This document shows, piece by piece, positions 1 through 64,000 of a DNA stretch of 64,000 nucleotides. The position numbers and the translations under genes are program-made. Under the pieces are notes generated by a model. It searched no databases. It was not told where the DNA came from and was given only the letters and a program-made list of their open reading frames with translations. Numbering within the stretch: position 1 is the first letter of the stretch; each line of letters begins with the position of its first letter. The stretch comes from Candidatus Omnitrophota bacterium (GTDB lineage: Bacteria > Omnitrophota > Gorgyraeia > JABMRN01 > RBG-13-46-9), in contig JBDRHE010000072.1 of the NCBI GenBank assembly GCA_043817155.1, positions 1,345 to 65,344 of the forward strand. Direction: 5' to 3'.

Positions 1-1128
1 TTGAGGATAATGACCTATGACCTGGCGCGCGCCATATTCAGGGCAGCAAAAAAACTTAACGCAGGGGCCTTCATATTCGAAATAGCGAAATCGGAGATGG
101 GGTATACCGATCAGGCGCCGCAGGAATACGCAAGCATGTGTTTGGCCGCTGCTGTCAGCGAAGATTATTCCGGCCCGGTATTTATACAAGGCGATCACTT
201 CCAGCTTAAGGCCAAGAATTACAGCGAGAATCCTAAAAAAGAGTTAGAAGCAATGAAGCTATTAATAAGAGAGGCTGTGAGGTCCGGTTTTTATAATATC
301 GATATAGATTCCTCGACTCTCGTAGACCTCTCTAAGCCGACCGTTAAAGAACAGCAGCTCGATAACTATAAGGTGTGTGCCGAACTTACAAAGTTTATTC
401 GAAAGATCCAGCCGGGCGAACTGGATATATCTATAGGCGGAGAGATCGGAGAGGTCGGCAAGAAGAACTCAACACCTGAGGAACTTCGGGCGTTTATGCA
501 GGGCTATAAAGAATTGACAGGCAAAGGGCTCTCCGGCATCAGCAAGATCAGTATACAGACCGGCACATCCCACGGCGGTGTGGTACTACCGGATGGTACA
601 GTCGCAAAAGTAAAGGTGGATTTTGAGACATTAAAGAATCTATCCAGGTTGGCAAGGGACGAATTTGCCATGGCCGGAGCGGTTCAGCATGGGGCTTCTA
701 CTTTGCCTAACGATGCCTTTGGCAAGTTCGCCGAGGTCGAAACAGCGGAAGTGCATCTTGCGACGCAGTTTCAGAATATGACATATGACAGCAAGGCTTT
801 TCCCGAAGACCTGAAAGCCAAGATATATGATTGGATCAGATCGAATCTGTCCGGGGAAAGAAAAGACGGTCAGACAGAAGAGCAGTTCATATATACGACA
901 AGAAAGAAGGCCCTCGGAGTCTTCAAGAAGGATATTATTACTTTGCCGGCTGAAATAAAAGGGAAGATCGTAAGCGAGATCGAATCTGAATTCGCTTTTC
1001 TATTCGGAAAGCTCAACATAAAAGATACCAAAGATCTCTTATCAAAATGTCCCAAACCTAAAGCTGTTTCGCCTAACATAGAAAGCAAAGCAGTGGCAGT
1101 TGAGATGGATGGAGAGGGCGACGACTAA
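1..1128 (+). CDS. Class II ketose-bisphosphate aldolase family protein (fructose-bisphosphate aldolase-like). The N-terminus may lie before the window start.
   Basis: 375-aa ORF running from position 1. Contains the GDH and SHGG motifs typical of class II zinc aldolases. Window begins with TTG. Confidence 0.6.
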   Translation: MRIMTYDLARAIFRAAKKLNAGAFIFEIAKSEMGYTDQAPQEYASMCLAAAVSEDYSGPVFIQGDHFQLKAKNYSENPKKELEAMKLLIREAVRSGFYNIDIDSSTLVDLSKPTVKEQQLDNYKVCAELTKFIRKIQPGELDISIGGEIGEVGKKNSTPEELRAFMQGYKELTGKGLSGISKISIQTGTSHGGVVLPDGTVAKVKVDFETLKNLSRLARDEFAMAGAVQHGASTLPNDAFGKFAEVETAEVHLATQFQNMTYDSKAFPEDLKAKIYDWIRSNLSGERKDGQTEEQFIYTTRKKALGVFKKDIITLPAEIKGKIVSEIESEFAFLFGKLNIKDTKDLLSKCPKPKAVSPNIESKAVAVEMDGEGDD

Positions 1129-1135
1129 GAAACAG

Positions 1136-1247
1136 CCTCGTCTTTGCGAGGGACCGATAGATACTTAGCGTTCCGAAGCAATCTCAAACGAGCCTCGGAG
1201 AGATTGCTTCGGCACGCTCGAATATTACGGTGCCTCGCAAAGACGAG
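1136..1247. repeat. Family C palindromic element, copy C1 (short form lacking the GCCTGCCTGCCCG core).
   Basis: CCTCGTCTTTGCGAGG...GATTGCTTCGGCACGCTCGAATATTACGGTGCCTCGCAAAGACGAGG. The ends are inverted repeats of each other. Shared with copies at 9.5, 34.5, 41.3, 42.8 and 52.4 kb. Confidence 0.85.
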
Positions 1248-1281
1248 GAAAGTGAAAAACTATCTCTGTCCCTATATCCCG

Positions 1282-2373
1282 TTAGAATTTCTTAAGCAGG
1301 TAAATCCCGAGCCCGCCAAAGATTATATTGCCGAACCACGCTCCCAGAGCCGGCGGCAGTATACCACCTTTTCCAAGAGCAAGTCCAAAGGCCATAACCG
1401 GTATGTAGAGTAGCGCTATAATTATGCCCTTGGCCATTCCAAGAAGGGCTCCGCCTCTTTGCGTAGAGAGGGTAAAAGGTGTGCTTATCAGGATAATTGC
1501 AATAGTGGCAAATGGGAATGATATTTTGTGATAAAGTTCTACGAGAAGCCTGGCATAGGTCTTTTTGCTGCCTGTCGCAAAAATATCGATGTAACTTTTG
1601 AGACGCCCATAGCTCATATATTCAGGTTTCCATTGGTTGTTTATAAAATCAGTGGGCGTTTCAACGATCGGTATGTCTCTTTCCTTTGATATAATAGGTT
1701 CTCCAATAAACTTACCGCTATTATCTATCTTGAAGATGACAACGTCTTTTCCGCGCCAGCGCTTATCGTCCGTCCAATGAATGGATTTTGCCGAGATCTT
1801 CATGATAAGGTCCTGGGCGGTGTCATGCTGGTGGATTATGATATCTTCCAGCACGCAATTCTTAATATCAAACTTTTTGGCAAATATGATCTTATTTCCG
1901 CGCCCGTATATTGCAACATTGTCGATCGTGACCGTTCCGCTCTTGCCGCGTTTGCCCGCATCAAGTTTTTCATAGCGGATCCTGTTCGCCTTTCTCATGG
2001 CGCCGGGCAACATCTTATCGCTCAGTAAAAATACTACTATGCTTATGACAAATCCTACAGCAAGTATGGGTTTTAAGATGCTCCATACACTTATACCGGT
2101 GGCCCTGAGAGCTGTGATTTCGCTGTGCCGGTTTAGATTGCCCAGAAGATAGACGTTTGCTATTAACGCGGATATGGGAATTATTTGTGTAAGAATAAAA
2201 GGCGTAAGATAAAAGTAAAATGCCACAAGGCTCGATGCAGGAATGCGTTCTTTCAGTATTTCATCGAGAAACCCGAATATATCGCCTATAACAAAGAGGA
2301 GCCATAGGAGCAGAACGCAGAATAGAAATGTAACGATAAAGCCTTTGAATATGTACTTATCTATTATTACCAT
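1282..2373 (-). CDS. lptG: LptF/LptG family lipopolysaccharide export permease.
   Basis: 363 aa with multiple TM segments and YjgP/YjgQ-like architecture: N-terminal TM cluster, periplasmic beta-jellyroll region, C-terminal TM helices. Confidence 0.7.
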   Translation of the reverse strand: MVIIDKYIFKGFIVTFLFCVLLLWLLFVIGDIFGFLDEILKERIPASSLVAFYFYLTPFILTQIIPISALIANVYLLGNLNRHSEITALRATGISVWSILKPILAVGFVISIVVFLLSDKMLPGAMRKANRIRYEKLDAGKRGKSGTVTIDNVAIYGRGNKIIFAKKFDIKNCVLEDIIIHQHDTAQDLIMKISAKSIHWTDDKRWRGKDVVIFKIDNSGKFIGEPIISKERDIPIVETPTDFINNQWKPEYMSYGRLKSYIDIFATGSKKTYARLLVELYHKISFPFATIAIILISTPFTLSTQRGGALLGMAKGIIIALLYIPVMAFGLALGKGGILPPALGAWFGNIIFGGLGIYLLKKF

Positions 2374-2430
2374 CTTTGTGTTTTAAGTTCACTTTTGCAA
2401 GTGAGAAAGTGAAAAATTTGCAATCCACCG

Positions 2431-2535
2431 GCAATGAATTCCGCATAGCGGAATTCATTGCTTGGCGAGATGCTAAGCATCTCGCCAAAGGTGATATCTG
2501 TTTTTGATGGAGGAAGGCCCCGGACTTTAATCCGG
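2431..2535. repeat. Family A three-hairpin element, full copy A1.
   Basis: GAATTCCGCATAGCGGAATTC hairpin, then TTGGCGAGATGCTAAGCATCTCGCCAA hairpin, then GGTGATATCTGTTTTTGATGG, then GGAGGAAGGCCCCGGACTTTAATCCGGGGGGCTCCAC hairpin. About 90% identical to the copy at 27283. Confidence 0.85.
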
Positions 2536-2555
2536 GGGGCTCCACTAAATTCCAA

Positions 2556-3650
2556 TTACTTCTTCGACATCCTTAAAAAGAGAAACATCCCGACCATGAA
2601 GAGTATTATATTCGCCATCCACACACCGGTCCAGGGCGGTACGATCTTGCGTATAGCGCAGGCTATGCCTCCCAGCATTATCCCCCAATAGACCAAAAAT
2701 AGAACCATTGTAAGCCCAAAATTTATAGATTTCTCTCTTCTGTGCATTTTGACGGCGATGGGTATGCCTATGAGGACAAATACAAAATTTGAAAATGCCA
2801 AAGCCAACTTATTGTGCAATTCTATATGGAGGGGTATTGTCTCTACGTTATCCCTTTCTAATTTTGTTATCTCTTGTTTTAATTCACTTATGCTCATTTC
2901 TCTTGGCTTTTTCCCCAGCTTCTCTATGTCCAGGGCATCTTTGAAATTCAGGGTCATATAATAGGTGCTGAATACCAGTTTATAGAAGTTGCTTGGGTCC
3001 TGGGGTAGACTCTCGTCGGCACTTCCGTTCTTTAGCTTAAGCTTTATTGCGTTCTGCTCCGGCATAGATATGATTTCGCCTTCTTCGGCAACTATGGTCC
3101 TGGTGGGCCTTCCTTCCTGCGGCTGGTATATTCGAATGTTTTTAAGTATATTCCCTTTTATATTGTAGACAAATATTATATAGTTCTCGAAGCCCTTTAT
3201 GAAGACACCCGGCTCTATCATCGCAATAGGGTTTCTTATGCCAATCTCCTTTATAAGTTTTCGCGCTGCAAACCCGGATTGCGGGAGAACCTTATCGTTT
3301 AGCGGGACGCAGGATAGGCTGAGTATGAATCCCGCGATAAGTACGGGTAGAGCGATCCTGTAGAGGCTAACACCGCTCGATTTTAACGCTATGATCTCAT
3401 TGTCACTTGAGAGCCTACCGAACGCCAAAAGCATAGATGAGAGAACGGAGATGGGTATAGTAAAGGTAAGGAGCCATGGCATCAAACAGAGGAAGAGTTT
3501 CATAACATACACGGGGCTCACACCTTTATTAATAATAAGATCGGCTATCTGGACAATGTTCCCTGTTGCAAGTATCATGGTAGATACAAGAAGCGACAGG
3601 AAAAAAGGCCCGACCAGTTCTTTAAGAACATAATTTCTTATTATGCGCAT
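2556..3650 (-). CDS. lptF: LptF/LptG family lipopolysaccharide export permease.
   Basis: Paralogous to the adjacent lptG. ATG at 3650 is preceded by a GGAGG ribosome-binding site. The track ORF extends to a GTG at 3683. Confidence 0.7.
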   Translation of the reverse strand: MRIIRNYVLKELVGPFFLSLLVSTMILATGNIVQIADLIINKGVSPVYVMKLFLCLMPWLLTFTIPISVLSSMLLAFGRLSSDNEIIALKSSGVSLYRIALPVLIAGFILSLSCVPLNDKVLPQSGFAARKLIKEIGIRNPIAMIEPGVFIKGFENYIIFVYNIKGNILKNIRIYQPQEGRPTRTIVAEEGEIISMPEQNAIKLKLKNGSADESLPQDPSNFYKLVFSTYYMTLNFKDALDIEKLGKKPREMSISELKQEITKLERDNVETIPLHIELHNKLALAFSNFVFVLIGIPIAVKMHRREKSINFGLTMVLFLVYWGIMLGGIACAIRKIVPPWTGVWMANIILFMVGMFLFLRMSKK

Positions 3651-3825
3651 CCGTTTAAGCCTCCAGGCACCCAATATTAGCACTTATGTTCCCGTTTGTC
3701 AACCGGCCGGGCATTCCACCACACGGCTGAGATGAAAGAGATTATCGTGCAAGTAGCAGACACTTGATAAGTTTCTGCTACTGACCCTACCGGGGGTCAA
3801 TGCGTAGGGTGAAAGTTTTCTTTAA

Positions 3826-3882
3826 AAATCCCGTCCCGGGCTGGATTAAAGAGGTTTACCTAGACAGCCCGGGACGGGATTT
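3826..3882. repeat. Family D long hairpin, copy D1.
   Basis: AAATCCCGTCCCGGGCTG / loop GATTAAAGAGGTTTACCTAGA / CAGCCCGGGACGGGATTT, a perfect 18-bp stem. The loop sequence is conserved in copies at 35989, 36072 and 48484. Confidence 0.85.
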
Positions 3883-3907
3883 CTTCGCGCAGGATTTCTT
3901 TGCGTGG

Positions 3908-3935
3908 TTGACAATGAGCCCTACTGTGCTATAAT
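3908..3935 (+). promoter_or_regulatory. Consensus sigma70-type promoter (TTGACA-16-TATAAT) giving an essentially leaderless transcript.
   Basis: TTGACA at 3908-3913 and TATAAT at 3930-3935. The first in-frame ATGs are at 3937 and 3946, only 2-11 nt downstream of the -10 element. Confidence 0.6.
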
Positions 3936-3945
3936 CATGATACTT

Positions 3946-4899
3946 ATGAGGAAGAATAGGCTTTTGAAATGGGCATTGGTCGCCTTTATAGCGATAAACC
4001 TATACTCACTTATTCCTATAGTCAGATTCTATCTTACGAAACACCCCGCTACAAAAAAGCTCAATCAAGACGTGGTTTCCGGTTTTAGGGATAACAAGGA
4101 CCCTTATTTCAGCTTTATCGTGATGAGTGATACGGGTAGTGGCATCTTTCCTGCCGAAGCGGCGACTTTGAAACTGGTTAGAAGGATGAACAGGGAGGAT
4201 AGATTCAATAAGATCCCCATCGACTTTGTTGTAAATGCCGGGGACGTCACATTCAGGGGCAGGGAGTCGCATTATAAGAATTATCTCAAGATAAAGGAGA
4301 TGATCAAGTTCCCGGTTATAGACGGTATTGGGAACCACGATGATGACTTCGACAACGGCCCAAGGGGACTTGCTCTCTTTAACAAGTATTGCGGCGCGGA
4401 ACAATTCTCTTTTACCAACAGGAATTCATACTTCATCTTTCTGGACAATAAAGACGGTAATCTTACAGAGTCTCAATTCGCCTGGGTTGAGAGCGAGCTT
4501 CGCAAAGTCGGGGACTTTGAGCACACATTCATCTTCATGCATAAGCCCCCATTCAATCCCTACCAGCAGGCGTGGTATAGAGTTGAAACAAATCCCTGGA
4601 GTTATGCCTTTCTAAAATTGTGCGATAAATATAAGGTCGATATTGTATTTTCCGGACACGAAAATGTGGGCAGAGTGGTTAAATTCGGTTCTGTTACCTA
4701 CATGGTCTCCGGCGGGGGAGGCACGCTTCTTATCCAGCCGAGTTCCGAGGGTGGCTTTTTAAATTATATTGTAGTTAAGGTAAACGGAAAGTATTTGGAT
4801 CACGAGATACGTAAAGTTAATCCGCCTGTATGGGAATTTTTCACGTATTATATGTGGAAAGACATTATCTACTTTTTACAGGATCTTTTTTTAAACTAG
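3946..4899 (+). CDS. Calcineurin-like metallophosphoesterase with an N-terminal TM/signal segment.
   Basis: Contains GNHDDD, GDVTFRG and GHENV motifs. Start is uncertain among 3904, 3937 and 3946 because the promoter overlaps the ORF-track start. Confidence 0.65.
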   Translation: MRKNRLLKWALVAFIAINLYSLIPIVRFYLTKHPATKKLNQDVVSGFRDNKDPYFSFIVMSDTGSGIFPAEAATLKLVRRMNREDRFNKIPIDFVVNAGDVTFRGRESHYKNYLKIKEMIKFPVIDGIGNHDDDFDNGPRGLALFNKYCGAEQFSFTNRNSYFIFLDNKDGNLTESQFAWVESELRKVGDFEHTFIFMHKPPFNPYQQAWYRVETNPWSYAFLKLCDKYKVDIVFSGHENVGRVVKFGSVTYMVSGGGGTLLIQPSSEGGFLNYIVVKVNGKYLDHEIRKVNPPVWEFFTYYMWKDIIYFLQDLFLN

Positions 4900-5635
4900 A
4901 ACTGTTCAGCATGCCTCTCGCCAGAGTGAGTGAGAAGACATTTTTGGCTTTTGCGTTTACCAGTGTTCTGGCGCATTCATCTATCGTTGCTCCCGTAGTG
5001 TAAACATCGTCGATAAGAAGTACGTTCTGTCTGATAAAACGATTCTTGTCTACGACCAAAAAGGTACCGCTGACATTCTTAAGCCTCTTCTCTCTGCCGA
5101 GCTCACTTTGCGACTGACTCCATTTCAGTTTCTTAAGGTTCTTTGCATCTATCGGTATCAAGAGTCTCTTAGATAGCGAGCGCGCAAGGACCTCTGCATG
5201 ATTATAAGTTCGCTCTCTCTTCTTTGTCGGATACGACGGTACCGGTACGATGAGATCTATCTTTTCGCCCGCGAGATTCTTCCTTGCAAAATCTGTCATG
5301 ATATCACCGAATATGTCGGCCATTCCTATATAGCCACTGTATTTGAATAGGTGTATGCACTCTTTTATCGTGTCCATATAATAGCAGCAAGACCACGCCT
5401 TTTTGACAAGAAAGTCTCTTCCCAGGCATTCGGCGCAAAGCGTACCGCTCTCTGCAATATGCTTACCGCATCCATGGCAGAAGGGCCCCGGTATATACAA
5501 GATCTTTTGCAGACACTCCCGGCACAGCCCGTACTTGCTTTTACAGCTTTCGCCGCATACATAGCAGATTGGCGGCATAAGTATGTCGATGGCCGCCTTT
5601 AAGATCGATTTTGTCTTTTTTAGTATAGTAAACAT
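4865..5635 (-). CDS. comF: ComF family protein (phosphoribosyltransferase domain, ComFC-like).
   Basis: N-terminal CxxC...CxxC zinc finger, followed by a C-terminal PRTase motif (LLIDDVYTTGATI). Start trimmed to the internal ATG at 5635. Confidence 0.65.
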   Translation of the reverse strand: MFTILKKTKSILKAAIDILMPPICYVCGESCKSKYGLCRECLQKILYIPGPFCHGCGKHIAESGTLCAECLGRDFLVKKAWSCCYYMDTIKECIHLFKYSGYIGMADIFGDIMTDFARKNLAGEKIDLIVPVPSYPTKKRERTYNHAEVLARSLSKRLLIPIDAKNLKKLKWSQSQSELGREKRLKNVSGTFLVVDKNRFIRQNVLLIDDVYTTGATIDECARTLVNAKAKNVFSLTLARGMLNSSSLKKDPVKSR

Positions 5636-5907
5636 TTTATCTAATCCGCCACCGTCCGCCGCTTTCAGCAGCGAGACTTCGACGCGATTTCCGCCGAAGC
5701 CCCGGCTTCGCCGAGAGGCGAGCGAAAAAATAAATTCCATAAATGTAAGACAAGGTAGCTACAAAAATATCTTAGCACTCTAACTTCCGGTTGTCAACTG
5801 TCCCATTCTTCTTACGTAGTGCGTATAGCGTATTGCGTGCTGCGTTTTTCGAATCATTCTTTGCGTCCTTTGCGGTGATTTCGCGCTTTTGCGTTAAAAA
5901 AAAGGGC

Positions 5908-5936
5908 TTGATTAAACCTGGGGCTTGTGTTATATT
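5908..5936 (+). promoter_or_regulatory. Candidate promoter TTGATT-17-TATATT.
   Basis: Lies upstream of the small basic ORF at 5975. Preceded by an array of eight TGCGT repeats at 5820-5895. Confidence 0.4.
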
Positions 5937-5974
5937 GTGTTTCGAAAAACACGTTAACTTCAAGGAGTAGAAAT

Positions 5975-6115
5975 ATGGGCATAAAAAAGAGAACAGAGAT
6001 TAAATTTAAGCAGAAGATCAAGCGAAAGAAGAGAAGAGCGGGTCTCTCCAAAAAAGGCAAGAACCCGGACGAACATTTCTATAGCGGGATCAACGTATCG
6101 AAGCGGCTGAAGTAA
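5975..6115 (+). CDS. Small, highly basic, lysine/arginine-rich hypothetical protein (46 aa).
   Basis: AAGGAG ribosome-binding site 8 nt upstream of the ATG. Sequence MGIKKRTEIKFKQKIKRKKRRAGLSKKGKNPDEHFY... No family recognised. Confidence 0.35.
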   Translation: MGIKKRTEIKFKQKIKRKKRRAGLSKKGKNPDEHFYSGINVSKRLK

Positions 6116-6208
6116 CCTCCTCTTATTGGGCATGCAGTAAGACCCGCTATTTAGCATAAGAGACATTATTCAAAGTACCCGCATTCTGCACCCAAAAGGT
6201 ATACCAAG

Positions 6209-7339
6209 TTGAATCAAGAAAAACCCCTCTCCAGCATCTTTACAATAATCCGCGTCATCTTTTTCCTATATGTATTTTTAATCAGCATAAGCCTTATGAG
6301 TCACGCCTTTAAGGCATTCGGCAAAGGTTTTGCTGAGCAGCTTATCACTACGACATCCAATCCATTTGTAGGCCTCTTTATCGGCATTCTTGCTACGAGC
6401 CTTATACAGAGCTCTTCTACCACGACATCTATGGTTGTAGCTTTCGTCGCGTCCGGCGTTCTTTCAGTACGGGGCGCCGTTCCAATTATAATGGGAGCCA
6501 ATATAGGAACGACCGTTACAAATACGCTTGTTGCGCTGGGTCACATTGCAAGGAGAGAGGAGTTCAAGAAGGCGTTTAGCGGTTCAACCATGCACGACTT
6601 CTTTAATATATTTACGGTTATTATCCTCTTTCCCATTGAGATGTCTACCAGGTTCCTTGAGAGGAGCGGCATGTTTCTTTCAGATCTTTTTCAAAACATG
6701 GGAGGCGTAAAGTTTACAAGTCCTATAAAGGTTATCGTGAATCCCGCCGTTCATCTGATCGATGGTTTGGTTGGGAATCTTTTTCACGCGTCGAAGAATG
6801 TTTCCGGCATAATCATGCTTGTCCTGTCTGTAGTGATGCTTTTCGTAGCCCTCTTTTTTATAGTTAAGATCATGCGATCATTGGCCGCCAGGAAGGCCGA
6901 TATGGTATTCAACAAAGTTATAGGTAAGAACGTCATGCTATCGATGTTTATGGGTATGCTATTTACCGCGGTAGTGCAGAGCAGCTCAATAACGACCTCG
7001 ATACTTGTGCCACTGGTAGCGGCAGGGGTCCTTTCGCTTGAGCAGTCCTTTCCGATAGTTCTCGGCGCCAATGTCGGGACGACGATTACGGCCATCCTTG
7101 CTTCCTTAACTGGAAATATAACAGGTATAACGGTTGCCTTTGTCCACCTGATGTTCAATGTTACGGGAATTATTATAATATATCCGATCAAGCAGATAAG
7201 AAGGATCCCGATTAATGCCGCACGCCTTCTGGCCGCAAAATGTTCACAGCGCAGGCGATGGGCCTTTGTATATGTTATAGGCATGTTCTACTTTCTGCCT
7301 ATAATGATGATACTGATGTCGAGACTATTTAAAAAATAG
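6209..7339 (+). CDS. Na+/Pi cotransporter family protein.
   Basis: Duplicated GANIGTTVTN and GANVGTTITA signature loops with QSSSxTT motifs across about 8 TM helices. TTG start. Confidence 0.75.
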   Translation: MNQEKPLSSIFTIIRVIFFLYVFLISISLMSHAFKAFGKGFAEQLITTTSNPFVGLFIGILATSLIQSSSTTTSMVVAFVASGVLSVRGAVPIIMGANIGTTVTNTLVALGHIARREEFKKAFSGSTMHDFFNIFTVIILFPIEMSTRFLERSGMFLSDLFQNMGGVKFTSPIKVIVNPAVHLIDGLVGNLFHASKNVSGIIMLVLSVVMLFVALFFIVKIMRSLAARKADMVFNKVIGKNVMLSMFMGMLFTAVVQSSSITTSILVPLVAAGVLSLEQSFPIVLGANVGTTITAILASLTGNITGITVAFVHLMFNVTGIIIIYPIKQIRRIPINAARLLAAKCSQRRRWAFVYVIGMFYFLPIMMILMSRLFKK

Positions 7340-7351
7340 GAGGGGTGCCAT

Positions 7352-8032
7352 ATGTTCAAGAACTTGATATCGTTCTGGAAAGGGAAAGAGTTCTTAACTG
7401 AAGTTTTGCAAGAATTCAAAGAGATGCTGGATGACACTAAGTACATGTTCGAATCTGTCTGCGCCGCCCTAAAAGCAGGCAAGATAGACCAGGCTCTCGA
7501 GAGCCGCATATACCAGATAGATAAGAAGGTAAACAGCCTTGAAAGGGAGATAAGAAAGAGAATAGTAGAACATCTCTCGATCCAACCCAGCGTAGACGTT
7601 CCGGTCTCTCTTGTGCTTATGAGCGTGGTTAAGGACGCTGAAAGGGTTGGTGATTATTGCAAAAATATACTCGAGATCGTAGGGCTTCTTAGCGCACCCT
7701 TAGATAAGAAGAGGTTTAATGAACTCTTCGATGATATCGATAATCGGATACTGGAAGAATTTGAGAAGACCCAGAAGGCGTTTATGGAATCCGACGAAGA
7801 GGTCGCAAAAGAGATACTGGGTCTTGAGAGAGTGATCGTGAAAGATTGCGATGAGATAGTAAAGAAGATAGCGATGAGCAGCCTTGCCACGAATGAGGCC
7901 GTATGCCTGGCCCTTCTTGCGAGATACTTTAAGCGGGTATCCGCTCACCTTGCGAATATAGGCTCTTCAGTCGCGCTTCCTATAAGCGATCTGGACTTTT
8001 TCGACGAGAAACTAAGACGCGAAAAGAAGTAA
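7352..8032 (+). CDS. PhoU-domain protein, the partner of the Na/Pi cotransporter.
   Basis: Strong ribosome-binding site (AGGAGGGG). Helical, E/K-rich PhoU-like repeats. In YjbB-type proteins this domain is fused to the transporter. Confidence 0.65.
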   Translation: MFKNLISFWKGKEFLTEVLQEFKEMLDDTKYMFESVCAALKAGKIDQALESRIYQIDKKVNSLEREIRKRIVEHLSIQPSVDVPVSLVLMSVVKDAERVGDYCKNILEIVGLLSAPLDKKRFNELFDDIDNRILEEFEKTQKAFMESDEEVAKEILGLERVIVKDCDEIVKKIAMSSLATNEAVCLALLARYFKRVSAHLANIGSSVALPISDLDFFDEKLRREKK

Positions 8033-8117
8033 TTTCGCAAAAACGCGAAGAGTTCGTACGTAAATCACCTACCGACTTGATTTATCCCATTCTATTGTAT
8101 ATATTTGTTAAATGAGA

Positions 8118-8161
8118 CCATGAGTTACGACAACCTTTCAGGGTTGGCGTAACTCATATGG
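8118..8161. repeat. Family F hairpin, copy F1.
   Basis: CCATGAGTTACGACAACC-TTTCAGG-GTTGGCGTAACTCATATGG. Paralogous to the copy at 34381. Confidence 0.8.
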
Positions 8162-8227
8162 TCGAATTTATCCTGAGGCGCCGGAGGAGCCGAAGGATCT
8201 ATATCTCATTAAATACAGGTAATATAT

Positions 8228-9484
8228 ATGAAGAATGTAGCATGCGTAATAATGGGCGGAGGAAGAGGCACCAGGCTTTATCCCCTTACCAAAGAGAGGG
8301 CTAAACCCGCTGTCCCCGTAGCAGGCAAATACCGCCTGATAGATATACCCATCTCGAATTGCATAAATTCCGGGTTTAATAAGATCTACGTCCTTACTCA
8401 ATTCAATTCCGAATCGCTCAATAAACACATAGCCAGGACCTATGCCCTCGATGCTTTTTCAGCCGGCTTCGTAGAGATCATGGCAGCGGAACAGACGATG
8501 GATAACGCCGAGTGGTTTCAAGGCACAGCCGACGCCGTAAGGCAGTGCTTAAAACACATCACAGAACTTTTTATTAAGTATGTAATTATTCTCTCCGGCG
8601 ATCAGCTCTATAAGATGGACCTCAATGAGATGTTGAGTTTTCACAAGAGAGAGCAAGCCGATGTTACATTGGCTTGCAACCCGGTATTCGGTGCAAAGAA
8701 TATTGATGAATTTGGCATATTGAAACTTGGCGAGGGCAGCAGGGTAGTGAATCTTTTCGAAAAATCCAAGGATCCCACGCAGCTAAAAGAGGCGGCCATC
8801 AGGATAGACGACAAAGAGGCGCTTCTGGTATCCATGGGTATATACATCTTTAACAAAGAGGTGCTGATCGAACTTTTAAAAGATAACAGCAAGGTGGATT
8901 TCGCAAAGGAGATCATACCCGACTCCTTTGCCCGCAAAGTAACAAAGGCCTATATTTATAAGGGATACTGGCGCGACATAGGTTCCATAAAGAACTTTTA
9001 TGATGAAAATCTTGTGCTTACAGAGCCAATACCTCCCATAAACTTCTTCGATGAGAGCTGGCCGACATTTACAAGGCCCAGATACCTTCCGCCGTCAAAG
9101 ATAAGCGATAGCAGGATATCGAGATCCGTTTTTTCGGAGGGGTGCATAATTCAGTCGGCTACTATAAAGCATTCCGTGATTGGGTTAAGGAGCAGGATCG
9201 AGGAGAAGTCACTGGTAGAAGATTCCATCATCATGGGATGCGATTACTACGAGTCCCTGGACGATATAATGAAAGCCAGAAAAGAGGGCCGTCCCTATAT
9301 GGGGATCGGGATGAATTGCGTTATAAAAAAAGCGATACTGGATAAGAACGTCAAGATCGGGGATAATTCGAGGATCGTAAATGAAAAGAAAGTAAAAGAG
9401 TTCGAGGGAGAGAATTACTCCATAAAAGACGGCATAGTGATTGTCCATAAGAACGCCACTCTGGCACCGGGGACCGTGATCTAA
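8228..9484 (+). CDS. glgC: Glucose-1-phosphate adenylyltransferase.
   Basis: N-terminal GGGRGTRLYPLT(KER)AKPAVP nucleotidyltransferase motif and a C-terminal left-handed beta-helix. Confidence 0.85.
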   Translation: MKNVACVIMGGGRGTRLYPLTKERAKPAVPVAGKYRLIDIPISNCINSGFNKIYVLTQFNSESLNKHIARTYALDAFSAGFVEIMAAEQTMDNAEWFQGTADAVRQCLKHITELFIKYVIILSGDQLYKMDLNEMLSFHKREQADVTLACNPVFGAKNIDEFGILKLGEGSRVVNLFEKSKDPTQLKEAAIRIDDKEALLVSMGIYIFNKEVLIELLKDNSKVDFAKEIIPDSFARKVTKAYIYKGYWRDIGSIKNFYDENLVLTEPIPPINFFDESWPTFTRPRYLPPSKISDSRISRSVFSEGCIIQSATIKHSVIGLRSRIEEKSLVEDSIIMGCDYYESLDDIMKARKEGRPYMGIGMNCVIKKAILDKNVKIGDNSRIVNEKKVKEFEGENYSIKDGIVIVHKNATLAPGTVI

Positions 9485-9555
9485 TATACAGGTGAGCATA
9501 GATGGGATACGCAGATGGGCGCAGATGGAAGACACAGATTGGCACAGATAAATAA

Positions 9556-9804
9556 CTCGTCTTTGCGAGGTGCCGTAAAGAGCTAGCGCACCGAAACCCC
9601 GCCGCATGCTTCGCATTGCGGGATCCCGCCATACGAAAGTAACGGCGGGACAATCTCTTACTTAACGGTTTGTCATCCCCGCGAAAGCGGGGATCCAGAG
9701 TAGCCTCGTAGAGAGTCTATCCATGGATTCCCGCTTGCGCGGGAATGACAGAGAAGAGATTGCTTCGGCACGTTCGAATATTCCGGTGCCTCGCAAAGAC
9801 GAAG
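9556..9804. repeat. Composite element: a family C copy (C2) split by a nested family B copy (B1, 9671-9750).
   Basis: C left end CTCGTCTTTGCGAGGTGCCGTAAAGAGCTAGCGCACCGAA at 9556-9598. B1 is TGTCATCCCCGCGAAAGCGGGGATCCAG...CTGGATTCCCGCTTGCGCGGGAATGACA. C right end GAGATTGCTTCGGCACGTTCGAATATTCCGGTGCCTCGCAAAGACGAAG at 9755-9804. Confidence 0.85.
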
Positions 9805-9846
9805 TGTAGCTTGTATGCCAATCTGTATTTTTAATAAATTAATCGT

Positions 9847-10941
9847 ATGAACATACTGCACTTGCTTCCCGCCCTTGAGTCGGGAGGCGTCGAGACCGGC
9901 ACGATCGATCTGGCGCTCTCACTTAAAAGACTGGGCCATACCGTTATTGTAGTTTCTAACGGCGGTCAACTTGTCAAAAGCCTGGAAGATAATAAGATAT
10001 CCCATATCAAGCTTCCGGTTCACAAAAAGTCACCATCCGCCATCCTGCTTATACCAAAGATCGTGAGCATCCTTAGATCGCACAACATAGATATCGTCCA
10101 TGCGAAAAGCCGTGTCCCGGCGTGGATAGGCTATTTATCCTGCAAAATATCCGGCACCCCTTTTGTCACAAGCTGCCACGGTTTTTATTCGAAACACTTC
10201 TTCAGTTCCGTTATGGGCCGAGGCCAGCGCGTGATGGTGATTTCAAGGAGCATAGAGATGAGGATGATAGAAGATTTCAAGGTGCCTGCGAGCCGGATCC
10301 GTCTTGTGTATAGAGGCGTGGACCTTTCTAAGTACCCTTACCAGCCTGATAAATATGAAAGCGAAAAGATCTCCTTTATCGTGATCAACATAGGCAGGCT
10401 GACGCCGCTCAAGGGCCAGCACAAATTTATAAAAGCGATGAAGCGTGTCGCCGAAGAGATAAGATCGGTCGAGGCCTGGATCGTGGGCGCGCCGGAAAGA
10501 GGTAAAGAACACTATGTAGAGAGACTGCACAGGGCGGTGCTGGAGCTCGGTATGGAGGGGAGTATAAAGTTTTTAGGTTTACGAAAGGATATCCCCGAGC
10601 TCTTAAAGAAGAGTGATTGCCTGGTGCTCTCTACGAATGTTCCCGAGGGATTCGGAAGGACTGTAGTTGAGGCGGGCGCTATAGGTACGGCTGTATGCGC
10701 ATCTGACGTAGGCGGCCTTAGGGAGATCATAACAGACGGTGTTTCGGGGATACTCTTTCCGCCGGATGACGAAGTTAAGATGGCAGAGGCCATCATAAGA
10801 ATGCTCAGCAGCCGGGATTTCTCGAAAGGCTGTTCAGAGAATCTGCGAAGAAGGGTGGAGAACGATTTTACACTTGAACGTATGACCAAAGAGACGCTTT
10901 CGGTTTACGAAGAGGTCGTGAAGGCCAGAGTACCCGCCTAA
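9847..10941 (+). CDS. Glycosyltransferase family 4 (GT1-type fold).
   Basis: 364 aa. C-terminal EGFG...E motif typical of retaining GT4 enzymes. Confidence 0.7.
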   Translation: MNILHLLPALESGGVETGTIDLALSLKRLGHTVIVVSNGGQLVKSLEDNKISHIKLPVHKKSPSAILLIPKIVSILRSHNIDIVHAKSRVPAWIGYLSCKISGTPFVTSCHGFYSKHFFSSVMGRGQRVMVISRSIEMRMIEDFKVPASRIRLVYRGVDLSKYPYQPDKYESEKISFIVINIGRLTPLKGQHKFIKAMKRVAEEIRSVEAWIVGAPERGKEHYVERLHRAVLELGMEGSIKFLGLRKDIPELLKKSDCLVLSTNVPEGFGRTVVEAGAIGTAVCASDVGGLREIITDGVSGILFPPDDEVKMAEAIIRMLSSRDFSKGCSENLRRRVENDFTLERMTKETLSVYEEVVKARVPA

Positions 10942-10980
10942 AGAGCTTTACTTGACGAAAAGATAAACGTGTGTTAGAGT

Positions 10981-11715
10981 ATGCCCATGCAGAAAGAGTC
11001 AAATAGTGGAGCCCCCCGGACTTTAGTCCTGGGCTCCCTCCATCAAAAACACATATCACCTGCCGCAGTCTGCGGACGGATTAAAATAGCGCCAAGTCTT
11101 CTGGCGGCCGATTTCGGATGCCTCGCTTCAGAGATTGATAAAGCTGAAAAAGCCGGGGCGGATTCGTTGCACGTCGATGTGATGGACGGGCACTTTGTGC
11201 CGAATATAACCCTTGGACCATTCATAGTAAAAGCGATGAGGAGAGTGACGAAGCTTCCATTGATCTCCCACCTTATGATCGAAAGCCCGGAGAAGTATAT
11301 TAAAGAATTCGTCGCGGCAGGAAGCGACATGATCATCTTCCATATAGAGACTACAAAGAGGCCAAAGATGCTTATAGAAAAGATAAAGCGGACTAAAACG
11401 AAGGTAGGGGTTTCGATCAAGCCCAATACGAAGGTCCGCGCCATAAGATCTCTTCTTCCGCTTCTCGATGAGGTGCTTGTTATGACCGTGGAGCCCGGAT
11501 TCGGTGGTCAGAAGTTTATGCATAAACAGCTTCCGAAGATACGGGATATCAGGGAGTCTTTCGCCGGAGACATAGCTGTCGACGGCGGGATAAACCAGGA
11601 GACCGCGGAGCTCGCTGTTTCAAAAGGCGCCAATATACTGATAGCCGGAACGTATCTCTTCGGTGCCAGGAACATGAAGAGCCTCATCCGCAAACTCAAA
11701 TCGATCAAACCCTAA
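10981..11715 (+). CDS. rpe: Ribulose-phosphate 3-epimerase.
   Basis: KIAPSLLAADF, HVDVMDGHFVPN and EPGFGGQKF motifs. The only ATGs (10981, 10987) lie upstream of and read through family A copy A2, giving a ~28-aa N-terminal extension. Confidence 0.8.
   Translation: MPMQKESNSGAPRTLVLGSLHQKHISPAAVCGRIKIAPSLLAADFGCLASEIDKAEKAGADSLHVDVMDGHFVPNITLGPFIVKAMRRVTKLPLISHLMIESPEKYIKEFVAAGSDMIIFHIETTKRPKMLIEKIKRTKTKVGVSIKPNTKVRAIRSLLPLLDEVLVMTVEPGFGGQKFMHKQLPKIRDIRESFAGDIAVDGGINQETAELAVSKGANILIAGTYLFGARNMKSLIRKLKSIKP
11006..11060. repeat. Family A element, partial copy A2 (hairpin 3 plus spacer), in reverse orientation.
   Basis: GTGGAGCCCCCCGGACTTTAGTCCTGGGCTCCCTCCATCAAAAACACATATCACC. Confidence 0.8.
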
Positions 11716-12521
11716 TTGGGGACGTTTCAACTTTCCTCAACCTCGTTCAAGCAAGCTAGCTAGAGAGGCCAAGCGCATTTTTACAAATTCCATCATAATC
11801 TGGTTTAACTCCGATTGCTCGTGTGGGGCAATTCTTCCGCTTGCCCCGTTCCAAATCGCCCTATAAAGGCATTTGGATAAAGAAGATGTTCTTTGCGCAG
11901 AATACTTTTGCAATAGCTAAAAGTTCTAGTGGGCGATTTGTAACGGGGCAAGCCGCCGGTCTATTGCAGTTAGCTGTTGGTAATTCGCTAGCCAGCGCAG
12001 GCCAAGCGGTCCGGGAGGCTTAAGCATAAAAGATTATGCAGAGATTCTCTCTTCTTGCCTCTTCATAAGGTGATAGCCGGTCTTTAAGGAAATGCCGTAA
12101 GCCAAGACATACGTATGCCTGAACTACCGACTCTCACCTTGTAAAGAGACAAAGAGAGAATATGCGCCTCCCGAACCGCTTGGCCCGCGCAAGTTTTGAG
12201 ACGATTCTTTGCACTCAAGTTGCTCCAGCTTAGGTTTATGGGCGAGAGATAGGGTGGTTATCGGAGAATTACCTTGGAGTAATCTTTTGCCTGCACTGGA
12301 GCCCCTTAGCCTGGGCTTACTTTGCAAAGTTAAGAAATGGCGGAATCATTACCCGAAACCCCCTATTTTTTGCTTTTTCGGTTATATCTTAATCAGGTTG
12401 CAAATGCTTCTTTTAAGAACGAACGAACTTTATGGTTGACATTTATGGGGTAGTCAGCTTTAATAGTCGTCGAGGTTTAAGAAGATGAGGAATCTATATG
12501 TTATTTCTATCACTTAAATAT

Positions 12522-12624
12522 GAGTAAGTAGAGAGTAGCAAGTAGCGAGCCCCGTTAGAAATTTACAATTTCTAACGGGGCGAGAAAGACTCTCTCTACT
12601 CTCTACCTGCTACTCGCTACTTAC
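12522..12624. repeat. Long imperfect palindrome (~100 bp, 14-bp perfect core stem) immediately upstream of mnmG.
   Basis: GAGTAAGTAGAGAGTAGCAAGTAGCGAGCCCCGTTAGAAATT-TAC-AATTTCTAACGGGGCGAGAAAGACTCTCTACTCTCTACCTGCTACTCGCTACTTAC. Confidence 0.75.
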
Positions 12625-12651
12625 TGGCATTTGTAAAAAAGAATATAATAC

Positions 12652-14532
12652 ATGTTTTCAAATTGTAAAAGAGAATTCGATGTAATAGTCGTAGGCGGTG
12701 GCCACGCCGGATGCGAGGCGTCACTCGCAAGCGCGCGTCTTGGTTCAAAGACTCTTCTTATCACACAGAAGATCGATAGGATCGGTTTCATGTCCTGCAA
12801 TCCTGCCATAGGCGGTATCGGGAAGGGGCAGCTGGTAAAAGAGGTCGATGCCCTGGGTGGTGAGATGGGAAGGGCTATAGACGCCTCCATGATACAATTT
12901 CGCATGTTAAATTCTTCCAAAGGCTACGCCGCCAGGTCCTCGCGCGCTCAAGCCGATCGGGCCATATATAACAGATTCATGCGAGAACGTGTTCTAGGAC
13001 AGGGTGGGCTGGAAGTCTTAGAGGATGAGGTTGTAGGGATCTCTGTTAAAAATGGCGTCTGCAAAGGTGTAAAAACCGGGCAATCAGGCGAGATGAACTC
13101 CACCGCCGTCATTTTGACACCCGGGACATTTCTGAATGGTGTTATACACATAGGGCTTGAGCATTTTAAAGGCGGAAGGATCGGTGAAGACGCGTCTCTG
13201 GGGTTGTCAGAGAGTCTTGCTGATCTCGGTTTCAAAATATTGACTTTGAAGACCGGTACCACTCCCCGCATAGACGGAAGAACAATAGACTTTTCAAAGT
13301 TGGTGGCGCAGCACGGGGATAGAGAGATAATACCATTCTCGTTCTGGACGAAGAAGATAGACATAGACCAGAAGCCGTGTTTCATAACGCGTACGAATTC
13401 TGAAACGCATAAGGTGATACAGGAGAATCTGGACCGCTCTCCTCTCTATACCGGTAAGATAAAGTCTACAGGGGTTAGATACTGTCCGTCCATAGAAGAC
13501 AAGATAGTCAGGTTCCCCGGGAGACCGTCGCATACGATCTTTCTCGAACCCGAAGGTTGGGATACCGACGATTACTATCCAAACGGGATTTCAACGAGCC
13601 TTCCGAGAGACGCACAGGAGAGGATGGTTCATAGCATAGAGGGTCTGGAAGAAGCGAAGATACTTACTCCGGGATACGGGATAGAATACGATATGGTCGA
13701 TCCAACGAGCCTGAAGCCGACGCTGGAGACTAAAACCGTCAAAGGTCTCTTTCTTGCCGGCCAGATCAACGGAACGACCGGATACGAAGAGGCCGCAAGT
13801 CTAGGGCTTATGGCCGGCATTAATGCCGCAAGGACCATCGGGGGAGAGCCTCCTGTTATTCTCGACAGGTCAGAGGCGTATATAGGTGTTCTAATAGATG
13901 ATCTTGTTACTAAGGGCACGAGCGAGCCGTATCGGATGTTTACCTCCCGGGTAGAATACAGACTGACTGTAAGAGAGGATAACGCTGCGCTAAGATTGAG
14001 TAAGACGGGCCTGTCGATCGGACTTCTGCCGGATAAAAGTTTTCAGGAAGTTATGAAGAGAGAGAAGAAGGTAGGTGAGATCAAGAAGAGACTGAAGGCA
14101 AAGAAAATATATCCGACAAAAGAGATAAATAGTATTCTGGAAGAGAGATTTTCTCAAAGTCCTTTAAAGAATCCAATCAGCCTGGCCGGCCTTCTAAAGA
14201 GGCCCGGTCTATCAATCGAAAACGTGATGGAACTTGCGGCCTGGAAAGATCCTGTGTCTTATTACGAGAAGATCCGGATAGAAGTCGATATCAAATATGA
14301 GGGCTACATCAAGAGGGAGAACGCTTATATAAAGAAGTTTAAGGGTTTGGAGAAGATAAGTATTCCCGAAGATTTCAACTATTCGGATGTAATCGGGCTA
14401 TCGAGTGAGATAAAGGAGAAACTGACAAGCCTTAAACCCCGCTCACTCGGACAAGCAACACGTGTCTCAGGCGTGACCCCGGTAGCGATAACTGTTTTGA
14501 TGATTAAACTACATAGCCGGAATATGAAGTAA
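12652..14532 (+). CDS. mnmG: tRNA uridine 5-carboxymethylaminomethyl modification enzyme MnmG (GidA).
   Basis: N-terminal FAD-binding motif [14 protein letters not shown] and the full-length GidA architecture (626 aa). Confidence 0.9.
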
Positions 14533-14592
14533 ATTACAAATCACAAATTCCCTGCCTGCTGCTGCAAGCGGGCAGGCAAATAACAAACATCT

Positions 14593-14682
14593 TGTCATTC
14601 CCGCGCAAGCGGGAATCCAGACGGAAATGACAAACATATTAGGAAGATAGACTTCTGGATCCCCGCTTTCGCGGGGATGACA
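14593..14682. repeat. Family B element with 27-bp terminal inverted repeats, copy B2.
   Basis: TGTCATTCCCGCGCAAGCGGGAATCCAG...CTGGATCCCCGCTTTCGCGGGGATGACA. Confidence 0.85.
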
Positions 14683-14768
14683 AAATATTAGTTTTAAACA
14701 TTGTAATTTTGATATTGTATATTGTTTGTGCTTTGTGTATTGTATATTGTGATTTAGCGAGGGATTGC

Positions 14769-15677
14769 GTGAGCAGATACTATTACTCATTCAGTGAATA
14801 CCTTAGTGAAAAATTTAATACTAAGGTTCGAAGGATAGGGCTTAATGCTCACTTTTCGTGTCCCAATAGGGATGGAAAGCTGGATACGGCGGGATGTATA
14901 TTTTGTAACGAAACGGGATTTACAGAGTTTGCCAGGACGAAACTTTCCGTAGAAGAACAGATCGAGAAGTCCATGCAGTTTTATAGAAAGCGTTTTAAGG
15001 CTGAAAAGTTCATTGCATATTTCCAGAATGCGACGAATACGCATAGTACAACCGAAAGACTGAAGGAGACCTACGATATAGTAAAGAGATTCCCGGATAT
15101 AGTCGGCCTCTATATTTCTACGCGGCCGGACTGCGTAGACGAAGAGAAGCTGGAGCTTATAGCAGGTTATAAAAAGAATTATGATGTTTGGATAGAATAT
15201 GGCTTGCAGAGCATTCACGATACTACACTAGAAGCGATCAATCGTTCCCATACACATGCTCAAAGTGCGGAGGCAATCAAGAAGACCGCCGAGAAGGGTA
15301 TTAAGGTAGGGGTTCATATTATACTTGGACTTCCCGGTGAATCGAAGAAGGATATGATGGAGACGGCAAGCCAGGTTGCCGCTCTTCCCATAGACGGTAT
15401 TAAGCTTCACGTCTTTCATGTCTTTAAGGACACGGAGCTGGAGAGGTTGCACAAGAAAGGAAAAGTGAAGCTACTCAAATCGGCAGAATATGTGGATCTT
15501 GCATGTGATCTTTTGGAAAGGCAGAGGCCGGAATGCGTGGTAATGCGCCTTCTATCCGATGCTAAAGAGAGCGCTCTTATAGCGCCAAAATGGATAAACC
15601 GGAAACAGAAAATAATAGAAGAAATAAAAAAGGAATTTGAAAGAAGAGGCACGCGGCAGGGGAGTAGATATGAATAA
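14769..15677 (+). CDS. Radical SAM protein of the TIGR01212 (YtqA-like) family.
   Basis: FSCPNRDGKLDTAGCIFCN cysteine motif. GTG start with a GAGGG ribosome-binding site. A TATTGTATATTGT direct repeat (x2) lies at 14713-14750 upstream. Confidence 0.7.
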   Translation: MSRYYYSFSEYLSEKFNTKVRRIGLNAHFSCPNRDGKLDTAGCIFCNETGFTEFARTKLSVEEQIEKSMQFYRKRFKAEKFIAYFQNATNTHSTTERLKETYDIVKRFPDIVGLYISTRPDCVDEEKLELIAGYKKNYDVWIEYGLQSIHDTTLEAINRSHTHAQSAEAIKKTAEKGIKVGVHIILGLPGESKKDMMETASQVAALPIDGIKLHVFHVFKDTELERLHKKGKVKLLKSAEYVDLACDLLERQRPECVVMRLLSDAKESALIAPKWINRKQKIIEEIKKEFERRGTRQGSRYE

Positions 15678-16251
15678 AAGAATTTGCGTATTCGGTAGCT
15701 ACAAGAATCTAGGCAAGAGGAAGCGGGAAGAGATAATAAAACTCGGAAGACTTCTTGCCAAAAATGGCTTTGAAGTTGTGTCAGGAGGATTCGGCGGCAC
15801 AATGGAGGATATATCAAAAGGCGCAAAAGAGGCCGGGGGCAAGACGATAGGCGTAACATACTACAAACGGATCGATGGCCCTTCCAAGAAGCCGAACCCT
15901 TATATCGATGAAGAGATAAGAACGGACACCATCTTTAAGCGGATCGAAGCGATGATGGAGAAGTCGGATGCTTTTATAGTCCTGGAAGGAGGCACTGGTA
16001 CGCTTCTTGAGCTGGCCGCATGCCTGGAATATATCAACAAGGGCCTTATGAAGCCGAAACCGATCATAGCGCTTGGCAGTTTTTGGAAAGTGATTGCCGA
16101 TACCCTTGCCCGCGAAGAGGTGTTGAGCAAAGAGGCCGCAGCTATCTTAAGCGCCAAGACCTGCCGCGATCTAATCATATTCTCAAATAAGATAGAAGAC
16201 GTCGTGAAGATATTGATCGATTCTTTGGCGACTATATCCAATAAGCAGTAG
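15670..16251 (+). CDS. LOG family / TIGR00725 Rossmann-fold nucleotide-binding protein.
   Basis: RICVFGS...GGFGGTMEDISKGA...LEGGTGTLLE motifs. Confidence 0.6.
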   Translation: MNKRICVFGSYKNLGKRKREEIIKLGRLLAKNGFEVVSGGFGGTMEDISKGAKEAGGKTIGVTYYKRIDGPSKKPNPYIDEEIRTDTIFKRIEAMMEKSDAFIVLEGGTGTLLELAACLEYINKGLMKPKPIIALGSFWKVIADTLAREEVLSKEAAAILSAKTCRDLIIFSNKIEDVVKILIDSLATISNKQ

Positions 16252-16282
16252 CCGGGGCTTAAGCCCCGGCTACTGCTTTTTG
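16243..16282 (+). terminator. Rho-independent terminator.
   Basis: Perfect 18-bp palindromic stem AAGCAGTAGCCGGGGCTT/AAGCCCCGGCTACTGCTT followed by TTTTT. It overlaps the stop codon of the LOG-family gene. Confidence 0.8.
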
Positions 16283-16320
16283 AAGCTCTTAATAGGTCCG
16301 TTCAACAGTTTGTCATTCCC

Positions 16321-16407
16321 GCGAAAGCGGGAATCCAGTCATGCCACAATGCATTAGAAAGAATACACTTCTGGATCCCCGCTTGCGCGGGGATGACATG
16401 ACTTTAT
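16321..16407. repeat. Family B element, copy B3.
   Basis: TGTCATTCCCGCGAAAGCGGGAATCCAG...CTGGATCCCCGCTTGCGCGGGGATGACA. Confidence 0.85.
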
Positions 16408-16505
16408 TCCAAAAGTAGATCGATATTACTTATTGAAAAGAGGGACATAATTAGTGAGCATTAACAACAGTCCCTTCTTATAGCAATTTTACCACCTGAT
16501 TCCGC

Positions 16506-16534
16506 TTGTAATATACTCCCGGGTATGCTAAAAT
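16506..16534 (+). promoter_or_regulatory. Candidate promoter TTGTAA-17-TAAAAT upstream of purH.
   Basis: About 55 nt upstream of the purH ATG. purH has a strong ribosome-binding site (GGGAGGG). Confidence 0.45.
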
Positions 16535-16589
16535 TTGCTTCTGCGCTATTTAATATATTATCCAAATAGTAGTATGTAAGGGAGGGTTA

Positions 16590-18182
16590 ATGCTGAAGAT
16601 CAAGAAGGCTTTGATAAGCGTGTCGGATAAGAGCGGTTTAGATGAACTGGTCAAAACTCTAAACGAGTTTGGCGTTAAGATATTGTCTACTGGCGGTACT
16701 GCTAAGAGGATTAAATCATTAGGTATAGAGTGTAAAGATGTTTCGGATTATACGGGATTTCCCGAGATGATGAACGGCCGCGTGAAAACATTGCATCCGA
16801 AGATCCACGGGGGGCTTCTTGCGCTCCGGGACAACGAATCACACATGACTCAAGCAAAAGATCATGATATAGAGATGATCGACATGGTGGTGGTGAACCT
16901 CTATCCGTTCGAAAAGACCGTTGCCAGGCCCGATGTGACACTGGAAGAAGCTATAGAAAATATAGATATTGGCGGGCCTTCAATGCTCCGCAGCGCGGCA
17001 AAGAATCACAGGTCGGTCGCCGTAGTAACGGACCCCGCGCGGTACCCGGATATAATAAAAGAGCTTAAAGAGAACAAGGGTTCGCTCTCCAAAAAAACTC
17101 TTATGAATTTGGCCTTTGAGGTCTTCAGACGGACGGCGGAGTACGACGGAGCTATCCATGACTATTTACACGCTACGATGGACGATGGACGACGGACGAT
17201 GGACGATGGACGACGGACGACGGATGAGTTTCCCAAGAGACTGGACTTGACGTTTGAAAAGGCACAGGACCTGAGATACGGGGAGAACCCGCACCAGAAG
17301 GCAGCGTTTTACAAGGCTCCATCTACATCTGAATCCGGTATATGCAATGCCAGGCAGCTTCAAGGCAAGGAGCTCTCATTTAACAACATATTGGACCTTA
17401 ACGCAGCTATTGAAATAGTTAAAGATTTCGATAAGCCGGCCGCGAGTGTCATAAAGCATACAAATCCATGCGGAGCTGCTGTAGCAGACTCTTTATCCAA
17501 AGCTTATTTGGATGCGCTGGATTGTGATAGACTGAGTGCCTTTGGAAGTATCGTGGGCTTTAATGGCGCTGTCGACAAGAAGCTTGCTGAAACGGTTATG
17601 AGGGAGACGGATTTTGTGGAATGCATAATTGCGCCTTCTTTCGAAACGGATGCAAAAGCAGTATTTTCGGCAAAGAAGAACTTGAGGCTTCTCGAAGTGC
17701 CTTACTACAAAAGGACCACTGAAAAGGAATTGGATCTAAAGAGAGTGGTAGGCGGCATACTCGCTCAAGGAATGGATTTAAAAGTGATCAAGGAGAGCGA
17801 TCTCAAAGTAGCTACTACCAAGAAGCCGACAAAAGAGGAGATAGAGTCGCTTCTCTTTGGGTGGATTATTGTGAAGCATGTTAAGAGTAACGCAATAGTA
17901 TTATGCCAGGGAACGAAGACGGTTGGCATAGGCGCCGGCCAGATGTCTAGAGTCGATTCTGTGATCATCGCAGGCCGTAAGGCCGGCAGCAAAACCAAAG
18001 GTTCGACATTGGCTAGCGACGCATTCTTTCCAAAGCCGGATGCAATAGAGCAGGCTCACAAGGCAGGCGTAAAGGCTATAATACAACCCGGCGGCTCAAA
18101 AGGTGATCCTGAAGTAATAGCCGCCTGTGATAAATACGGCATCTCTATGGTATTCACCGGAGTGCGGCATTTTAAACACTAA
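16590..18182 (+). CDS. purH: Bifunctional AICAR transformylase / IMP cyclohydrolase.
   Basis: MGS-like N-terminal domain (ISVSDKSGL) and AICARFT C-terminal domain. Contains an in-frame 21-bp tandem duplication in the linker at 17178-17219. Confidence 0.9.
   Translation: MLKIKKALISVSDKSGLDELVKTLNEFGVKILSTGGTAKRIKSLGIECKDVSDYTGFPEMMNGRVKTLHPKIHGGLLALRDNESHMTQAKDHDIEMIDMVVVNLYPFEKTVARPDVTLEEAIENIDIGGPSMLRSAAKNHRSVAVVTDPARYPDIIKELKENKGSLSKKTLMNLAFEVFRRTAEYDGAIHDYLHATMDDGRRTMDDGRRTTDEFPKRLDLTFEKAQDLRYGENPHQKAAFYKAPSTSESGICNARQLQGKELSFNNILDLNAAIEIVKDFDKPAASVIKHTNPCGAAVADSLSKAYLDALDCDRLSAFGSIVGFNGAVDKKLAETVMRETDFVECIIAPSFETDAKAVFSAKKNLRLLEVPYYKRTTEKELDLKRVVGGILAQGMDLKVIKESDLKVATTKKPTKEEIESLLFGWIIVKHVKSNAIVLCQGTKTVGIGAGQMSRVDSVIIAGRKAGSKTKGSTLASDAFFPKPDAIEQAHKAGVKAIIQPGGSKGDPEVIAACDKYGISMVFTGVRHFKH
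17178..17219 (+). repeat. In-frame tandem duplication, 2 x 21 bp (ATGGACGATGGACGACGGACG), encoding MDDGRRT-MDDGRRT inside purH.
   Basis: Seen directly in the sequence. Followed by a partial third unit ACGGATGAG. Confidence 0.9.
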
Positions 18183-18287
18183 CACGGTGCACCAGAGCAC
18201 CAGCGCACAGGAGCACCAGTATGAGATTTCTAATTTGGTGCACTTGTGTTCTTGCGCACTTGTGCTCCCGTAATAAAACGAGCAGAT

Positions 18288-18845
18288 GTGGATAGACAGA
18301 AGATAATAAAAGCGATGAAGATGATCCTGGAGGCCGTGGGAGACAACCCCCGTAGGGCGGATCTTCTTGATACTCCAAGAAGAGTAGCCGACATGTATGA
18401 AGAGGTCCTAAGCGGCATAAAGAAGGATCCGGGCAAAGAGCTCGAGGTTTTACTCTCAGCTGACCACGATGAAATTGTGCTTCTTAAGGACATACCCATT
18501 TTTTCAATATGTGAGCACCATCTACTGCCTTTCATAGGGAAAGCCCACGTAGCGTATGTTCCGAAGGATAATCGCGTGACGGGTCTTAGTAAACTCGCCA
18601 GAGTGGTAGATGTATTCGCCAAGCGTCTCCAGGTCCAAGAGAGGCTTACCACGCAGATCGCCGATACGATCATGAAGAAGCTAAAGCCGAAAGGTGTGAT
18701 GGTTGTCATTGAGGCCGAACACCTCTGCATGAGCATGAGAGGGGTTAAGAAGCCCGGGGTAACAACTGTAACGAGCGCAGTAAGGGGTATATTCAGGAGC
18801 AACTCAAAGACGAGATCCGAGACGTTGGATCTGATACGCTTGTAA
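18288..18845 (+). CDS. folE: GTP cyclohydrolase I.
   Basis: [18 protein letters not shown] and QVQERLT motifs. GTG start at 18288 chosen by comparison with the remembered Bacillus MtrA N-terminus. The track ORF starts at 18246. Confidence 0.85.
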
Positions 18846-18973
18846 GATGATATGGATTCAGCGAGTAGCTTGTTAGAGCATTAGCTTATTAGCTTTCTAG
18901 GATAAGAATGCTTTCTAAGAAGCTAGAAAGCTAAAGCTCTAGTAAGCTATCCGCTATATGCTAGTAATTAGAT

Positions 18974-19684
18974 ATGAAAAACCGAAAGATAGTAACGCAA
19001 GTAGGATCTCTCCCGTACGAAGATGTGAAGGCTGCCGTAGAATACAGCCTTAGGCACGATATACCATTTTTGCCCGAGCTTCCCAGGAAGGGCGACGCTA
19101 TGCTTAACTATATTAAAAATCCGGGAGAGCTTAGTTGCCTGGAAGAATTCAAGAAGCATAGCTTCAAGACGGTTAAGATACAGTGCGTAGGGCCCGCAAC
19201 GCTTGTGATCGGGGGATATAGTGAAGACGAAGCCATACAAAGGCCGCTCGAGCACATATCTAAAATAATTGACGGACTTACTGCTGAAGAGATAATACTC
19301 TTTCTGGATGAGCCGGCCCTTGGTCACGTCGGTTTTGACTTTAGCAAAATATGGGACGCGCTCTTTTCAAGTTTTAATGTCATCTCCGGGGTTCATACCT
19401 GCGGTAACATGGATTGGGATAAACTCTTCAGCTCAAATATAGACATTATAAGTTTCGATGCTTCCGAGTTCGATCTTACAAAATATTCCGGATATAGAAG
19501 CGGAAAGAGAATTGCCTGGGGTGTGCAGGAAGCCGAAAATATCAGGGATTTCAAAACCGGTGATCTTGTGACGCTGCCTTGCGGCCTGGGATCGCCTCTC
19601 CACAAAGTAGATGACTGCGAGGATAAGCTGAATAAACTTAATGACATAGCCCTTAAGATTGCCCAAGGAGGTAAAGATGGCTAA
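18974..19684 (+). CDS. Minimal MetE-like (cobalamin-independent methionine synthase C-terminal-like, UroD/MetE superfamily) protein.
   Basis: 236 aa. Motifs resemble MetE: VTQVGSLPYED (cf. TTTIGSFPRT), FLDEPAL (cf. IQIDEPAL), VHTCG (His-Cys zinc site) and LPCGLGSP (cf. PDCGL). Confidence 0.5.
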   Translation: MKNRKIVTQVGSLPYEDVKAAVEYSLRHDIPFLPELPRKGDAMLNYIKNPGELSCLEEFKKHSFKTVKIQCVGPATLVIGGYSEDEAIQRPLEHISKIIDGLTAEEIILFLDEPALGHVGFDFSKIWDALFSSFNVISGVHTCGNMDWDKLFSSNIDIISFDASEFDLTKYSGYRSGKRIAWGVQEAENIRDFKTGDLVTLPCGLGSPLHKVDDCEDKLNKLNDIALKIAQGGKDG

Positions 19685-21380
19685 GGTTCCTTCTGACTTA
19701 GAGATCGCGCAAAGCGCGAGATTGAAACCTATAAAGAGCATAGCAAAGAAGCTTGGCCTAAAGGATAAGGAACTTTTTCTTTATGGCGAACACATGGCAA
19801 AGGTTTCGCTCGATGTTCTGGGTCGCCTTAAGAAGAGGAAGATCGGGAAATATATAGACGTAACTGCCATTACTCCTACGCCGCTTGGCGAAGGCAAGAC
19901 CGTTACCACGATAGGTCTTTCTATGGGCCTTAACAGGATCGGCAAAGACACTACCGTAGTTATTCGTCAGCCGTCCCTGGGACCGGTATTCGGCATCAAA
20001 GGAGGGGCAGCCGGCGGAGGGTATTCACAGGTTGTGCCGATGGAACATTTCAACCTACACCTTACCGGTGATGTGCATGCTGTCGGGCTTGCGCACAACC
20101 TTTGCGCCGCATTCTTAGATAATTCCATCTTTAAGGGAAACAAGCTAAACATAGATATCCCTTCCATACAGTGGAGGCGTGTTGTAGATGTATCGGATAG
20201 ATTCTTGCGCAATATAAAGATTGGGCTCGGCACTCCCGAGGATGGTATTGAACGGGATACAGGATTCGATATTACAGTCGCAAGCGAGGTAATGGCTATA
20301 TTGGCCTTAACAGACTCTCTTAAGGATCTGAGGAGACGCATAGGACGCATAGTTCTTGGTACAACGAAGGATGGAAAGCCGGTTACCGCGGAAGATATAA
20401 AGGTGGCCGGCGCTATGACAGTCCTTCTTAAAGACGCGATCAAGCCTAACCTTCTCCAGACTCTTGACAATACACCGTGTCTTGTGCATGCCGGACCGTT
20501 TGCCAATATTGCGCACGGCAACAGTTCTATATTGGCTGATAAGATAGCGCTTAAACTATCCGATTACGTTGTTACTGAATCCGGTTTTGGCGCAGATTGC
20601 GGGGCTGAGAAGTTTATGGACTTAAAGTGCAGAATAAGCGGGCTTAAGCCCGACTGTGTTGTTATGGTCTGTACTGTAAGGGCTCTTAAGATGCATTCCG
20701 GAAGATTCCAGGTTGTAGCCGGTAAACCACTCGATCCGAAATTGCTACAAGAGGATCTGGAAACGCTAAGTGACGGTTGCGCCAACCTCGAGAAGCATAT
20801 AGAGAACATGAAACTATTTGGAGTGCCGGTGGTCGTGGCGGTGAATAAATTCACCCACGATACCCCTAAGGAGATAGAGCTTATTCGCAAGAAGGCTATA
20901 GCCGCGGGAGCAGAAGATGCAGTTTTGAGTGAAGTTTGGGCAAAAGGTTCTAAGGGGGGCACGGAGCTTGCAAGGGCCGTTGTTAAGGCGGCGGAGAAGA
21001 GATCAAAATTTAAATTCTTATATCCTTTAGACATGTCCATTAAGAAGAAGATAGAGACGATCGCTACAAAGATCTACGGGGCAAAGGATGTTAGCTATGA
21101 GGAGAAGGCGGAGAAGTCGATAGCGTTATTTACAAGACTGGGCTATGATAAGATACCGCTTTGCATGGCAAAGACGCATCTTTCCCTTTCGCATGATCCT
21201 AAATTAAAGGGCAGGCCGGAAGGTTTTACATTGCCTATACGGGATGTGCGCGCATCGGTAGGCGCCGGATTCTTATACCCGCTGTGCGGGACAATGCGTA
21301 CGATGCCGGGACTGCCAACCCATCCTGCCGGCGAGAAGGTGGATATCGACTCGAAGGGACGAACAGTAGGGCTATTTTGA
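19677..21380 (+). CDS. fhs: Formate-tetrahydrofolate ligase.
   Basis: PTPLGEGKTVTTIGL P-loop. 568 aa. ATG preceded by a GGAGG ribosome-binding site. Confidence 0.9.
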   Translation: MAKVPSDLEIAQSARLKPIKSIAKKLGLKDKELFLYGEHMAKVSLDVLGRLKKRKIGKYIDVTAITPTPLGEGKTVTTIGLSMGLNRIGKDTTVVIRQPSLGPVFGIKGGAAGGGYSQVVPMEHFNLHLTGDVHAVGLAHNLCAAFLDNSIFKGNKLNIDIPSIQWRRVVDVSDRFLRNIKIGLGTPEDGIERDTGFDITVASEVMAILALTDSLKDLRRRIGRIVLGTTKDGKPVTAEDIKVAGAMTVLLKDAIKPNLLQTLDNTPCLVHAGPFANIAHGNSSILADKIALKLSDYVVTESGFGADCGAEKFMDLKCRISGLKPDCVVMVCTVRALKMHSGRFQVVAGKPLDPKLLQEDLETLSDGCANLEKHIENMKLFGVPVVVAVNKFTHDTPKEIELIRKKAIAAGAEDAVLSEVWAKGSKGGTELARAVVKAAEKRSKFKFLYPLDMSIKKKIETIATKIYGAKDVSYEEKAEKSIALFTRLGYDKIPLCMAKTHLSLSHDPKLKGRPEGFTLPIRDVRASVGAGFLYPLCGTMRTMPGLPTHPAGEKVDIDSKGRTVGLF

Positions 21381-21428
21381 CAATTCCAGGCCCCGGGCCT
21401 TTTTCATCAGGCCCGGGGCCTGGAATTG
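21381..21428. repeat. Family D hairpin, copy D2.
   Basis: CAATTCCAGGCCCCGGGCC-TTTTTCATCA-GGCCCGGGGCCTGGAATTG, directly after the fhs stop. No downstream T-tract. Confidence 0.8.
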
Positions 21429-21449
21429 GTGGTGACCTGACAGGTAGAA

Positions 21450-22067
21450 ATGGTGTATAAACACGACAGAATCTGTGATTACTTAGACAAGCTTGCCTCG
21501 AAATCGCCGACGCCGGGAGGCGGAAGCGCGGCTGCGCTGATCGGCGCTACTGGCATAGCGCTTCTTGCCAAGGTCGCGAACTTTACAGTAGGAAAAGAAA
21601 AGTATAAAAGTTCCTGGAATGAGATGACAGATATCCTCGGCCTCTGTAAAAGACTGGACGCGGAGTGCCATAGATTATGTTCAGATGACGCGGCAGCCTA
21701 TAAGAAGCTGAGCGAAGTTTTTAAGATGCCAAAAGGCGATGAGCGCAGCGCCAGGCTTCAGAAAGCCTTAAAGGAGGCTATGGGAGTCCCCATGGATATA
21801 TGCAGAAAGACCCATGAGGCCATAAAACTATGTCTGCCCTTGGCTGAAAGAGGAAATGCCAACCTTCTGACCGACACTGGCATAGCCAGCCTCGCATTAA
21901 AGTGCGCTTTTCTCTCTGCCAGGCTTAATGTGGACGTGAACTTAAAGAGTCTTAAAGATGGGAAGCTAGTAACCCAGATGCGAGAAGCGCTCGATTCTAT
22001 GGAGAAGGATGTTGTCTCTTCAAATGAAAAGGTTGCGGCAGCTGTAGATACGTATCTAAAAGGGTAA
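21450..22067 (+). CDS. fchA: Methenyltetrahydrofolate cyclohydrolase (cyclodeaminase/cyclohydrolase family).
   Basis: SPTPGGGSAAALIGATGIALLAKV motif of the FTCD/FchA family. Confidence 0.75.
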   Translation: MVYKHDRICDYLDKLASKSPTPGGGSAAALIGATGIALLAKVANFTVGKEKYKSSWNEMTDILGLCKRLDAECHRLCSDDAAAYKKLSEVFKMPKGDERSARLQKALKEAMGVPMDICRKTHEAIKLCLPLAERGNANLLTDTGIASLALKCAFLSARLNVDVNLKSLKDGKLVTQMREALDSMEKDVVSSNEKVAAAVDTYLKG

Positions 22068-22167
22068 AAGAGGTCAATTCGACTGTTCAAAGAAGAAATT
22101 CACGGTAGATGCATTTACAAAAATCTTTGATTTTCGTAAATGCAGGTCTCATTGAAGGAGGGACGAG

Positions 22168-23061
22168 ATGATAAGGAAGATATCGGATATTCTGAAGGAG
22201 AAAGCTTGCACTTATTCTTTTGAATTCTTTCCGCCGAAGACCCAGAAGGGGAGAGATAAGCTTCCCGAAGTTGCGAAGGTCTTCGCAGAGAACGGAGCAG
22301 ACTGGTTTTCAGTCACTTATGGCGCCGGCGGGTCAACGAGAGAAGCCACGATGGATATCGTAGAAGATCTGCAGAAACGTTTTAGCGTACCTGTAATGCA
22401 CCATTTTACCTGCGTGGGACACAGCCAGGAAGAACTTAAAAAGATATTGGGGAGGATGAAGGAGAAGAACATCCGCAATATACTCGCGCTTCGAGGCGAC
22501 GCGCCTGAAGGCGAAGAGTTATGGGCGCCGTCCCCTGACGGCTTCGAATACTGTTATCAGCTGGTAGAGCTCATACGGTCGTATGGAGACTTCTTCAGCA
22601 TAGGTGTCGCCGGTTTCCCCGAAGGCCACATAAACTGCCCGGACAAGGAGACGGATTCTAAGTACTTGAAGATCAAGATGGATAAAGGCGGCGAGTTCGC
22701 GATAACACAGCTCTTTTTTGATAATAAAGACTACTTTGAATACCTGCAGCGCATAAAGAAGATCGGTGTGACTGCGCGAATTCTTCCGGGAGTTATCACA
22801 ATAACGAATTATAAGACATTGCTTAAGTTCTGCGGTACGTGCGGGGCCACCATTCCGCAGAAGGTGCATGATATATTCAAGCCGCTCCAGGATGACCTCG
22901 AAGCAACATACAAAGCCGGCGTCGAATTTGCGGTTAAGCAGTGTAAAGAGCTGCTGGATGGCGGCGCTCCGGGACTCCACTTCTATTCTCTAAATAAGGT
23001 GGAGCCGACGCTCGAAGTTATGAATAAGGTAAAGGCGATGTCAACCTGCAAAGCGAAATAA
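22168..23061 (+). CDS. metF: Methylenetetrahydrofolate reductase.
   Basis: YSFEFFPPKT and ALRGD motifs. Strong ribosome-binding site. Confidence 0.85.
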   Translation: MIRKISDILKEKACTYSFEFFPPKTQKGRDKLPEVAKVFAENGADWFSVTYGAGGSTREATMDIVEDLQKRFSVPVMHHFTCVGHSQEELKKILGRMKEKNIRNILALRGDAPEGEELWAPSPDGFEYCYQLVELIRSYGDFFSIGVAGFPEGHINCPDKETDSKYLKIKMDKGGEFAITQLFFDNKDYFEYLQRIKKIGVTARILPGVITITNYKTLLKFCGTCGATIPQKVHDIFKPLQDDLEATYKAGVEFAVKQCKELLDGGAPGLHFYSLNKVEPTLEVMNKVKAMSTCKAK

Positions 23062-23081
23062 TTACAATTTAGGAGAAGAGT

Positions 23082-23942
23082 ATGTCTGCAAAGTTGTTAG
23101 AAGGAAAAGCGATCGCCGGTAAGATCAAAGAGGATCTAAAAAAAGAGATAGAGTCTTTAAAAGCGAAGACCGGCAAAGGGCCTAAGCTCGTGAGCATCCA
23201 GGTTGGAGAGAACGCGGCTTCCGCGGTCTATATAAAATCCCAAAAGAAGAATGCGGAGAACCTGGGCATAGAGTATGAACTTAAGACGCTTGATGCCGAT
23301 CTTACTCAGGATGGTCTGATAGAAGAGATGGGAAGGCTGAATAGCGATAAAGGCGTTACAGCGATCATAGTACAGCTTCCCCTGCCTAAACAGATAGATC
23401 ATAAAATTGTCATGGCAGCCATTGCGCCTGAAAAGGACGCGGAGGGAATGCATCCGACAAACCTCGGGCGTCTTCTTCTTGGAAGCTCAAACCTGGCTCC
23501 GTGTACAGCGCAAGCGGTAATGGAGCTAATACTATCAACAGGTATTAAACTCTATGGAAAGGAAGCCGTTATAGTCGGCCACTCCGAGATAGTGGGAAAG
23601 CCGCTAAGCATGCTGCTTCTAAAGCAGTTTGCTACTACGAGAGTATGTCATATCGCCACCGGTGAAAGAGGCGTTCTGGCCGAACACGTAAAGGACGCTG
23701 AAGTACTTGTTGTCGCGGTAGGTAAGGCAGGCCTCGTAAAAGGGGATTGGATAAAGAAGGATGCTATCGTTGTAGACGTAGGAATAAATCGGATCGAAGG
23801 TAAAATAGTAGGTGATGTAGAGTTTGAAAAAGCGAAGGAGCGGGCAAGCTATATTACACCCGTTCCGGGCGGTGTTGGCCCGCTAACGGTTACGATGTTG
23901 CTTAAGAATGTCGTTGAAGCTTTTAAGTTGCAGCATCAGTAA
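23082..23942 (+). CDS. folD: Bifunctional methylene-THF dehydrogenase / methenyl-THF cyclohydrolase.
   Basis: LLEGKAIAGKIKED..., GxSxxVGKP and PVPGGVGPLT motifs. Confidence 0.9.
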   Translation: MSAKLLEGKAIAGKIKEDLKKEIESLKAKTGKGPKLVSIQVGENAASAVYIKSQKKNAENLGIEYELKTLDADLTQDGLIEEMGRLNSDKGVTAIIVQLPLPKQIDHKIVMAAIAPEKDAEGMHPTNLGRLLLGSSNLAPCTAQAVMELILSTGIKLYGKEAVIVGHSEIVGKPLSMLLLKQFATTRVCHIATGERGVLAEHVKDAEVLVVAVGKAGLVKGDWIKKDAIVVDVGINRIEGKIVGDVEFEKAKERASYITPVPGGVGPLTVTMLLKNVVEAFKLQHQ

Positions 23943-23946
23943 TTTC

Positions 23947-24026
23947 TGTCATCCCCGCGCAAGCGGGGATCCAGAGCGGACACGTAGATAGTTAATCCAT
24001 GGATTCCCGCTTTCGCGGGAATGACA
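23947..24026. repeat. Family B element, copy B4.
   Basis: TGTCATCCCCGCGCAAGCGGGGATCCAG...ATGGATTCCCGCTTTCGCGGGAATGACA. Its right end supplies ATG codons at 24021 and 24026. Confidence 0.85.
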
Positions 24027-24061
24027 TGTGGGAAGATGCCAAGGGACAAATAGAGGTCTCA

Positions 24062-24820
24062 TTGAAGATCGCATTTACGGGAAAAGGCGGAGTTGGGAAG
24101 ACGACACTAGCGAGTCTTTTTATCCGTGTTCTTTCAAAAGACGAGGCAGTTTTGGCGGTCGATTGTGATCCCGATGCTAATCTCGGGCGCGCGCTTGGCT
24201 TTAAAGATGCCGAAAAGATACGGCCTATCGTCAATATGAAAGAGATGATCGCCGATCGCATGGGCATTAAGGATGGCGATAAGTCCTTTTATCAGCTCAA
24301 TCCTAAAATTGACGATATTCCGGATTCATATTCAAAAAATAACGGGAACATAAAGTTAATTGTGATGGGGGCCGTAGAAGAGGGTGGATCGGGGTGCATG
24401 TGTCCGGAGAGCGCTTTTGTAAAGAGCCTCATTTCGCACCTTATACTTCGCCGGAACGAACATGTTGTTATGGATATGGAAGCCGGCGTCGAGCATCTCG
24501 GCAGGGGAACCGCAGGTTCCTGTGATTTTGTTATTACCGTTTGCGAGCCTACGCATAACTCTGTTGAGACGGCAAAACGGATAGAGGGATTCGCGAAGGA
24601 TATCGGGGTGCGCAAGATCTATGCTGTAGGAAACAAGATCAGGTCAGCAAGCGATAGGATATTTTTAGAGAAGGCGCTTGGAGAGATACGTCTTCTTGAA
24701 TCTGTAGAATTTTCAGATGAATTTCTAGAAACCTGCAAGGAGAACGCTCCTGATCTGGTTTCAGAAGACGTGGTTTTAAAGATCAAAACGATCAGGCGTC
24801 TATTGGAGGAGGAGACATAA
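24062..24820 (+). CDS. cooC: CO dehydrogenase nickel-insertion accessory ATPase CooC.
   Basis: KIAFTGKGGVGKTT Walker A motif at the very N-terminus if the TTG at 24062 is used (AGAGGT ribosome-binding site 7 nt upstream). Alternative ATG at 24026 lies inside repeat B4. CxC motif present. Confidence 0.8.
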   Translation: MKIAFTGKGGVGKTTLASLFIRVLSKDEAVLAVDCDPDANLGRALGFKDAEKIRPIVNMKEMIADRMGIKDGDKSFYQLNPKIDDIPDSYSKNNGNIKLIVMGAVEEGGSGCMCPESAFVKSLISHLILRRNEHVVMDMEAGVEHLGRGTAGSCDFVITVCEPTHNSVETAKRIEGFAKDIGVRKIYAVGNKIRSASDRIFLEKALGEIRLLESVEFSDEFLETCKENAPDLVSEDVVLKIKTIRRLLEEET

Positions 24821-26742
24821 TGGCGGAAAAGAAGAAGACCGGTATCGATAAATTGCGGGAGATCTGTTATTCGTGCGGTCTGGAAACGATATGGGACAGG
24901 TACGATGCGCAGGAGCCTCACTGTGGTTTTGGCCTGCTTGGGCTTTGCTGCAAAACATGCAATCTCGGACCATGCCGAATTGACCCGTTCGGAGAGGGGC
25001 CGCAGGCGGGTACATGCGGCGCCACAGCTGATACGATAAGCGCGCGGAATCTCGCGCGTCATGTCGCAGCGGGAAGTTCGTGCCACTCAGATCATGGAAG
25101 AGAGATAGCCCATACACTTCATCTCTATGGCCAGGGGAAGGCTCCGAGCTACGAGATACGAAGTGAAAAGAAACTCAAGGTAGTCGCCGGCGAATATGGG
25201 ATTACCATTGATGGTAAGACAAATGAGGAGATCGCGCGAGAACTAGGAGAGCGCATGCTTGAGGATTTTGGCAGCCAAGCGAAGGCCCCTACACTTCTTG
25301 CCAGAGCCCCAAAGAAACAGCAAAAGATATGGGATGAACGCAGGATAGTTCCGCATGGAATCGACAGACCGGTCGTTGAGACGATGGCGCGTACCAATAT
25401 AGGGGTAGATACCGACTATAAAAACATAATTTTAGGTTCGATGAAAGCGGCGCTCGCCGATGGTTGGGGAGGGTCGATGATAGCTACAGAAGCTAGTGAT
25501 ATTCTTTTTGGCGCCCCGCAGGCTATCAGGGCAAAGGTCAATCTCGGAGTTTTAAAAGAAGATCAGGTCAATATTATTATTCACGGGCACGTCCCACTTT
25601 TAAGTGATGTCATCGTTACAGCTTCGCGAGACCAGGAGATGCTGAAATTGGCAAAGGCAAAGGGCGCTTCCGGCATTACTGTCGCGGGGATCTGTTGTAC
25701 GGCAAACGAGATCTTAATGAGAAGGGGCGTTCCTGTAGCAGGGAGTTTCCTGCAGCAGGAACTGGCGATCTCGACCGGAGCGGTCGAAGCAATGGTTGTA
25801 GATTTACAGTGCGTTCTTCCGGGTCTGGCGAGGATTGGGGAGAAGTTCCATACAAATCTTATTTCTACTCATCCGAAGGCAAAGTTCCCGGGCATGGAAC
25901 ACATAGAGTTCTCCGAAGAGAAGGCGCTCGATATTGCCAGGGCCATTGTAACAAAAGCGATAGAAAATTATCCTAATCGGGACAAATCAAAGGTGAATAT
26001 CCCGAAAGGAACCATGGATCTCATCGCCGGGTTCACCCCTGAAAATATTTATCATTATCTCGGAGGAAAATATCGCTCGACATACCGGCCGCTTAACGAT
26101 GCGATTGCGAGCGGACGTATACGCGGTGTTGCCGGCGTAGTAGGGTGTGATAATCCGAAACAGAAGAGCGGGAAGAGCCACATGGAGATGGTAAAAGAGC
26201 TCCTTAAACACGATGTGCTGGTTGTCCAGACCGGGTGTTCTGCGCTGGAGTCTGCGCAGGCAGGACTTCTCGTTCCGGAAGCCGCGAAGAAGTACGCGGG
26301 CAAAGGTATACAGGAGGTCTGCGAAGCGGTAGGGATACCCCCGGTTTTGCATCTCGGCTCCTGTGTTGACAATTCCAGAATTCTTATAGCTTGTACAAAT
26401 ATTGTTCGTGAAGGCGGGATAGGGGACGGGATCGATGAGCTTCCGGTGGCAGGGGCAGCGCCCGAATGGATGAGCGAAAAAGCTATCGCTATCGGTTCCT
26501 ATTTTGTCGCTTCGGGAGTTCTTGTTGTGATCGGGTCCCCGCTACCGGTGACGGGTTCGAAGAACGTGGTCAGCTATCTCACCGAAGAGCTGGAGGATGT
26601 TGTAGGAGGAAAATGGGCTTTTGAGGAGGACCCGATAAGAGGGGCCCATATAATAATACGCCACCTTGATAAGAAGCGTACGGCATTAAAGCTTGCGCCT
26701 ATGATGTATCAGAAATCCGAAACTGTTTTGGTGAAAGAATAA
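24820..26742 (+). CDS. cooS: Anaerobic carbon monoxide dehydrogenase catalytic subunit.
   Basis: N-terminal D- and B-cluster cysteine motifs (CGFGLLGLCCKTCNLGPCR). 640 aa. GGAGGAGG ribosome-binding site. Confidence 0.9.
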   Translation: MAEKKKTGIDKLREICYSCGLETIWDRYDAQEPHCGFGLLGLCCKTCNLGPCRIDPFGEGPQAGTCGATADTISARNLARHVAAGSSCHSDHGREIAHTLHLYGQGKAPSYEIRSEKKLKVVAGEYGITIDGKTNEEIARELGERMLEDFGSQAKAPTLLARAPKKQQKIWDERRIVPHGIDRPVVETMARTNIGVDTDYKNIILGSMKAALADGWGGSMIATEASDILFGAPQAIRAKVNLGVLKEDQVNIIIHGHVPLLSDVIVTASRDQEMLKLAKAKGASGITVAGICCTANEILMRRGVPVAGSFLQQELAISTGAVEAMVVDLQCVLPGLARIGEKFHTNLISTHPKAKFPGMEHIEFSEEKALDIARAIVTKAIENYPNRDKSKVNIPKGTMDLIAGFTPENIYHYLGGKYRSTYRPLNDAIASGRIRGVAGVVGCDNPKQKSGKSHMEMVKELLKHDVLVVQTGCSALESAQAGLLVPEAAKKYAGKGIQEVCEAVGIPPVLHLGSCVDNSRILIACTNIVREGGIGDGIDELPVAGAAPEWMSEKAIAIGSYFVASGVLVVIGSPLPVTGSKNVVSYLTEELEDVVGGKWAFEEDPIRGAHIIIRHLDKKRTALKLAPMMYQKSETVLVKE

Positions 26743-27272
26743 TGGTAATGAAGAAGGGGATAATTATAGTAGATCCCAAAAGATGTGTCGCATGCAGGAC
26801 GTGCGAGCTGCAATGCGCGGTTGCGCATTCAAAATCGAAAGATCTGAATAAGGCAATTTACGAAGAGCCGCGCTCCAAATCGCGGGTCAAGGTCGAATCA
26901 TGCCAGGACCTTGTAGTTCCTTTGCAATGCCGGCACTGTGAGGATGCCCCGTGCGTAAAGATATGTCCGACAAAAGCGCTCGAGAAGTTTGAAGTTGAAG
27001 GCCCGGTATTGATAGATGACAAGAGATGCATTGGATGTAAGTGGTGCGTCGTGGTCTGTCCATTCGGTGTAATAAATATGGATAAGTCCGGGAAGGCCAT
27101 AATAAAATGCGACCTCTGTTTTGAACGACTTAAAAATGGGGAGAGACCTGTCTGCTGCGCGGCCTGTCCAACCGGCGCATTACAGTTTAAGACCATGGAA
27201 GAGGTGACCAGGGAGAAGAAGAGAGAGTATCTGGTCAAGTTTAATTCGTCCGCAGAATTACCCGGGCTTTAG
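26742..27272 (+). CDS. cooF: CODH-associated 4Fe-4S ferredoxin-type iron-sulfur protein CooF.
   Basis: Four CxxCxxCxxxCP-type motifs. Start overlaps the cooS stop (TAATG). Confidence 0.8.
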   Translation: MVMKKGIIIVDPKRCVACRTCELQCAVAHSKSKDLNKAIYEEPRSKSRVKVESCQDLVVPLQCRHCEDAPCVKICPTKALEKFEVEGPVLIDDKRCIGCKWCVVVCPFGVINMDKSGKAIIKCDLCFERLKNGERPVCCAACPTGALQFKTMEEVTREKKREYLVKFNSSAELPGL

Positions 27273-27282
27273 CCCGTGGATA

Positions 27283-27393
27283 GAATTTCGCAAAGCGAAA
27301 TTCATTGCTTGGCGAGATGCTAAGCATCTCACCAAAGGTGATATGTGTTTTTGATGGAGGGAGCCCACCGGACTTTAGCCCGGGGGGCTCCAC
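27283..27393. repeat. Family A three-hairpin element, full copy A3.
   Basis: GAATTTCGCAAAGCGAAATTC / TTGGCGAGATGCTAAGCATCTCACCAA / GGTGATATGTGTTTTTGATGG / GGAGCCCACCGGACTTTAGCCCGGGGGGCTCCAC. Confidence 0.85.
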
Positions 27394-27419
27394 GAAAGAG
27401 AAGCAAGGGGGAGCGGTCT

Positions 27420-27890
27420 TTGAAGAAGGCAATAGACGTAAAGAAGATAGACGGCATAGTTAAGCGGCATAAATGCCGCATGAGTGGACTTATCGGGATG
27501 TTACAGGACATTCAGGGTAGTCATGGTTTTCTGCCTAAAGAGGCGCTCACCCGTGTGGCTGAGGCATTGAATGCCCCGCTAAGTCAGGTATACAGTCTGG
27601 CCACTTTCTATAAGGCTTTTAGTCTAAAGGCGCGCGGTAAGTATATGGTCTCTCTTTGCATGGGTACCGCATGCCACGTAAGAGGAACGGAAAGAATACT
27701 GGATGAATTGGAGAGGAAGCTCAAGATAAAAGCCGGCAACACAAGCAAGGACTCACGCTTCAGCCTGGAGACGGTCAACTGTTTAGGCGCTTGCGCGCTT
27801 GGGCCATTAATGGTTATAAACGGCGAATATTACGCTAAGATGAATGCCAAGAAGGTGGGTTCGATTCTTAAAAAATATGAAAAATCCTAA
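27420..27890 (+). CDS. NuoE/HoxE-like 2Fe-2S thioredoxin-fold subunit of an NAD(P)H-dependent flavoprotein module.
   Basis: CMGTACHVRG...CLGACALGP cysteine motif. TTG start with an AGGGGGAG ribosome-binding site. The track ORF begins inside repeat A3. Confidence 0.75.
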   Translation: MKKAIDVKKIDGIVKRHKCRMSGLIGMLQDIQGSHGFLPKEALTRVAEALNAPLSQVYSLATFYKAFSLKARGKYMVSLCMGTACHVRGTERILDELERKLKIKAGNTSKDSRFSLETVNCLGACALGPLMVINGEYYAKMNAKKVGSILKKYEKS

Positions 27891-29754
27891 AACGCCAAAG
27901 ATAAAAAAGCTGAAAGATACAAAAGGGCTTGAGGAGCTAAGAAGATCTATATTGAAAAAGCGCGAGGCCGGCAAGCCCTGTGTAACCATATGTAAAGGAA
28001 CCGGGTGTTCTGCCTCCGGGGCATCAGAGCTTGAAGCTGATCTTAAAGAAGAGATCAAAAAGAAGAAATTGGACCGTGAAGTGGACGTTAGAACGACCGG
28101 ATGTCACGGATTCTGTGAAAAGGGGCCGCTTCTCGTTGTGCACCCCAGCAAGATATTCTATCAGAGCGTTAAAAGTAAAGATGTGCCCGAGATAGTTGAA
28201 GAGACACTGGTAAAGAAAAGAATAGTAGATAGATTGCTTTACAGCGATCCCGCAACCGGTAAAAAAATCACGCATGAAGATGAGGTCCCTTTCTATAAGA
28301 AGCAGACCAGACTCATCTTTGGCAATAACGGAAAGATAGATCCTACTAATATCGAAGACTATATAGCGCTCGGCGGGTATAGTTCTTTATCTAAAGTACT
28401 ATCAAAGATGAAGCCCGAAGATGTCATAGATGAGGTGAATCGTTCAGGTCTCCGCGGCAGAGGCGGCGGAGGCTTCCCGACAGGCAGGAAGTGGGAATCC
28501 TGTAGTAAGTCAAAGGGCGATACGAAATATGTAATATGCAATGCGGATGAAGGGGACCCGGGCGCTTTTCAGGATCGGAGCCTTCTTGAAGGTAACCCTC
28601 ATGCTGTGGTAGAGGGGATGATAATAGGCGCTTATGCCATTGGCGCTAAAGAAGGATATATTTATGTACGAAACGAGTATCCGCTGGCAGTAAAGCACAT
28701 CGAGATAGCCATAGAGAGCGCCGAAGACTTGGGATTATTGGGCAAAGATATCCTGGGATCGAAATTCTCTTTTACAATTAACGTTGTAAAAGGCGGGGGA
28801 GCATTTGTTTGCGGTGAATCCTCGGCACTAACGGCGTCTATAGAAGGGCGCATTGGTGAGCCGCGCTTTAAACATGTTCACGCTACCGAAAAAGGGCTTT
28901 GGGATAAACCCACGACTCTTAATAATGTTAAGACCTGGGCAACGGTTCCATTTGTTATCGATAAAGGCGCTCGCTTTTATTCAAAGATAGGTACCGAAAG
29001 AAGCAAGGGAACGATGATCTTTTCGTTGGTTGGCAAGATCAATAATACCGGTCTTATCGAGGTTCCTATGGGGATAACTTTGCGTGAACTGATATACGAT
29101 ATAGGCGGCGGTATTCCCGGCAAGAAGAGATTTAAGGCTGTGCAGACAGGAGGCCCCTCAGGGGGGTGTGTCCCGGAAAGCCATCTCGATATTCCTGTAG
29201 ATTACGAAAAACTTACAGAAGCCGGCTCCATGATGGGCTCGGGCGCAATGATAGTAATGGATGAAGATACCTGCATGGTAAATGTGGCCAAATATTTTCT
29301 CTCCTTTACCAAAGATGAATCATGCGGGAAGTGTACCCCATGCCGGGAAGGCGTGAAACATATGCTCGATATATTAAATAGAATTACAAAGGGCGAGGGA
29401 GAAGCCGGGGACATAGAATTACTCGAAGAGCTGGGTAGCAGAATATCGGAGACATCACTTTGCGCTTTAGGACAGACAGCCTCAAATCCGGTACGCACGA
29501 CAATACGATATTTCAGGGATGAGTACAAGGCGCATATAGAAGATAAGAAGTGCCCGGCGAAAGTTTGCCACGATCTCATAACTTACTCTATCGATGAAAG
29601 TAAGTGCACAGGATGCACATTGTGCGCTATAGAGTGTCCCGAGAAGGTAATTTCAGGTGAAAAGAAGAAGCCTCACAAGATAGACGAGAAGAAGTGCATC
29701 AGGTGTGGTGTCTGTTTTGATGTCTGCAAGTTCGGCGCGGTAAAGGTGAAGTAG
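27877..29754 (+). CDS. NuoF/HoxF/HydB-like flavoprotein subunit (FMN and NADH binding, 4Fe-4S, extra N-terminal 2Fe-2S domain and C-terminal ferredoxin domain).
   Basis: GLRGRGGGGFPTGRKWE NADH/FMN motif, ESCGKCTPCREG 4Fe-4S motif, and two C-terminal CxxCxxCxxxCP motifs. Confidence 0.85.
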   Translation: MKNPKTPKIKKLKDTKGLEELRRSILKKREAGKPCVTICKGTGCSASGASELEADLKEEIKKKKLDREVDVRTTGCHGFCEKGPLLVVHPSKIFYQSVKSKDVPEIVEETLVKKRIVDRLLYSDPATGKKITHEDEVPFYKKQTRLIFGNNGKIDPTNIEDYIALGGYSSLSKVLSKMKPEDVIDEVNRSGLRGRGGGGFPTGRKWESCSKSKGDTKYVICNADEGDPGAFQDRSLLEGNPHAVVEGMIIGAYAIGAKEGYIYVRNEYPLAVKHIEIAIESAEDLGLLGKDILGSKFSFTINVVKGGGAFVCGESSALTASIEGRIGEPRFKHVHATEKGLWDKPTTLNNVKTWATVPFVIDKGARFYSKIGTERSKGTMIFSLVGKINNTGLIEVPMGITLRELIYDIGGGIPGKKRFKAVQTGGPSGGCVPESHLDIPVDYEKLTEAGSMMGSGAMIVMDEDTCMVNVAKYFLSFTKDESCGKCTPCREGVKHMLDILNRITKGEGEAGDIELLEELGSRISETSLCALGQTASNPVRTTIRYFRDEYKAHIEDKKCPAKVCHDLITYSIDESKCTGCTLCAIECPEKVISGEKKKPHKIDEKKCIRCGVCFDVCKFGAVKVK

Positions 29755-29785
29755 TGTAATGGGTGAGCTTTCATGGTTTTTTCTC

Positions 29786-29885
29786 TGTCATTCCCGGACC
29801 GCTGCTGCGGTCTAAACTCCAGCGGGAATCCATGGATGCACTCTCTACGAGTCCGCTCTGGATCCCCGCTTTCGCGGGGATGACA
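29786..29885. repeat. Family B element, copy B5 (long-left-arm subtype).
   Basis: TGTCATTCCCGGACCGCTGCTGCGGTCTAAACTCCAGCGGGAATCCATGG...CTGGATCCCCGCTTTCGCGGGGATGACA. Same subtype as copy B8. Confidence 0.85.
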
Positions 29886-29931
29886 AGCGGGGACAAACTC
29901 TTGTTTATTAACCAATTATGGAATAGGGACG

Positions 29932-30666
29932 ATGGAAAAGGTAACTATAGATAGTCGAAAGATAGATGTAGAAGCGGGGACGACTATTCTCGAAGCGGCC
30001 AACGAACTCGGGATAGAGATCCCTACGCTATGTTATCATGAGGCGCTTGGACCTTACGGCTCCTGTCGGGTATGCATGGTGGAGATCGTTACTGAGAGAG
30101 GCTCGAAGTTGGTAACTGCCTGTACGTATCCTGTATGGGATGGACTTGTGGTTAAGACCGATTCAGAAAAAGTTATTGAGGCACGCAAATTCATAGTGGA
30201 ACTGATGTTGGCGCGCTGCCCGAACGTAGACGCGATCAAGAGGCTGGCCGAAAGATTGGGAGTAAAGAATAGGGGTCTGGCGACCGCAGATGAGAATTGC
30301 ATTCTTTGCGGTTTATGCATAAGGGCCTGTAAAGATATGATAGGAACCTCGGCGATAAGCTTTGCAAATCGAGGCATGGAAAGAAAGGTACAGACACCTT
30401 TTGAGGAAGCATCTGTTGTCTGTATAGGATGCGGCGCCTGCGCGTTTGTCTGCCCTACAGGCGCCATCGATATTCAAGATATAGAGAAGATCCGCAAGGT
30501 ACATGGCAATACGGATCTAACGCTTGCAGCTTGCAAGGGTTGTGGTAAGCAATTTGCTACCGTAAAAGAGCTAGACTATATAAAAGAGAAGATAGATCTG
30601 CCGCAGGAGATATTCGAACTTTGTCATAAGTGTAAACGCAATAAATTAAGGAGAGATATGAAATAA
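29932..30666 (+). CDS. NuoG/HydA N-terminal-like ferredoxin (2Fe-2S plus two 4Fe-4S) without a catalytic domain.
   Basis: CYHEALGPYGSCRVC (2Fe-2S), CILCGLCIRAC and CIGCGACAFVCP motifs. Only 244 aa. Confidence 0.7.
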   Translation: MEKVTIDSRKIDVEAGTTILEAANELGIEIPTLCYHEALGPYGSCRVCMVEIVTERGSKLVTACTYPVWDGLVVKTDSEKVIEARKFIVELMLARCPNVDAIKRLAERLGVKNRGLATADENCILCGLCIRACKDMIGTSAISFANRGMERKVQTPFEEASVVCIGCGACAFVCPTGAIDIQDIEKIRKVHGNTDLTLAACKGCGKQFATVKELDYIKEKIDLPQEIFELCHKCKRNKLRRDMK

Positions 30667-30819
30667 GATCCCTCGGCTATACCTGGGGATTAATTACGAT
30701 CATTCAAACCTGCCTGCCTATCAGCAAGTCGGGCAGGCAGGGAAGAGAAACAGGGAAGATGAACTTATGAAAATTAGAAATTTTCATAAGTTCAGATCTC
30801 ATTAAAGGGAGAAAAACTC

Positions 30820-33800
30820 ATGTCGAGAATAGTTGCTCAATCAGCAATAAGAGGCGCGAAGAAGCTTGTACAGGAAGCCGAGGGGCTACTGGGCAAGGCG
30901 ATCGAAGAGAAGGGCAAGGAACAGATACTGGAATTCCCGGAGACGGCTTTCTTCATGCCGATGGCCAATGCCCTACTGGGGGCCGAGGTCAAGACTCTAA
31001 ATGAAGCATTGCCCATAATAAAAGAGGCCAAATCGCTTTTGCACGAAGATCCGACTAACGATCTATGGCTTCCTTATCTTGGTAGCGCGCTGGATTCCGG
31101 AATCGCGGCTTTGCTGGCAGAGGAGATTATTCTGGCTATACGCTACATTTATGGCAAAGAGCCTCAGGCCGATTGTAACGGCTTTTTTACGGATACGATA
31201 CTGCGCACTTTAGGAATACAACTCGTAGATGGCAGGATGCCTGGCTTTGCCGCGATACTTGGGGCTGCTCCGGACAATAAGACCGCGGTAGATATCGTAA
31301 GGGACTTTCAGAAGAGAAACATAATGACTTTTGTAGGCTCAAGCTCAAATGGTAAGAGCATCATAGACCAGCTTAAAGAAGAGAAGATCGAGATGGGATG
31401 GGATACTTATATAGTACCTTATGGCAGGGATACCGTATCTGCGCTCTATCCGTTGAACTGGGCCATAAGAGGAGCGCTTACTTTTGGCGGGATCAAGGCC
31501 GGGAATGCAAAGAAATGCTTAATGTATTGCAAAGAGAGGGTCTTTGCTTTCGGATTAACTCTCGGAGAGGTCGATGATGTTAAGTACGCTACCGGTGCGG
31601 GAGCAATAAACATGGGATTTCCTATAATAGCCGATACCGAGATACCGGAGATCAGGCCAACAGGTATATGCACGTATGAACATCTTGTAAAAGAACTTGA
31701 TCATAAGAAGATAGTTCAAAGCTGCATTGAGGTAAGGGGTGTTAAGGTGAAGCTTTCCGAGATACCGATACCCGTTGCATATAGCGCTGCTTTTGAAGGG
31801 GAGAGAGTAAGGCGCGAACAGATGTATGCGCAATTCGGAGGGAAGTTCTCACACGCGTTCGAATACGTTCGCTCTAAATCTCTTGATGAGGTAGAAGATG
31901 ATAAGATAGAGGTCGTCGGGCCGGAGATAGATGAAATGACCGAAGGAGGGGCCTATCCTCTCGGTATAGTGGTGGATGTCGCAGGAAGAAAGATGCAGCA
32001 CGATTTTGAACCTATACTGGAAAGGCAGGTGCATACCTTCTTAAATGAAGCTATGGGCATATTCCATATGGGTCAGAGAAGTATGTGCTGGATGAGGATC
32101 TCTAAAGACGCGCAGAAGAAAGGCTTTAAGCTGAGGCACCTGGGCGTGATCCTCCATGCGCAATTTCACGATATCTACTCTAAGATCGTTGACAAAGTCC
32201 AGATCACCATCTACACGAAGAAAGAGGATGTCGATAGGATAATGCCTGAAGCTGAAAAGGTATATGAAGAGCGTGATGAGCGTATGGCCGGTATGACGGA
32301 TGAGAGCATCGACACGTTTTACAGCTGCACGCTTTGTCAGAGTTTTGCGCCGAATCACCTTTGCATAATAAAGCCCGAGAGACTCGGTCTCTGCGGGGCT
32401 TATAGCTGGCTCGATGCGAAGGCATGTTACGAATTGAATCCGTCAGGACCGAATCAGCCCATCAAAAAAGGCGAATGTCTGGACCCGGTCCGGGGTGAAT
32501 GGAAGAATATAAACGATTTTATATATAAGAGTTCTAATAAGACGCTTGAGAAGTTCCACGGATATTCGATCATGAGCTACCCGGAAACAAGTTGTTGCAC
32601 CGGTGATACAGAGGTGTTGATAGGTGGAAAGATCGTAAAGATCGGTGATTTTATAGACCTTCATAGGGGTGGGGAGGAGTATGCCAGATTTAAGGCAGCA
32701 ACCTTGAGCGGTGGCAAAACCGTAGAAGAGGATATCGTTGCTATGCAAAGATTTACGGCTCCGGAAGAGTTGATAAGGATTGAAACAAAATCGGGCGCAG
32801 AACTTGTATTGACAAAGGATCATAAGGTCTTTGTTGATAGGCAGGAAGGGGAAGCTCAGGTTAGGGCAGATGAGATAAGAGATGAGGATAGAATCGTATC
32901 GCTTAAGAGACTGAATCTAAAAGAGGAGTTGCCTGAGATATCCGAAATATTCGGGGGGCGTTTAAACGAGGATATTTCAAATGAGATTATAAACAAGGAT
33001 CTCTTTTATATATTGGGACTCCTTGCTTCCGACGGTTCGATATGCAGAGTGGGAAGAAGGGAATACAAGATCAATTTTATCAACACCGAACCGGCGTTGA
33101 TTAATAAGTATAAGAGGCTCGCTAAAAAATTATTTCCAAAAAAGAACTGCAAAGCCCGCATTAAGAACAAAAATCTCTCCACAATAAAAGGACGTATTAT
33201 AAATTCTCAGAAGGTATGCTACGATTGTTATTCGAACAATAGCGTTTTGGGAATGATTGCAGAGTATTTTGGTATAAAAGTTGGCATTAAAGGGGTATGG
33301 AATTTGGCACAATTGATTAATCTTCCAAAGGACTTCATCGGTTCTTTTTTGGCCGGCATCTTCGACGGCGATGGAAGCATAAGATTGAGAAGATACTATT
33401 CCAAGTGGGATATCCCCGAAGCCTATCTCTGTATCGGGGATAAGAAAGCAGCATCTCACCTTCAGATGCTATTGCGAAGATTTGGCATAACAAGTTTTGT
33501 AAAGAAGTCCAATTCGGTTTACAAGGTGACTTTATACGGAACGAACCTAATTAAATTCCTGGATATTGCACCCATTGTTCATCCAAAGAAGAAGAAAATA
33601 TCGGAAAGAGTCAAGAAATTATCAAAAGCGAATAAAGGTCCTGACAGGGCACAGGGAGAGGTTCTGCCTTTTGGAGTAGGCAAAATTTTGGCAGAAATCC
33701 CTGAAACGAAAACAATACTTAGCCCTAGCACACTTTTCTATTATAGAACATTCAGATCTAGACCCGTGCTTTCCAATGTAAATAAGGTGATTGACGGATT

Positions 33801-34374
33801 GCCAAACGATAAGGCGCAAATCCTAAAAGATGCTATTGACACCGATTACTTTTTGGACATTGTTTCAAAGGTTAGAACAATAAAGAATAACGGGAGATTT
33901 GATTATGTGTACAATTTAACCCTTTCCGATACCCATAGTTATTATGCGAATGGAATGCATATTGCAAATTGCGGATGTTTTGAATGTATAATCGCGATTC
34001 TGCCTGAAGCGAACGGATTCATGGTGGTGAACAGGGAGTTTCCCGGGCTTACGCCTGCGGGGATGAAATTCTCTACGCTCGCAGGGTCCGTTGGCGGCGG
34101 AAATCAGACTCCCGGATTCATGGGTGTAGGAAGGCTTTATATAATCAGTAAAAAGTTCATATCCGCTGATGGCGGATTAAAGAGGCTGGTCTGGATGCCG
34201 AAGGAACTTAAAAGTGCTCTCGGTGACAGGCTAAAGAAGAGGTGCGCGGATCTCGGCATGCCGGATCTATTTGATAAGATAGCCGATGAGACTAACGCAA
34301 CTGAATCGGAAGCATTGGTAAAATATTTAACCGAGAAGGGCCATCCGGCCATTACGATGGAACCGTTAATGTGA
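30820..34374 (+). CDS. acsB: Acetyl-CoA synthase catalytic subunit (AcsB/CdhC) interrupted by an in-frame intein.
   Basis: 1184 aa, against about 730 aa for AcsB. The extein ends ...SYPETSC and resumes CGCFECIIAILPE (the A-cluster Cys-Gly-Cys Ni site). The intervening 458 aa has intein blocks. Confidence 0.9.
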   Translation: MSRIVAQSAIRGAKKLVQEAEGLLGKAIEEKGKEQILEFPETAFFMPMANALLGAEVKTLNEALPIIKEAKSLLHEDPTNDLWLPYLGSALDSGIAALLAEEIILAIRYIYGKEPQADCNGFFTDTILRTLGIQLVDGRMPGFAAILGAAPDNKTAVDIVRDFQKRNIMTFVGSSSNGKSIIDQLKEEKIEMGWDTYIVPYGRDTVSALYPLNWAIRGALTFGGIKAGNAKKCLMYCKERVFAFGLTLGEVDDVKYATGAGAINMGFPIIADTEIPEIRPTGICTYEHLVKELDHKKIVQSCIEVRGVKVKLSEIPIPVAYSAAFEGERVRREQMYAQFGGKFSHAFEYVRSKSLDEVEDDKIEVVGPEIDEMTEGGAYPLGIVVDVAGRKMQHDFEPILERQVHTFLNEAMGIFHMGQRSMCWMRISKDAQKKGFKLRHLGVILHAQFHDIYSKIVDKVQITIYTKKEDVDRIMPEAEKVYEERDERMAGMTDESIDTFYSCTLCQSFAPNHLCIIKPERLGLCGAYSWLDAKACYELNPSGPNQPIKKGECLDPVRGEWKNINDFIYKSSNKTLEKFHGYSIMSYPETSCCTGDTEVLIGGKIVKIGDFIDLHRGGEEYARFKAATLSGGKTVEEDIVAMQRFTAPEELIRIETKSGAELVLTKDHKVFVDRQEGEAQVRADEIRDEDRIVSLKRLNLKEELPEISEIFGGRLNEDISNEIINKDLFYILGLLASDGSICRVGRREYKINFINTEPALINKYKRLAKKLFPKKNCKARIKNKNLSTIKGRIINSQKVCYDCYSNNSVLGMIAEYFGIKVGIKGVWNLAQLINLPKDFIGSFLAGIFDGDGSIRLRRYYSKWDIPEAYLCIGDKKAASHLQMLLRRFGITSFVKKSNSVYKVTLYGTNLIKFLDIAPIVHPKKKKISERVKKLSKANKGPDRAQGEVLPFGVGKILAEIPETKTILSPSTLFYYRTFRSRPVLSNVNKVIDGLPNDKAQILKDAIDTDYFLDIVSKVRTIKNNGRFDYVYNLTLSDTHSYYANGMHIANCGCFECIIAILPEANGFMVVNREFPGLTPAGMKFSTLAGSVGGGNQTPGFMGVGRLYIISKKFISADGGLKRLVWMPKELKSALGDRLKKRCADLGMPDLFDKIADETNATESEALVKYLTEKGHPAITMEPLM
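32596..33969 (+). mobile_element. Intein (458 aa) with a LAGLIDADG homing endonuclease domain, inserted in acsB.
   Basis: Block A CTGDTEVLIGG. Block B LTKDHKVFV. Two LAGLIDADG motifs (LGLLASDGSI, LAGIFDGDGSI). Block G YYANGMHIAN, followed by the +1 Cys of the CGCFEC motif. Confidence 0.85.
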
Positions 34375-34380
34375 AATGAA

Positions 34381-34424
34381 GCCATAAGTTACGACAACCC
34401 AGTGGTTGTCGTAACTTATATGGC
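34381..34424. repeat. Family F hairpin, copy F2, directly after the acsB stop.
   Basis: GCCATAAGTTACGACAACC-CAGT-GGTTGTCGTAACTTATATGGC. Confidence 0.8.
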
Positions 34425-34478
34425 TGAATTTCATCCCGAGGCACTGAAAGTGCCGAGGGATCTCAAACTTAAAACACT

Positions 34479-34613
34479 TGTCATTCCCGCGCAAGCGGGA
34501 ATCCATGGATGTACTCTCGACGAGTCCGCTCTGGATCCCCGCTTACGCGGGGATGACAAAAGATGAGATTGCTTCGGCGCGCTAAGAAGAATAAGGCGCC
34601 TCGCAAAGACGAT
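34479..34613. repeat. Family B copy B6 (34479-34558) abutting a family C right-end fragment C3 (34563-34613).
   Basis: B6: TGTCATTCCCGCGCAAGCGGGAATCCATGG...CTGGATCCCCGCTTACGCGGGGATGACA. C3: GAGATTGCTTCGGCGCGC...GGCGCCTCGCAAAGACGATG. Confidence 0.8.
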
Positions 34614-34641
34614 GTAACTTAAAAAAAAGGAGAGTCAAGAA

Positions 34642-35979
34642 ATGGCCTTATCCGGACTTGCTATATACAAATTATTACCGAAGACGAATTGTAAAAAATG
34701 TGGATTTCCGACGTGTCTGGCGTTCGCGATGCAGCTTGCGGCAAAGAAGATATCTCTGGATAAATGTCCCGATGTTACGGAAGAGACCAAGAGGACTCTC
34801 GATGGCGCTTCCCAGCCACCCATAAAGCTGATCACGATCGGTACGGGCGATGATAAACTCCAGATCGGCAATGAGACCGTCCTATTTAGACACGAGGAGA
34901 AATTCTACCATCCTGCGGGTATCGGGTTTATTGTAGACGACACCGAAAGCTCTGACGAGATCAAGCAGGCGCTCGGCGAGATAAGCAAGCTCGATTTTGA
35001 AAGGGTTGGTCAGAGAATAAAGGGCGATCTGGTCTGCGTATCGTGCAAAAGTGACAATGCGACCAAATTCCGGGATGCGGTAAAGACTGTACTTGAGAAT
35101 TCGAAACTTCCCATAGCGTTAATGAGTGATGATGCCGTGATCGTGGGCAAAGCCCTTGAGATATCAAAAGAGAGAGTTCCGCTAATATGCGGGGCAACGG
35201 CTGCAAACTTCAAAGAGATGGCAAAGCTTTCTAAAGATTTTAAAGCGCCGGTTGTAGCCAGCGCGCCAAGCCTCGAGGAACTGGAGACGCTTGTAAAGAA
35301 CCTGAATACCGAGGGCGTGCAGGATATAGTACTGGATACAGGGAAGAAGAATCTCTCGGAAAAGTTGTGGGATCTTGTGCAGATAAGGAGGCTTGCTCTA
35401 AAGAAGTCATTTAGGCCGTTTGGCTATCCTGTCATTACATTTACAGAGAGCGAGGATCCCTACCAGGAAGCGGCCGAAGCGTCGACCTATGTTTCCAAGT
35501 ACGCCGGTATCGTTGTGATTAAGAATAGACACCCCTGGGAGGTGCTCCCGATCTTAACCGTAAGACAGAATATATACACAGATCCCCAGAAACCTCTCCA
35601 GGTTGACTCAAAGATCTATGAGGTGGGAAAGGTATCCGATAGTTCGCCTGTTATCGTCACAACAAATTTCTCTCTCACATATTATACGGTAGAGGCGGAA
35701 GTGGAATCGAGCAAGGTCCCTTCCTACATAATACCGTGTGACGCCGAAGGTATGTCGGTCCTTACAGCATGGGCCGCTGAAAAGTTTACGGCAGAGAGCA
35801 TAGCCCAGACGCTTAGTAAATTCGGTATGAAGGACAAGGTGAATCACAAAAGTGTGGTCATTCCCGGATATGTCGCGGTTTTGAGCGCTAAATTAGAAGA
35901 GGAATCCGGTTGGAAGGTAACTGTCGGCCCGAAGGAGGCCTCGGGCCTGCCAACATTTTTACGAAATCTTAATAAGTGA
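34642..35979 (+). CDS. acsC: Corrinoid iron-sulfur protein large subunit (AcsC/CdhE).
   Basis: N-terminal CKKCGFPTCLAFA 4Fe-4S motif. 445 aa. Strong AAGGAG ribosome-binding site. Confidence 0.9.
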   Translation: MALSGLAIYKLLPKTNCKKCGFPTCLAFAMQLAAKKISLDKCPDVTEETKRTLDGASQPPIKLITIGTGDDKLQIGNETVLFRHEEKFYHPAGIGFIVDDTESSDEIKQALGEISKLDFERVGQRIKGDLVCVSCKSDNATKFRDAVKTVLENSKLPIALMSDDAVIVGKALEISKERVPLICGATAANFKEMAKLSKDFKAPVVASAPSLEELETLVKNLNTEGVQDIVLDTGKKNLSEKLWDLVQIRRLALKKSFRPFGYPVITFTESEDPYQEAAEASTYVSKYAGIVVIKNRHPWEVLPILTVRQNIYTDPQKPLQVDSKIYEVGKVSDSSPVIVTTNFSLTYYTVEAEVESSKVPSYIIPCDAEGMSVLTAWAAEKFTAESIAQTLSKFGMKDKVNHKSVVIPGYVAVLSAKLEEESGWKVTVGPKEASGLPTFLRNLNK

Positions 35980-35988
35980 AATGAGGTC

Positions 35989-36128
35989 AATTCCAGTCCC
36001 GGCCTGGATTATAGAGGTTTGCCTAGACAGGCCGGGACTGGAATGCAGATCGCGTACGGATAGAATCAGGACATTCAGGTCCCGGGCTTTCTAGGACAAC
36101 CTCTTTTATCAAGCCCGGGACCTGAATG
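35989..36128. repeat. Two tandem family D hairpins (D3a 35989-36045, D3b 36072-36128).
   Basis: CAATTCCAGTCCCGGCCTG-GATTATAGAGGTTTGCCTAGA-CAGGCCGGGACTGGAATG and CATTCAGGTCCCGGGCTT-TCTAGGACAACCTCTTTTATC-AAGCCCGGGACCTGAATG. The second loop is the reverse complement of the first loop type. Confidence 0.85.
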
Positions 36129-36141
36129 ATGAGGAAGCAGG

Positions 36142-38085
36142 ATGGAGAAGTTCAAAGTTACATTTAAACCGGGCAACAAGATTGCCGAAGCAAAGAAGGG
36201 CGCGGATCTTCTTTCGGCCGCGGTCTCTTGCGGTGTATTCATAAATTCAAGTTGCGGCGGTGAAGGTGTTTGCGGAAGGTGCAAAGTCGTGATCAAGAAG
36301 GGCGACTTTAAGACCGAGCCTACCGGGAGGGTGTTACCGGAAGAGAGAAAGAAAGGCGTTGTCCTTGCGTGTCTTACGACGGTCGAAGGAGACCTCGAAG
36401 TATTTGTTCCGAAGGAATCCAGGCTCGATCTTGGTAAGATCAAGGATGAGGACGCAAGGCTTCATAGACTAAAGGGCGTATATTCCGAAGCGGTCGAGAT
36501 CGATAAAGGAAGGCCGATCATAAACGAAGACCTGTTTACCCATAGCCCGATATCGACAAAGATCTATACGGAGCTCCCGCAACCGACACTGGATGACAGC
36601 GTAAGTGATTATGAAAGATTGATAAGGGAGATAAAGGAGAAGCACAACGTACCTGTCGTACAGACGGGCCTAAGAAACATAAGAAAGCTTGGCAGCCTAC
36701 TTCGTCATAGCGATTGGAAGGTTACAGCGACCCTCGGCAAGAGGAACGAAACTACCGAGGTTGTGATAATCGAGCCGGGGGATACTTCAAAAGAGAATTA
36801 TGGCATCGCTTTTGATATAGGCACGACTACGGTTTCGGGGCAGCTTGTGAACCTGAATACCAAAGAGGTTCTTGGCACAAAGGCTACCTATAACAAACAG
36901 ATAGTCTTTGGCGACGATGTGATCACGCGGATAGTATTTGCAACCGAAGAGAGCGGCCTTGAACGTTTGCACCACGCTGTTATCGATAACATGAATTCTA
37001 TTATTCATGAATTGATCACTGAGCATAACATACCGTTAAACTGGGTAACGGGCGTTGTATGCGCCGGAAATACTACAATGATGCATCTCCTGCTTCGCGT
37101 GGACCCCACTCATATAAGGAGAGAACCCTATGTATCAACTGCGAATTTTGTACCGGTCGTAAGATCCGCGGAGGTCGGTATTAAAGTTCACCCCAGGGGG
37201 CTGCTTGCTTGTATACCGGGGGTTAGTACCTATGTCGGAGGCGATATAGTTGCCGGTGTAGTGGCCTGTGGCATTAATAGGAGTGAACAACTTACACTGC
37301 TTATAGATATCGGTACAAACGGTGAGATGGCGCTTGGCAATAAAGAATGGATGGCATGCTGTTCAGCGAGCGCAGGACCGGCTTTTGAAGGCACCGGGGT
37401 TTCGTGTGGGATGAGGGCAATGGATGGCGCGATAGAGAAAGTCGAGATTGGTTCTGATCTTGAATCAAGGACCCGGACCATTAAGAACGCAAAGCCAATG
37501 GGGATTTGCGGTTCAGGATATATATCGCTCATCTCCGAGATGTTTAAAAGAAAGATCATAAAGCGGGATGGCAAATTGAACGACGATCTTAAAACAGAGC
37601 GCATCAGGGTGTCGAATGATGAGCTTGAATACGTGGTCGTCTTTAAGAAGGATGCGTGCTGTGATTATGACATCGTGATCAAGGAGTCCGATATTGAAAA
37701 TATTAAAAGGTCAAAAGGCGCGATCTATTCAGCGGCATACATACTGGTTAAAAAGTTCGATCTGACTTTTGACCAGATCGATAAGGTATATATCGCAGGT
37801 GGATTTGGGACGTTTCTCGATATAGATTGCGCTGTATCCATAGGACTTTTACCGGATATCGAGAGAGGTAAATTCCAATTTGTAGGAAACAGCTCTCTAA
37901 TAGGATCGAGAGAGATCCTGCTGTCTTATGATACAATGAAGAAGGCCGAAGAGATCGCCAGGAAGATGACATATATCGAGCTTAGCAAGGACCCCGGCTA
38001 CATGGATGAATATGTTTCGAGCCTCTTCTTCCCGCATACGGACCTCGAACGGTTTCCGAGCGTGAAGAAGGGAAGATCTGCTTGA
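36142..38085 (+). CDS. Reductive activator of the corrinoid iron-sulfur protein (RACo/AcsV). 2Fe-2S ferredoxin domain plus ASKHA ATPase.
   Basis: N-terminal CGGEGVCGRCKV plant-type ferredoxin motif and an FDIGTTTV ASKHA phosphate-1 motif. 647 aa. Confidence 0.8.
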   Translation: MEKFKVTFKPGNKIAEAKKGADLLSAAVSCGVFINSSCGGEGVCGRCKVVIKKGDFKTEPTGRVLPEERKKGVVLACLTTVEGDLEVFVPKESRLDLGKIKDEDARLHRLKGVYSEAVEIDKGRPIINEDLFTHSPISTKIYTELPQPTLDDSVSDYERLIREIKEKHNVPVVQTGLRNIRKLGSLLRHSDWKVTATLGKRNETTEVVIIEPGDTSKENYGIAFDIGTTTVSGQLVNLNTKEVLGTKATYNKQIVFGDDVITRIVFATEESGLERLHHAVIDNMNSIIHELITEHNIPLNWVTGVVCAGNTTMMHLLLRVDPTHIRREPYVSTANFVPVVRSAEVGIKVHPRGLLACIPGVSTYVGGDIVAGVVACGINRSEQLTLLIDIGTNGEMALGNKEWMACCSASAGPAFEGTGVSCGMRAMDGAIEKVEIGSDLESRTRTIKNAKPMGICGSGYISLISEMFKRKIIKRDGKLNDDLKTERIRVSNDELEYVVVFKKDACCDYDIVIKESDIENIKRSKGAIYSAAYILVKKFDLTFDQIDKVYIAGGFGTFLDIDCAVSIGLLPDIERGKFQFVGNSSLIGSREILLSYDTMKKAEEIARKMTYIELSKDPGYMDEYVSSLFFPHTDLERFPSVKKGRSA

Positions 38086-38124
38086 TCAATTAGAAGGGAG
38101 TCTGTTACCGAACACAAACATCGT

Positions 38125-38214
38125 GTCATTCCCGTGTTTTCCCACATGTCATCCCCGCGTAAGCGGGGATCCAGACGAGGCCCACCATGGATTCCCGCTT
38201 CCGCGGGAATGACA
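38125..38214. repeat. Family B element, copy B7, with a partial duplicated left end.
   Basis: GTGTCATTCCCGTGTTTTCCCACA + TGTCATCCCCGCGTAAGCGGGGATCCAG...ATGGATTCCCGCTTCCGCGGGAATGACA. Confidence 0.85.
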
Positions 38215-38278
38215 GAGTTAGATGTGGATGACAAAGGGATAAATATGGTTTTGGCAACAAATTCGAAAGAAATTAATT

Positions 38279-39034
38279 ATGGGTCAGATAATAGCTATAG
38301 CCGGTAAGGGTGGCACCGGAAAGACTACGCTGGCGAGCTTAATCGTAAGAACGCTAAAGGAGCAGAATTCAGGGTCCATTCTTGCTATAGACGCAGATCC
38401 CAATAACACCCTTGGGCAGACGTTGGGCGTAAAGGATATATCTACAATAGTGGAGATCGTTGATAATATTTCAAAGAATCTGTCAGAGATCCCGGCCGGT
38501 ATGACAAAGGATAGATTTCTGGATATGAAGATCCAGGAATCCATAAATGAGGAGCCGGGTTTCGATCTATTAAGTATGGGTAGGCCCGAGGGTCCGGGAT
38601 GTTACTGTTTTATCAATAACCTGCTGCGCGATCTCATAGAGAGGCTTATGAAGAACTACTCGTATATTATCGTGGATAACGAAGCCGGTATGGAGCATCT
38701 TTCCCGCAGGCTTGTTCGCAAGATCGACAGACTTTTTATGACAAGCGACAGTTCCATAATAGGCATAAGATCCGCTGCCAGGATATCTAAGCTTATCGAT
38801 GATCTGAACATAACGGTAAAGGACCGGGGACTCGTACTAAATAAGTTAAAAGTCGGACGGGATACGCTAAATAAAGAGATAGAGAGATCGGGGCTTGAAA
38901 TGATAACAACCCTGCCGTTTGACGAAGAGATTGAGGTCGCTGCCATAGGAGAGAGATCTATATTCGAGATAGCGAGCGAGAACAGGCTTTTAAATTTGGT
39001 AAAGGATCATTTCAAACTTGCGGTAACAAAATAA
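38279..39034 (+). CDS. acsF: ACS/CODH accessory Ni-insertion ATPase of the CooC/AcsF family (second paralog).
   Basis: IAIAGKGGTGKTT Walker A motif and CYC motif. MinD/ParA fold. Confidence 0.8.
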   Translation: MGQIIAIAGKGGTGKTTLASLIVRTLKEQNSGSILAIDADPNNTLGQTLGVKDISTIVEIVDNISKNLSEIPAGMTKDRFLDMKIQESINEEPGFDLLSMGRPEGPGCYCFINNLLRDLIERLMKNYSYIIVDNEAGMEHLSRRLVRKIDRLFMTSDSSIIGIRSAARISKLIDDLNITVKDRGLVLNKLKVGRDTLNKEIERSGLEMITTLPFDEEIEVAAIGERSIFEIASENRLLNLVKDHFKLAVTK

Positions 39035-39041
39035 GGAGCGG

Positions 39042-40016
39042 ATGATGGAGTTATTAAAAGAGGCGCACGCAAACAAGGTCAATACAGTTACTATAGGCGC
39101 TACCGGGACGGAAGGCGGAACAAGGGATTCAAAAGTCATAGCCGGAGGCGAAAGCACGCTACCGTATCTCTTTAAAGAAGGCCAGATGCCCAACGAGCCG
39201 GTCATAGCCATGGAGATCCTGGACATAGAGCCGGAGGATTGGCCGGAGACCCTTAAGAGACCTTTTGGCGACGTTTTAAAGGACCCGGTTAAATGGGCTG
39301 TAAAATGCGTTGAAGAATATAAGGTAAGCATTTTATGCGTCAAATTACAGGGAACACACCCGGATTTCGGCAGCAGGTCCGCGGATGATGCAGGAAAGCT
39401 CATCAAGGATATATTGCAGGCGGTAAAGGTGCCGCTTATAATATTGGGCTCGGGTGATAATGAAAAAGACAACGTAGTTCTGGCAAAAGCAAGCCAGGTT
39501 CTGAAAGGAGAAAGGGCTCTTTTGGGCGATGCTACCGAGAAGAATTATAAGACGCTTACGGCAAGCTGCCTGGCTGACGGGCACAACATAATTGCGGAGT
39601 CCCCGATAGATATTAACATAGCCAAACAGGCCAATATCCTTATAAGCGAGATGGGTTTTCCACTCGAGAGAATCGTTATAAATCCAACTATAGGCGCGCT
39701 TGGATACGGCATGGAATACGCATACTCCATAATGGAGCGCGCAAGGAATGCTGCTTTAATAGGCGATAAGATGCTAGCCATGCCTTTTGTATGCTTTATA
39801 GGAAATGAAGCGTGGCGGGCAAAGGAAGCAAAGTCTACGGCCAGAGAGCACCCCGATTGGGGTGACGAATATTCAAGAGGCGTTCTTTGGGAGATAGAGA
39901 CCGCTTGCTGCATGCTTCAGGCGGGGGGAGACATACTTATAATGCGCCATCCGAAAGCGGTCGAGGAGACGAGGAAGTATATTGCTAAGCTGATGGGTCC
40001 GAAAGATAAAGTTTAG
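39042..40016 (+). CDS. acsD: Corrinoid iron-sulfur protein small subunit (AcsD/CdhD).
   Basis: TIM-barrel CFeSP delta-type subunit. 324 aa. AAGGAG ribosome-binding site. Confidence 0.85.
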   Translation: MMELLKEAHANKVNTVTIGATGTEGGTRDSKVIAGGESTLPYLFKEGQMPNEPVIAMEILDIEPEDWPETLKRPFGDVLKDPVKWAVKCVEEYKVSILCVKLQGTHPDFGSRSADDAGKLIKDILQAVKVPLIILGSGDNEKDNVVLAKASQVLKGERALLGDATEKNYKTLTASCLADGHNIIAESPIDINIAKQANILISEMGFPLERIVINPTIGALGYGMEYAYSIMERARNAALIGDKMLAMPFVCFIGNEAWRAKEAKSTAREHPDWGDEYSRGVLWEIETACCMLQAGGDILIMRHPKAVEETRKYIAKLMGPKDKV

Positions 40017-40040
40017 TGGATAGCGCATAAAGGAGGCTAA

Positions 40041-40829
40041 ATGCTAGTAATAGGCGAGCTAATAAATGGGATGTACAAGGATATCGGTAGAGCCATAAAA
40101 GAGCGCGATAAAGCCGGTATTCAAAAGTCGGCCATCGAGCAGGTGGCAGCCGGAGCCGGGATGCTCGACGTAAATACAGGACCTTATGAGAAGAACCCGA
40201 AAGACGCGATGAAGTGGCTCGTCGAAACGATCCAGGAGGTAACCGATGTGCCGCTCGCGCTCGATAGCACTAAACCTGAAGTGATAGAAGAGGGTCTTAA
40301 GATCGTAAAGAAGAAGGCGATGATCAATTCGACGAACTCCGATGACAGTAAACTGGATGTGCTTGTACCGATGGCAAAGAAGTACAATGCATCTCTCATC
40401 GGTCTTACCATGGGAAAGAGTGGTATCCCGCGTGACAGAAATGAGAGGATGGAGCACGCGGTAAAGATGGTAACGAAGTGCCAGGAAGTGGGGCTTCCGA
40501 TGAGCGACTTTTATATAGATCCTATAGTGCTTCCTGTGAACGTAGCCCAGGCGCAGGCAAAAGAGGTGCTGGAATCGATCAAAGAATTTAAGTTTCTATG
40601 TGACCCGGCCCCAAATACCGTAGTAGGCTTAAGTAATGCTTCTCAGAGCACAAAGGAGAGGCCTATTATAAACAGGACGTATCTTGTAATGGCAATAGCA
40701 AGTGGATTATCCGCAGCTATATTGGACCCGCTTGACAAAGACCTCATGGACGCCGCAATAACGGCGGAACTCATTTTGAACAAGAATATATATTGTGACT
40801 CTTTCTTGAACGCATATAAAACAAAATAG
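40041..40829 (+). CDS. acsE: Methyltetrahydrofolate:corrinoid iron-sulfur protein methyltransferase (AcsE). Pterin-binding domain.
   Basis: DHPS-like pterin-binding fold with ALDSTKPEV and INST motifs. AGGAGG ribosome-binding site. Confidence 0.85.
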   Translation: MLVIGELINGMYKDIGRAIKERDKAGIQKSAIEQVAAGAGMLDVNTGPYEKNPKDAMKWLVETIQEVTDVPLALDSTKPEVIEEGLKIVKKKAMINSTNSDDSKLDVLVPMAKKYNASLIGLTMGKSGIPRDRNERMEHAVKMVTKCQEVGLPMSDFYIDPIVLPVNVAQAQAKEVLESIKEFKFLCDPAPNTVVGLSNASQSTKERPIINRTYLVMAIASGLSAAILDPLDKDLMDAAITAELILNKNIYCDSFLNAYKTK

Positions 40830-40867
40830 CCATAAGCTGTAAGCTTTAAGCCATAAGCGGAATAAAG

Positions 40868-41284
40868 ATGGTTATAACTGAATACATAAAACTAAAGTCG
40901 CGTGGCGAGACGGATATAATAAATATAACCGATGACGTTGCAGGCGCCCTCGAGAAGGCAAAACCGAAGAACGGCATTGTTACCGTATTTGTTTCCGGAG
41001 CAACGGGAGGCCTTACCACGGTAGAGTATGAGCCGGGGCTTGTCAGTGACCTGAAGAGCGCTTTTGAGAAGTTGGCCCCTCGCGACGCGGAATATGTCCA
41101 TAATCTGAGATGGGCCGACGGAAATGGTTTTTCACATGTGAGGGCCTCGCTATTAGGGCCATCTCTAACCGTTCCTTTCACAAACAAGAGACTAACGCTC
41201 GGCACCTGGCAGCAGATCATATTTATAGATTTCGATAATAGGCCCAGGACGAGAGAGATAGTTGTACAGATAATGGGAGAATAA
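40868..41284 (+). CDS. YjbQ/UPF0047 family protein (secondary thiamine-phosphate synthase-like).
   Basis: 138 aa. Conserved GTWQ and HVRASLLGPS motifs. Confidence 0.7.
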   Translation: MVITEYIKLKSRGETDIINITDDVAGALEKAKPKNGIVTVFVSGATGGLTTVEYEPGLVSDLKSAFEKLAPRDAEYVHNLRWADGNGFSHVRASLLGPSLTVPFTNKRLTLGTWQQIIFIDFDNRPRTREIVVQIMGE

Positions 41285-41312
41285 AGGGAGCGCCAGAGCA
41301 CTTGTTTCTTCT

Positions 41313-41487
41313 CTCGTCTTTGCGAGGTGCCGTAAAAAGCTAGCGCACCGAAGCAATCTCCGACTAGCTCGAATGAGATTGCCTGCCTGCCCGCCAAAGC
41401 TTTTAAATGGCAGGCGGGCCTGCCAGTATATTTCGGGCAGGCAGGCTTCGGCACACTCGAATCTTACGGTGCCTCGCAAAGACGAAG
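41313..41487. repeat. Family C element, full copy C4.
   Basis: CTCGTCTTTGCGAGGTGCCGTAAAAAGCTAGCGCACCGAAGCAATCTC...GATTGCCTGCCTGCCCG...GGCAGGCGGGCC...CGGGCAGGCAGGCTTCGGCACACTCGAATCTTACGGTGCCTCGCAAAGACGAAG. Confidence 0.85.
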
Positions 41488-41513
41488 TAACTTTAAACGC
41501 GAGAGTAAAAACC

Positions 41514-42806
41514 ATGAAGCCAATATTACAGTTAGCGCTGGATTTCGTTAATTTGAAAAGAGCCCTTAAGGTCGCTGAAGAGGCCATGAAGGGCGGTGTC
41601 GATTGGCTTGAGGTCGGCACTCCGCTTATAAAGAGCGAAGGGCTTGACGCTATAAGAGAGCTAAGAAAAAGATTCCCGAAAATCAAGATAGTCGCCGATA
41701 TGAAGATAATGGATGCCGGGAGGATCGAAACCGAGGCCGCGGCCAAAGCAGGGGCAAACGTAGTCTGTGTTCTCGCGGTTGCTTCCGATAGCACCATACG
41801 TGAATGTGTTGAAGCAGGCCGGAACTATGGAGCAGAGATAGAAGCGGATTTAATAGGAATAGAAGCGAGCCGCCTGGAGTCGAGGGCGAAGGACCTGGAG
41901 AAGCTGGGGGTACACTATATAGGTATGCATATAGCCATCGATGATCAGATGAGAGGAGAGAATCCTTTTCTCAAGCTGAGCAAAATAGCAAAAGCTGTTA
42001 AGATCCCTGTCGCCTGCGCAGGAGGCGTAAACTCTGAGACGGCTTTCAAAGCGATCAACGCCGGCGCCGATATAATAATTGTAGGAGGAGCCATAAGCAA
42101 GGCTAAGAACCCGACAAAAGCCGCGCGGGATATAAAAAGATCCATAGAAAAACGGAGGGCCATAAAGACTAAACTTTTCAAGCGGGTTGGCGCGGGCGAT
42201 GTTAGGAAGATCTTAAGAGAGGTATCCACATCAAATATTTCAGATGCAATGCACAGAACCGGTAGCCTGCCGGAGCTCTATCCTATTTCAAGGGGATTTA
42301 AGATGGTTGGTCCGGCATTTACGGTTCGCACCTTTCCGGGGGATTGGGCGAAGACTGTTCAAGCCGTCGATATGGCCGATAAAGGACAGGTTATCGTTAT
42401 AGACGCAGGCGGCGTAGGCCCTGCAGTATGGGGTGAGCTCGCAACACATGGCGCCATTCAGAGAAGACTTGCAGGTGTTGTGATCTATGGAGCGGTAAGG
42501 GATGTAGCGGAGATAAGAAAATTAAATTTTCCGGTATTTTCCAAACTTATAACTCCTGTCGCGGGCGAGCCCAAAGGATTCGGAGAACTGGGCGCACCGG
42601 TATCGATAGGCGGCGTGAGAGTCTGTAACGGCGATTGGATAGTAGGTGATGATGACGGGGTAGTCTCTATACCCAAAGACAGGACGGTCGAGATCACAAA
42701 CCGGGCCATGAGCGTCTTAGAGCAGGAGAACAGGCTAAGAGAAGAGATCGACCGGGGTTCTACCTTGGCTCAGGTGGTTGAACTCCTGCGGTGGGAGAAG
42801 AAGTAA
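41514..42806 (+). CDS. Fusion protein: 3-hexulose-6-phosphate synthase-like (OMP decarboxylase fold) N-terminal domain plus RraA/MenG-like C-terminal domain.
   Basis: N-terminus LQLALDFVNLKRAL...IKIVADMKIMDAG (HPS/KGPDC-like). C-terminus GELATHGAIQRRLAGVVIYGAVRD (RraA family). The track ORF starts inside repeat C4. Confidence 0.65.
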   Translation: MKPILQLALDFVNLKRALKVAEEAMKGGVDWLEVGTPLIKSEGLDAIRELRKRFPKIKIVADMKIMDAGRIETEAAAKAGANVVCVLAVASDSTIRECVEAGRNYGAEIEADLIGIEASRLESRAKDLEKLGVHYIGMHIAIDDQMRGENPFLKLSKIAKAVKIPVACAGGVNSETAFKAINAGADIIIVGGAISKAKNPTKAARDIKRSIEKRRAIKTKLFKRVGAGDVRKILREVSTSNISDAMHRTGSLPELYPISRGFKMVGPAFTVRTFPGDWAKTVQAVDMADKGQVIVIDAGGVGPAVWGELATHGAIQRRLAGVVIYGAVRDVAEIRKLNFPVFSKLITPVAGEPKGFGELGAPVSIGGVRVCNGDWIVGDDDGVVSIPKDRTVEITNRAMSVLEQENRLREEIDRGSTLAQVVELLRWEKK

Positions 42807-42844
42807 GGACAGACTAACCAGAGCACCGGAGTAATTGGCTCTCT

Positions 42845-42984
42845 CCTCGTCTTTGCGAGGTGCCGTAACATAGTTAGCGCACCGAAGCAATCTCAGACTA
42901 GCTCGAATGAGATTGCCTGCCTGCCCGTATATTTCGGGCAGGCAGGCTTCGGCACGCTCGAATTTTACGGTGCCTCGCAAAGAC
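42845..42984. repeat. Family C element, copy C5.
   Basis: CCTCGTCTTTGCGAGGTGCCGTAACATAGTTAGCGCACCGAAGCAATCTCAGACTAGCTCGAATGAGATTGCCTGCCTGCCCGTATATTTCGGGCAGGCAGGCTTCGGCACGCTCGAATTTTACGGTGCCTCGCAAAGAC. Confidence 0.85.
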
Positions 42985-43024
42985 ATGTGTACTAACTTGA
43001 GCGATAAGGAGTAAAAAACAGATT

Positions 43025-44131
43025 GTGGCGAAACCGTTACGCATATTCATATCAGCGACCTTACAGAATACAGGCAAGACCACCTTCTCGCTCGGGCTTA
43101 TAGCCGCGCTTCTTAAGCGATTCAAGAATATAGGTTTTATTAAACCGATCGGGCAACGCTATCTGATGGAGCAAGGATTTAAGATAGACGAAGACTCGGT
43201 TCTGCTCGACAAAATATTTAATTTAGCCTCCAATCTTAATATAAAAGATCTCTCTCCTATTGCCGTTGAGAGAGGTTTTACCGAGAAGTATATCGAAGGT
43301 GTATCTTCAGGAGATTATGTAAAGGAGATAAAGGATTCGTTTGACAGGGTTGCAGAAGGTAAGGACCTTGTAATAATTGAGGGAACCGGTCATGCGGGGG
43401 TAGGGTCAGTATTCGATCTATCCAATGCCACGGTAGCGAAACTGCTGAATGCAAAAACCGTGCTTATTGCGCCCGGCGGTATTGGAAGACCGATAGACGA
43501 GGTTATGCTAAATAAGGCGCTCTTTGATAAAGAGAATGTTGAACTTGCAGGCGTGGTTGTAAATAAAGTGCTTCCAGAGAAGCTCGATAAGATAGATAAA
43601 TATGTAAGGATGGGATTTGAGAAGAAGGGATTGTCGGTCCTGGGAGTCATGCCCTACCATAAGAGCCTCGATCTTCCCACCATGAGGGAGATATACGGAG
43701 AGATCAAGATAAAGCTTATATGCGGCGGATCCTATTTAGACAATGCGGTAAACAGGATATTGATCGGAGCTATGGAGGTGAAGGAGGCGCTTAAATATGT
43801 AGTGGATAGGTCCCTCATAATAACTCCATGCGATCGTGACGATATAATATCTGCGATGATAGAGGTCCAAAGGTGTAGGATGGATAAGAGATGCAGTATA
43901 TCGGGAATGATCCTGTCAGGAGGCGTAGAACCGCCGGCAGAGACGATCAAACTTCTTGAAAAGAACCGGATCCCCACGCTTCTTGCCGAAGGCGATACAT
44001 ATTCAATCGCAGCCAGGGTACACAACATGAAAGTTAAGATTAAACCCGAAGATAAACTAAAAATTGATATAATAGTTAAGATGGTGAGCAAGTACGTGGA
44101 TGTGGATAAGATCGTGGAGAGTATAAGTTAA
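43025..44131 (+). CDS. DRTGG-domain protein resembling the N-terminal (non-catalytic) part of phosphotransacetylase (P-loop CobQ/MinD-like domain plus DRTGG domain).
   Basis: GTG start with an AGGAG ribosome-binding site. C-terminal DRDDIISAMI (DRTGG-like) motif. Confidence 0.55.
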   Translation: MAKPLRIFISATLQNTGKTTFSLGLIAALLKRFKNIGFIKPIGQRYLMEQGFKIDEDSVLLDKIFNLASNLNIKDLSPIAVERGFTEKYIEGVSSGDYVKEIKDSFDRVAEGKDLVIIEGTGHAGVGSVFDLSNATVAKLLNAKTVLIAPGGIGRPIDEVMLNKALFDKENVELAGVVVNKVLPEKLDKIDKYVRMGFEKKGLSVLGVMPYHKSLDLPTMREIYGEIKIKLICGGSYLDNAVNRILIGAMEVKEALKYVVDRSLIITPCDRDDIISAMIEVQRCRMDKRCSISGMILSGGVEPPAETIKLLEKNRIPTLLAEGDTYSIAARVHNMKVKIKPEDKLKIDIIVKMVSKYVDVDKIVESIS

Positions 44132-44187
44132 GCATCTAAAATTAACAGCTTGGATTTTAAAATCACTACTGATTAAAATACCCTTTT

Positions 44188-44276
44188 TGTCATTCCCGGA
44201 CCGATCTTGCGGTCTAAACTCCAGCGGGAATCCATAGTGGGGCTCGCCTGGATCCCCGCTTCCGCGGGGATGACAT
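44188..44276. repeat. Family B element, copy B8 (long-left-arm subtype).
   Basis: TGTCATTCCCGGACCGATCTTGCGGTCTAAACTCCAGCGGGAATCCATAG...CTGGATCCCCGCTTCCGCGGGGATGACA. Confidence 0.85.
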
Positions 44277-44403
44277 GTGGGACAGAGCGGGCATGATAGG
44301 AATTCGTATATCAGAATACTATTTCCGTCTTTACAGTGCTATTAATTTAAACACGAGTGTTATAAAGTATCAATTTAATTTTTCTATTTTTAGGAGGTAA
44401 AAA

Positions 44404-45390
44404 ATGAAGATTCTACTTACAGGCGGCGCCGGCTTCATCGGAAGCTGTATGTTATGGAGATTGAACAATGCCGGCATCACAGATATAGTCGTTGTTGATC
44501 ATCTCGGCCAGTCGGCTAAATGGAAGAACCTGGTAGGGAAGAGGTTTGACGATTACCTCGAAAAGGATAAGCTTTTCGATAAACTGGAAAGAGGTAGCCT
44601 CGGCCGGAAGGTGGATACCATAATCCATTTTGGAGCGTGTTCTTCCACTACCGAACAGAACGCCTCGTATATGATGGAGAATAACTATATCTATTCAAGA
44701 AGGCTTGCCGAATGGGCTCTGGCAAATAACAAGCCATTTTTGTATGCCTCAAGCGCGGCAACGTACGGGTCCGGCGAGCACGGATATTCAGACAACGACG
44801 AGGATACCCCGGATCTCAAGCCACTTAATATCTACGGTTATTCAAAGCATCTATTTGATCTCTGGATGCTGAAGAATGCATTGCAGGATAAGGTCGTAGG
44901 CTTTAAATTCTTTAATGTCTTCGGTCCCAACGAGGGGCACAAGGGCGATATGAGAAGCATGGTCAATAAAGGGTATCAGCAGATAAAATCGACCGGCAAG
45001 ATCCGGCTCTTCAAATCAAATATACCTGAATGCAAAGATGGCGGCCAGAAAAGGGATTTCATATATGTAAAGGACGCTGTTGAGCTGGTCTACCATTTTA
45101 TAGAGCATCCCACCAAGAAGGGCCTATATAACATAGGTTCGGGGAAGGCGAGCACGTGGAACGACCTGGCTAATGCTCTGTTCAAAGCTTTAGATATTAA
45201 GCCTAAGATAGAGTACTTCGATATGCCCGAAGTCTTACGCGACAAATACCAGAATTTCACAGAAGCGAACCTTGCCAAGTTAAAGGAGGCAAATGCAGCG
45301 CATAAATACTTTGACTTGCACGATTTTACAAGTCTGGAGGATGCGGTAAAGGAGTATGTGAGGTTCTTGGAGAAGGACGAATATTTATAA
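44404..45390 (+). CDS. hldD: ADP-L-glycero-D-manno-heptose 6-epimerase-like NAD-dependent epimerase.
   Basis: ILLTGGAGFIGS Rossmann motif, catalytic YGYSK motif, and about 320 aa. AGGAGG ribosome-binding site. Confidence 0.7.
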   Translation: MKILLTGGAGFIGSCMLWRLNNAGITDIVVVDHLGQSAKWKNLVGKRFDDYLEKDKLFDKLERGSLGRKVDTIIHFGACSSTTEQNASYMMENNYIYSRRLAEWALANNKPFLYASSAATYGSGEHGYSDNDEDTPDLKPLNIYGYSKHLFDLWMLKNALQDKVVGFKFFNVFGPNEGHKGDMRSMVNKGYQQIKSTGKIRLFKSNIPECKDGGQKRDFIYVKDAVELVYHFIEHPTKKGLYNIGSGKASTWNDLANALFKALDIKPKIEYFDMPEVLRDKYQNFTEANLAKLKEANAAHKYFDLHDFTSLEDAVKEYVRFLEKDEYL

Positions 45391-45393
45391 TAA

Positions 45394-45471
45394 TTGATTA
45401 CACTGATTTATTATTGATTACACGGATTGGGGAATTGATTACACTGATTTAATATTGATTACACTGATTGA
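45394..45471 (+). repeat. Tandem direct-repeat array E1: four copies of TTGATTACAC(T/G)GATT with a 20-21-bp period.
   Basis: Units at 45394, 45414, 45435 and 45455. Begins 4 nt after the hldD stop and ends 18 nt before the ATG of the flavodoxin-like gene. Confidence 0.85.
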
Positions 45472-45488
45472 TAAGGCTAGAGGTTGAG

Positions 45489-46049
45489 ATGAAAGTTTTA
45501 GGCATTAGTGGAAGTCCCAGGATAGGTGGGAATACGGATGTGCTTTTAGAAAAAGCGCTCGAAGGCGCACGGAGTTCGGGAGCCGAGACCGAGAAGATCA
45601 TATTAAATAGCTTAAATATGGTTCCGTGCCAGGAATGCGTTAAGGTGGAGAATGACGGCACGTGCCAGATAGAGGATGATTTTCAGAACGTATACAAAAG
45701 TATTAAAGGCGCAGACACCGTGATACTGGCATCACCTATATTCTTCGGATCGCTCTCGGCCCAGACAAAGGTAATGATCGACAGGTTTCAGTGCCATTGG
45801 AGGTACAGGTATATTTTAAAGAAGATAACCGAAGAGAAGACCAGGCCCGGTCTTCTTATACTGGTGGAGGCATCGACCAGGGGGAGCTTTCTTGAAAATG
45901 CAAAATCTATCGTAAAGAATTTCTTTGCTACAGCGGGACTTAGTTACGCAGGTGAGCTTCTCTGCCAGGGCATTGATGAAAAGGGCGCTATCTTGTCCCA
46001 TCCGGATCTTTTAGATAAAGCGACAAAACTCGGCAAAGCACTTCTGTAG
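45489..46049 (+). CDS. NADPH-dependent FMN reductase / flavodoxin-like (iron-sulfur flavoprotein family) protein.
   Basis: MKVLGISGSPRIGGNT N-terminus and a CQEC motif, typical of the Isf/NADPH-FMN reductase fold. Confidence 0.65.
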   Translation: MKVLGISGSPRIGGNTDVLLEKALEGARSSGAETEKIILNSLNMVPCQECVKVENDGTCQIEDDFQNVYKSIKGADTVILASPIFFGSLSAQTKVMIDRFQCHWRYRYILKKITEEKTRPGLLILVEASTRGSFLENAKSIVKNFFATAGLSYAGELLCQGIDEKGAILSHPDLLDKATKLGKALL

Positions 46050-46383
46050 CTCTCTTTTTTTACCCGAACCGTCAACCTAATCATATATGGTAGTTGACAA
46101 TATGATTACGCCAAATAAAATAAAGACCGATTCATCCGCCTTCGCAGGAAATCTCGGCTTTGATCGGGAAGGAATGCGGCAGTCCTGCTTCGGCGCGATG
46201 TCCGCCAATACTATCGGAAAGGCGAGACCTTGCCATAGCCTAAAAGGCGAAGGCAGGTCGCCCTTAAAATTGAAGGCGGATGCCGTGCCGACTTGTCCGC
46301 CGAAGCTGAACGTGAATACAATTCAGCGAAGGCGGGCAACAACAAGGCATTCCGGACTTGCCCGGTGGGCTCCACTCCTTAAA

Positions 46384-47268
46384 GTGCCTCTAACAGAGCT
46401 TATCTCCCGTGCCAATACTGTGAGGAAAAGAAAAGTAGGAAATAAGCTCGAGCTCTGTAGCATCGTAAGCGCCAAGTCCGGACTTTGCAACGAAGACTGC
46501 AAGTTCTGCGCTCAATCGTCTCGTCACAAAACAAAAGTGCCAACGTATTCACTTAAGAGTTCAGGCGAGATGATCGAAGCGGCAATCGAGGCCAGAAGAA
46601 ACGGCGCATCCAGGTTCGGGATCGTTACAAGCGGGAATCGTTTAACATCTTGTGAACTTAAGACCATAGCGCAAGCGATCTCCGAGATCAGGAAAAGGAT
46701 CGGTATAGCGGTTTGCGGTTCACTGGGGGCCCTGGGATTCGATGAGCTGACAATGCTTAAAAGCGCCGGGCTTACCAGGTACCATCATAACATAGAGACT
46801 TCACGGCGTTTCTATCGCAAGATCGTGTCGACCCATAGCTTTGAGGAGCGTATAGATACTATAAAGGGCGCGAAACTCGCGGGACTCGAAATATGCTCAG
46901 GTGGCATAATAGGGATGGGTGAGACATGGCAGGACAGGATAGATATGGCCTATCTTCTAAAGTATCTCGATGTAGATTCGGTGCCTTTGAATATTCTCGT
47001 GCCGATAAAAGGCACACCCCTTGAGTCTGTAAAACCCATCTCACCTGCCGATGTTATAAGGACGATCTGTATATTCAGAATAATTTTAGGTGATAAGATA
47101 ATAAAGATAGCCGCGGGCAGGGAGACTGTGCTTAAAGATCTTCAGGCCATGGGTTTTATGGCAGGGGCAAATGGTATGTTGATAGGCGGATACCTTACTA
47201 TCAAAGGCAGGAGCCTTGAAGAGGACCGGCTGCTTGCAAGAGAGATAAAGATATTATGGAAAGAGTAG
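46384..47268 (+). CDS. bioB: Biotin synthase.
   Basis: CNEDCKFCAQS radical SAM motif. Start at GTG 46384 chosen by homology to the canonical N-terminus. The track ORF extends about 100 codons upstream through a repeat-rich region. Confidence 0.8.
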   Translation: MPLTELISRANTVRKRKVGNKLELCSIVSAKSGLCNEDCKFCAQSSRHKTKVPTYSLKSSGEMIEAAIEARRNGASRFGIVTSGNRLTSCELKTIAQAISEIRKRIGIAVCGSLGALGFDELTMLKSAGLTRYHHNIETSRRFYRKIVSTHSFEERIDTIKGAKLAGLEICSGGIIGMGETWQDRIDMAYLLKYLDVDSVPLNILVPIKGTPLESVKPISPADVIRTICIFRIILGDKIIKIAAGRETVLKDLQAMGFMAGANGMLIGGYLTIKGRSLEEDRLLAREIKILWKE

Positions 47269-48404
47269 AGAAACTATTAAAAGAGCGAAAAGCAAAAGGC
47301 CTTTTAAGGAGACTTGAACCCCTGAGTAAGAGAGGTAGGGGTAGGATCCGTCTTCAAGAGAGAGACTACCTGGACTTCTCTTCGAATGACTATTTAGGAC
47401 TTACAAATCACCCACGGCTTATCGAGGCTGCCGTAAAGGCCACTCAGGCCTGGGGGACGGGTTCGTCGGCGTCACGTCTTTTAAGCGGAGACCTCAATAT
47501 TCACCACGATCTGGAATCGAAAGTAGCCGCGTTCAAGGGCAAAGAGGCGGCGCTCGTATTCAATTCCGGGTATCAGGCCAATGTGGGGATAATAAGCGCT
47601 ATTGTCGGAAGAGGAGACGCCATATTTTCTGACAGACTGAACCATGCAAGTATAATTGATGGAGCCCTTCTCTCCGGCGCCAAATTATTCAGATACAGGC
47701 ACAATGACGTAAATCATCTGGAATCTTTGCTAAAGAGGGAGAGAGACAAATTCAAAGGAGTCCTTATATTGACCGAATCGGTCTTCAGTATGGATGGGGA
47801 TCGAGCCCCCCTGAAGGAGATCGCTCTTCTTAAGGAGAGATTTGGGTCTCTTTTGATGGTGGACGAGGCGCATGCAACGGGCATCTTTGGCGCAAGCGGC
47901 GCCGGTATGGTGGAAGAAGAGGGCATGATAGACAAGGTCGATCTTATAATGGGTACGTTCAGTAAAGCGCTTGGTAGTTTCGGTGGCTACATAGCATGCG
48001 ATCGGCGCATTAAGGAGTACCTGGTCAATTTTTCAAGAAGTTTTATCTATTCTACAGCGTTACCACCGTCTGTGATAGCGGTAAACTCAGCGAGCATAGA
48101 TTTAATAAAGGAGGAACCTTTTAGGAGAGATAGATTGATCGAAAATAGTATCTATTTTCGAAAAGGACTGGTAGGGCGTGGCTTCTGTGTGCGTGGCGAT
48201 TCCGAGATCGTTCCGGTTATCCTGGGGGGAGCCTTACGGGCCGTTAACCTAAGCAAAGCATTACAAGAATCCGGATATCACGTTCTTCCTATAAGGCCGC
48301 CAACCGTTCCCACAGGGGAGTCGAGACTCAGATTTTCACTAAATTTCGATCATACGAAGGAGATTTTGGACAGAGTGATCGATGCTATTGTAGGGGGCAT
48401 TTAA
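47256..48404 (+). CDS. bioF: 8-amino-7-oxononanoate synthase.
   Basis: PLP-dependent AOS family with an SKALGSFGG lysine motif. Start overlaps the bioB end. Confidence 0.85.
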   Translation: MERVEKLLKERKAKGLLRRLEPLSKRGRGRIRLQERDYLDFSSNDYLGLTNHPRLIEAAVKATQAWGTGSSASRLLSGDLNIHHDLESKVAAFKGKEAALVFNSGYQANVGIISAIVGRGDAIFSDRLNHASIIDGALLSGAKLFRYRHNDVNHLESLLKRERDKFKGVLILTESVFSMDGDRAPLKEIALLKERFGSLLMVDEAHATGIFGASGAGMVEEEGMIDKVDLIMGTFSKALGSFGGYIACDRRIKEYLVNFSRSFIYSTALPPSVIAVNSASIDLIKEEPFRRDRLIENSIYFRKGLVGRGFCVRGDSEIVPVILGGALRAVNLSKALQESGYHVLPIRPPTVPTGESRLRFSLNFDHTKEILDRVIDAIVGGI

Positions 48405-48539
48405 GCCCCGGGCTTAGATTATGAAGGTTGTTGTGAAAAGCCCGGGGCTTAAATGCAGACTAAAGTAGATGCGGACAAAGGCCATTCAGGTCCCGGGCTT
48501 TCTTGGTAAACCACTTTATTCAAGCCCGGGACCTGAATG
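48398..48539. repeat. Two tandem family D hairpins (D4a 48398-48455, overlapping the bioF stop codon; D4b 48484-48539).
   Basis: CATTTAAGCCCCGGGCTT-AGATTATGAAGGTTGTTGTGAAA-AGCCCGGGGCTTAAATG and CATTCAGGTCCCGGGCTT-TCTTGGTAAACCACTTTATTC-AAGCCCGGGACCTGAATG. Confidence 0.85.
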
Positions 48540-48620
48540 GGATAAGCCCGGCGAAACAATCTGACGAAATCCGTCGGATTACGTTTGTGTATTAGAAATT
48601 ATGAGTTAACGATATAAAAG

Positions 48621-49301
48621 ATGCAGACAGGATTTAAGTATATAGATAGAAATAAGAAGCGGACGATGGTACTGGTACCGGGATGGGCAACAGACCACAG
48701 GATATTTGATTTTCTTGATATCGATTTTAACTATCTATTGCCTACGCTCTGCTACCCGAGAGACTTTGAAACCGAACTATTAAATGCGTTGCGGGAATAT
48801 AAACTCGAAAAGGTATCGATTCTCGGGTTTTCGATGGGTGGATTCGTATCCGCGAAGTTTGCGGCAAGACATGCCGGTCTTATCGAAACTCTCATCTTCG
48901 TCGGTATACGCCGCAGGTTTAGGACCGATAAGATCGAGGAGATAAGAGGGCTTCTTCTGAAGAATAAAAGAGCGTTCTTGTACAAATTCTATCTTGAATG
49001 TTTTGCGGGGAAAGAGAGTCTTATGTTGTTTAAGAGAACCTTCCTTAAAAGTTACTGCGAAGAGATGGAGATAGACCATCTATTAATGACCCTCGATTAC
49101 CTGAAGAGTGCCGAGATCGAGCCCGAAACGCTTCTTGGCATAAAGAGTATTAAGATCATCCACGGGGAAGAAGATAAGATCGCGCCTCTTAATGAAGCTA
49201 ATTGGATAAGGGAGAGGTTGCCTAAAGCAGAGTTTATTGCATTGAAAGGCGAGGGACACATTCCGTTCTTAAATAAGGAGTTCAGTAAGTCGATATGGTA
49301 G
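48621..49301 (+). CDS. Alpha/beta hydrolase, candidate pimeloyl-ACP methyl ester esterase (BioH-like).
   Basis: GFSMGG nucleophile elbow. Located inside the biotin operon between bioF and bioC. Confidence 0.55.
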   Translation: MQTGFKYIDRNKKRTMVLVPGWATDHRIFDFLDIDFNYLLPTLCYPRDFETELLNALREYKLEKVSILGFSMGGFVSAKFAARHAGLIETLIFVGIRRRFRTDKIEEIRGLLLKNKRAFLYKFYLECFAGKESLMLFKRTFLKSYCEEMEIDHLLMTLDYLKSAEIEPETLLGIKSIKIIHGEEDKIAPLNEANWIRERLPKAEFIALKGEGHIPFLNKEFSKSIW

Positions 49302-49386
49302 ATCAGTCGTGTCCAAATGAGTTGTACCATATCGACGGAAATAGCGTTTTGACATTCGAAACTTTGCCATGACCGCTTTTCTCACA

Positions 49387-49455
49387 TGTCATCCCCGCGC
49401 AAGCGGGGATCCAGGCGAGAGTTTCGTCTGGATTCCCGCTTCCGCGGAAATGACA
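49387..49455. repeat. Family B element, copy B9.
   Basis: TGTCATCCCCGCGCAAGCGGGGATCCAGG...CTGGATTCCCGCTTCCGCGGAAATGACA. Confidence 0.85.
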
Positions 49456-49475
49456 AAAAGCTAATTTGGACAGCA

Positions 49476-50246
49476 ATGATGGTAGATAAAGAGACGATCA
49501 AGAAGAACTTCTCAAGGTGCGCCCCGGGATACGATAAGCACGCGTCCGTGCAAAAGATGGTTGCTTCGCAGCTTATTAAATTGATAAAGAAGCGCCGGTT
49601 CGACAATATACTGGATATAGGCTGCGGTACCGGTATCTATACTAAATATTTAAGAGAACGGTTCCCAAAAGCGCATATAAAAGCTGTGGATATCTCCCCC
49701 GGGATGATAGACGTTGCTTGCAGAAAAGATGAGCTTAAAGGGATTGAATTTGTCGCTTGCGATGGCGAAACTATGGATTTGACGGATAGCTTCGATCTGA
49801 TAACATCAAGCGCCAGTTTTCAATGGTTCACCGATCTGGAGACGGCTTTATCAAGATATAGGGGGGCATTAAAGAAGGGCGGTATGATGCTCTTTTCAAC
49901 CTTTGGCCCGCTTACTTTTTATGAATTGAATCAAACCCTGGATGACTTTTTTGGCAAGGGGGCATTTACCCATTCCCATACCTTTGACGGGCGCGCGAAG
50001 ATAGAGAATACGCTGAAGACCCTCTTTGAAGATGTTGCGATAGAGGAGAAGCAATACAAGGAAGTGTATGACTCGATCAAAAACCTTTTAATGACTATAA
50101 AACTGTGTGGCATCAGAGGTAAAGGGATCAGCCAGAGATCCGTTTGGGTGCCGGAGACAATTTCAGGACTGGAAGAGAGATACATAAGAAGATTTGAAGG
50201 TATAGTAGCAACTTATCAGGCATTCTTCTGCAGAGGAGAAAAGTGA
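49476..50246 (+). CDS. bioC: Malonyl-ACP O-methyltransferase.
   Basis: ILDIGCGTG SAM motif and the BioC-like N-terminus KETIKKNFSRCAPGYDKHASVQ. The track ORF starts inside repeat B9. Confidence 0.75.
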   Translation: MMVDKETIKKNFSRCAPGYDKHASVQKMVASQLIKLIKKRRFDNILDIGCGTGIYTKYLRERFPKAHIKAVDISPGMIDVACRKDELKGIEFVACDGETMDLTDSFDLITSSASFQWFTDLETALSRYRGALKKGGMMLFSTFGPLTFYELNQTLDDFFGKGAFTHSHTFDGRAKIENTLKTLFEDVAIEEKQYKEVYDSIKNLLMTIKLCGIRGKGISQRSVWVPETISGLEERYIRRFEGIVATYQAFFCRGEK

Positions 50247-50938
50247 AGAGATCTAAAGCGGTATTTATTGCAAGTACGGATACCGGGGTAGGGAAGACCG
50301 TAGTAACGGGTCTTTTTGGTAGATTCCTTTTAAGTAGGGGTTTAAACGCTATACCCCAAAAATGGATACAGACAGGAGGCGTTACCGCGCTAGATGCCTT
50401 CAGGCATCTTGGTCTCATGCGAATTACCGGAGACGATATAAAGAAGCATATAGCCCATATCTCTCCATATATATTTAAATTTGCAGCCTCTCCACATCTT
50501 GCAGCTTTGCGAGAAGGAAGGAGAATAGATAAGGGCAAAATAGAGCGGAGTTTCAAACACCTGTGTTCCGAATTCGATCATGTTTTGGTAGAAGGAATTG
50601 GCGGCGGGCTTGTGCCATTTAACAAAAAGGATATGGTTATAGATATTGCGGCGAAACTTAAACTTCCGGTGATTATTGTGGCGGCAAATAGGTTGGGGGC
50701 GATCAATCATACCCTTCTTACTGTAGAGGCTATTAAAAGAAGAGGCATGAAGATATTGGGTGTTGTATTTAATGACCAGCGCAAGAAAGAGAACCCGGTT
50801 ATTCTAAAGGATAATATCAGAATAATAAGGGAGATTACAGGCCAGAGGGTGCTGGGTCGCTTGCCCTGGATCAAGAATGAGGCTGCATTATACAGAGCAT
50901 TCTTGCCCATAGGAAGGAAAATATACAAGGTTCTTTAA
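50243..50938 (+). CDS. bioD: Dethiobiotin synthetase.
   Basis: FIASTDTGVGKTVVT P-loop. GTG start overlaps the bioC stop (GTGA). Confidence 0.85.
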   Translation: MKRSKAVFIASTDTGVGKTVVTGLFGRFLLSRGLNAIPQKWIQTGGVTALDAFRHLGLMRITGDDIKKHIAHISPYIFKFAASPHLAALREGRRIDKGKIERSFKHLCSEFDHVLVEGIGGGLVPFNKKDMVIDIAAKLKLPVIIVAANRLGAINHTLLTVEAIKRRGMKILGVVFNDQRKKENPVILKDNIRIIREITGQRVLGRLPWIKNEAALYRAFLPIGRKIYKVL

Positions 50939-52276
50939 ATGGATACCTGGATAAAACGAGATTTAAAACATAATTGGCACCCTTATACGCAGATGAAGGA
51001 TTGCAAGAGGCTGCCACCCATTCTGATCGAAAAGGCGAAGGGGTTAAAATTATATGATAATAAGGGTAAGTTCTATTACGATACCATATCCAGCTGGTGG
51101 TGTAATATCCATGGGCACAATCACCCTACGATAAGACGCGCCGTTAAAGAACAGCTGGATACCCTTGAACACGTACTGTTTGCCGGTTTTACTCACAAAC
51201 CGGCAATAATCTTATCAGAGAAACTCGTCTCGATCGCTCCAAAAAACCTTACAAGAGTATTCTATTCGGACAATGGATCGACAGCGGTTGAGACGGCAAT
51301 TAAGATGTCGCTTCAATACTGGTATAATACCGGCAGAAGCAACAAGAGAAGATTTATATCGCTGGATCATGGATACCATGGTGATACCGCAGGCGCTATG
51401 AGTGTAGGCGGCGTAAGCCTCTTTAACGAGGTATTCAGCCCGCTCCTCTTTAAGGCTTTCAAAGCGCCATCACCTTATTGCTATAGGTGTCCTATGGGCG
51501 AAGAGAGAGACTCCTGTGGTATAGAATGCATAAAGCCGCTCGAGAAGATATTAAAGGCAAAGAGTGGCGAAATAGCCGGCATGATCCTGGAGCCGCTTGT
51601 CATGGCAGCGGGCGGAATGATAATCTATCCGAAGGAGTACCTAAAGAAGGCGCGCGAACTTACCGGAAGATATAATGTGCATTTGATACTGGATGAGGTG
51701 GCTACCGGATTTGGAAGAACAGGGAAGATGTTCGCGTGTGAGCACACGAATACCAAGCCCGACTTCATGTGTCTCTCTAAAGGCATCACATCCGGATACA
51801 TGCCGCTTGCCGCGACACTTACTACCGGCAAGATATATAGAGCTTTCTACGCCGATCTCGAAAAGAAGAAGACCTTCTATCACGGTCACACCTACACCGC
51901 CAATCCTCTGGCATGCAGAGCGGCGCTGGCAAGTCTCGAGATCTTTAAAAATGAGGATACGCTTAAAAGGGTAGAAGCGATAGCTCCCATCTTTAATGAA
52001 GAGCTAGCAATGTTCAGAAACCTAAAGTTAATAGGGGATGTCAGGCACATAGGTATGATAGGGGCCCTTGAGCTTGTAAAGGATAAGAGCACAAAGGAGC
52101 CCTTCGCCATTAAAGATGGGATAGGCGCACGCATCTATAAGGAGGGGCTCAAGAAGAATCTTCTACTCAGGCCGCTTGGGAACATAGTCTACTTCTACCT
52201 ACCGCTTTGCATAAAGAAATCGGAGCTTCGCACCATCCTGAAGCGAACCTTCAAAATAATTAAAAGAATATATTGA
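50939..52276 (+). CDS. bioA: Adenosylmethionine-8-amino-7-oxononanoate aminotransferase.
   Basis: Class III aminotransferase with an LDEVATGFGRTG motif. 445 aa. Confidence 0.9.
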   Translation: MDTWIKRDLKHNWHPYTQMKDCKRLPPILIEKAKGLKLYDNKGKFYYDTISSWWCNIHGHNHPTIRRAVKEQLDTLEHVLFAGFTHKPAIILSEKLVSIAPKNLTRVFYSDNGSTAVETAIKMSLQYWYNTGRSNKRRFISLDHGYHGDTAGAMSVGGVSLFNEVFSPLLFKAFKAPSPYCYRCPMGEERDSCGIECIKPLEKILKAKSGEIAGMILEPLVMAAGGMIIYPKEYLKKARELTGRYNVHLILDEVATGFGRTGKMFACEHTNTKPDFMCLSKGITSGYMPLAATLTTGKIYRAFYADLEKKKTFYHGHTYTANPLACRAALASLEIFKNEDTLKRVEAIAPIFNEELAMFRNLKLIGDVRHIGMIGALELVKDKSTKEPFAIKDGIGARIYKEGLKKNLLLRPLGNIVYFYLPLCIKKSELRTILKRTFKIIKRIY

Positions 52277-52431
52277 CAGAAGTTTTTTTTCTGCTACAAT
52301 TGAAATTGAATTTCAATGTCATCCTCCTGCGCCATAGCAGAAATTCACTGTATCTATGCTCCGGAGGATGCTATCCACCGAAGCCAAACACGGTAAGTAT
52401 TTGGCGAAGGTGGATCAATAGACGCCACCGT

Positions 52432-52627
52432 CTCGTCTTTGCGAGGTGCCGTGATTTACTGAGCGCACCGAAGCAATCTCAAACGAGCTCGAATGAGATT
52501 GCCTGCCTGCCAGTATATTTCGGGCAGGCAGGCTTCGGCACGCTCGAATATTCCGGTGCCTCGCAAAGACAGAGTAAAATGAGACTGCTTCGGCACACTC
52601 CGAATTTTTTGGTATCTCGCAATGATG
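52432..52627. repeat. Family C element, copy C6, plus a degenerate extra right-end fragment.
   Basis: CTCGTCTTTGCGAGGTGCCGTGATTTACTGAGCGCACCGAAGCAATCTC...GATTGCCTGCCTGCCAGTATATTTCGGGCAGGCAGGCTTCGGCACGCTCGAATATTCCGGTGCCTCGCAAAGAC, then GAGACTGCTTCGGCACACTCCGAAT. Confidence 0.85.
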
Positions 52628-52649
52628 TGCTGGATGAGAGGAGAGTAAT

Positions 52650-53075
52650 ATGAGCAAAGAGCTGGAGCTTTTTAACTCGTTCCTGAAGAAGAAGAATCTA
52701 AAGGTTACCAAACAAAGGGAAGAGCTATTAAAGATATTCTTAAATACGAGAAAACACCTTAGCGTTGAAGAATTCTATAACATTGCCAAGAAGAGAGACC
52801 ACCGCATAGGTCTTGCTACTGCGTTTAGAACGCTCAAGCTTTTGAAGGAGATGGGTATTGCCAAAGAGGTGCTCCTCGGGGATAAGATCATAAGATATGA
52901 GAGGAAGTACGGACACGGTCATCACGATCACCTTGTGTGCACTGATTGCGGAAAATGTATAGAGGCCGTAGACCCCAAAATAGAGGAGCTGCAGGATACC
53001 CTCTGTAAGAGATTTGGGTTTAAACCCGAACGGCACAGAATGGAGATCTTTGGCCTTTGTAAAAAATGTAGATAA
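52650..53075 (+). CDS. fur: Fur family transcriptional regulator.
   Basis: HHDHLVC..C zinc/regulatory site and a winged-helix N-terminus. Strong ribosome-binding site. Confidence 0.85.
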   Translation: MSKELELFNSFLKKKNLKVTKQREELLKIFLNTRKHLSVEEFYNIAKKRDHRIGLATAFRTLKLLKEMGIAKEVLLGDKIIRYERKYGHGHHDHLVCTDCGKCIEAVDPKIEELQDTLCKRFGFKPERHRMEIFGLCKKCR

Positions 53076-53133
53076 TGATTACACAGATTATCAGGGATTG
53101 ATTACACAGACTTTAGACGGATTACACAGATTA
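53076..53133 (+). repeat. Tandem direct-repeat array E2: three copies of (T)GATTACACAGA(T/C)T with a 21-22-bp period.
   Basis: Units at 53076, 53098 and 53119. Begins 1 nt after the fur stop and ends 17 nt before the feoB ATG. The first unit reads GATAATGATTACACAGATTATC, with Fur-box-like GATAAT/ATTATC arms. Confidence 0.85.
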
Positions 53134-53149
53134 TAGGTTAGGTGTTCGG

Positions 53150-53638
53150 ATGAAGAAGATTGCGATAGTTGGAAGTCCTAACGTAGGCAAGAGCGTCTTA
53201 TTTAATGCGCTTACTAAAAGGTATGTAACGGTATCGAACTATCCCGGTACGACGGTCGAAGTTTCGCGAGGAAGGATAGAACTGGAAGGCATGGAGTATG
53301 AGGTAATCGATACGCCGGGGATGTATTCTCTTATGCCGATCACAGAAGAGGAGCGTGTTGCCAGAAGGATTCTTATAAATGAGAAGCCCGATATCGTCCT
53401 CCATGTACTCGATGCAAAGAACTTAGAGAGAATGTTATCTTTGACCTTGCAGCTATCGGAGGCGCATCTTCACACCATATTGGTGCTCAATATCATGGAT
53501 GAAGCAGCCAAAGAGGGAGTCTTTATAGATACCGCGCTACTTGAAAAGGAACTGAAGATTCCCGTTTTAGAGACTGTCTCTACAAAAGGCAAGGGGATAG
53601 AGGAGCTTAAGAAGAGGATTGTCAATCATGACAAATGA
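53150..53638 (+). CDS. feoB: Ferrous iron transporter FeoB, N-terminal GTPase domain, encoded as a separate ORF.
   Basis: GSPNVGKS (G1), DTPG (G3) and NIMD (G4) motifs. 162 aa. Confidence 0.8.
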   Translation: MKKIAIVGSPNVGKSVLFNALTKRYVTVSNYPGTTVEVSRGRIELEGMEYEVIDTPGMYSLMPITEEERVARRILINEKPDIVLHVLDAKNLERMLSLTLQLSEAHLHTILVLNIMDEAAKEGVFIDTALLEKELKIPVLETVSTKGKGIEELKKRIVNHDK

Positions 53639-55076
53639 ATATAAAGGACCGGTCGAATACTCTATAGAGATCGCAGCTGAGAGGATCGAGGCCCTCTTAA
53701 AGGCCGATTACGGCATCTCCAAGCGGTCAATCGCTCTCCTTCTTTTGCAGGAGGATGGCGAAATATTGGATCTTGCGAAGGAGAGAGATCCTGGATCCTT
53801 TCCTGAGATAGATGAATCTATAGAGGAGCTCAAATCACATTATTCCAATCCGATTGTGTACGAGCTGGCGGTTGAAAGGCAAAACGTAGTAAAGGAGATA
53901 ACAGGGAAGGTAGTGAAACTGCGCAAAACTAAGGTCTCTTTCCAGGAAAGATTGAGCCGTCTTACAACGAATCCGGTAACGGGGATACCCATACTTCTAT
54001 TTATTCTTTACATAGGGTTGTATAAGTTTGTAGGTGGGTTTGGCGCAGGAACCATAGTTGATTTTTTGGAGAGGACTATCTTCGAAGAGCGCCTGAATCC
54101 TTTTTTGATAGACCTATTTACCCGCTTTGTTCCATGGGGGGTTATACGGGATCTATTTGTCGGGGAATACGGATTAGTAACGATGGGATTCAGGTATGCA
54201 GTAGCATTGATATTGCCCATCGTTACTCTCTTCTTTGTTGTATTCTCTATAATAGAAGATAGCGGTTATCTGCCGCGCCTTGCGATGCTGATCGACAGAA
54301 CGTTCAAAAAGATCGGCTTAAGCGGAAGGGCTGTTATACCTATGGTGCTGGGGTTCGGATGCGCAACAATGGCAACAATGGTTACAAGGACTCTTCCGAC
54401 CAAACGTGAGCGTGTTATTGCGACCATGCTTCTTGCTCTGGCTGTACCGTGTTCAGCGCAGCTTGGAGTTATCCTGGCTCTTCTGGAGGGTAAGACCGGC
54501 GCTATGTTCATATGGGTCGGGGTGGTTAGTTTTATATTTTTATTTATCGGTTTTCTGACAGCAAAAATTCTACCGGGAGAGAGGCCGTCATTCTATATGG
54601 AGATACCGCCACTACGCATGCCGGGGCTCTCCAATGTGCTTACAAAGACATACGTAAGGGTTAAGTGGTATTTTAAAGAGATACTGCCGATCTTTCTTAT
54701 AGCGAGCGTTCTTATATGGTTTGGTCAGCTTATAGGACTATTTGATCTATTAATAAGGTTTCTTGCAAAACCCGTAGCTCTTATAGGTTTACCTGAGGAA
54801 GCGGCAAAGATATTCTTGTTCGGTTTTTTTAGGCGGGACTATGGTGCAGCCGGGCTTTATGACCTTAATAAGCAGGGGCTATTAAGCGGCGTGCAGCTTG
54901 TAGTCGCATGTGTAGCTTTGACACTATTCCTTCCGTGTATCGCGCAGTTCCTTATTAATGTAAAAGAACGCGGATGGAAGACCGGGTTTGCAATATCGAT
55001 ATTCATACTCTTCTTCTCTTTTGGAGCTGCGTATACGGTCAATCTCCTGTTGACAAGATTGGGAGTGGTGTTATGA
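53628..55076 (+). CDS. feoB: FeoB GDI/helical domain plus membrane permease domain, encoded as a separate ORF.
   Basis: 485 aa with gate-motif-containing TM helices. Overlaps the upstream ORF by 11 nt in the +1 frame. Confidence 0.8.
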   Translation: MTNEYKGPVEYSIEIAAERIEALLKADYGISKRSIALLLLQEDGEILDLAKERDPGSFPEIDESIEELKSHYSNPIVYELAVERQNVVKEITGKVVKLRKTKVSFQERLSRLTTNPVTGIPILLFILYIGLYKFVGGFGAGTIVDFLERTIFEERLNPFLIDLFTRFVPWGVIRDLFVGEYGLVTMGFRYAVALILPIVTLFFVVFSIIEDSGYLPRLAMLIDRTFKKIGLSGRAVIPMVLGFGCATMATMVTRTLPTKRERVIATMLLALAVPCSAQLGVILALLEGKTGAMFIWVGVVSFIFLFIGFLTAKILPGERPSFYMEIPPLRMPGLSNVLTKTYVRVKWYFKEILPIFLIASVLIWFGQLIGLFDLLIRFLAKPVALIGLPEEAAKIFLFGFFRRDYGAAGLYDLNKQGLLSGVQLVVACVALTLFLPCIAQFLINVKERGWKTGFAISIFILFFSFGAAYTVNLLLTRLGVVL

Positions 55077-55252
55077 TTAAGTGCACGCTCTGTGGACTTG
55101 AATTCAATAAAAGTGACGCGAAGGGCGGCTGCACGAGCTGTCCGATGTTAAAGAATAATTGCGAACTTGTAAGGTGTCCCAACTGCGGGTTTGAGACAGT
55201 TTGCCCCGTGGAACGGTCCAAAGATAAAAAGGAAGGAAACCTACCGAAATGA
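55073..55252 (+). CDS. Small Cys-rich (8 Cys) zinc-ribbon-like protein.
   Basis: MIKCTLCGLEF...GGCTSCPMLKNNCELVRCPNCGFE. Translationally coupled (TGATG-type overlap) to feoB and dtxR. Confidence 0.4.
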   Translation: MIKCTLCGLEFNKSDAKGGCTSCPMLKNNCELVRCPNCGFETVCPVERSKDKKEGNLPK

Positions 55253-55887
55253 TATTGACGGACAAAGAAGAAGAGATATTGGAGAGGCTTTGGATAGAGT
55301 TGATAGAACAGAAGAAGGGTCTCTGTGATCCCGAGACCTTCAGAGACAATGAAAGCCTCGAACGCTTAGACGATCTGGGCTATATAAAAATAGAAGAAGC
55401 CCGGATAACTCTTACAGCGAAGGGTGAAGGCGAAGCGAAATATTGCGTAAGAAGGCACCGTCTGGCAGAGAGATTATTTGTAGATGTGTTTGACATCAAA
55501 ATGAAATCGGCTCACGCTCCAAGCTGCAAATTTGAACATCTGCTTCATAAGGGACTTGATGAGAGCATATGTACGCTTTTGGGTCACCCGAAAACATGTC
55601 CACATGGGAAGGCTATACCCGAAGGCAATTGTTGTAATAGGGCCAGGGTGGATCCAAAGAAAATTATAATGCCCTTGCACGAACTAGATGTGAATAAGAA
55701 AGCAAAGATCTGCTATCTTCAGACAAAAGACTCAAGCACCTTGCAGAAGGCCATTGCGATAGGCGCATTGCCTAATACGGAGATCTCTCTTATACAGAAG
55801 ACCCCCTCTATCGTGTTCCAGGTAGGGAAGAGTCAATTCGCCATAGACACCGAACTCGCAAGTCATATATACGTAAGGATATTATAG
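55249..55887 (+). CDS. DtxR/MntR family metal-dependent transcriptional regulator with a C-terminal FeoA (SH3-like) domain.
   Basis: N-terminal HTH. Metal-site residues in RRHRLAERLF...HAPSCKFEH. C-terminal FeoA-like beta domain. Confidence 0.7.
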   Translation: MILTDKEEEILERLWIELIEQKKGLCDPETFRDNESLERLDDLGYIKIEEARITLTAKGEGEAKYCVRRHRLAERLFVDVFDIKMKSAHAPSCKFEHLLHKGLDESICTLLGHPKTCPHGKAIPEGNCCNRARVDPKKIIMPLHELDVNKKAKICYLQTKDSSTLQKAIAIGALPNTEISLIQKTPSIVFQVGKSQFAIDTELASHIYVRIL

Positions 55888-55889
55888 AG

Positions 55890-56807
55890 ATGGACTATCA
55901 GGCGATGACCACAGATTTTATTCATACACTTAAATACTATCTGATCGAGATAATACCCGCTCTCGGGATCGGGTTCTTCCTGAGCGGGCTGGTCCACGAG
56001 TTTATCCCTTCCCACTGGATAAACAGGCATCTTGGCGGCAGGGGAATGAAGGGCATTCTATATTCTACATTAATAGGTACACTTATGCCTGTATGTTGTT
56101 GGGGGTCTCTTCCGATAGCAATGAGCTTTTACATGAGAGGGGCGTCTCTAGGGCCGGTACTCGCGATACTCATTGCCACGCCTGCCACCTCGATCAATGC
56201 GATCATCGTAACCGGTAAATTCTTTGGACTTAAGCTCGCGGCATTCCTATTCTTCTCCGTTATATCGATAGGTGTAACAGCCGGCATAGTCGGTAACATG
56301 ATAAAGGTAAAGCGGAGAGAGTTACCTGACGAGTCGTGTGAATGCCCAACATGCGAGACTGATGAAGGCAAGAGTAAGCCACAGAAGAGAGGACTCAGTC
56401 AGCGCCTCTTGTCCGTTCTCAAGTTTGCGTACATTGATATGCCGAAGAGAATCGGGGTAGAGACGGCTATAGGTCTTCTGCTCGCGGCATTTATAAGCAC
56501 AGTAACTCCCGTTGGGTATTTAGTAAAGAACTACCTGGCAGGGAGCGCGGGATATATATTCTCTGTAATCTTCGGGCTTGCCATGTATATGTGCGCTACC
56601 ATGGGAGTGCCTCTAGTTTACGCTTTTGTAAAACAGGGGCTCGCGATCGGTCCGGGCTTCACGCTACTTCTAATTGGGCCTATCACAAGCTACGGCACAA
56701 TACTTGTGCTGAAGAAGGAATTCGGAATGAAGATACTGGGGATATATCTATCCTTAATATGCGTTACATCGGTACTTTTAGGATATGTATATAGCCTGAT
56801 CCGGTAA
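55890..56807 (+). CDS. Permease of the DUF318/UPF0718 family (two-repeat membrane protein with a central Cys-rich cytoplasmic loop).
   Basis: About 8 TM helices. PVCCWGS motif and CECPTCE loop. Confidence 0.55.
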   Translation: MDYQAMTTDFIHTLKYYLIEIIPALGIGFFLSGLVHEFIPSHWINRHLGGRGMKGILYSTLIGTLMPVCCWGSLPIAMSFYMRGASLGPVLAILIATPATSINAIIVTGKFFGLKLAAFLFFSVISIGVTAGIVGNMIKVKRRELPDESCECPTCETDEGKSKPQKRGLSQRLLSVLKFAYIDMPKRIGVETAIGLLLAAFISTVTPVGYLVKNYLAGSAGYIFSVIFGLAMYMCATMGVPLVYAFVKQGLAIGPGFTLLLIGPITSYGTILVLKKEFGMKILGIYLSLICVTSVLLGYVYSLIR

Positions 56808-56828
56808 GGGAGTTTTTTAACCGGTAAT

Positions 56829-56866
56829 CATTCCAACCCCGGGCTGAACAACCCGGGGCTGGAATG
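56829..56866. repeat. Family D short hairpin, copy D5.
   Basis: CATTCCAACCCCGGG-CTGAACAA-CCCGGGGCTGGAATG. Confidence 0.75.
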
Positions 56867-56921
56867 CGCATCTCGGCTGTTGACGAAAAGTGACGATTAT
56901 CGAGACTCGACCCCAAGTTAT

Positions 56922-57662
56922 ATGAGAAAATTCGCTCTTATTGCATTGGTGTTTTTTAATGCTGCATGCGCCTGGTGCCCTTTATGGCTTTTCACTCAGG
57001 ATTCTGTAGAAGAGAATATATTTTTTTCATATGAAAGATTCTATCCCCAGGCAAGTGTGGTAAAAGATCCTCACCGGGATGGCATAGTACAGACCAACAT
57101 AAGCGATTTTATGCAAAATTATTCAGACGGCATATACGCCATATCCGCGGGGGAAACGGAAAAAGCAAAAAGTAACCTATTAAAAGCGCGGGCAATCTGG
57201 CCGGAATATTTCGGCACGGATTTTCTTTTGGCCCGTGTAAACGAAGACGAGAGGCACTATGGCCTGTCAGCCAGATTTTACAAAAGTTATTTAAATAAAT
57301 TAAGATCTTTGTCCGCAGGGGAATACAGGGTTTCAGAAAAGCTCATAGAGACTATAACCCCTTACAAAATAGAGAACTATGACGAGGCATATATATTCGT
57401 TGAAGAGAGGCTAATGCGATACGGTATAGATCTGGCCAGAGTCCGACCTGTTTATATGATCCTGCCTTTTATCAAGTATTTGATCATATTTTTCGTAATA
57501 GGGACAGGGTGTATAGCAGTGGTTTACAAGGTTATACCGTATATTAAGATGCGGCAGCTTATAAAAAATCCTCCCGAAGGATTTTGGGTGTGTAGTAATT
57601 GCGGAACGGAAAACACTCTGCTTCAAAAAAAATGTGAAAAATGCGACAATTTTAAACAATAG
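56922..57662 (+). CDS. Hypothetical protein with an N-terminal signal/TM segment, a TPR-like segment, a C-terminal TM segment and a zinc ribbon.
   Basis: MRKFALIALVFFNAACA N-terminus and C-terminal WVCSNCGTENTLLQKKCEKC motif. Confidence 0.45.
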   Translation: MRKFALIALVFFNAACAWCPLWLFTQDSVEENIFFSYERFYPQASVVKDPHRDGIVQTNISDFMQNYSDGIYAISAGETEKAKSNLLKARAIWPEYFGTDFLLARVNEDERHYGLSARFYKSYLNKLRSLSAGEYRVSEKLIETITPYKIENYDEAYIFVEERLMRYGIDLARVRPVYMILPFIKYLIIFFVIGTGCIAVVYKVIPYIKMRQLIKNPPEGFWVCSNCGTENTLLQKKCEKCDNFKQ

Positions 57663-57697
57663 GAACAGTGACCATTTTTTAAAAAAAGGAGGAGAAG

Positions 57698-57925
57698 ATG
57701 GCAGAAGCTGAAAGCAAACATGATAAATTTAAAAGGCTGGCATCGCTAAGGGTGACGAATGCAATAAAGAAGATAGAGCTGATAGGGAACCTGACCGGTT
57801 CCGGTTACGAATCCACACCGGAAGAGGTGGAGAAGATATTCAAGGCCATCCAGGATACACTGGACGTTGTTAAAGGCAAATTTTCCAAGACAAAGAGGGT
57901 AGACAGCAGCAAGTTCGAGCTGTAA
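57698..57925 (+). CDS. Small hypothetical protein (75 aa).
   Basis: Strong AAAGGAGGAG ribosome-binding site. No recognised family. Confidence 0.4.
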   Translation: MAEAESKHDKFKRLASLRVTNAIKKIELIGNLTGSGYESTPEEVEKIFKAIQDTLDVVKGKFSKTKRVDSSKFEL

Positions 57926-57974
57926 TAAAGAGTGCCTTTTTTTAAATTGGCTATCCCATGTTATATCTTTTTTC

Positions 57975-58003
57975 TTGACAAAAGCCGAATTATAGTATAT
58001 AAT
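57975..58003 (+). promoter_or_regulatory. Consensus sigma70-type promoter TTGACA-17-TATAAT.
   Basis: TTGACA at 57975-57980 and TATAAT at 57998-58003. Predicted transcription start near 58010. Confidence 0.6.
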
Positions 58004-58025
58004 TGATAATGGAAACCGTTATCAA
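58003..58025 (+). promoter_or_regulatory. Inverted repeat TTGATAA-N9-TTATCAA overlapping the -10 element and transcription start: a candidate autoregulatory operator.
   Basis: Its arms match Fur-box half-sites (TGATAAT). Confidence 0.4.
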
Positions 58026-58038
58026 TAGGAGATGCGAA

Positions 58039-58509
58039 ATGCCCAGACGAGACGGAACAGGGCCACCATGGTGGCATGGAAGATTTAGGGGATGTGGCTA
58101 CAGGATGACTGTGCCGAGGCAGGCTATATTAGATGTATTATGCAGAACATCCAAGCATCTAAGCGCTGAGGATGTATATATGGCTGTTCATAAGGTCTAT
58201 CCCAATGTCGGCCTTACTACGATCTATCGTACTTTAGAATTATTGGTCCAGATGGGACTTGTTTTTAAGTTCGATTTCGGTGATGGAAGAGCACGCTATG
58301 AGTTATCAGAAGGACCAAAGGGAGCCAGGCATCACCATCATTTAGTCTGCACAAGCTGTGGCAGAGCCATTGATTATACAGATTTCATAGATGAAGAAGT
58401 AGAATTGCTTAACCAAACCGAAAAAGGACTCTCAAAAAAGTACAATTTCAAAATTACAAATCATCTCATCCAGTTCTATGGGCAATGCGATAGGTGTAAG
58501 AAGGGATAA
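58039..58509 (+). CDS. Fur family transcriptional regulator (second paralog) with a 22-aa Gly/Pro/Arg-rich N-terminal extension (MPRRDGTGPPWWHGRFRGCGYR).
   Basis: AGGAG ribosome-binding site 7 nt upstream of the ATG at 58039. The Fur core starts MTVPRQAILDVL. HHHHLVCTSCG regulatory site. Confidence 0.7.
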   Translation: MPRRDGTGPPWWHGRFRGCGYRMTVPRQAILDVLCRTSKHLSAEDVYMAVHKVYPNVGLTTIYRTLELLVQMGLVFKFDFGDGRARYELSEGPKGARHHHHLVCTSCGRAIDYTDFIDEEVELLNQTEKGLSKKYNFKITNHLIQFYGQCDRCKKG

Positions 58510-58521
58510 ATTTTTTTTCAA

Positions 58522-58548
58522 TGTAAATGACAATGATTGTCATTTACA
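58522..58548 (+). promoter_or_regulatory. Perfect 13-1-13 palindrome TGTAAATGACAAT-G-ATTGTCATTTACA, a Fur-family 7-1-7-type operator candidate (core TGACAATgATTGTCA).
   Basis: Lies between the Fur-family gene and the downstream small-protein/NifX-like operon. Compare the Fur box TGATAATnATTATCA. Confidence 0.55.
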
Positions 58549-58565
58549 AAAAAAAGGTGATTAAT

Positions 58566-58850
58566 ATGCCAGGTGGAGACGGAACTGGCCCTATTGGAAT
58601 GGGGCCGATGACAGGTGGTGGTAGAGGCCATTGTGCTGTTTCGGTTGGAAGAACGCGGAATCGTACTTTTGCCGGGAGATCTTTTGGTGGAGGCAGACGT
58701 CGAGGCTGCGCCGGCCTGCCGACTTGGATGCGATTTAATCAAATGCAGGCAGAAGAAGAGCTTGAAACGCTTAAAGCATATGCGGGTGACATGAAACAAG
58801 AACTCGCGAATATAGAAGAGCGCATAGAAACTCTGCAAAAGTCAAAATGA
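58566..58850 (+). CDS. Small Gly/Pro/Arg-rich protein with a C-terminal coiled coil. It resembles the DUF5320-type proteins found next to NifX-like genes in anaerobes.
   Basis: MPGGDGTGPIGMGPMTGGGRGHCA... then EELETLKAYAGDMKQELANIEERIETLQK. AAGGTGA ribosome-binding site. Confidence 0.55.
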   Translation: MPGGDGTGPIGMGPMTGGGRGHCAVSVGRTRNRTFAGRSFGGGRRRGCAGLPTWMRFNQMQAEEELETLKAYAGDMKQELANIEERIETLQKSK

Positions 58851-58884
58851 GAAAGTAAATAAGAAAGAGATACACACGATATAA

Positions 58885-59259
58885 ATGGAGGAACTGATGA
58901 AACTAGGGATAACTCTGGAAGATGAGAGAGGCATAGATGGCAATGTATCGCTTCATTTCGGGCAATGCAAATATTTTCTCATTGCGGACATAGAAGGCAA
59001 AAAGGTTGCGTGTTCAAAGGTTGTGCCTAATACAGCTGTGCATGGTGGTGGAGGATGTGTTGCAGTGGATGAGATTCTAAAACACAATATTACCCATGTT
59101 ATATCAGGCGGTATGGGTATGGGCGCCCAGAATAAATTTGCTCAAGCAGGCGTTAAGGTTTTTGGATATTCTGGCAAGGTAAAAGACGCGGTAGACGCGC
59201 TTATTAAGAATAATCTAGGCGGATTAGATGCTTGTCATCAGCATGGAGAGTGTAGTTAA
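58885..59259 (+). CDS. NifX/NifB-C-terminal-like dinitrogenase FeMo-cofactor-binding domain protein.
   Basis: About 120 aa with HFGQCKYFLIADIEGKK... and VISGGMG motifs of the NifX/NafY fold. Confidence 0.7.
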   Translation: MEELMKLGITLEDERGIDGNVSLHFGQCKYFLIADIEGKKVACSKVVPNTAVHGGGGCVAVDEILKHNITHVISGGMGMGAQNKFAQAGVKVFGYSGKVKDAVDALIKNNLGGLDACHQHGECS

Positions 59260-59271
59260 AAAAAGGAGATA

Positions 59272-59652
59272 ATGATGAAAGTTTGTGTTACCTCAGAAGG
59301 AAATGCTTTAGATGCCAAGGTTGATCAGCGTTTTGGAAGATGCCAGTATTTCATATTTGTTGATACAGAGACCTTAGAATTTGAGGCAATTGAAAACCCT
59401 AACATTAGTGCTTCTGGCGGTGCCGGTATTCAAGCAGCTCAACTTGTTGCACAGGAGGAAGTAAAGGCAATTTTGACCGGCAATGTGGGTCCAAATGCCT
59501 TTCAAACGTTACAAGCAGCAGGGATCGGTGTGATTACCGGAGCATCCGGTACTGTTAAAGATGTGATAGAGAAGTACAAAAAGAGTGAATTTAAGCCAAC
59601 CCAGGGTCCAAGTGTAAATTCGAAATTCGGCATACCCGGAAAAGAAAAGTAA
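59272..59652 (+). CDS. NifX-like FeMo-cofactor-binding domain protein (paralog).
   Basis: RFGRCQYFIFVD and ILTGNVGPNA motifs. Strong ribosome-binding site. Confidence 0.7.
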   Translation: MMKVCVTSEGNALDAKVDQRFGRCQYFIFVDTETLEFEAIENPNISASGGAGIQAAQLVAQEEVKAILTGNVGPNAFQTLQAAGIGVITGASGTVKDVIEKYKKSEFKPTQGPSVNSKFGIPGKEK

Positions 59653-59666
59653 GGGAGGATCATAAG

Positions 59667-59891
59667 ATGCCATTTAAAGACGCAGCGGGACCAATCGGTC
59701 AGGGTCCAGGTCAAGGTCGAGGCATGGGTAGAGGAGGTAGGCGAAGCAGAGGTCGTCACATTGCGCCTGGCGCAGGACCCGGGGGATATTGTGTCTGCCC
59801 AAGATGTGGCACAAAGATTTCTCATCAGGCCGGGGCACCATGCGGTTCTTTAAATTGTTCAAAATGTGGAAGTCGAATGGCGCGGGAGTAA
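59667..59891 (+). CDS. Small Gly/Pro/Arg-rich protein with a C-terminal zinc ribbon (paralog of the N-termini at 58039 and 58566).
   Basis: MPFKDAAGPIGQGPGQGRGMGRGGRRSRGR...CVCPRCG...CSKCG. AGGGAGG ribosome-binding site. Confidence 0.5.
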   Translation: MPFKDAAGPIGQGPGQGRGMGRGGRRSRGRHIAPGAGPGGYCVCPRCGTKISHQAGAPCGSLNCSKCGSRMARE

Positions 59892-59894
59892 TTC

Positions 59895-60503
59895 TTGGAA
59901 GAGCAATTATCAGAAAACCATAAAAGATATTTAGAGAGAATAAATTTTTACAAAGATTTTGGTTATGATGTTGAAGAAGAGAGAAAATTTATCTTAGAAA
60001 AGTCATGCCCTCTCTATGGAGATATAGTAGAGGTAGGAACGGGCAAGGGATATTTCACTGTTGAACTTGCCAAAGAAGGATACAACTTTACCACTATAGA
60101 TATTTCAGATGAAGAGCAGGAATTTGCCAGACTTAATATAAGATATTTCGGCCTTGAAAAACTTGTAGATTTTAGAATAGAGAACGCCGAGTACTTGAGT
60201 TTTGATAATTCCAGCTTCGATATAATATTTTCTATTAATACAATTCATCATCTTACCAATCCGGCTAAGGTAACAGAAGAGCTGATAAGGATAGTTACTC
60301 TTGAAGGAAAGATAATTTTAAGCGATTTCACCGAAGACGGTTTAAAAATTATAAATAAAATTCATGCAACTGAAGGACGAGTGCATGAAGCCGGTCAAAC
60401 AAGTTTATCAGAAGTAGGTAATTATTTAGAGCAGAGAAGATTCGGTATGCAAAAGCATAAAAGCAGGTTTCAGGAGATACTTATCGCATATCGCCAAAGG
60501 TGA
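59895..60503 (+). CDS. Class I SAM-dependent methyltransferase.
   Basis: VEVGTGKGYFT motif I. TTG start. Its stop codon lies inside repeat A4. Confidence 0.65.
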   Translation: MEEQLSENHKRYLERINFYKDFGYDVEEERKFILEKSCPLYGDIVEVGTGKGYFTVELAKEGYNFTTIDISDEEQEFARLNIRYFGLEKLVDFRIENAEYLSFDNSSFDIIFSINTIHHLTNPAKVTEELIRIVTLEGKIILSDFTEDGLKIINKIHATEGRVHEAGQTSLSEVGNYLEQRRFGMQKHKSRFQEILIAYRQR

Positions 60504-60552
60504 TATGTGTTTTTGATGGAGGGGGGCCCGGACTTTAGTCCGGGGGCTCCAC
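60491..60552. repeat. Family A element, partial copy A4 (hairpin 3 plus spacer).
   Basis: TCGCCAAAGGTGATATGTGTTTTTGATGGAGGGGGGCCCGGACTTTAGTCCGGGGGCTCCAC. Ends 5 nt before the ATG of the MinD-like gene. Confidence 0.8.
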
Positions 60553-60557
60553 TAGTT

Positions 60558-61394
60558 ATGATTATATCAATTGCCAGCGGAAAAGGCGGAACAGGAAAAA
60601 CCACAGTTGCTACAAGTCTCGCCCTCTCCATAAATAGCGGTATTCAGCTTTTGGACTGTGATGTAGAAGAGCCCAACGCCCATATATTCCTAAAACCTAA
60701 AATTCAACAAAGCAAAACCGTATATATCCCCGTACCTAAAATAGACGAATCTAAATGTACCTTTTGCGGGAGATGTGCGGAAGTTTGCACTTATAATGCT
60801 CTTGCCGTACTGAAAGAGAAAGTTTTAACGTTCCCGCATCTATGCCACGGCTGTGGAGGGTGTAATCTTTTTTGTCCCCAGAAAGCGATTACAGAAGGCG
60901 ATAAAAAAATAGGTGTCGTAGAGATTGGCAATTCATCTCACGTGCAATTTGTGCATGGAAGATTAAATATTGGTGAAGTAATGTCGCCCCCCCTGATTAG
61001 AGCGGTTAAAGAGTATATCAACCCAACCAGATCCGTTATTGTAGACGCTCCTCCGGGTACATCCTGTCCTGTTATCGAATCGGTTAAGGGAAGCGACTTT
61101 TGTATATTAGTTACCGAGCCAACACCTTTTGGTTTAAATGATCTAATATTGGCTGTTGAGGTCTTGAAAAAATTAACTATACCTTTCGGGATAGCGGTCA
61201 ATAGGGCTGATATCGGAGATAGCAGCCTAGACGATTATTGCGAGAAAGAGAATATTCCTATACTAATGCGGATACCTTTTAAAAAGAAAATAGCTTTTGC
61301 CTATTCAAAAGGGCTTGCTCTTGTTAGTGAATTTCCAGAATATAAGAAGGAATTTATTCGAGTTTATAAAGAAATTTCAGAAAGAATAAGATGA
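60558..61394 (+). CDS. MinD/Mrp-like P-loop ATPase with an inserted 2x(4Fe-4S) ferredoxin domain.
   Basis: SGKGGTGKTT Walker A motif plus CTFCGRCAEVC and CHGCGGCNLFCP motifs. Confidence 0.75.
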   Translation: MIISIASGKGGTGKTTVATSLALSINSGIQLLDCDVEEPNAHIFLKPKIQQSKTVYIPVPKIDESKCTFCGRCAEVCTYNALAVLKEKVLTFPHLCHGCGGCNLFCPQKAITEGDKKIGVVEIGNSSHVQFVHGRLNIGEVMSPPLIRAVKEYINPTRSVIVDAPPGTSCPVIESVKGSDFCILVTEPTPFGLNDLILAVEVLKKLTIPFGIAVNRADIGDSSLDDYCEKENIPILMRIPFKKKIAFAYSKGLALVSEFPEYKKEFIRVYKEISERIR

Positions 61395-62236
61395 AGCAAA
61401 TAGTAGTAATCAGCGGAAAGGGTGGTACGGGTAAGACTGTGTTAACAGCATCATTTGCTGCTTTGGCGAAAAACGCTAGTTTCGCAGACTGTGATGTAGA
61501 TGCGCCTGATCTGCATTTATTATTAAAACCGGAAATAAAGGAAAAGCATGAATTTAGAAGCGGAAAGACGGCAAAGATAGATAAGAGACTCTGCCAGGAA
61601 TGCGGTAAATGTATTGATATATGCAGGTTTGATGCGTTACGTAAAGATTTTACAATAGATTCTATTTCCTGTGAAGGCTGTGCTGTTTGTAGTCGCGTAT
61701 GTCCAACTAATGCAATCACCATGGAAGAGAATCTATCGGGAGAATGGTTTATTTCAGAAACAAAATATGGCCCCATGGTACACGCAAGGCTTGGCATCGC
61801 TGAGGAAAACTCGGGTAAGCTTGTAACGTTAGTGAGGCAAAATGCGAAGAAAATCGCGGAAGAAAGAAATAAAGACTATTGTATTATTGATGGGCCTCCG
61901 GGAATTGGATGTCCGGTGATCGCTTCATTAGCCAATGTAGATCTAGCCTTGATAGTTACAGAACCCACCCTGTCGGGTATCCATGATATGGAACGGGTCG
62001 CCGATGTTACTAAGCACTTTAGCATCAATACAAAGGTCGTAATAAATAAGTACGATATTAATTTTAAAAACGCCCAGGATATTAGAAAAATATGCCAAGT
62101 CAGGAAAGTAGAAGTTGTGGCCGAGTTGCCCTTTTCTGAAAATGTAACCAGGTCGGTAGTGCGAGGTATGCCCATTGTTGAATTCTGCAATGACCAAATA
62201 GCAAAGGATATAGTTGCTTTATGGAAGAAGATTTAG
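61391..62236 (+). CDS. MinD/Mrp-like P-loop ATPase with an inserted 4Fe-4S ferredoxin domain (paralog).
   Basis: SGKGGTGKTV plus CQECGKCIDIC and CEGCAVCSRVCP motifs. ATGA overlap with the upstream gene. Confidence 0.75.
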   Translation: MKQIVVISGKGGTGKTVLTASFAALAKNASFADCDVDAPDLHLLLKPEIKEKHEFRSGKTAKIDKRLCQECGKCIDICRFDALRKDFTIDSISCEGCAVCSRVCPTNAITMEENLSGEWFISETKYGPMVHARLGIAEENSGKLVTLVRQNAKKIAEERNKDYCIIDGPPGIGCPVIASLANVDLALIVTEPTLSGIHDMERVADVTKHFSINTKVVINKYDINFKNAQDIRKICQVRKVEVVAELPFSENVTRSVVRGMPIVEFCNDQIAKDIVALWKKI

Positions 62237-62601
62237 TTGCTTATCCAGAACATATTATAGCGCTTGCTAAGGACTCCACACACTTTGGAAGAATGAATGA
62301 TCCTACGAGTGCAGCAATCATTAAAGGGCCTTGCGGCGATGAAATGGAATTTTATCTTGTTATTAAGGACAGGATTATTGAGGATATAAAATTTTACACT
62401 AAAGGATGCTTAGCTACAATCGTCTGCGGCTCTATGACCGCACAGTTAGCATTAGGAAAATCTATTGACGAAGTACTGGGGATTTCTCCCAAAGAGGTTG
62501 TTGATGCCTTGAGTGGTTTATCAGAAGATCACTGTCACTGCTCTATTTTGGCTGTCAGTGCCATTTATAGGGCCATTGCGGATTACCTACTTAAGAAATG
62601 A
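62221..62601 (+). CDS. IscU/NifU N-terminal-like Fe-S scaffold domain protein.
   Basis: GPCGDEM, GCLATIVCGS and HCHCS motifs (the three Cys plus His of IscU). Confidence 0.7.
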   Translation: MEEDLVAYPEHIIALAKDSTHFGRMNDPTSAAIIKGPCGDEMEFYLVIKDRIIEDIKFYTKGCLATIVCGSMTAQLALGKSIDEVLGISPKEVVDALSGLSEDHCHCSILAVSAIYRAIADYLLKK

Positions 62602-62604
62602 AAC

Positions 62605-63318
62605 ATGCAAATAAAAATACTTTTTGATAGCGTTGCTTTGGATAATAGGTTTTTAACGGGTTGGGGTGTTTCATATTTGATTGATGGTAAGATTTTATTC
62701 GATACAGGGGAGAAATCAAGCTCGTTGCTTAAAAATATGAAAAATATGGATGTAGATATTTCCAATTTGAAAGCAGTGATTATTTCTCATGATCATTGGG
62801 ATCACAGAGGTGGTTTATGGGGAATTTTAAAAAAAAATCCCAAACTGAAAGTTTATATTTGTCCTCGTTTCAGTAAAAGATCCAAGAATAGGATTGTATC
62901 CCATGGAGGTCAATTAATCGAAGTTGATAAATTTACTCAGATATGTAAAAATATATATACTACCGGAGAGATAGGAGGAAAATATAATGGCAAGCACATG
63001 CCGGAACAAGCCTTAGTTTTAAAAACATCAAAAGGTATATCGATTCTTACGGGGTGCGCCCATCCGGGCATAATGAGGATAATTGAAAATGCGAAACAAA
63101 ATATTGCTGGCAATGTTTATCTTGTAATGGGTGGTTTTCATTTGAGAGGAAAGCATAAAAAAACAATCAGTCCCATCGTAAGTAAATTTAAGCAATTGGG
63201 AGTGAAGAAAGCTGCACCTGCTCATTGCACAGGCAGAGGAGCAAAAAGAATCTTTTTGAAGGTTTACAAGCGCAATTTTACTTCGATAAAAACCGGACAG
63301 ATAATAAATATCTGGTAA
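62605..63318 (+). CDS. MBL-fold metallo-hydrolase.
   Basis: ISHDHWDHRGG metal-binding motif. Confidence 0.65.
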   Translation: MQIKILFDSVALDNRFLTGWGVSYLIDGKILFDTGEKSSSLLKNMKNMDVDISNLKAVIISHDHWDHRGGLWGILKKNPKLKVYICPRFSKRSKNRIVSHGGQLIEVDKFTQICKNIYTTGEIGGKYNGKHMPEQALVLKTSKGISILTGCAHPGIMRIIENAKQNIAGNVYLVMGGFHLRGKHKKTISPIVSKFKQLGVKKAAPAHCTGRGAKRIFLKVYKRNFTSIKTGQIINIW

Positions 63319-63339
63319 ACTAAAAAAGGGGACGTTATT

Positions 63340-64000
63340 ATGAAATACATAGAGATTGAAAATCTTAGCGTTAGTTATGCCGGTAAACGTATGAAAAGAG
63401 CCCTGCGAGGTCTCAATCTCACTGTAAATAAAGGACATATTTATGGCTTTCTCGGTCCTAACGGAGCAGGGAAAACCACGGCCATTAAAACAATGATAGG
63501 ATTAATTCCGGAATACGAAGGCAAGGTGCTAATATTTGGCGGAGCTCCTACTGAGTTATCGGGCAAATATAAAATGGGATTTATGCCTGAAATAGCGAAC
63601 TACTATTGGTATCTTACGCCAAGGGAATTATTGAAAATGTATGCGCGAATATTCAATATCGATAAAAAAAAGACCGCTACTAAGATTGAAGAATTGCTTA
63701 ACTTGGTAGATTTAAACGATGCTGCTGATGATATGCTGAAAACTTTTTCCAAAGGAATGATGCAAAAGGTTAATTTTGCACAAGCGCTTATCAATGATCC
63801 CGAACTGCTTATTCTAGATGAGCCAACAAGCGGGCTAGATCCCCTTTCAAGGATTAAGATGAGAGATGTTATCAAGGAACTCCAACGTAGAGGAAAAACG
63901 ATATTCTTTTCTTCTCATGAATTGTCCGAAGTCGAGATGATCTGTGACAAAGTAGCGATCATAAAAGAAGGTACGTTATTGAGGTCCGGTAAGCTGGAGA
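63340..64000 (+). CDS. ABC transporter ATP-binding protein (3' end beyond the window).
   Basis: GPNGAGKTT Walker A, LSGGQ-like SKGMMQK signature and ILDEPTSGLD Walker B. No stop before the window end. Confidence 0.7.
   Translation, partial: MKYIEIENLSVSYAGKRMKRALRGLNLTVNKGHIYGFLGPNGAGKTTAIKTMIGLIPEYEGKVLIFGGAPTELSGKYKMGFMPEIANYYWYLTPRELLKMYARIFNIDKKKTATKIEELLNLVDLNDAADDMLKTFSKGMMQKVNFAQALINDPELLILDEPTSGLDPLSRIKMRDVIKELQRRGKTIFFSSHELSEVEMICDKVAIIKEGTLLRSGKLE

Follow-up and report, generated by a model that had tools for sequence, protein, structure and literature searches.

In Bacillus subtilis, single mirrored positions tell the boxes of Fur, PerR and Zur apart. All three reportedly follow a 7-1-7 layout, with TGATAAT-N-ATTATCA for Fur, TTATAAT-N-ATTATAA for PerR and TCGTAAT-N-ATTACGA for Zur. 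For Geobacter, Desulfuromonas and Desulfovibrio, the dFUR box WTGAAAATNATTTTCAW was derived in 2004, and its site table holds TGAcAAT half-sites at feoA and hdd of D. vulgaris and at fld and feoA3 of D. desulfuricans G20 (Rodionov et al. 2004, Genome Biol 5:R90, PMC545781). The orp operons of D. vulgaris Hildenborough, which encode Nitro_FeMo-Co (NifX-like) proteins and MinD/Mrp-type Fe-S ATPases, are activated by sigma-54 and the redox-sensing activator OrpR (PMC8359166, PMC6345978). The OrpR paper makes no mention of Fur, and the searchable literature yielded no Fur regulon tied to Nitro_FeMo-Co proteins; its mentions of DUF5320 were unrelated. Nor did that literature describe the arrangement reported here, in which a Fur-family gene, fur2, and a DUF5320/ORP-like operon stand beside a feo-linked Fur gene with a different box.

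This arrangement lies in a 64-kb stretch of Omnitrophota DNA (64,000 nucleotides, hereafter the window). Between fur2 and the operon, the first-pass annotation had claimed a perfect 27-bp palindrome with a 7-1-7 core, and the exact sequence is found there: box2, TGTAAATGACAAT-G-ATTGTCATTTACA, is a perfect 13-1-13 palindrome centered on G58535. Its 13-bp arms are beyond chance, since the longest perfect palindrome in 100 shuffles that kept the local composition had 12-bp arms (loop of at most 3 nt). The core, TGACAAT-G-ATTGTCA, has the 7-1-7 Fur-box layout, with T1 G2 A3 and T13 C14 A15 in place; it is perfectly symmetric and, again as claimed, departs from TGATAAT-N-ATTATCA at one mirrored position (C/G at 4/12). 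The exact 15-mer occurs once in the window, and looser matches to the core (up to 3 mismatches) are at chance level, with 3 found and 2.7 expected. The flanking gaps needed correcting from 13 and 18 nt to 12 nt after the fur2 stop, which ends at 58509, and 17 nt before the ATG at 58566, with the box 7 nt ahead of the DUF5320 ribosome-binding site. We read box2 as the second of two predicted operators of Fur2, one through which Fur2 would repress the downstream DUF5320 operon, and we give this reading a probability of roughly 0.8 (features in Table 1).

Table 1. Features of the fur2-DUF5320 locus and of the Fur1 promoter region, in window coordinates.
Feature	Position	Strand	Details
Fur1 promoter TTGACA-17-TACAAT and palindrome ATTGAAATT-G-AATTTCAAT	52274..52317	+	5' of Fur1 and feoB
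Sigma-70 promoter of the Fur2 gene, TTGACA-17-TATAAT	57975..58003	+	12/12 consensus match
box1, predicted Fur2 operator at its own promoter, TAATGGAAACCGTTATCAATA	58007..58027	.	core 58010-58024
Fur2, Fur-family regulator, 156 aa, N-terminal extension MPRRDGTGPPWWHGRFRGCGYR	58039..58509	+	Pfam FUR E 5.5e-32
TAAATT hexamer (overlaps fur stop) and T-run, candidate -10 of a weak internal promoter	58507..58518	+	
box2, predicted Fur2 operator before the DUF5320 operon	58522..58548	.	21-mer 58525-58545, core 58528-58542
Ribosome-binding site GGTGA of the DUF5320 gene	58556..58560	+	read from sequence
DUF5320 protein, first gene of the operon	58566..58850	+	Pfam DUF5320 E 4.6e-19
Two NifX-like (Nitro_FeMo-Co domain) proteins	58897-59259, 59275-59652	+	Pfam E 2.2e-18, 4.2e-27
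74-aa DUF5320-like Zn-ribbon protein, SAM methyltransferase, two MinD/CbiA-type ATPases with 4Fe-4S motifs, NifU/IscU-like scaffold	59667..62601	+	

The gene upstream of box2 had been called a Fur paralog, and its Pfam match bears this out; "paralog" is apt because a second Fur gene, Fur1, is present at 52650-53075. The fur2 reading frame spans 58003-58509, with its likely start at ATG 58039 and AGGAG ahead of it at 58027-58031. The best NCBIfam match of Fur2 is Bacillus-type Fur (127 bits, under the 220-bit cut-off) and its best solved-structure match is Fur 9ire (E 2.7e-30); an exact-sequence look-up returned no record of the window's Fur2. Homologues (P0001-P0120; L001-L080) are 80-90% identical across Omnitrophota, Nitrospirota, WOR-3, Atribacterota, Planctomycetota and others, and they share the N-terminal extension MPRxxGTGPPWWHGRFRGCGYR. 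In 20 aligned homologues, neither the recognition-helix residues GLTT-YRTL nor the His/Glu/Cys metal ligands vary. Fe2+ is the probable effector, given the constancy of these canonical Fur metal-site residues and the iron sensing of the closest characterized relatives, which are Fur proteins. Unusually strong constraint would account for the identity of Fur2 across phyla, and so would a recent horizontal spread of a fur2-DUF5320 module. Fur1 homologues are merely 60-70% identical within Omnitrophota, whereas Fur2 homologues keep their identity between phyla.

In domain content, the operon downstream of box2 resembles the orp operons of D. vulgaris, combining Nitro_FeMo-Co proteins with MinD/Mrp-like Fe-S ATPases as ORP clusters do. 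Both NifX-like proteins match the C-terminal domain of MrpORP. Gene order at the NifX-like pair is identical in L170, L171 and L175, and L171 keeps that of the operon's remainder as well. The 74-aa Zn-ribbon protein has a DUF5320-like N-terminus, and its L171 homologue has a weak DUF5320 Pfam match. The likeness to orp is one of domain content, however: here the promoter is of the sigma-70 type, the predicted regulator is a Fur-family repressor and a DUF5320 gene comes first. No enhancer-binding-protein gene was found among the annotated genes at 55249-63318, so that the sigma-54/OrpR part of an ORP cluster has no counterpart in a comparison based on these annotated genes and on the sigma-70-type promoter with its Fur box. 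MPxxDGTGP-like starts recur in three proteins of the cluster, namely Fur2 (58039), the DUF5320 protein (58566) and the 74-aa Zn-ribbon protein (59667). A profile of 53 DUF5320 N-termini matched Fur2 N-termini marginally (E 0.002-0.03 in a 562-sequence set), and N-terminal homology between Fur2 and DUF5320 proteins is suggestive, not established.

The assignment of box2 to Fur2 is carried by comparison with 80 related loci from many phyla (one genome per species, 620 kb in total). The 35 boxes found downstream of fur in other genomes were combined into a symmetrised matrix of 21 columns, to which the window did not contribute. Scanned against the 64-kb window, the matrix gave 25.7 bits for a site at the fur2 promoter, box1, and 24.2 bits for box2; the next best score was 7.3 bits, and the maximum over 40 shuffles was 14.5 bits. 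No other site in the window exceeded 7.3 bits, and no further site of this type preceded feoB, the feo genes, the DtxR-like gene or the permease. Across the 620 kb of the 80 loci, 109 matches reached at least 17 bits: 68 upstream of fur, 35 immediately downstream and 6 elsewhere, so that 103 of the 109 adjoin fur on either side. Counted by locus, 68/80 have the box upstream of fur, and 35/78 have it in the gap from the fur stop to the DUF5320 ribosome-binding site, a distribution that lends strong comparative support to the earlier proposal that box2 is an operator of the adjacent Fur paralog. Four of the six matches elsewhere (L015, L019, L042 and L068) precede a DUF5320 gene that stands apart from fur, each behind a canonical TTGACA-17-TATATT or TATAAT promoter, and the box thus accompanies the DUF5320 operon wherever this is located. 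As far as these genomes indicate, the box would have the fur promoter as one target and the start of the DUF5320 operon as the other.

Conservation extends to the layout around both sites. Reading on from the fur stop, the 35 loci have in common, in this order, a T-run, the box TTAATGAAAAT-N-ATTTTCATTAA, an AGGAGG and a gene whose product begins MPGGDGTGP (DUF5320); in related loci AGGAGGTG occupies the place of the DUF5320 ribosome-binding site. On the other side, TTGACA-17-TATAnT followed by GATAATGGAAACCATTTTCAATAAGGAG stands 5' of fur in almost all related loci. The sequence is therefore conserved at orthologous positions beside a Fur-family gene, as is characteristic of a Fur box. In 53 of 78 loci, a DUF5320-type reading frame begins no more than 230 nt from the fur stop, and the presence of box2 follows the identity of Fur2 to that of the window: 32/44 loci at 65% or more, 3/21 at 50-64% and 0/13 below 50%. 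This distribution suggests that box2 is a later addition within a highly conserved clade. In distant relatives without box2, the DUF5320 ribosome-binding site comes directly after fur, and the genes would therefore form a plain operon under box1 alone. These relatives apparently manage with box1, and any contribution of box2 beyond that of box1 is putative. In the close relative L170 (3472-3607), about 95 nt with two G+C-rich hairpins are inserted between box2 and the DUF5320 ribosome-binding site, which shows that additional sequence can be accommodated 3' of the operator.

The same alignments bear on a further claim, that the symmetric C/G at positions 4 and 12 defines a new operator specificity class belonging to a diverged Fur paralog. 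The idea draws on the perfect symmetry of a core that is one mirrored position off TGATAAT-N-ATTATCA, and on the established fact that single mirrored positions separate the Fur, PerR and Zur boxes of B. subtilis. Position 4, however, turned out to be the most variable core position of the Fur2-type box (A149, T45, C7 and G3 in 204 half-sites from 102 sites of other genomes). Position 6 is A in 203 of these 204 half-sites, and the classical TGATAAT half-site occurs 30 times. The 36 aligned box2 sites all have A5, A6, T11, C14 and A15, and each of T1, G2 and T10 is found in 35/36; at position 4, 31 sites have A, 4 have T and the window alone has C, and at position 12 the counts are T 22, A 7 and G 7. 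The closest relatives (L001, L002 and L170-L175), whose Fur2 is 88-91% identical to that of the window, carry TGAAAAT-G-ATTGTCA. The bottom-strand TGACAAT half-site is thus already present in them, and the window adds one A-to-C change in one arm.

Other boxes tell against a new class in the same way. The window's own box1 has the half-site TGGAAAC, with A at position 4, and A at position 12, which makes its mirrored half-site TGATAAC, with T. A metagenome-wide search for the symmetric variant AATGACAATNATTGTCATT gave 89 matches: 4 are box1 of other Fur2 homologues (L081, L096, L167 and L164), with the symmetric TGACAAT-N-ATTGTCA, and the other 85 are heterogeneous-looking and have no Fur homologue nearby. 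Apart from those 4, the search told nothing about a regulon. TGATAAT, TGAAAAT, TGGAAAT and TGACAAT are all half-sites of Fur2-type boxes. The orthologous consensus, with the core TGAAAAT-N-ATTTTCA, is identical to dFUR, and the window site aTGAcAATgATTgTCAt agrees with WTGAAAATNATTTTCAW at 14 of 16 specified positions; the deviations already occur among the listed dFUR sites, where TGAcAAT half-sites have been published. A class of its own would be marked by a discriminating base conserved in orthologues and by a changed recognition helix, and we found neither. Since position 4 is the most variable and the recognition helix of Fur2 is invariant, the new class is unsupported, and we give it very little credence. 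Hence, the C/G pair is a tolerated, lineage-specific variant of the TGAAAAT-N-ATTTTCA box, to judge from the aligned sites, and box2 is an unremarkable variant of a kind of Fur box that has been described before.

The dFUR comparison goes beyond consensus. Both boxes have the 7-1-7 layout, and both occur upstream of fur, where they point to autoregulation; the dFUR box sometimes comes as overlapping boxes shifted by 6 bp. Unlike dFUR, which marks a broad iron regulon (feoAB, fld and others), the box described here was found only around Fur2 and the DUF5320 operon; it occurs in Omnitrophota and many other phyla, and the feo-linked Fur1 of the window has a different box. Fur1 is 37% identical to Fur2 and lies 5.5 kb away, directly before a split feoB. 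Its promoter (52274-52302) overlaps a 9-1-9 palindrome at 52299-52317. We compared four Fur1 orthologues with distinct upstream regions, on six contigs (loci L176-L183), all in fur-feoA-feoB or fur-feoB arrangements. All four have ATTGAwATTGAAwTTCAAwATCAAT at the same place, which amounts to overlapping TGAwATT-N-AATwTCA boxes, and the Fur1 boxes score 5-12.5 bits with the Fur2 matrix, below threshold. Fur1 and Fur2 boxes differ at the mirrored positions 6/10 (T versus A), which are invariant in Fur2 boxes (A in 203/204), and this difference supports assigning box2 to Fur2. The notion of a single discriminating mirrored position, as in the heptamer inverted repeats with one central base that B. 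subtilis Fur-family dimers bind and that part paralogs by one or two mirrored positions, therefore fails at position 4, which is non-discriminating here, and may hold at position 6, between Fur1 and Fur2. That one mirrored position separates the two operators is a tentative conclusion from a small Fur1 sample.

These boxes also bear on whether box2 serves a different regulator, either Fur1 or a Fur-family protein encoded elsewhere in the genome, with the operon forming part of a global iron regulon. A second Fur gene lies only 5.5 kb off, the consensus coincides with the general Fur box of delta-proteobacteria, found ahead of feoAB and fur genes, and our view of the genome spans the 64-kb window. 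Against this, the box tracks Fur2 orthologues on both of their flanks in many phyla, the box of Fur1 orthologues has T at position 6 and stays sub-threshold with the Fur2 matrix, and no Fur2-type box precedes the window's own feo genes. Control by another regulator is improbable on this balance, and Fur2 is the better candidate.

Two features of the Fur1 region deserve mention in their own right. The split feoB consists of a G-domain reading frame (53150-53638) and a membrane-domain reading frame (53619-55076) that overlap by 20 nt, and the same split is called in L176. A REP-like hairpin, CCTGCCTGCC-N11-13-GGCAGGCAGG, occurs in three copies in the window (30709-30741, 42916-42946 and 52502-52532; 0 expected). 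The copy at 52502 lies within a G+C-rich stretch of about 330 nt between the Fur1 promoter/operator and the Fur1 start, and this stretch is probably an insertion, because it is absent in Fur1 orthologues.

A palindrome behind a stop codon might also act as RNA. In that case, box2 would mainly be a hairpin in the fur-DUF5320 transcript, processing or stabilizing it and uncoupling expression of the regulator from that of the operon. The RNA of the window folds into a 12-bp stem, extended by pairing between a U-run and an A-run, at -16.2 kcal/mol (z -3.6); a U-rich tract lies ahead of the stem, and all three substitutions within the 27-mer relative to the closest relatives restore pairing. In those relatives, however, the box is intact but the RNA is no more stably folded than its shuffled versions (z +1.5 and -0.3). 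In the alignment of 36 box2 sites, mirrored columns form Watson-Crick pairs as often as independent columns would (pair 4/12, 21 observed versus 19.9 expected; pair 3/13, 26 versus 23.1), and there is no compensatory or covariation signal. It follows that the sequence is conserved and not the pairing. Moreover, a 1-nt center is impossible as an RNA loop, the motif also sits at promoters (box1 and the stand-alone DUF5320 promoters), and Rfam has no family at the site (no match with E <0.8). With no covariation, an unstable fold in relatives and no Rfam match, an RNA hairpin as the main role was rejected, and we regard it as very improbable. The conserved property is the two half-site sequences, as expected of a site for a dimeric protein.

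The position directly behind the stop codon could likewise suggest an intrinsic fur terminator, and the other long perfect palindromes and dispersed REP-like hairpins of the window a chance or selfish palindrome with no regulatory role. The stem is AT-rich, though, with a T-run upstream and an A-run downstream on both strands, and the specific sequence is kept at the same position in 35 other genomes. A terminator in particular was discarded on the AT-rich stem, the A-run that follows it on the + strand and the silence of the terminator scan at the site. Neither variant seems to us at all credible.

The perfection of the palindrome calls for a separate account. The eight closest relatives have the consensus TATAAATGAAAATGATTGTCATTAACA, from which the window 27-mer departs by three substitutions, 58523 A->G, 58531 A->C and 58545 A->T, each of which mends one of three mismatched mirror pairs. 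By a rough estimate, the chance that three random substitutions in the 27-mer would all be repairs is ~48/81^3, or ~9e-5. The three repairs point either to templated quasi-palindrome correction at replication or to a lineage in which symmetry, or a hairpin, was selected for. The perfect symmetry in the window accounts for the notice that the site drew in the first-pass annotation but leaves the operator assignment unchanged.

How might two operators work together? Box1 sits between the -10 of the fur promoter and the fur ribosome-binding site, behind a TTGACA-17-TATAnT layout that is also found 5' of fur in most related loci. It would overlap the transcription start of this promoter, and Fur2 would thereby regulate its own gene. 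At box2, a metal-loaded Fur2 dimer could shut off the DUF5320 operon in two ways, by occluding a weak internal promoter with the -10-like TAAATT (58507-58512) 15 nt upstream of box2, and by acting as a roadblock to RNA polymerase reading through from the fur promoter. Occlusion and roadblock would presumably share the repression in some balance.

The internal promoter is only suggested, by a conserved hexamer and a T-run. In 25 of 36 loci (L001-L053 range and the window), a TAnnnT hexamer, conserved as TA(T/A)A(T/A)T and present as TAAATT in the window, begins 19-21 nt ahead of the box; also in 25 of 36, the distance from the end of a 7-8-nt T-run to box2 is exactly 9 nt. At the stand-alone DUF5320 promoters, the -10 lies at a similar distance, 11-12 nt before the box core. 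A position-by-position search of the 36 aligned intergenic regions gave no consistent -35/-10 pair, and the 56-nt intergenic region of the window has no canonical one; with no consistent -35, an internal promoter would be weak. A box that overlaps or follows a promoter is thus seen for box1 and in L015, L019, L042 and L068, and box2 of the window has the -10-like TAAATT without a -35. Looping between box1 and box2 at a fixed phasing was also considered. The centers are 518 bp apart in the window and 518-530 bp apart in ten related loci, and looping is unsupported because the distance tracks gene length and the phase is not conserved.

The palindrome itself matters little, being a normal Fur-type box. 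The wider arrangement, with a conserved Fur subfamily, a DUF5320/ORP-like operon, usually two operators and a feo-linked Fur nearby, is more interesting. It offers a testable regulatory link between a Fur-family protein and a widespread, uncharacterized DUF5320/NifX-like/MinD-like cluster of anaerobes in many, mostly uncultured phyla. The Fur1/Fur2 pair, with operators seemingly one mirrored position apart, could become a simple system in which to study the avoidance of cross-talk between paralogs. A bolder version would make Fur2 an undescribed, extremely conserved subfamily and a dedicated local regulator of the DUF5320/ORP-like operon, not a global iron regulator, in which the N-terminal MPxxDGTGP...GxGY shared with DUF5320 could sense the state of the system rather than free Fe2+, and which would be insulated from Fur1 by operator position 6 (A versus T). 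We offer this version as speculation and consider it unlikely as a whole.

Further palindromes came to light during the analysis. At 30760-30794 lies a perfect palindrome with 16-bp arms, TGAACTTATGAAAATT-AGA-AATTTTCATAAGTTCA, in which Fur2-type half-sites, ATGAAAAT and ATTTTCAT, are 5 nt apart versus 1 nt in the Fur2 box; a reading frame of 1184 aa (30820-34374) starts at 30820, 25 nt beyond the end of the palindrome. Further long perfect palindromes, with arms of 13-18 bp, are at 16243-16278, 12549-12581, 2431-2461 and 2462-2488, the last two adjacent (2431-2488). On metagenome contigs (L102, L119, L120, L157, L158, L162 and L163), TTGACA...AAATGACAAT(T/A)ATTGTCATTTTG forms a recurrent family. 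These contigs show no Fur homologue close by, and the element, a promoter plus palindrome that contains the exact 19-mer, is unrelated.
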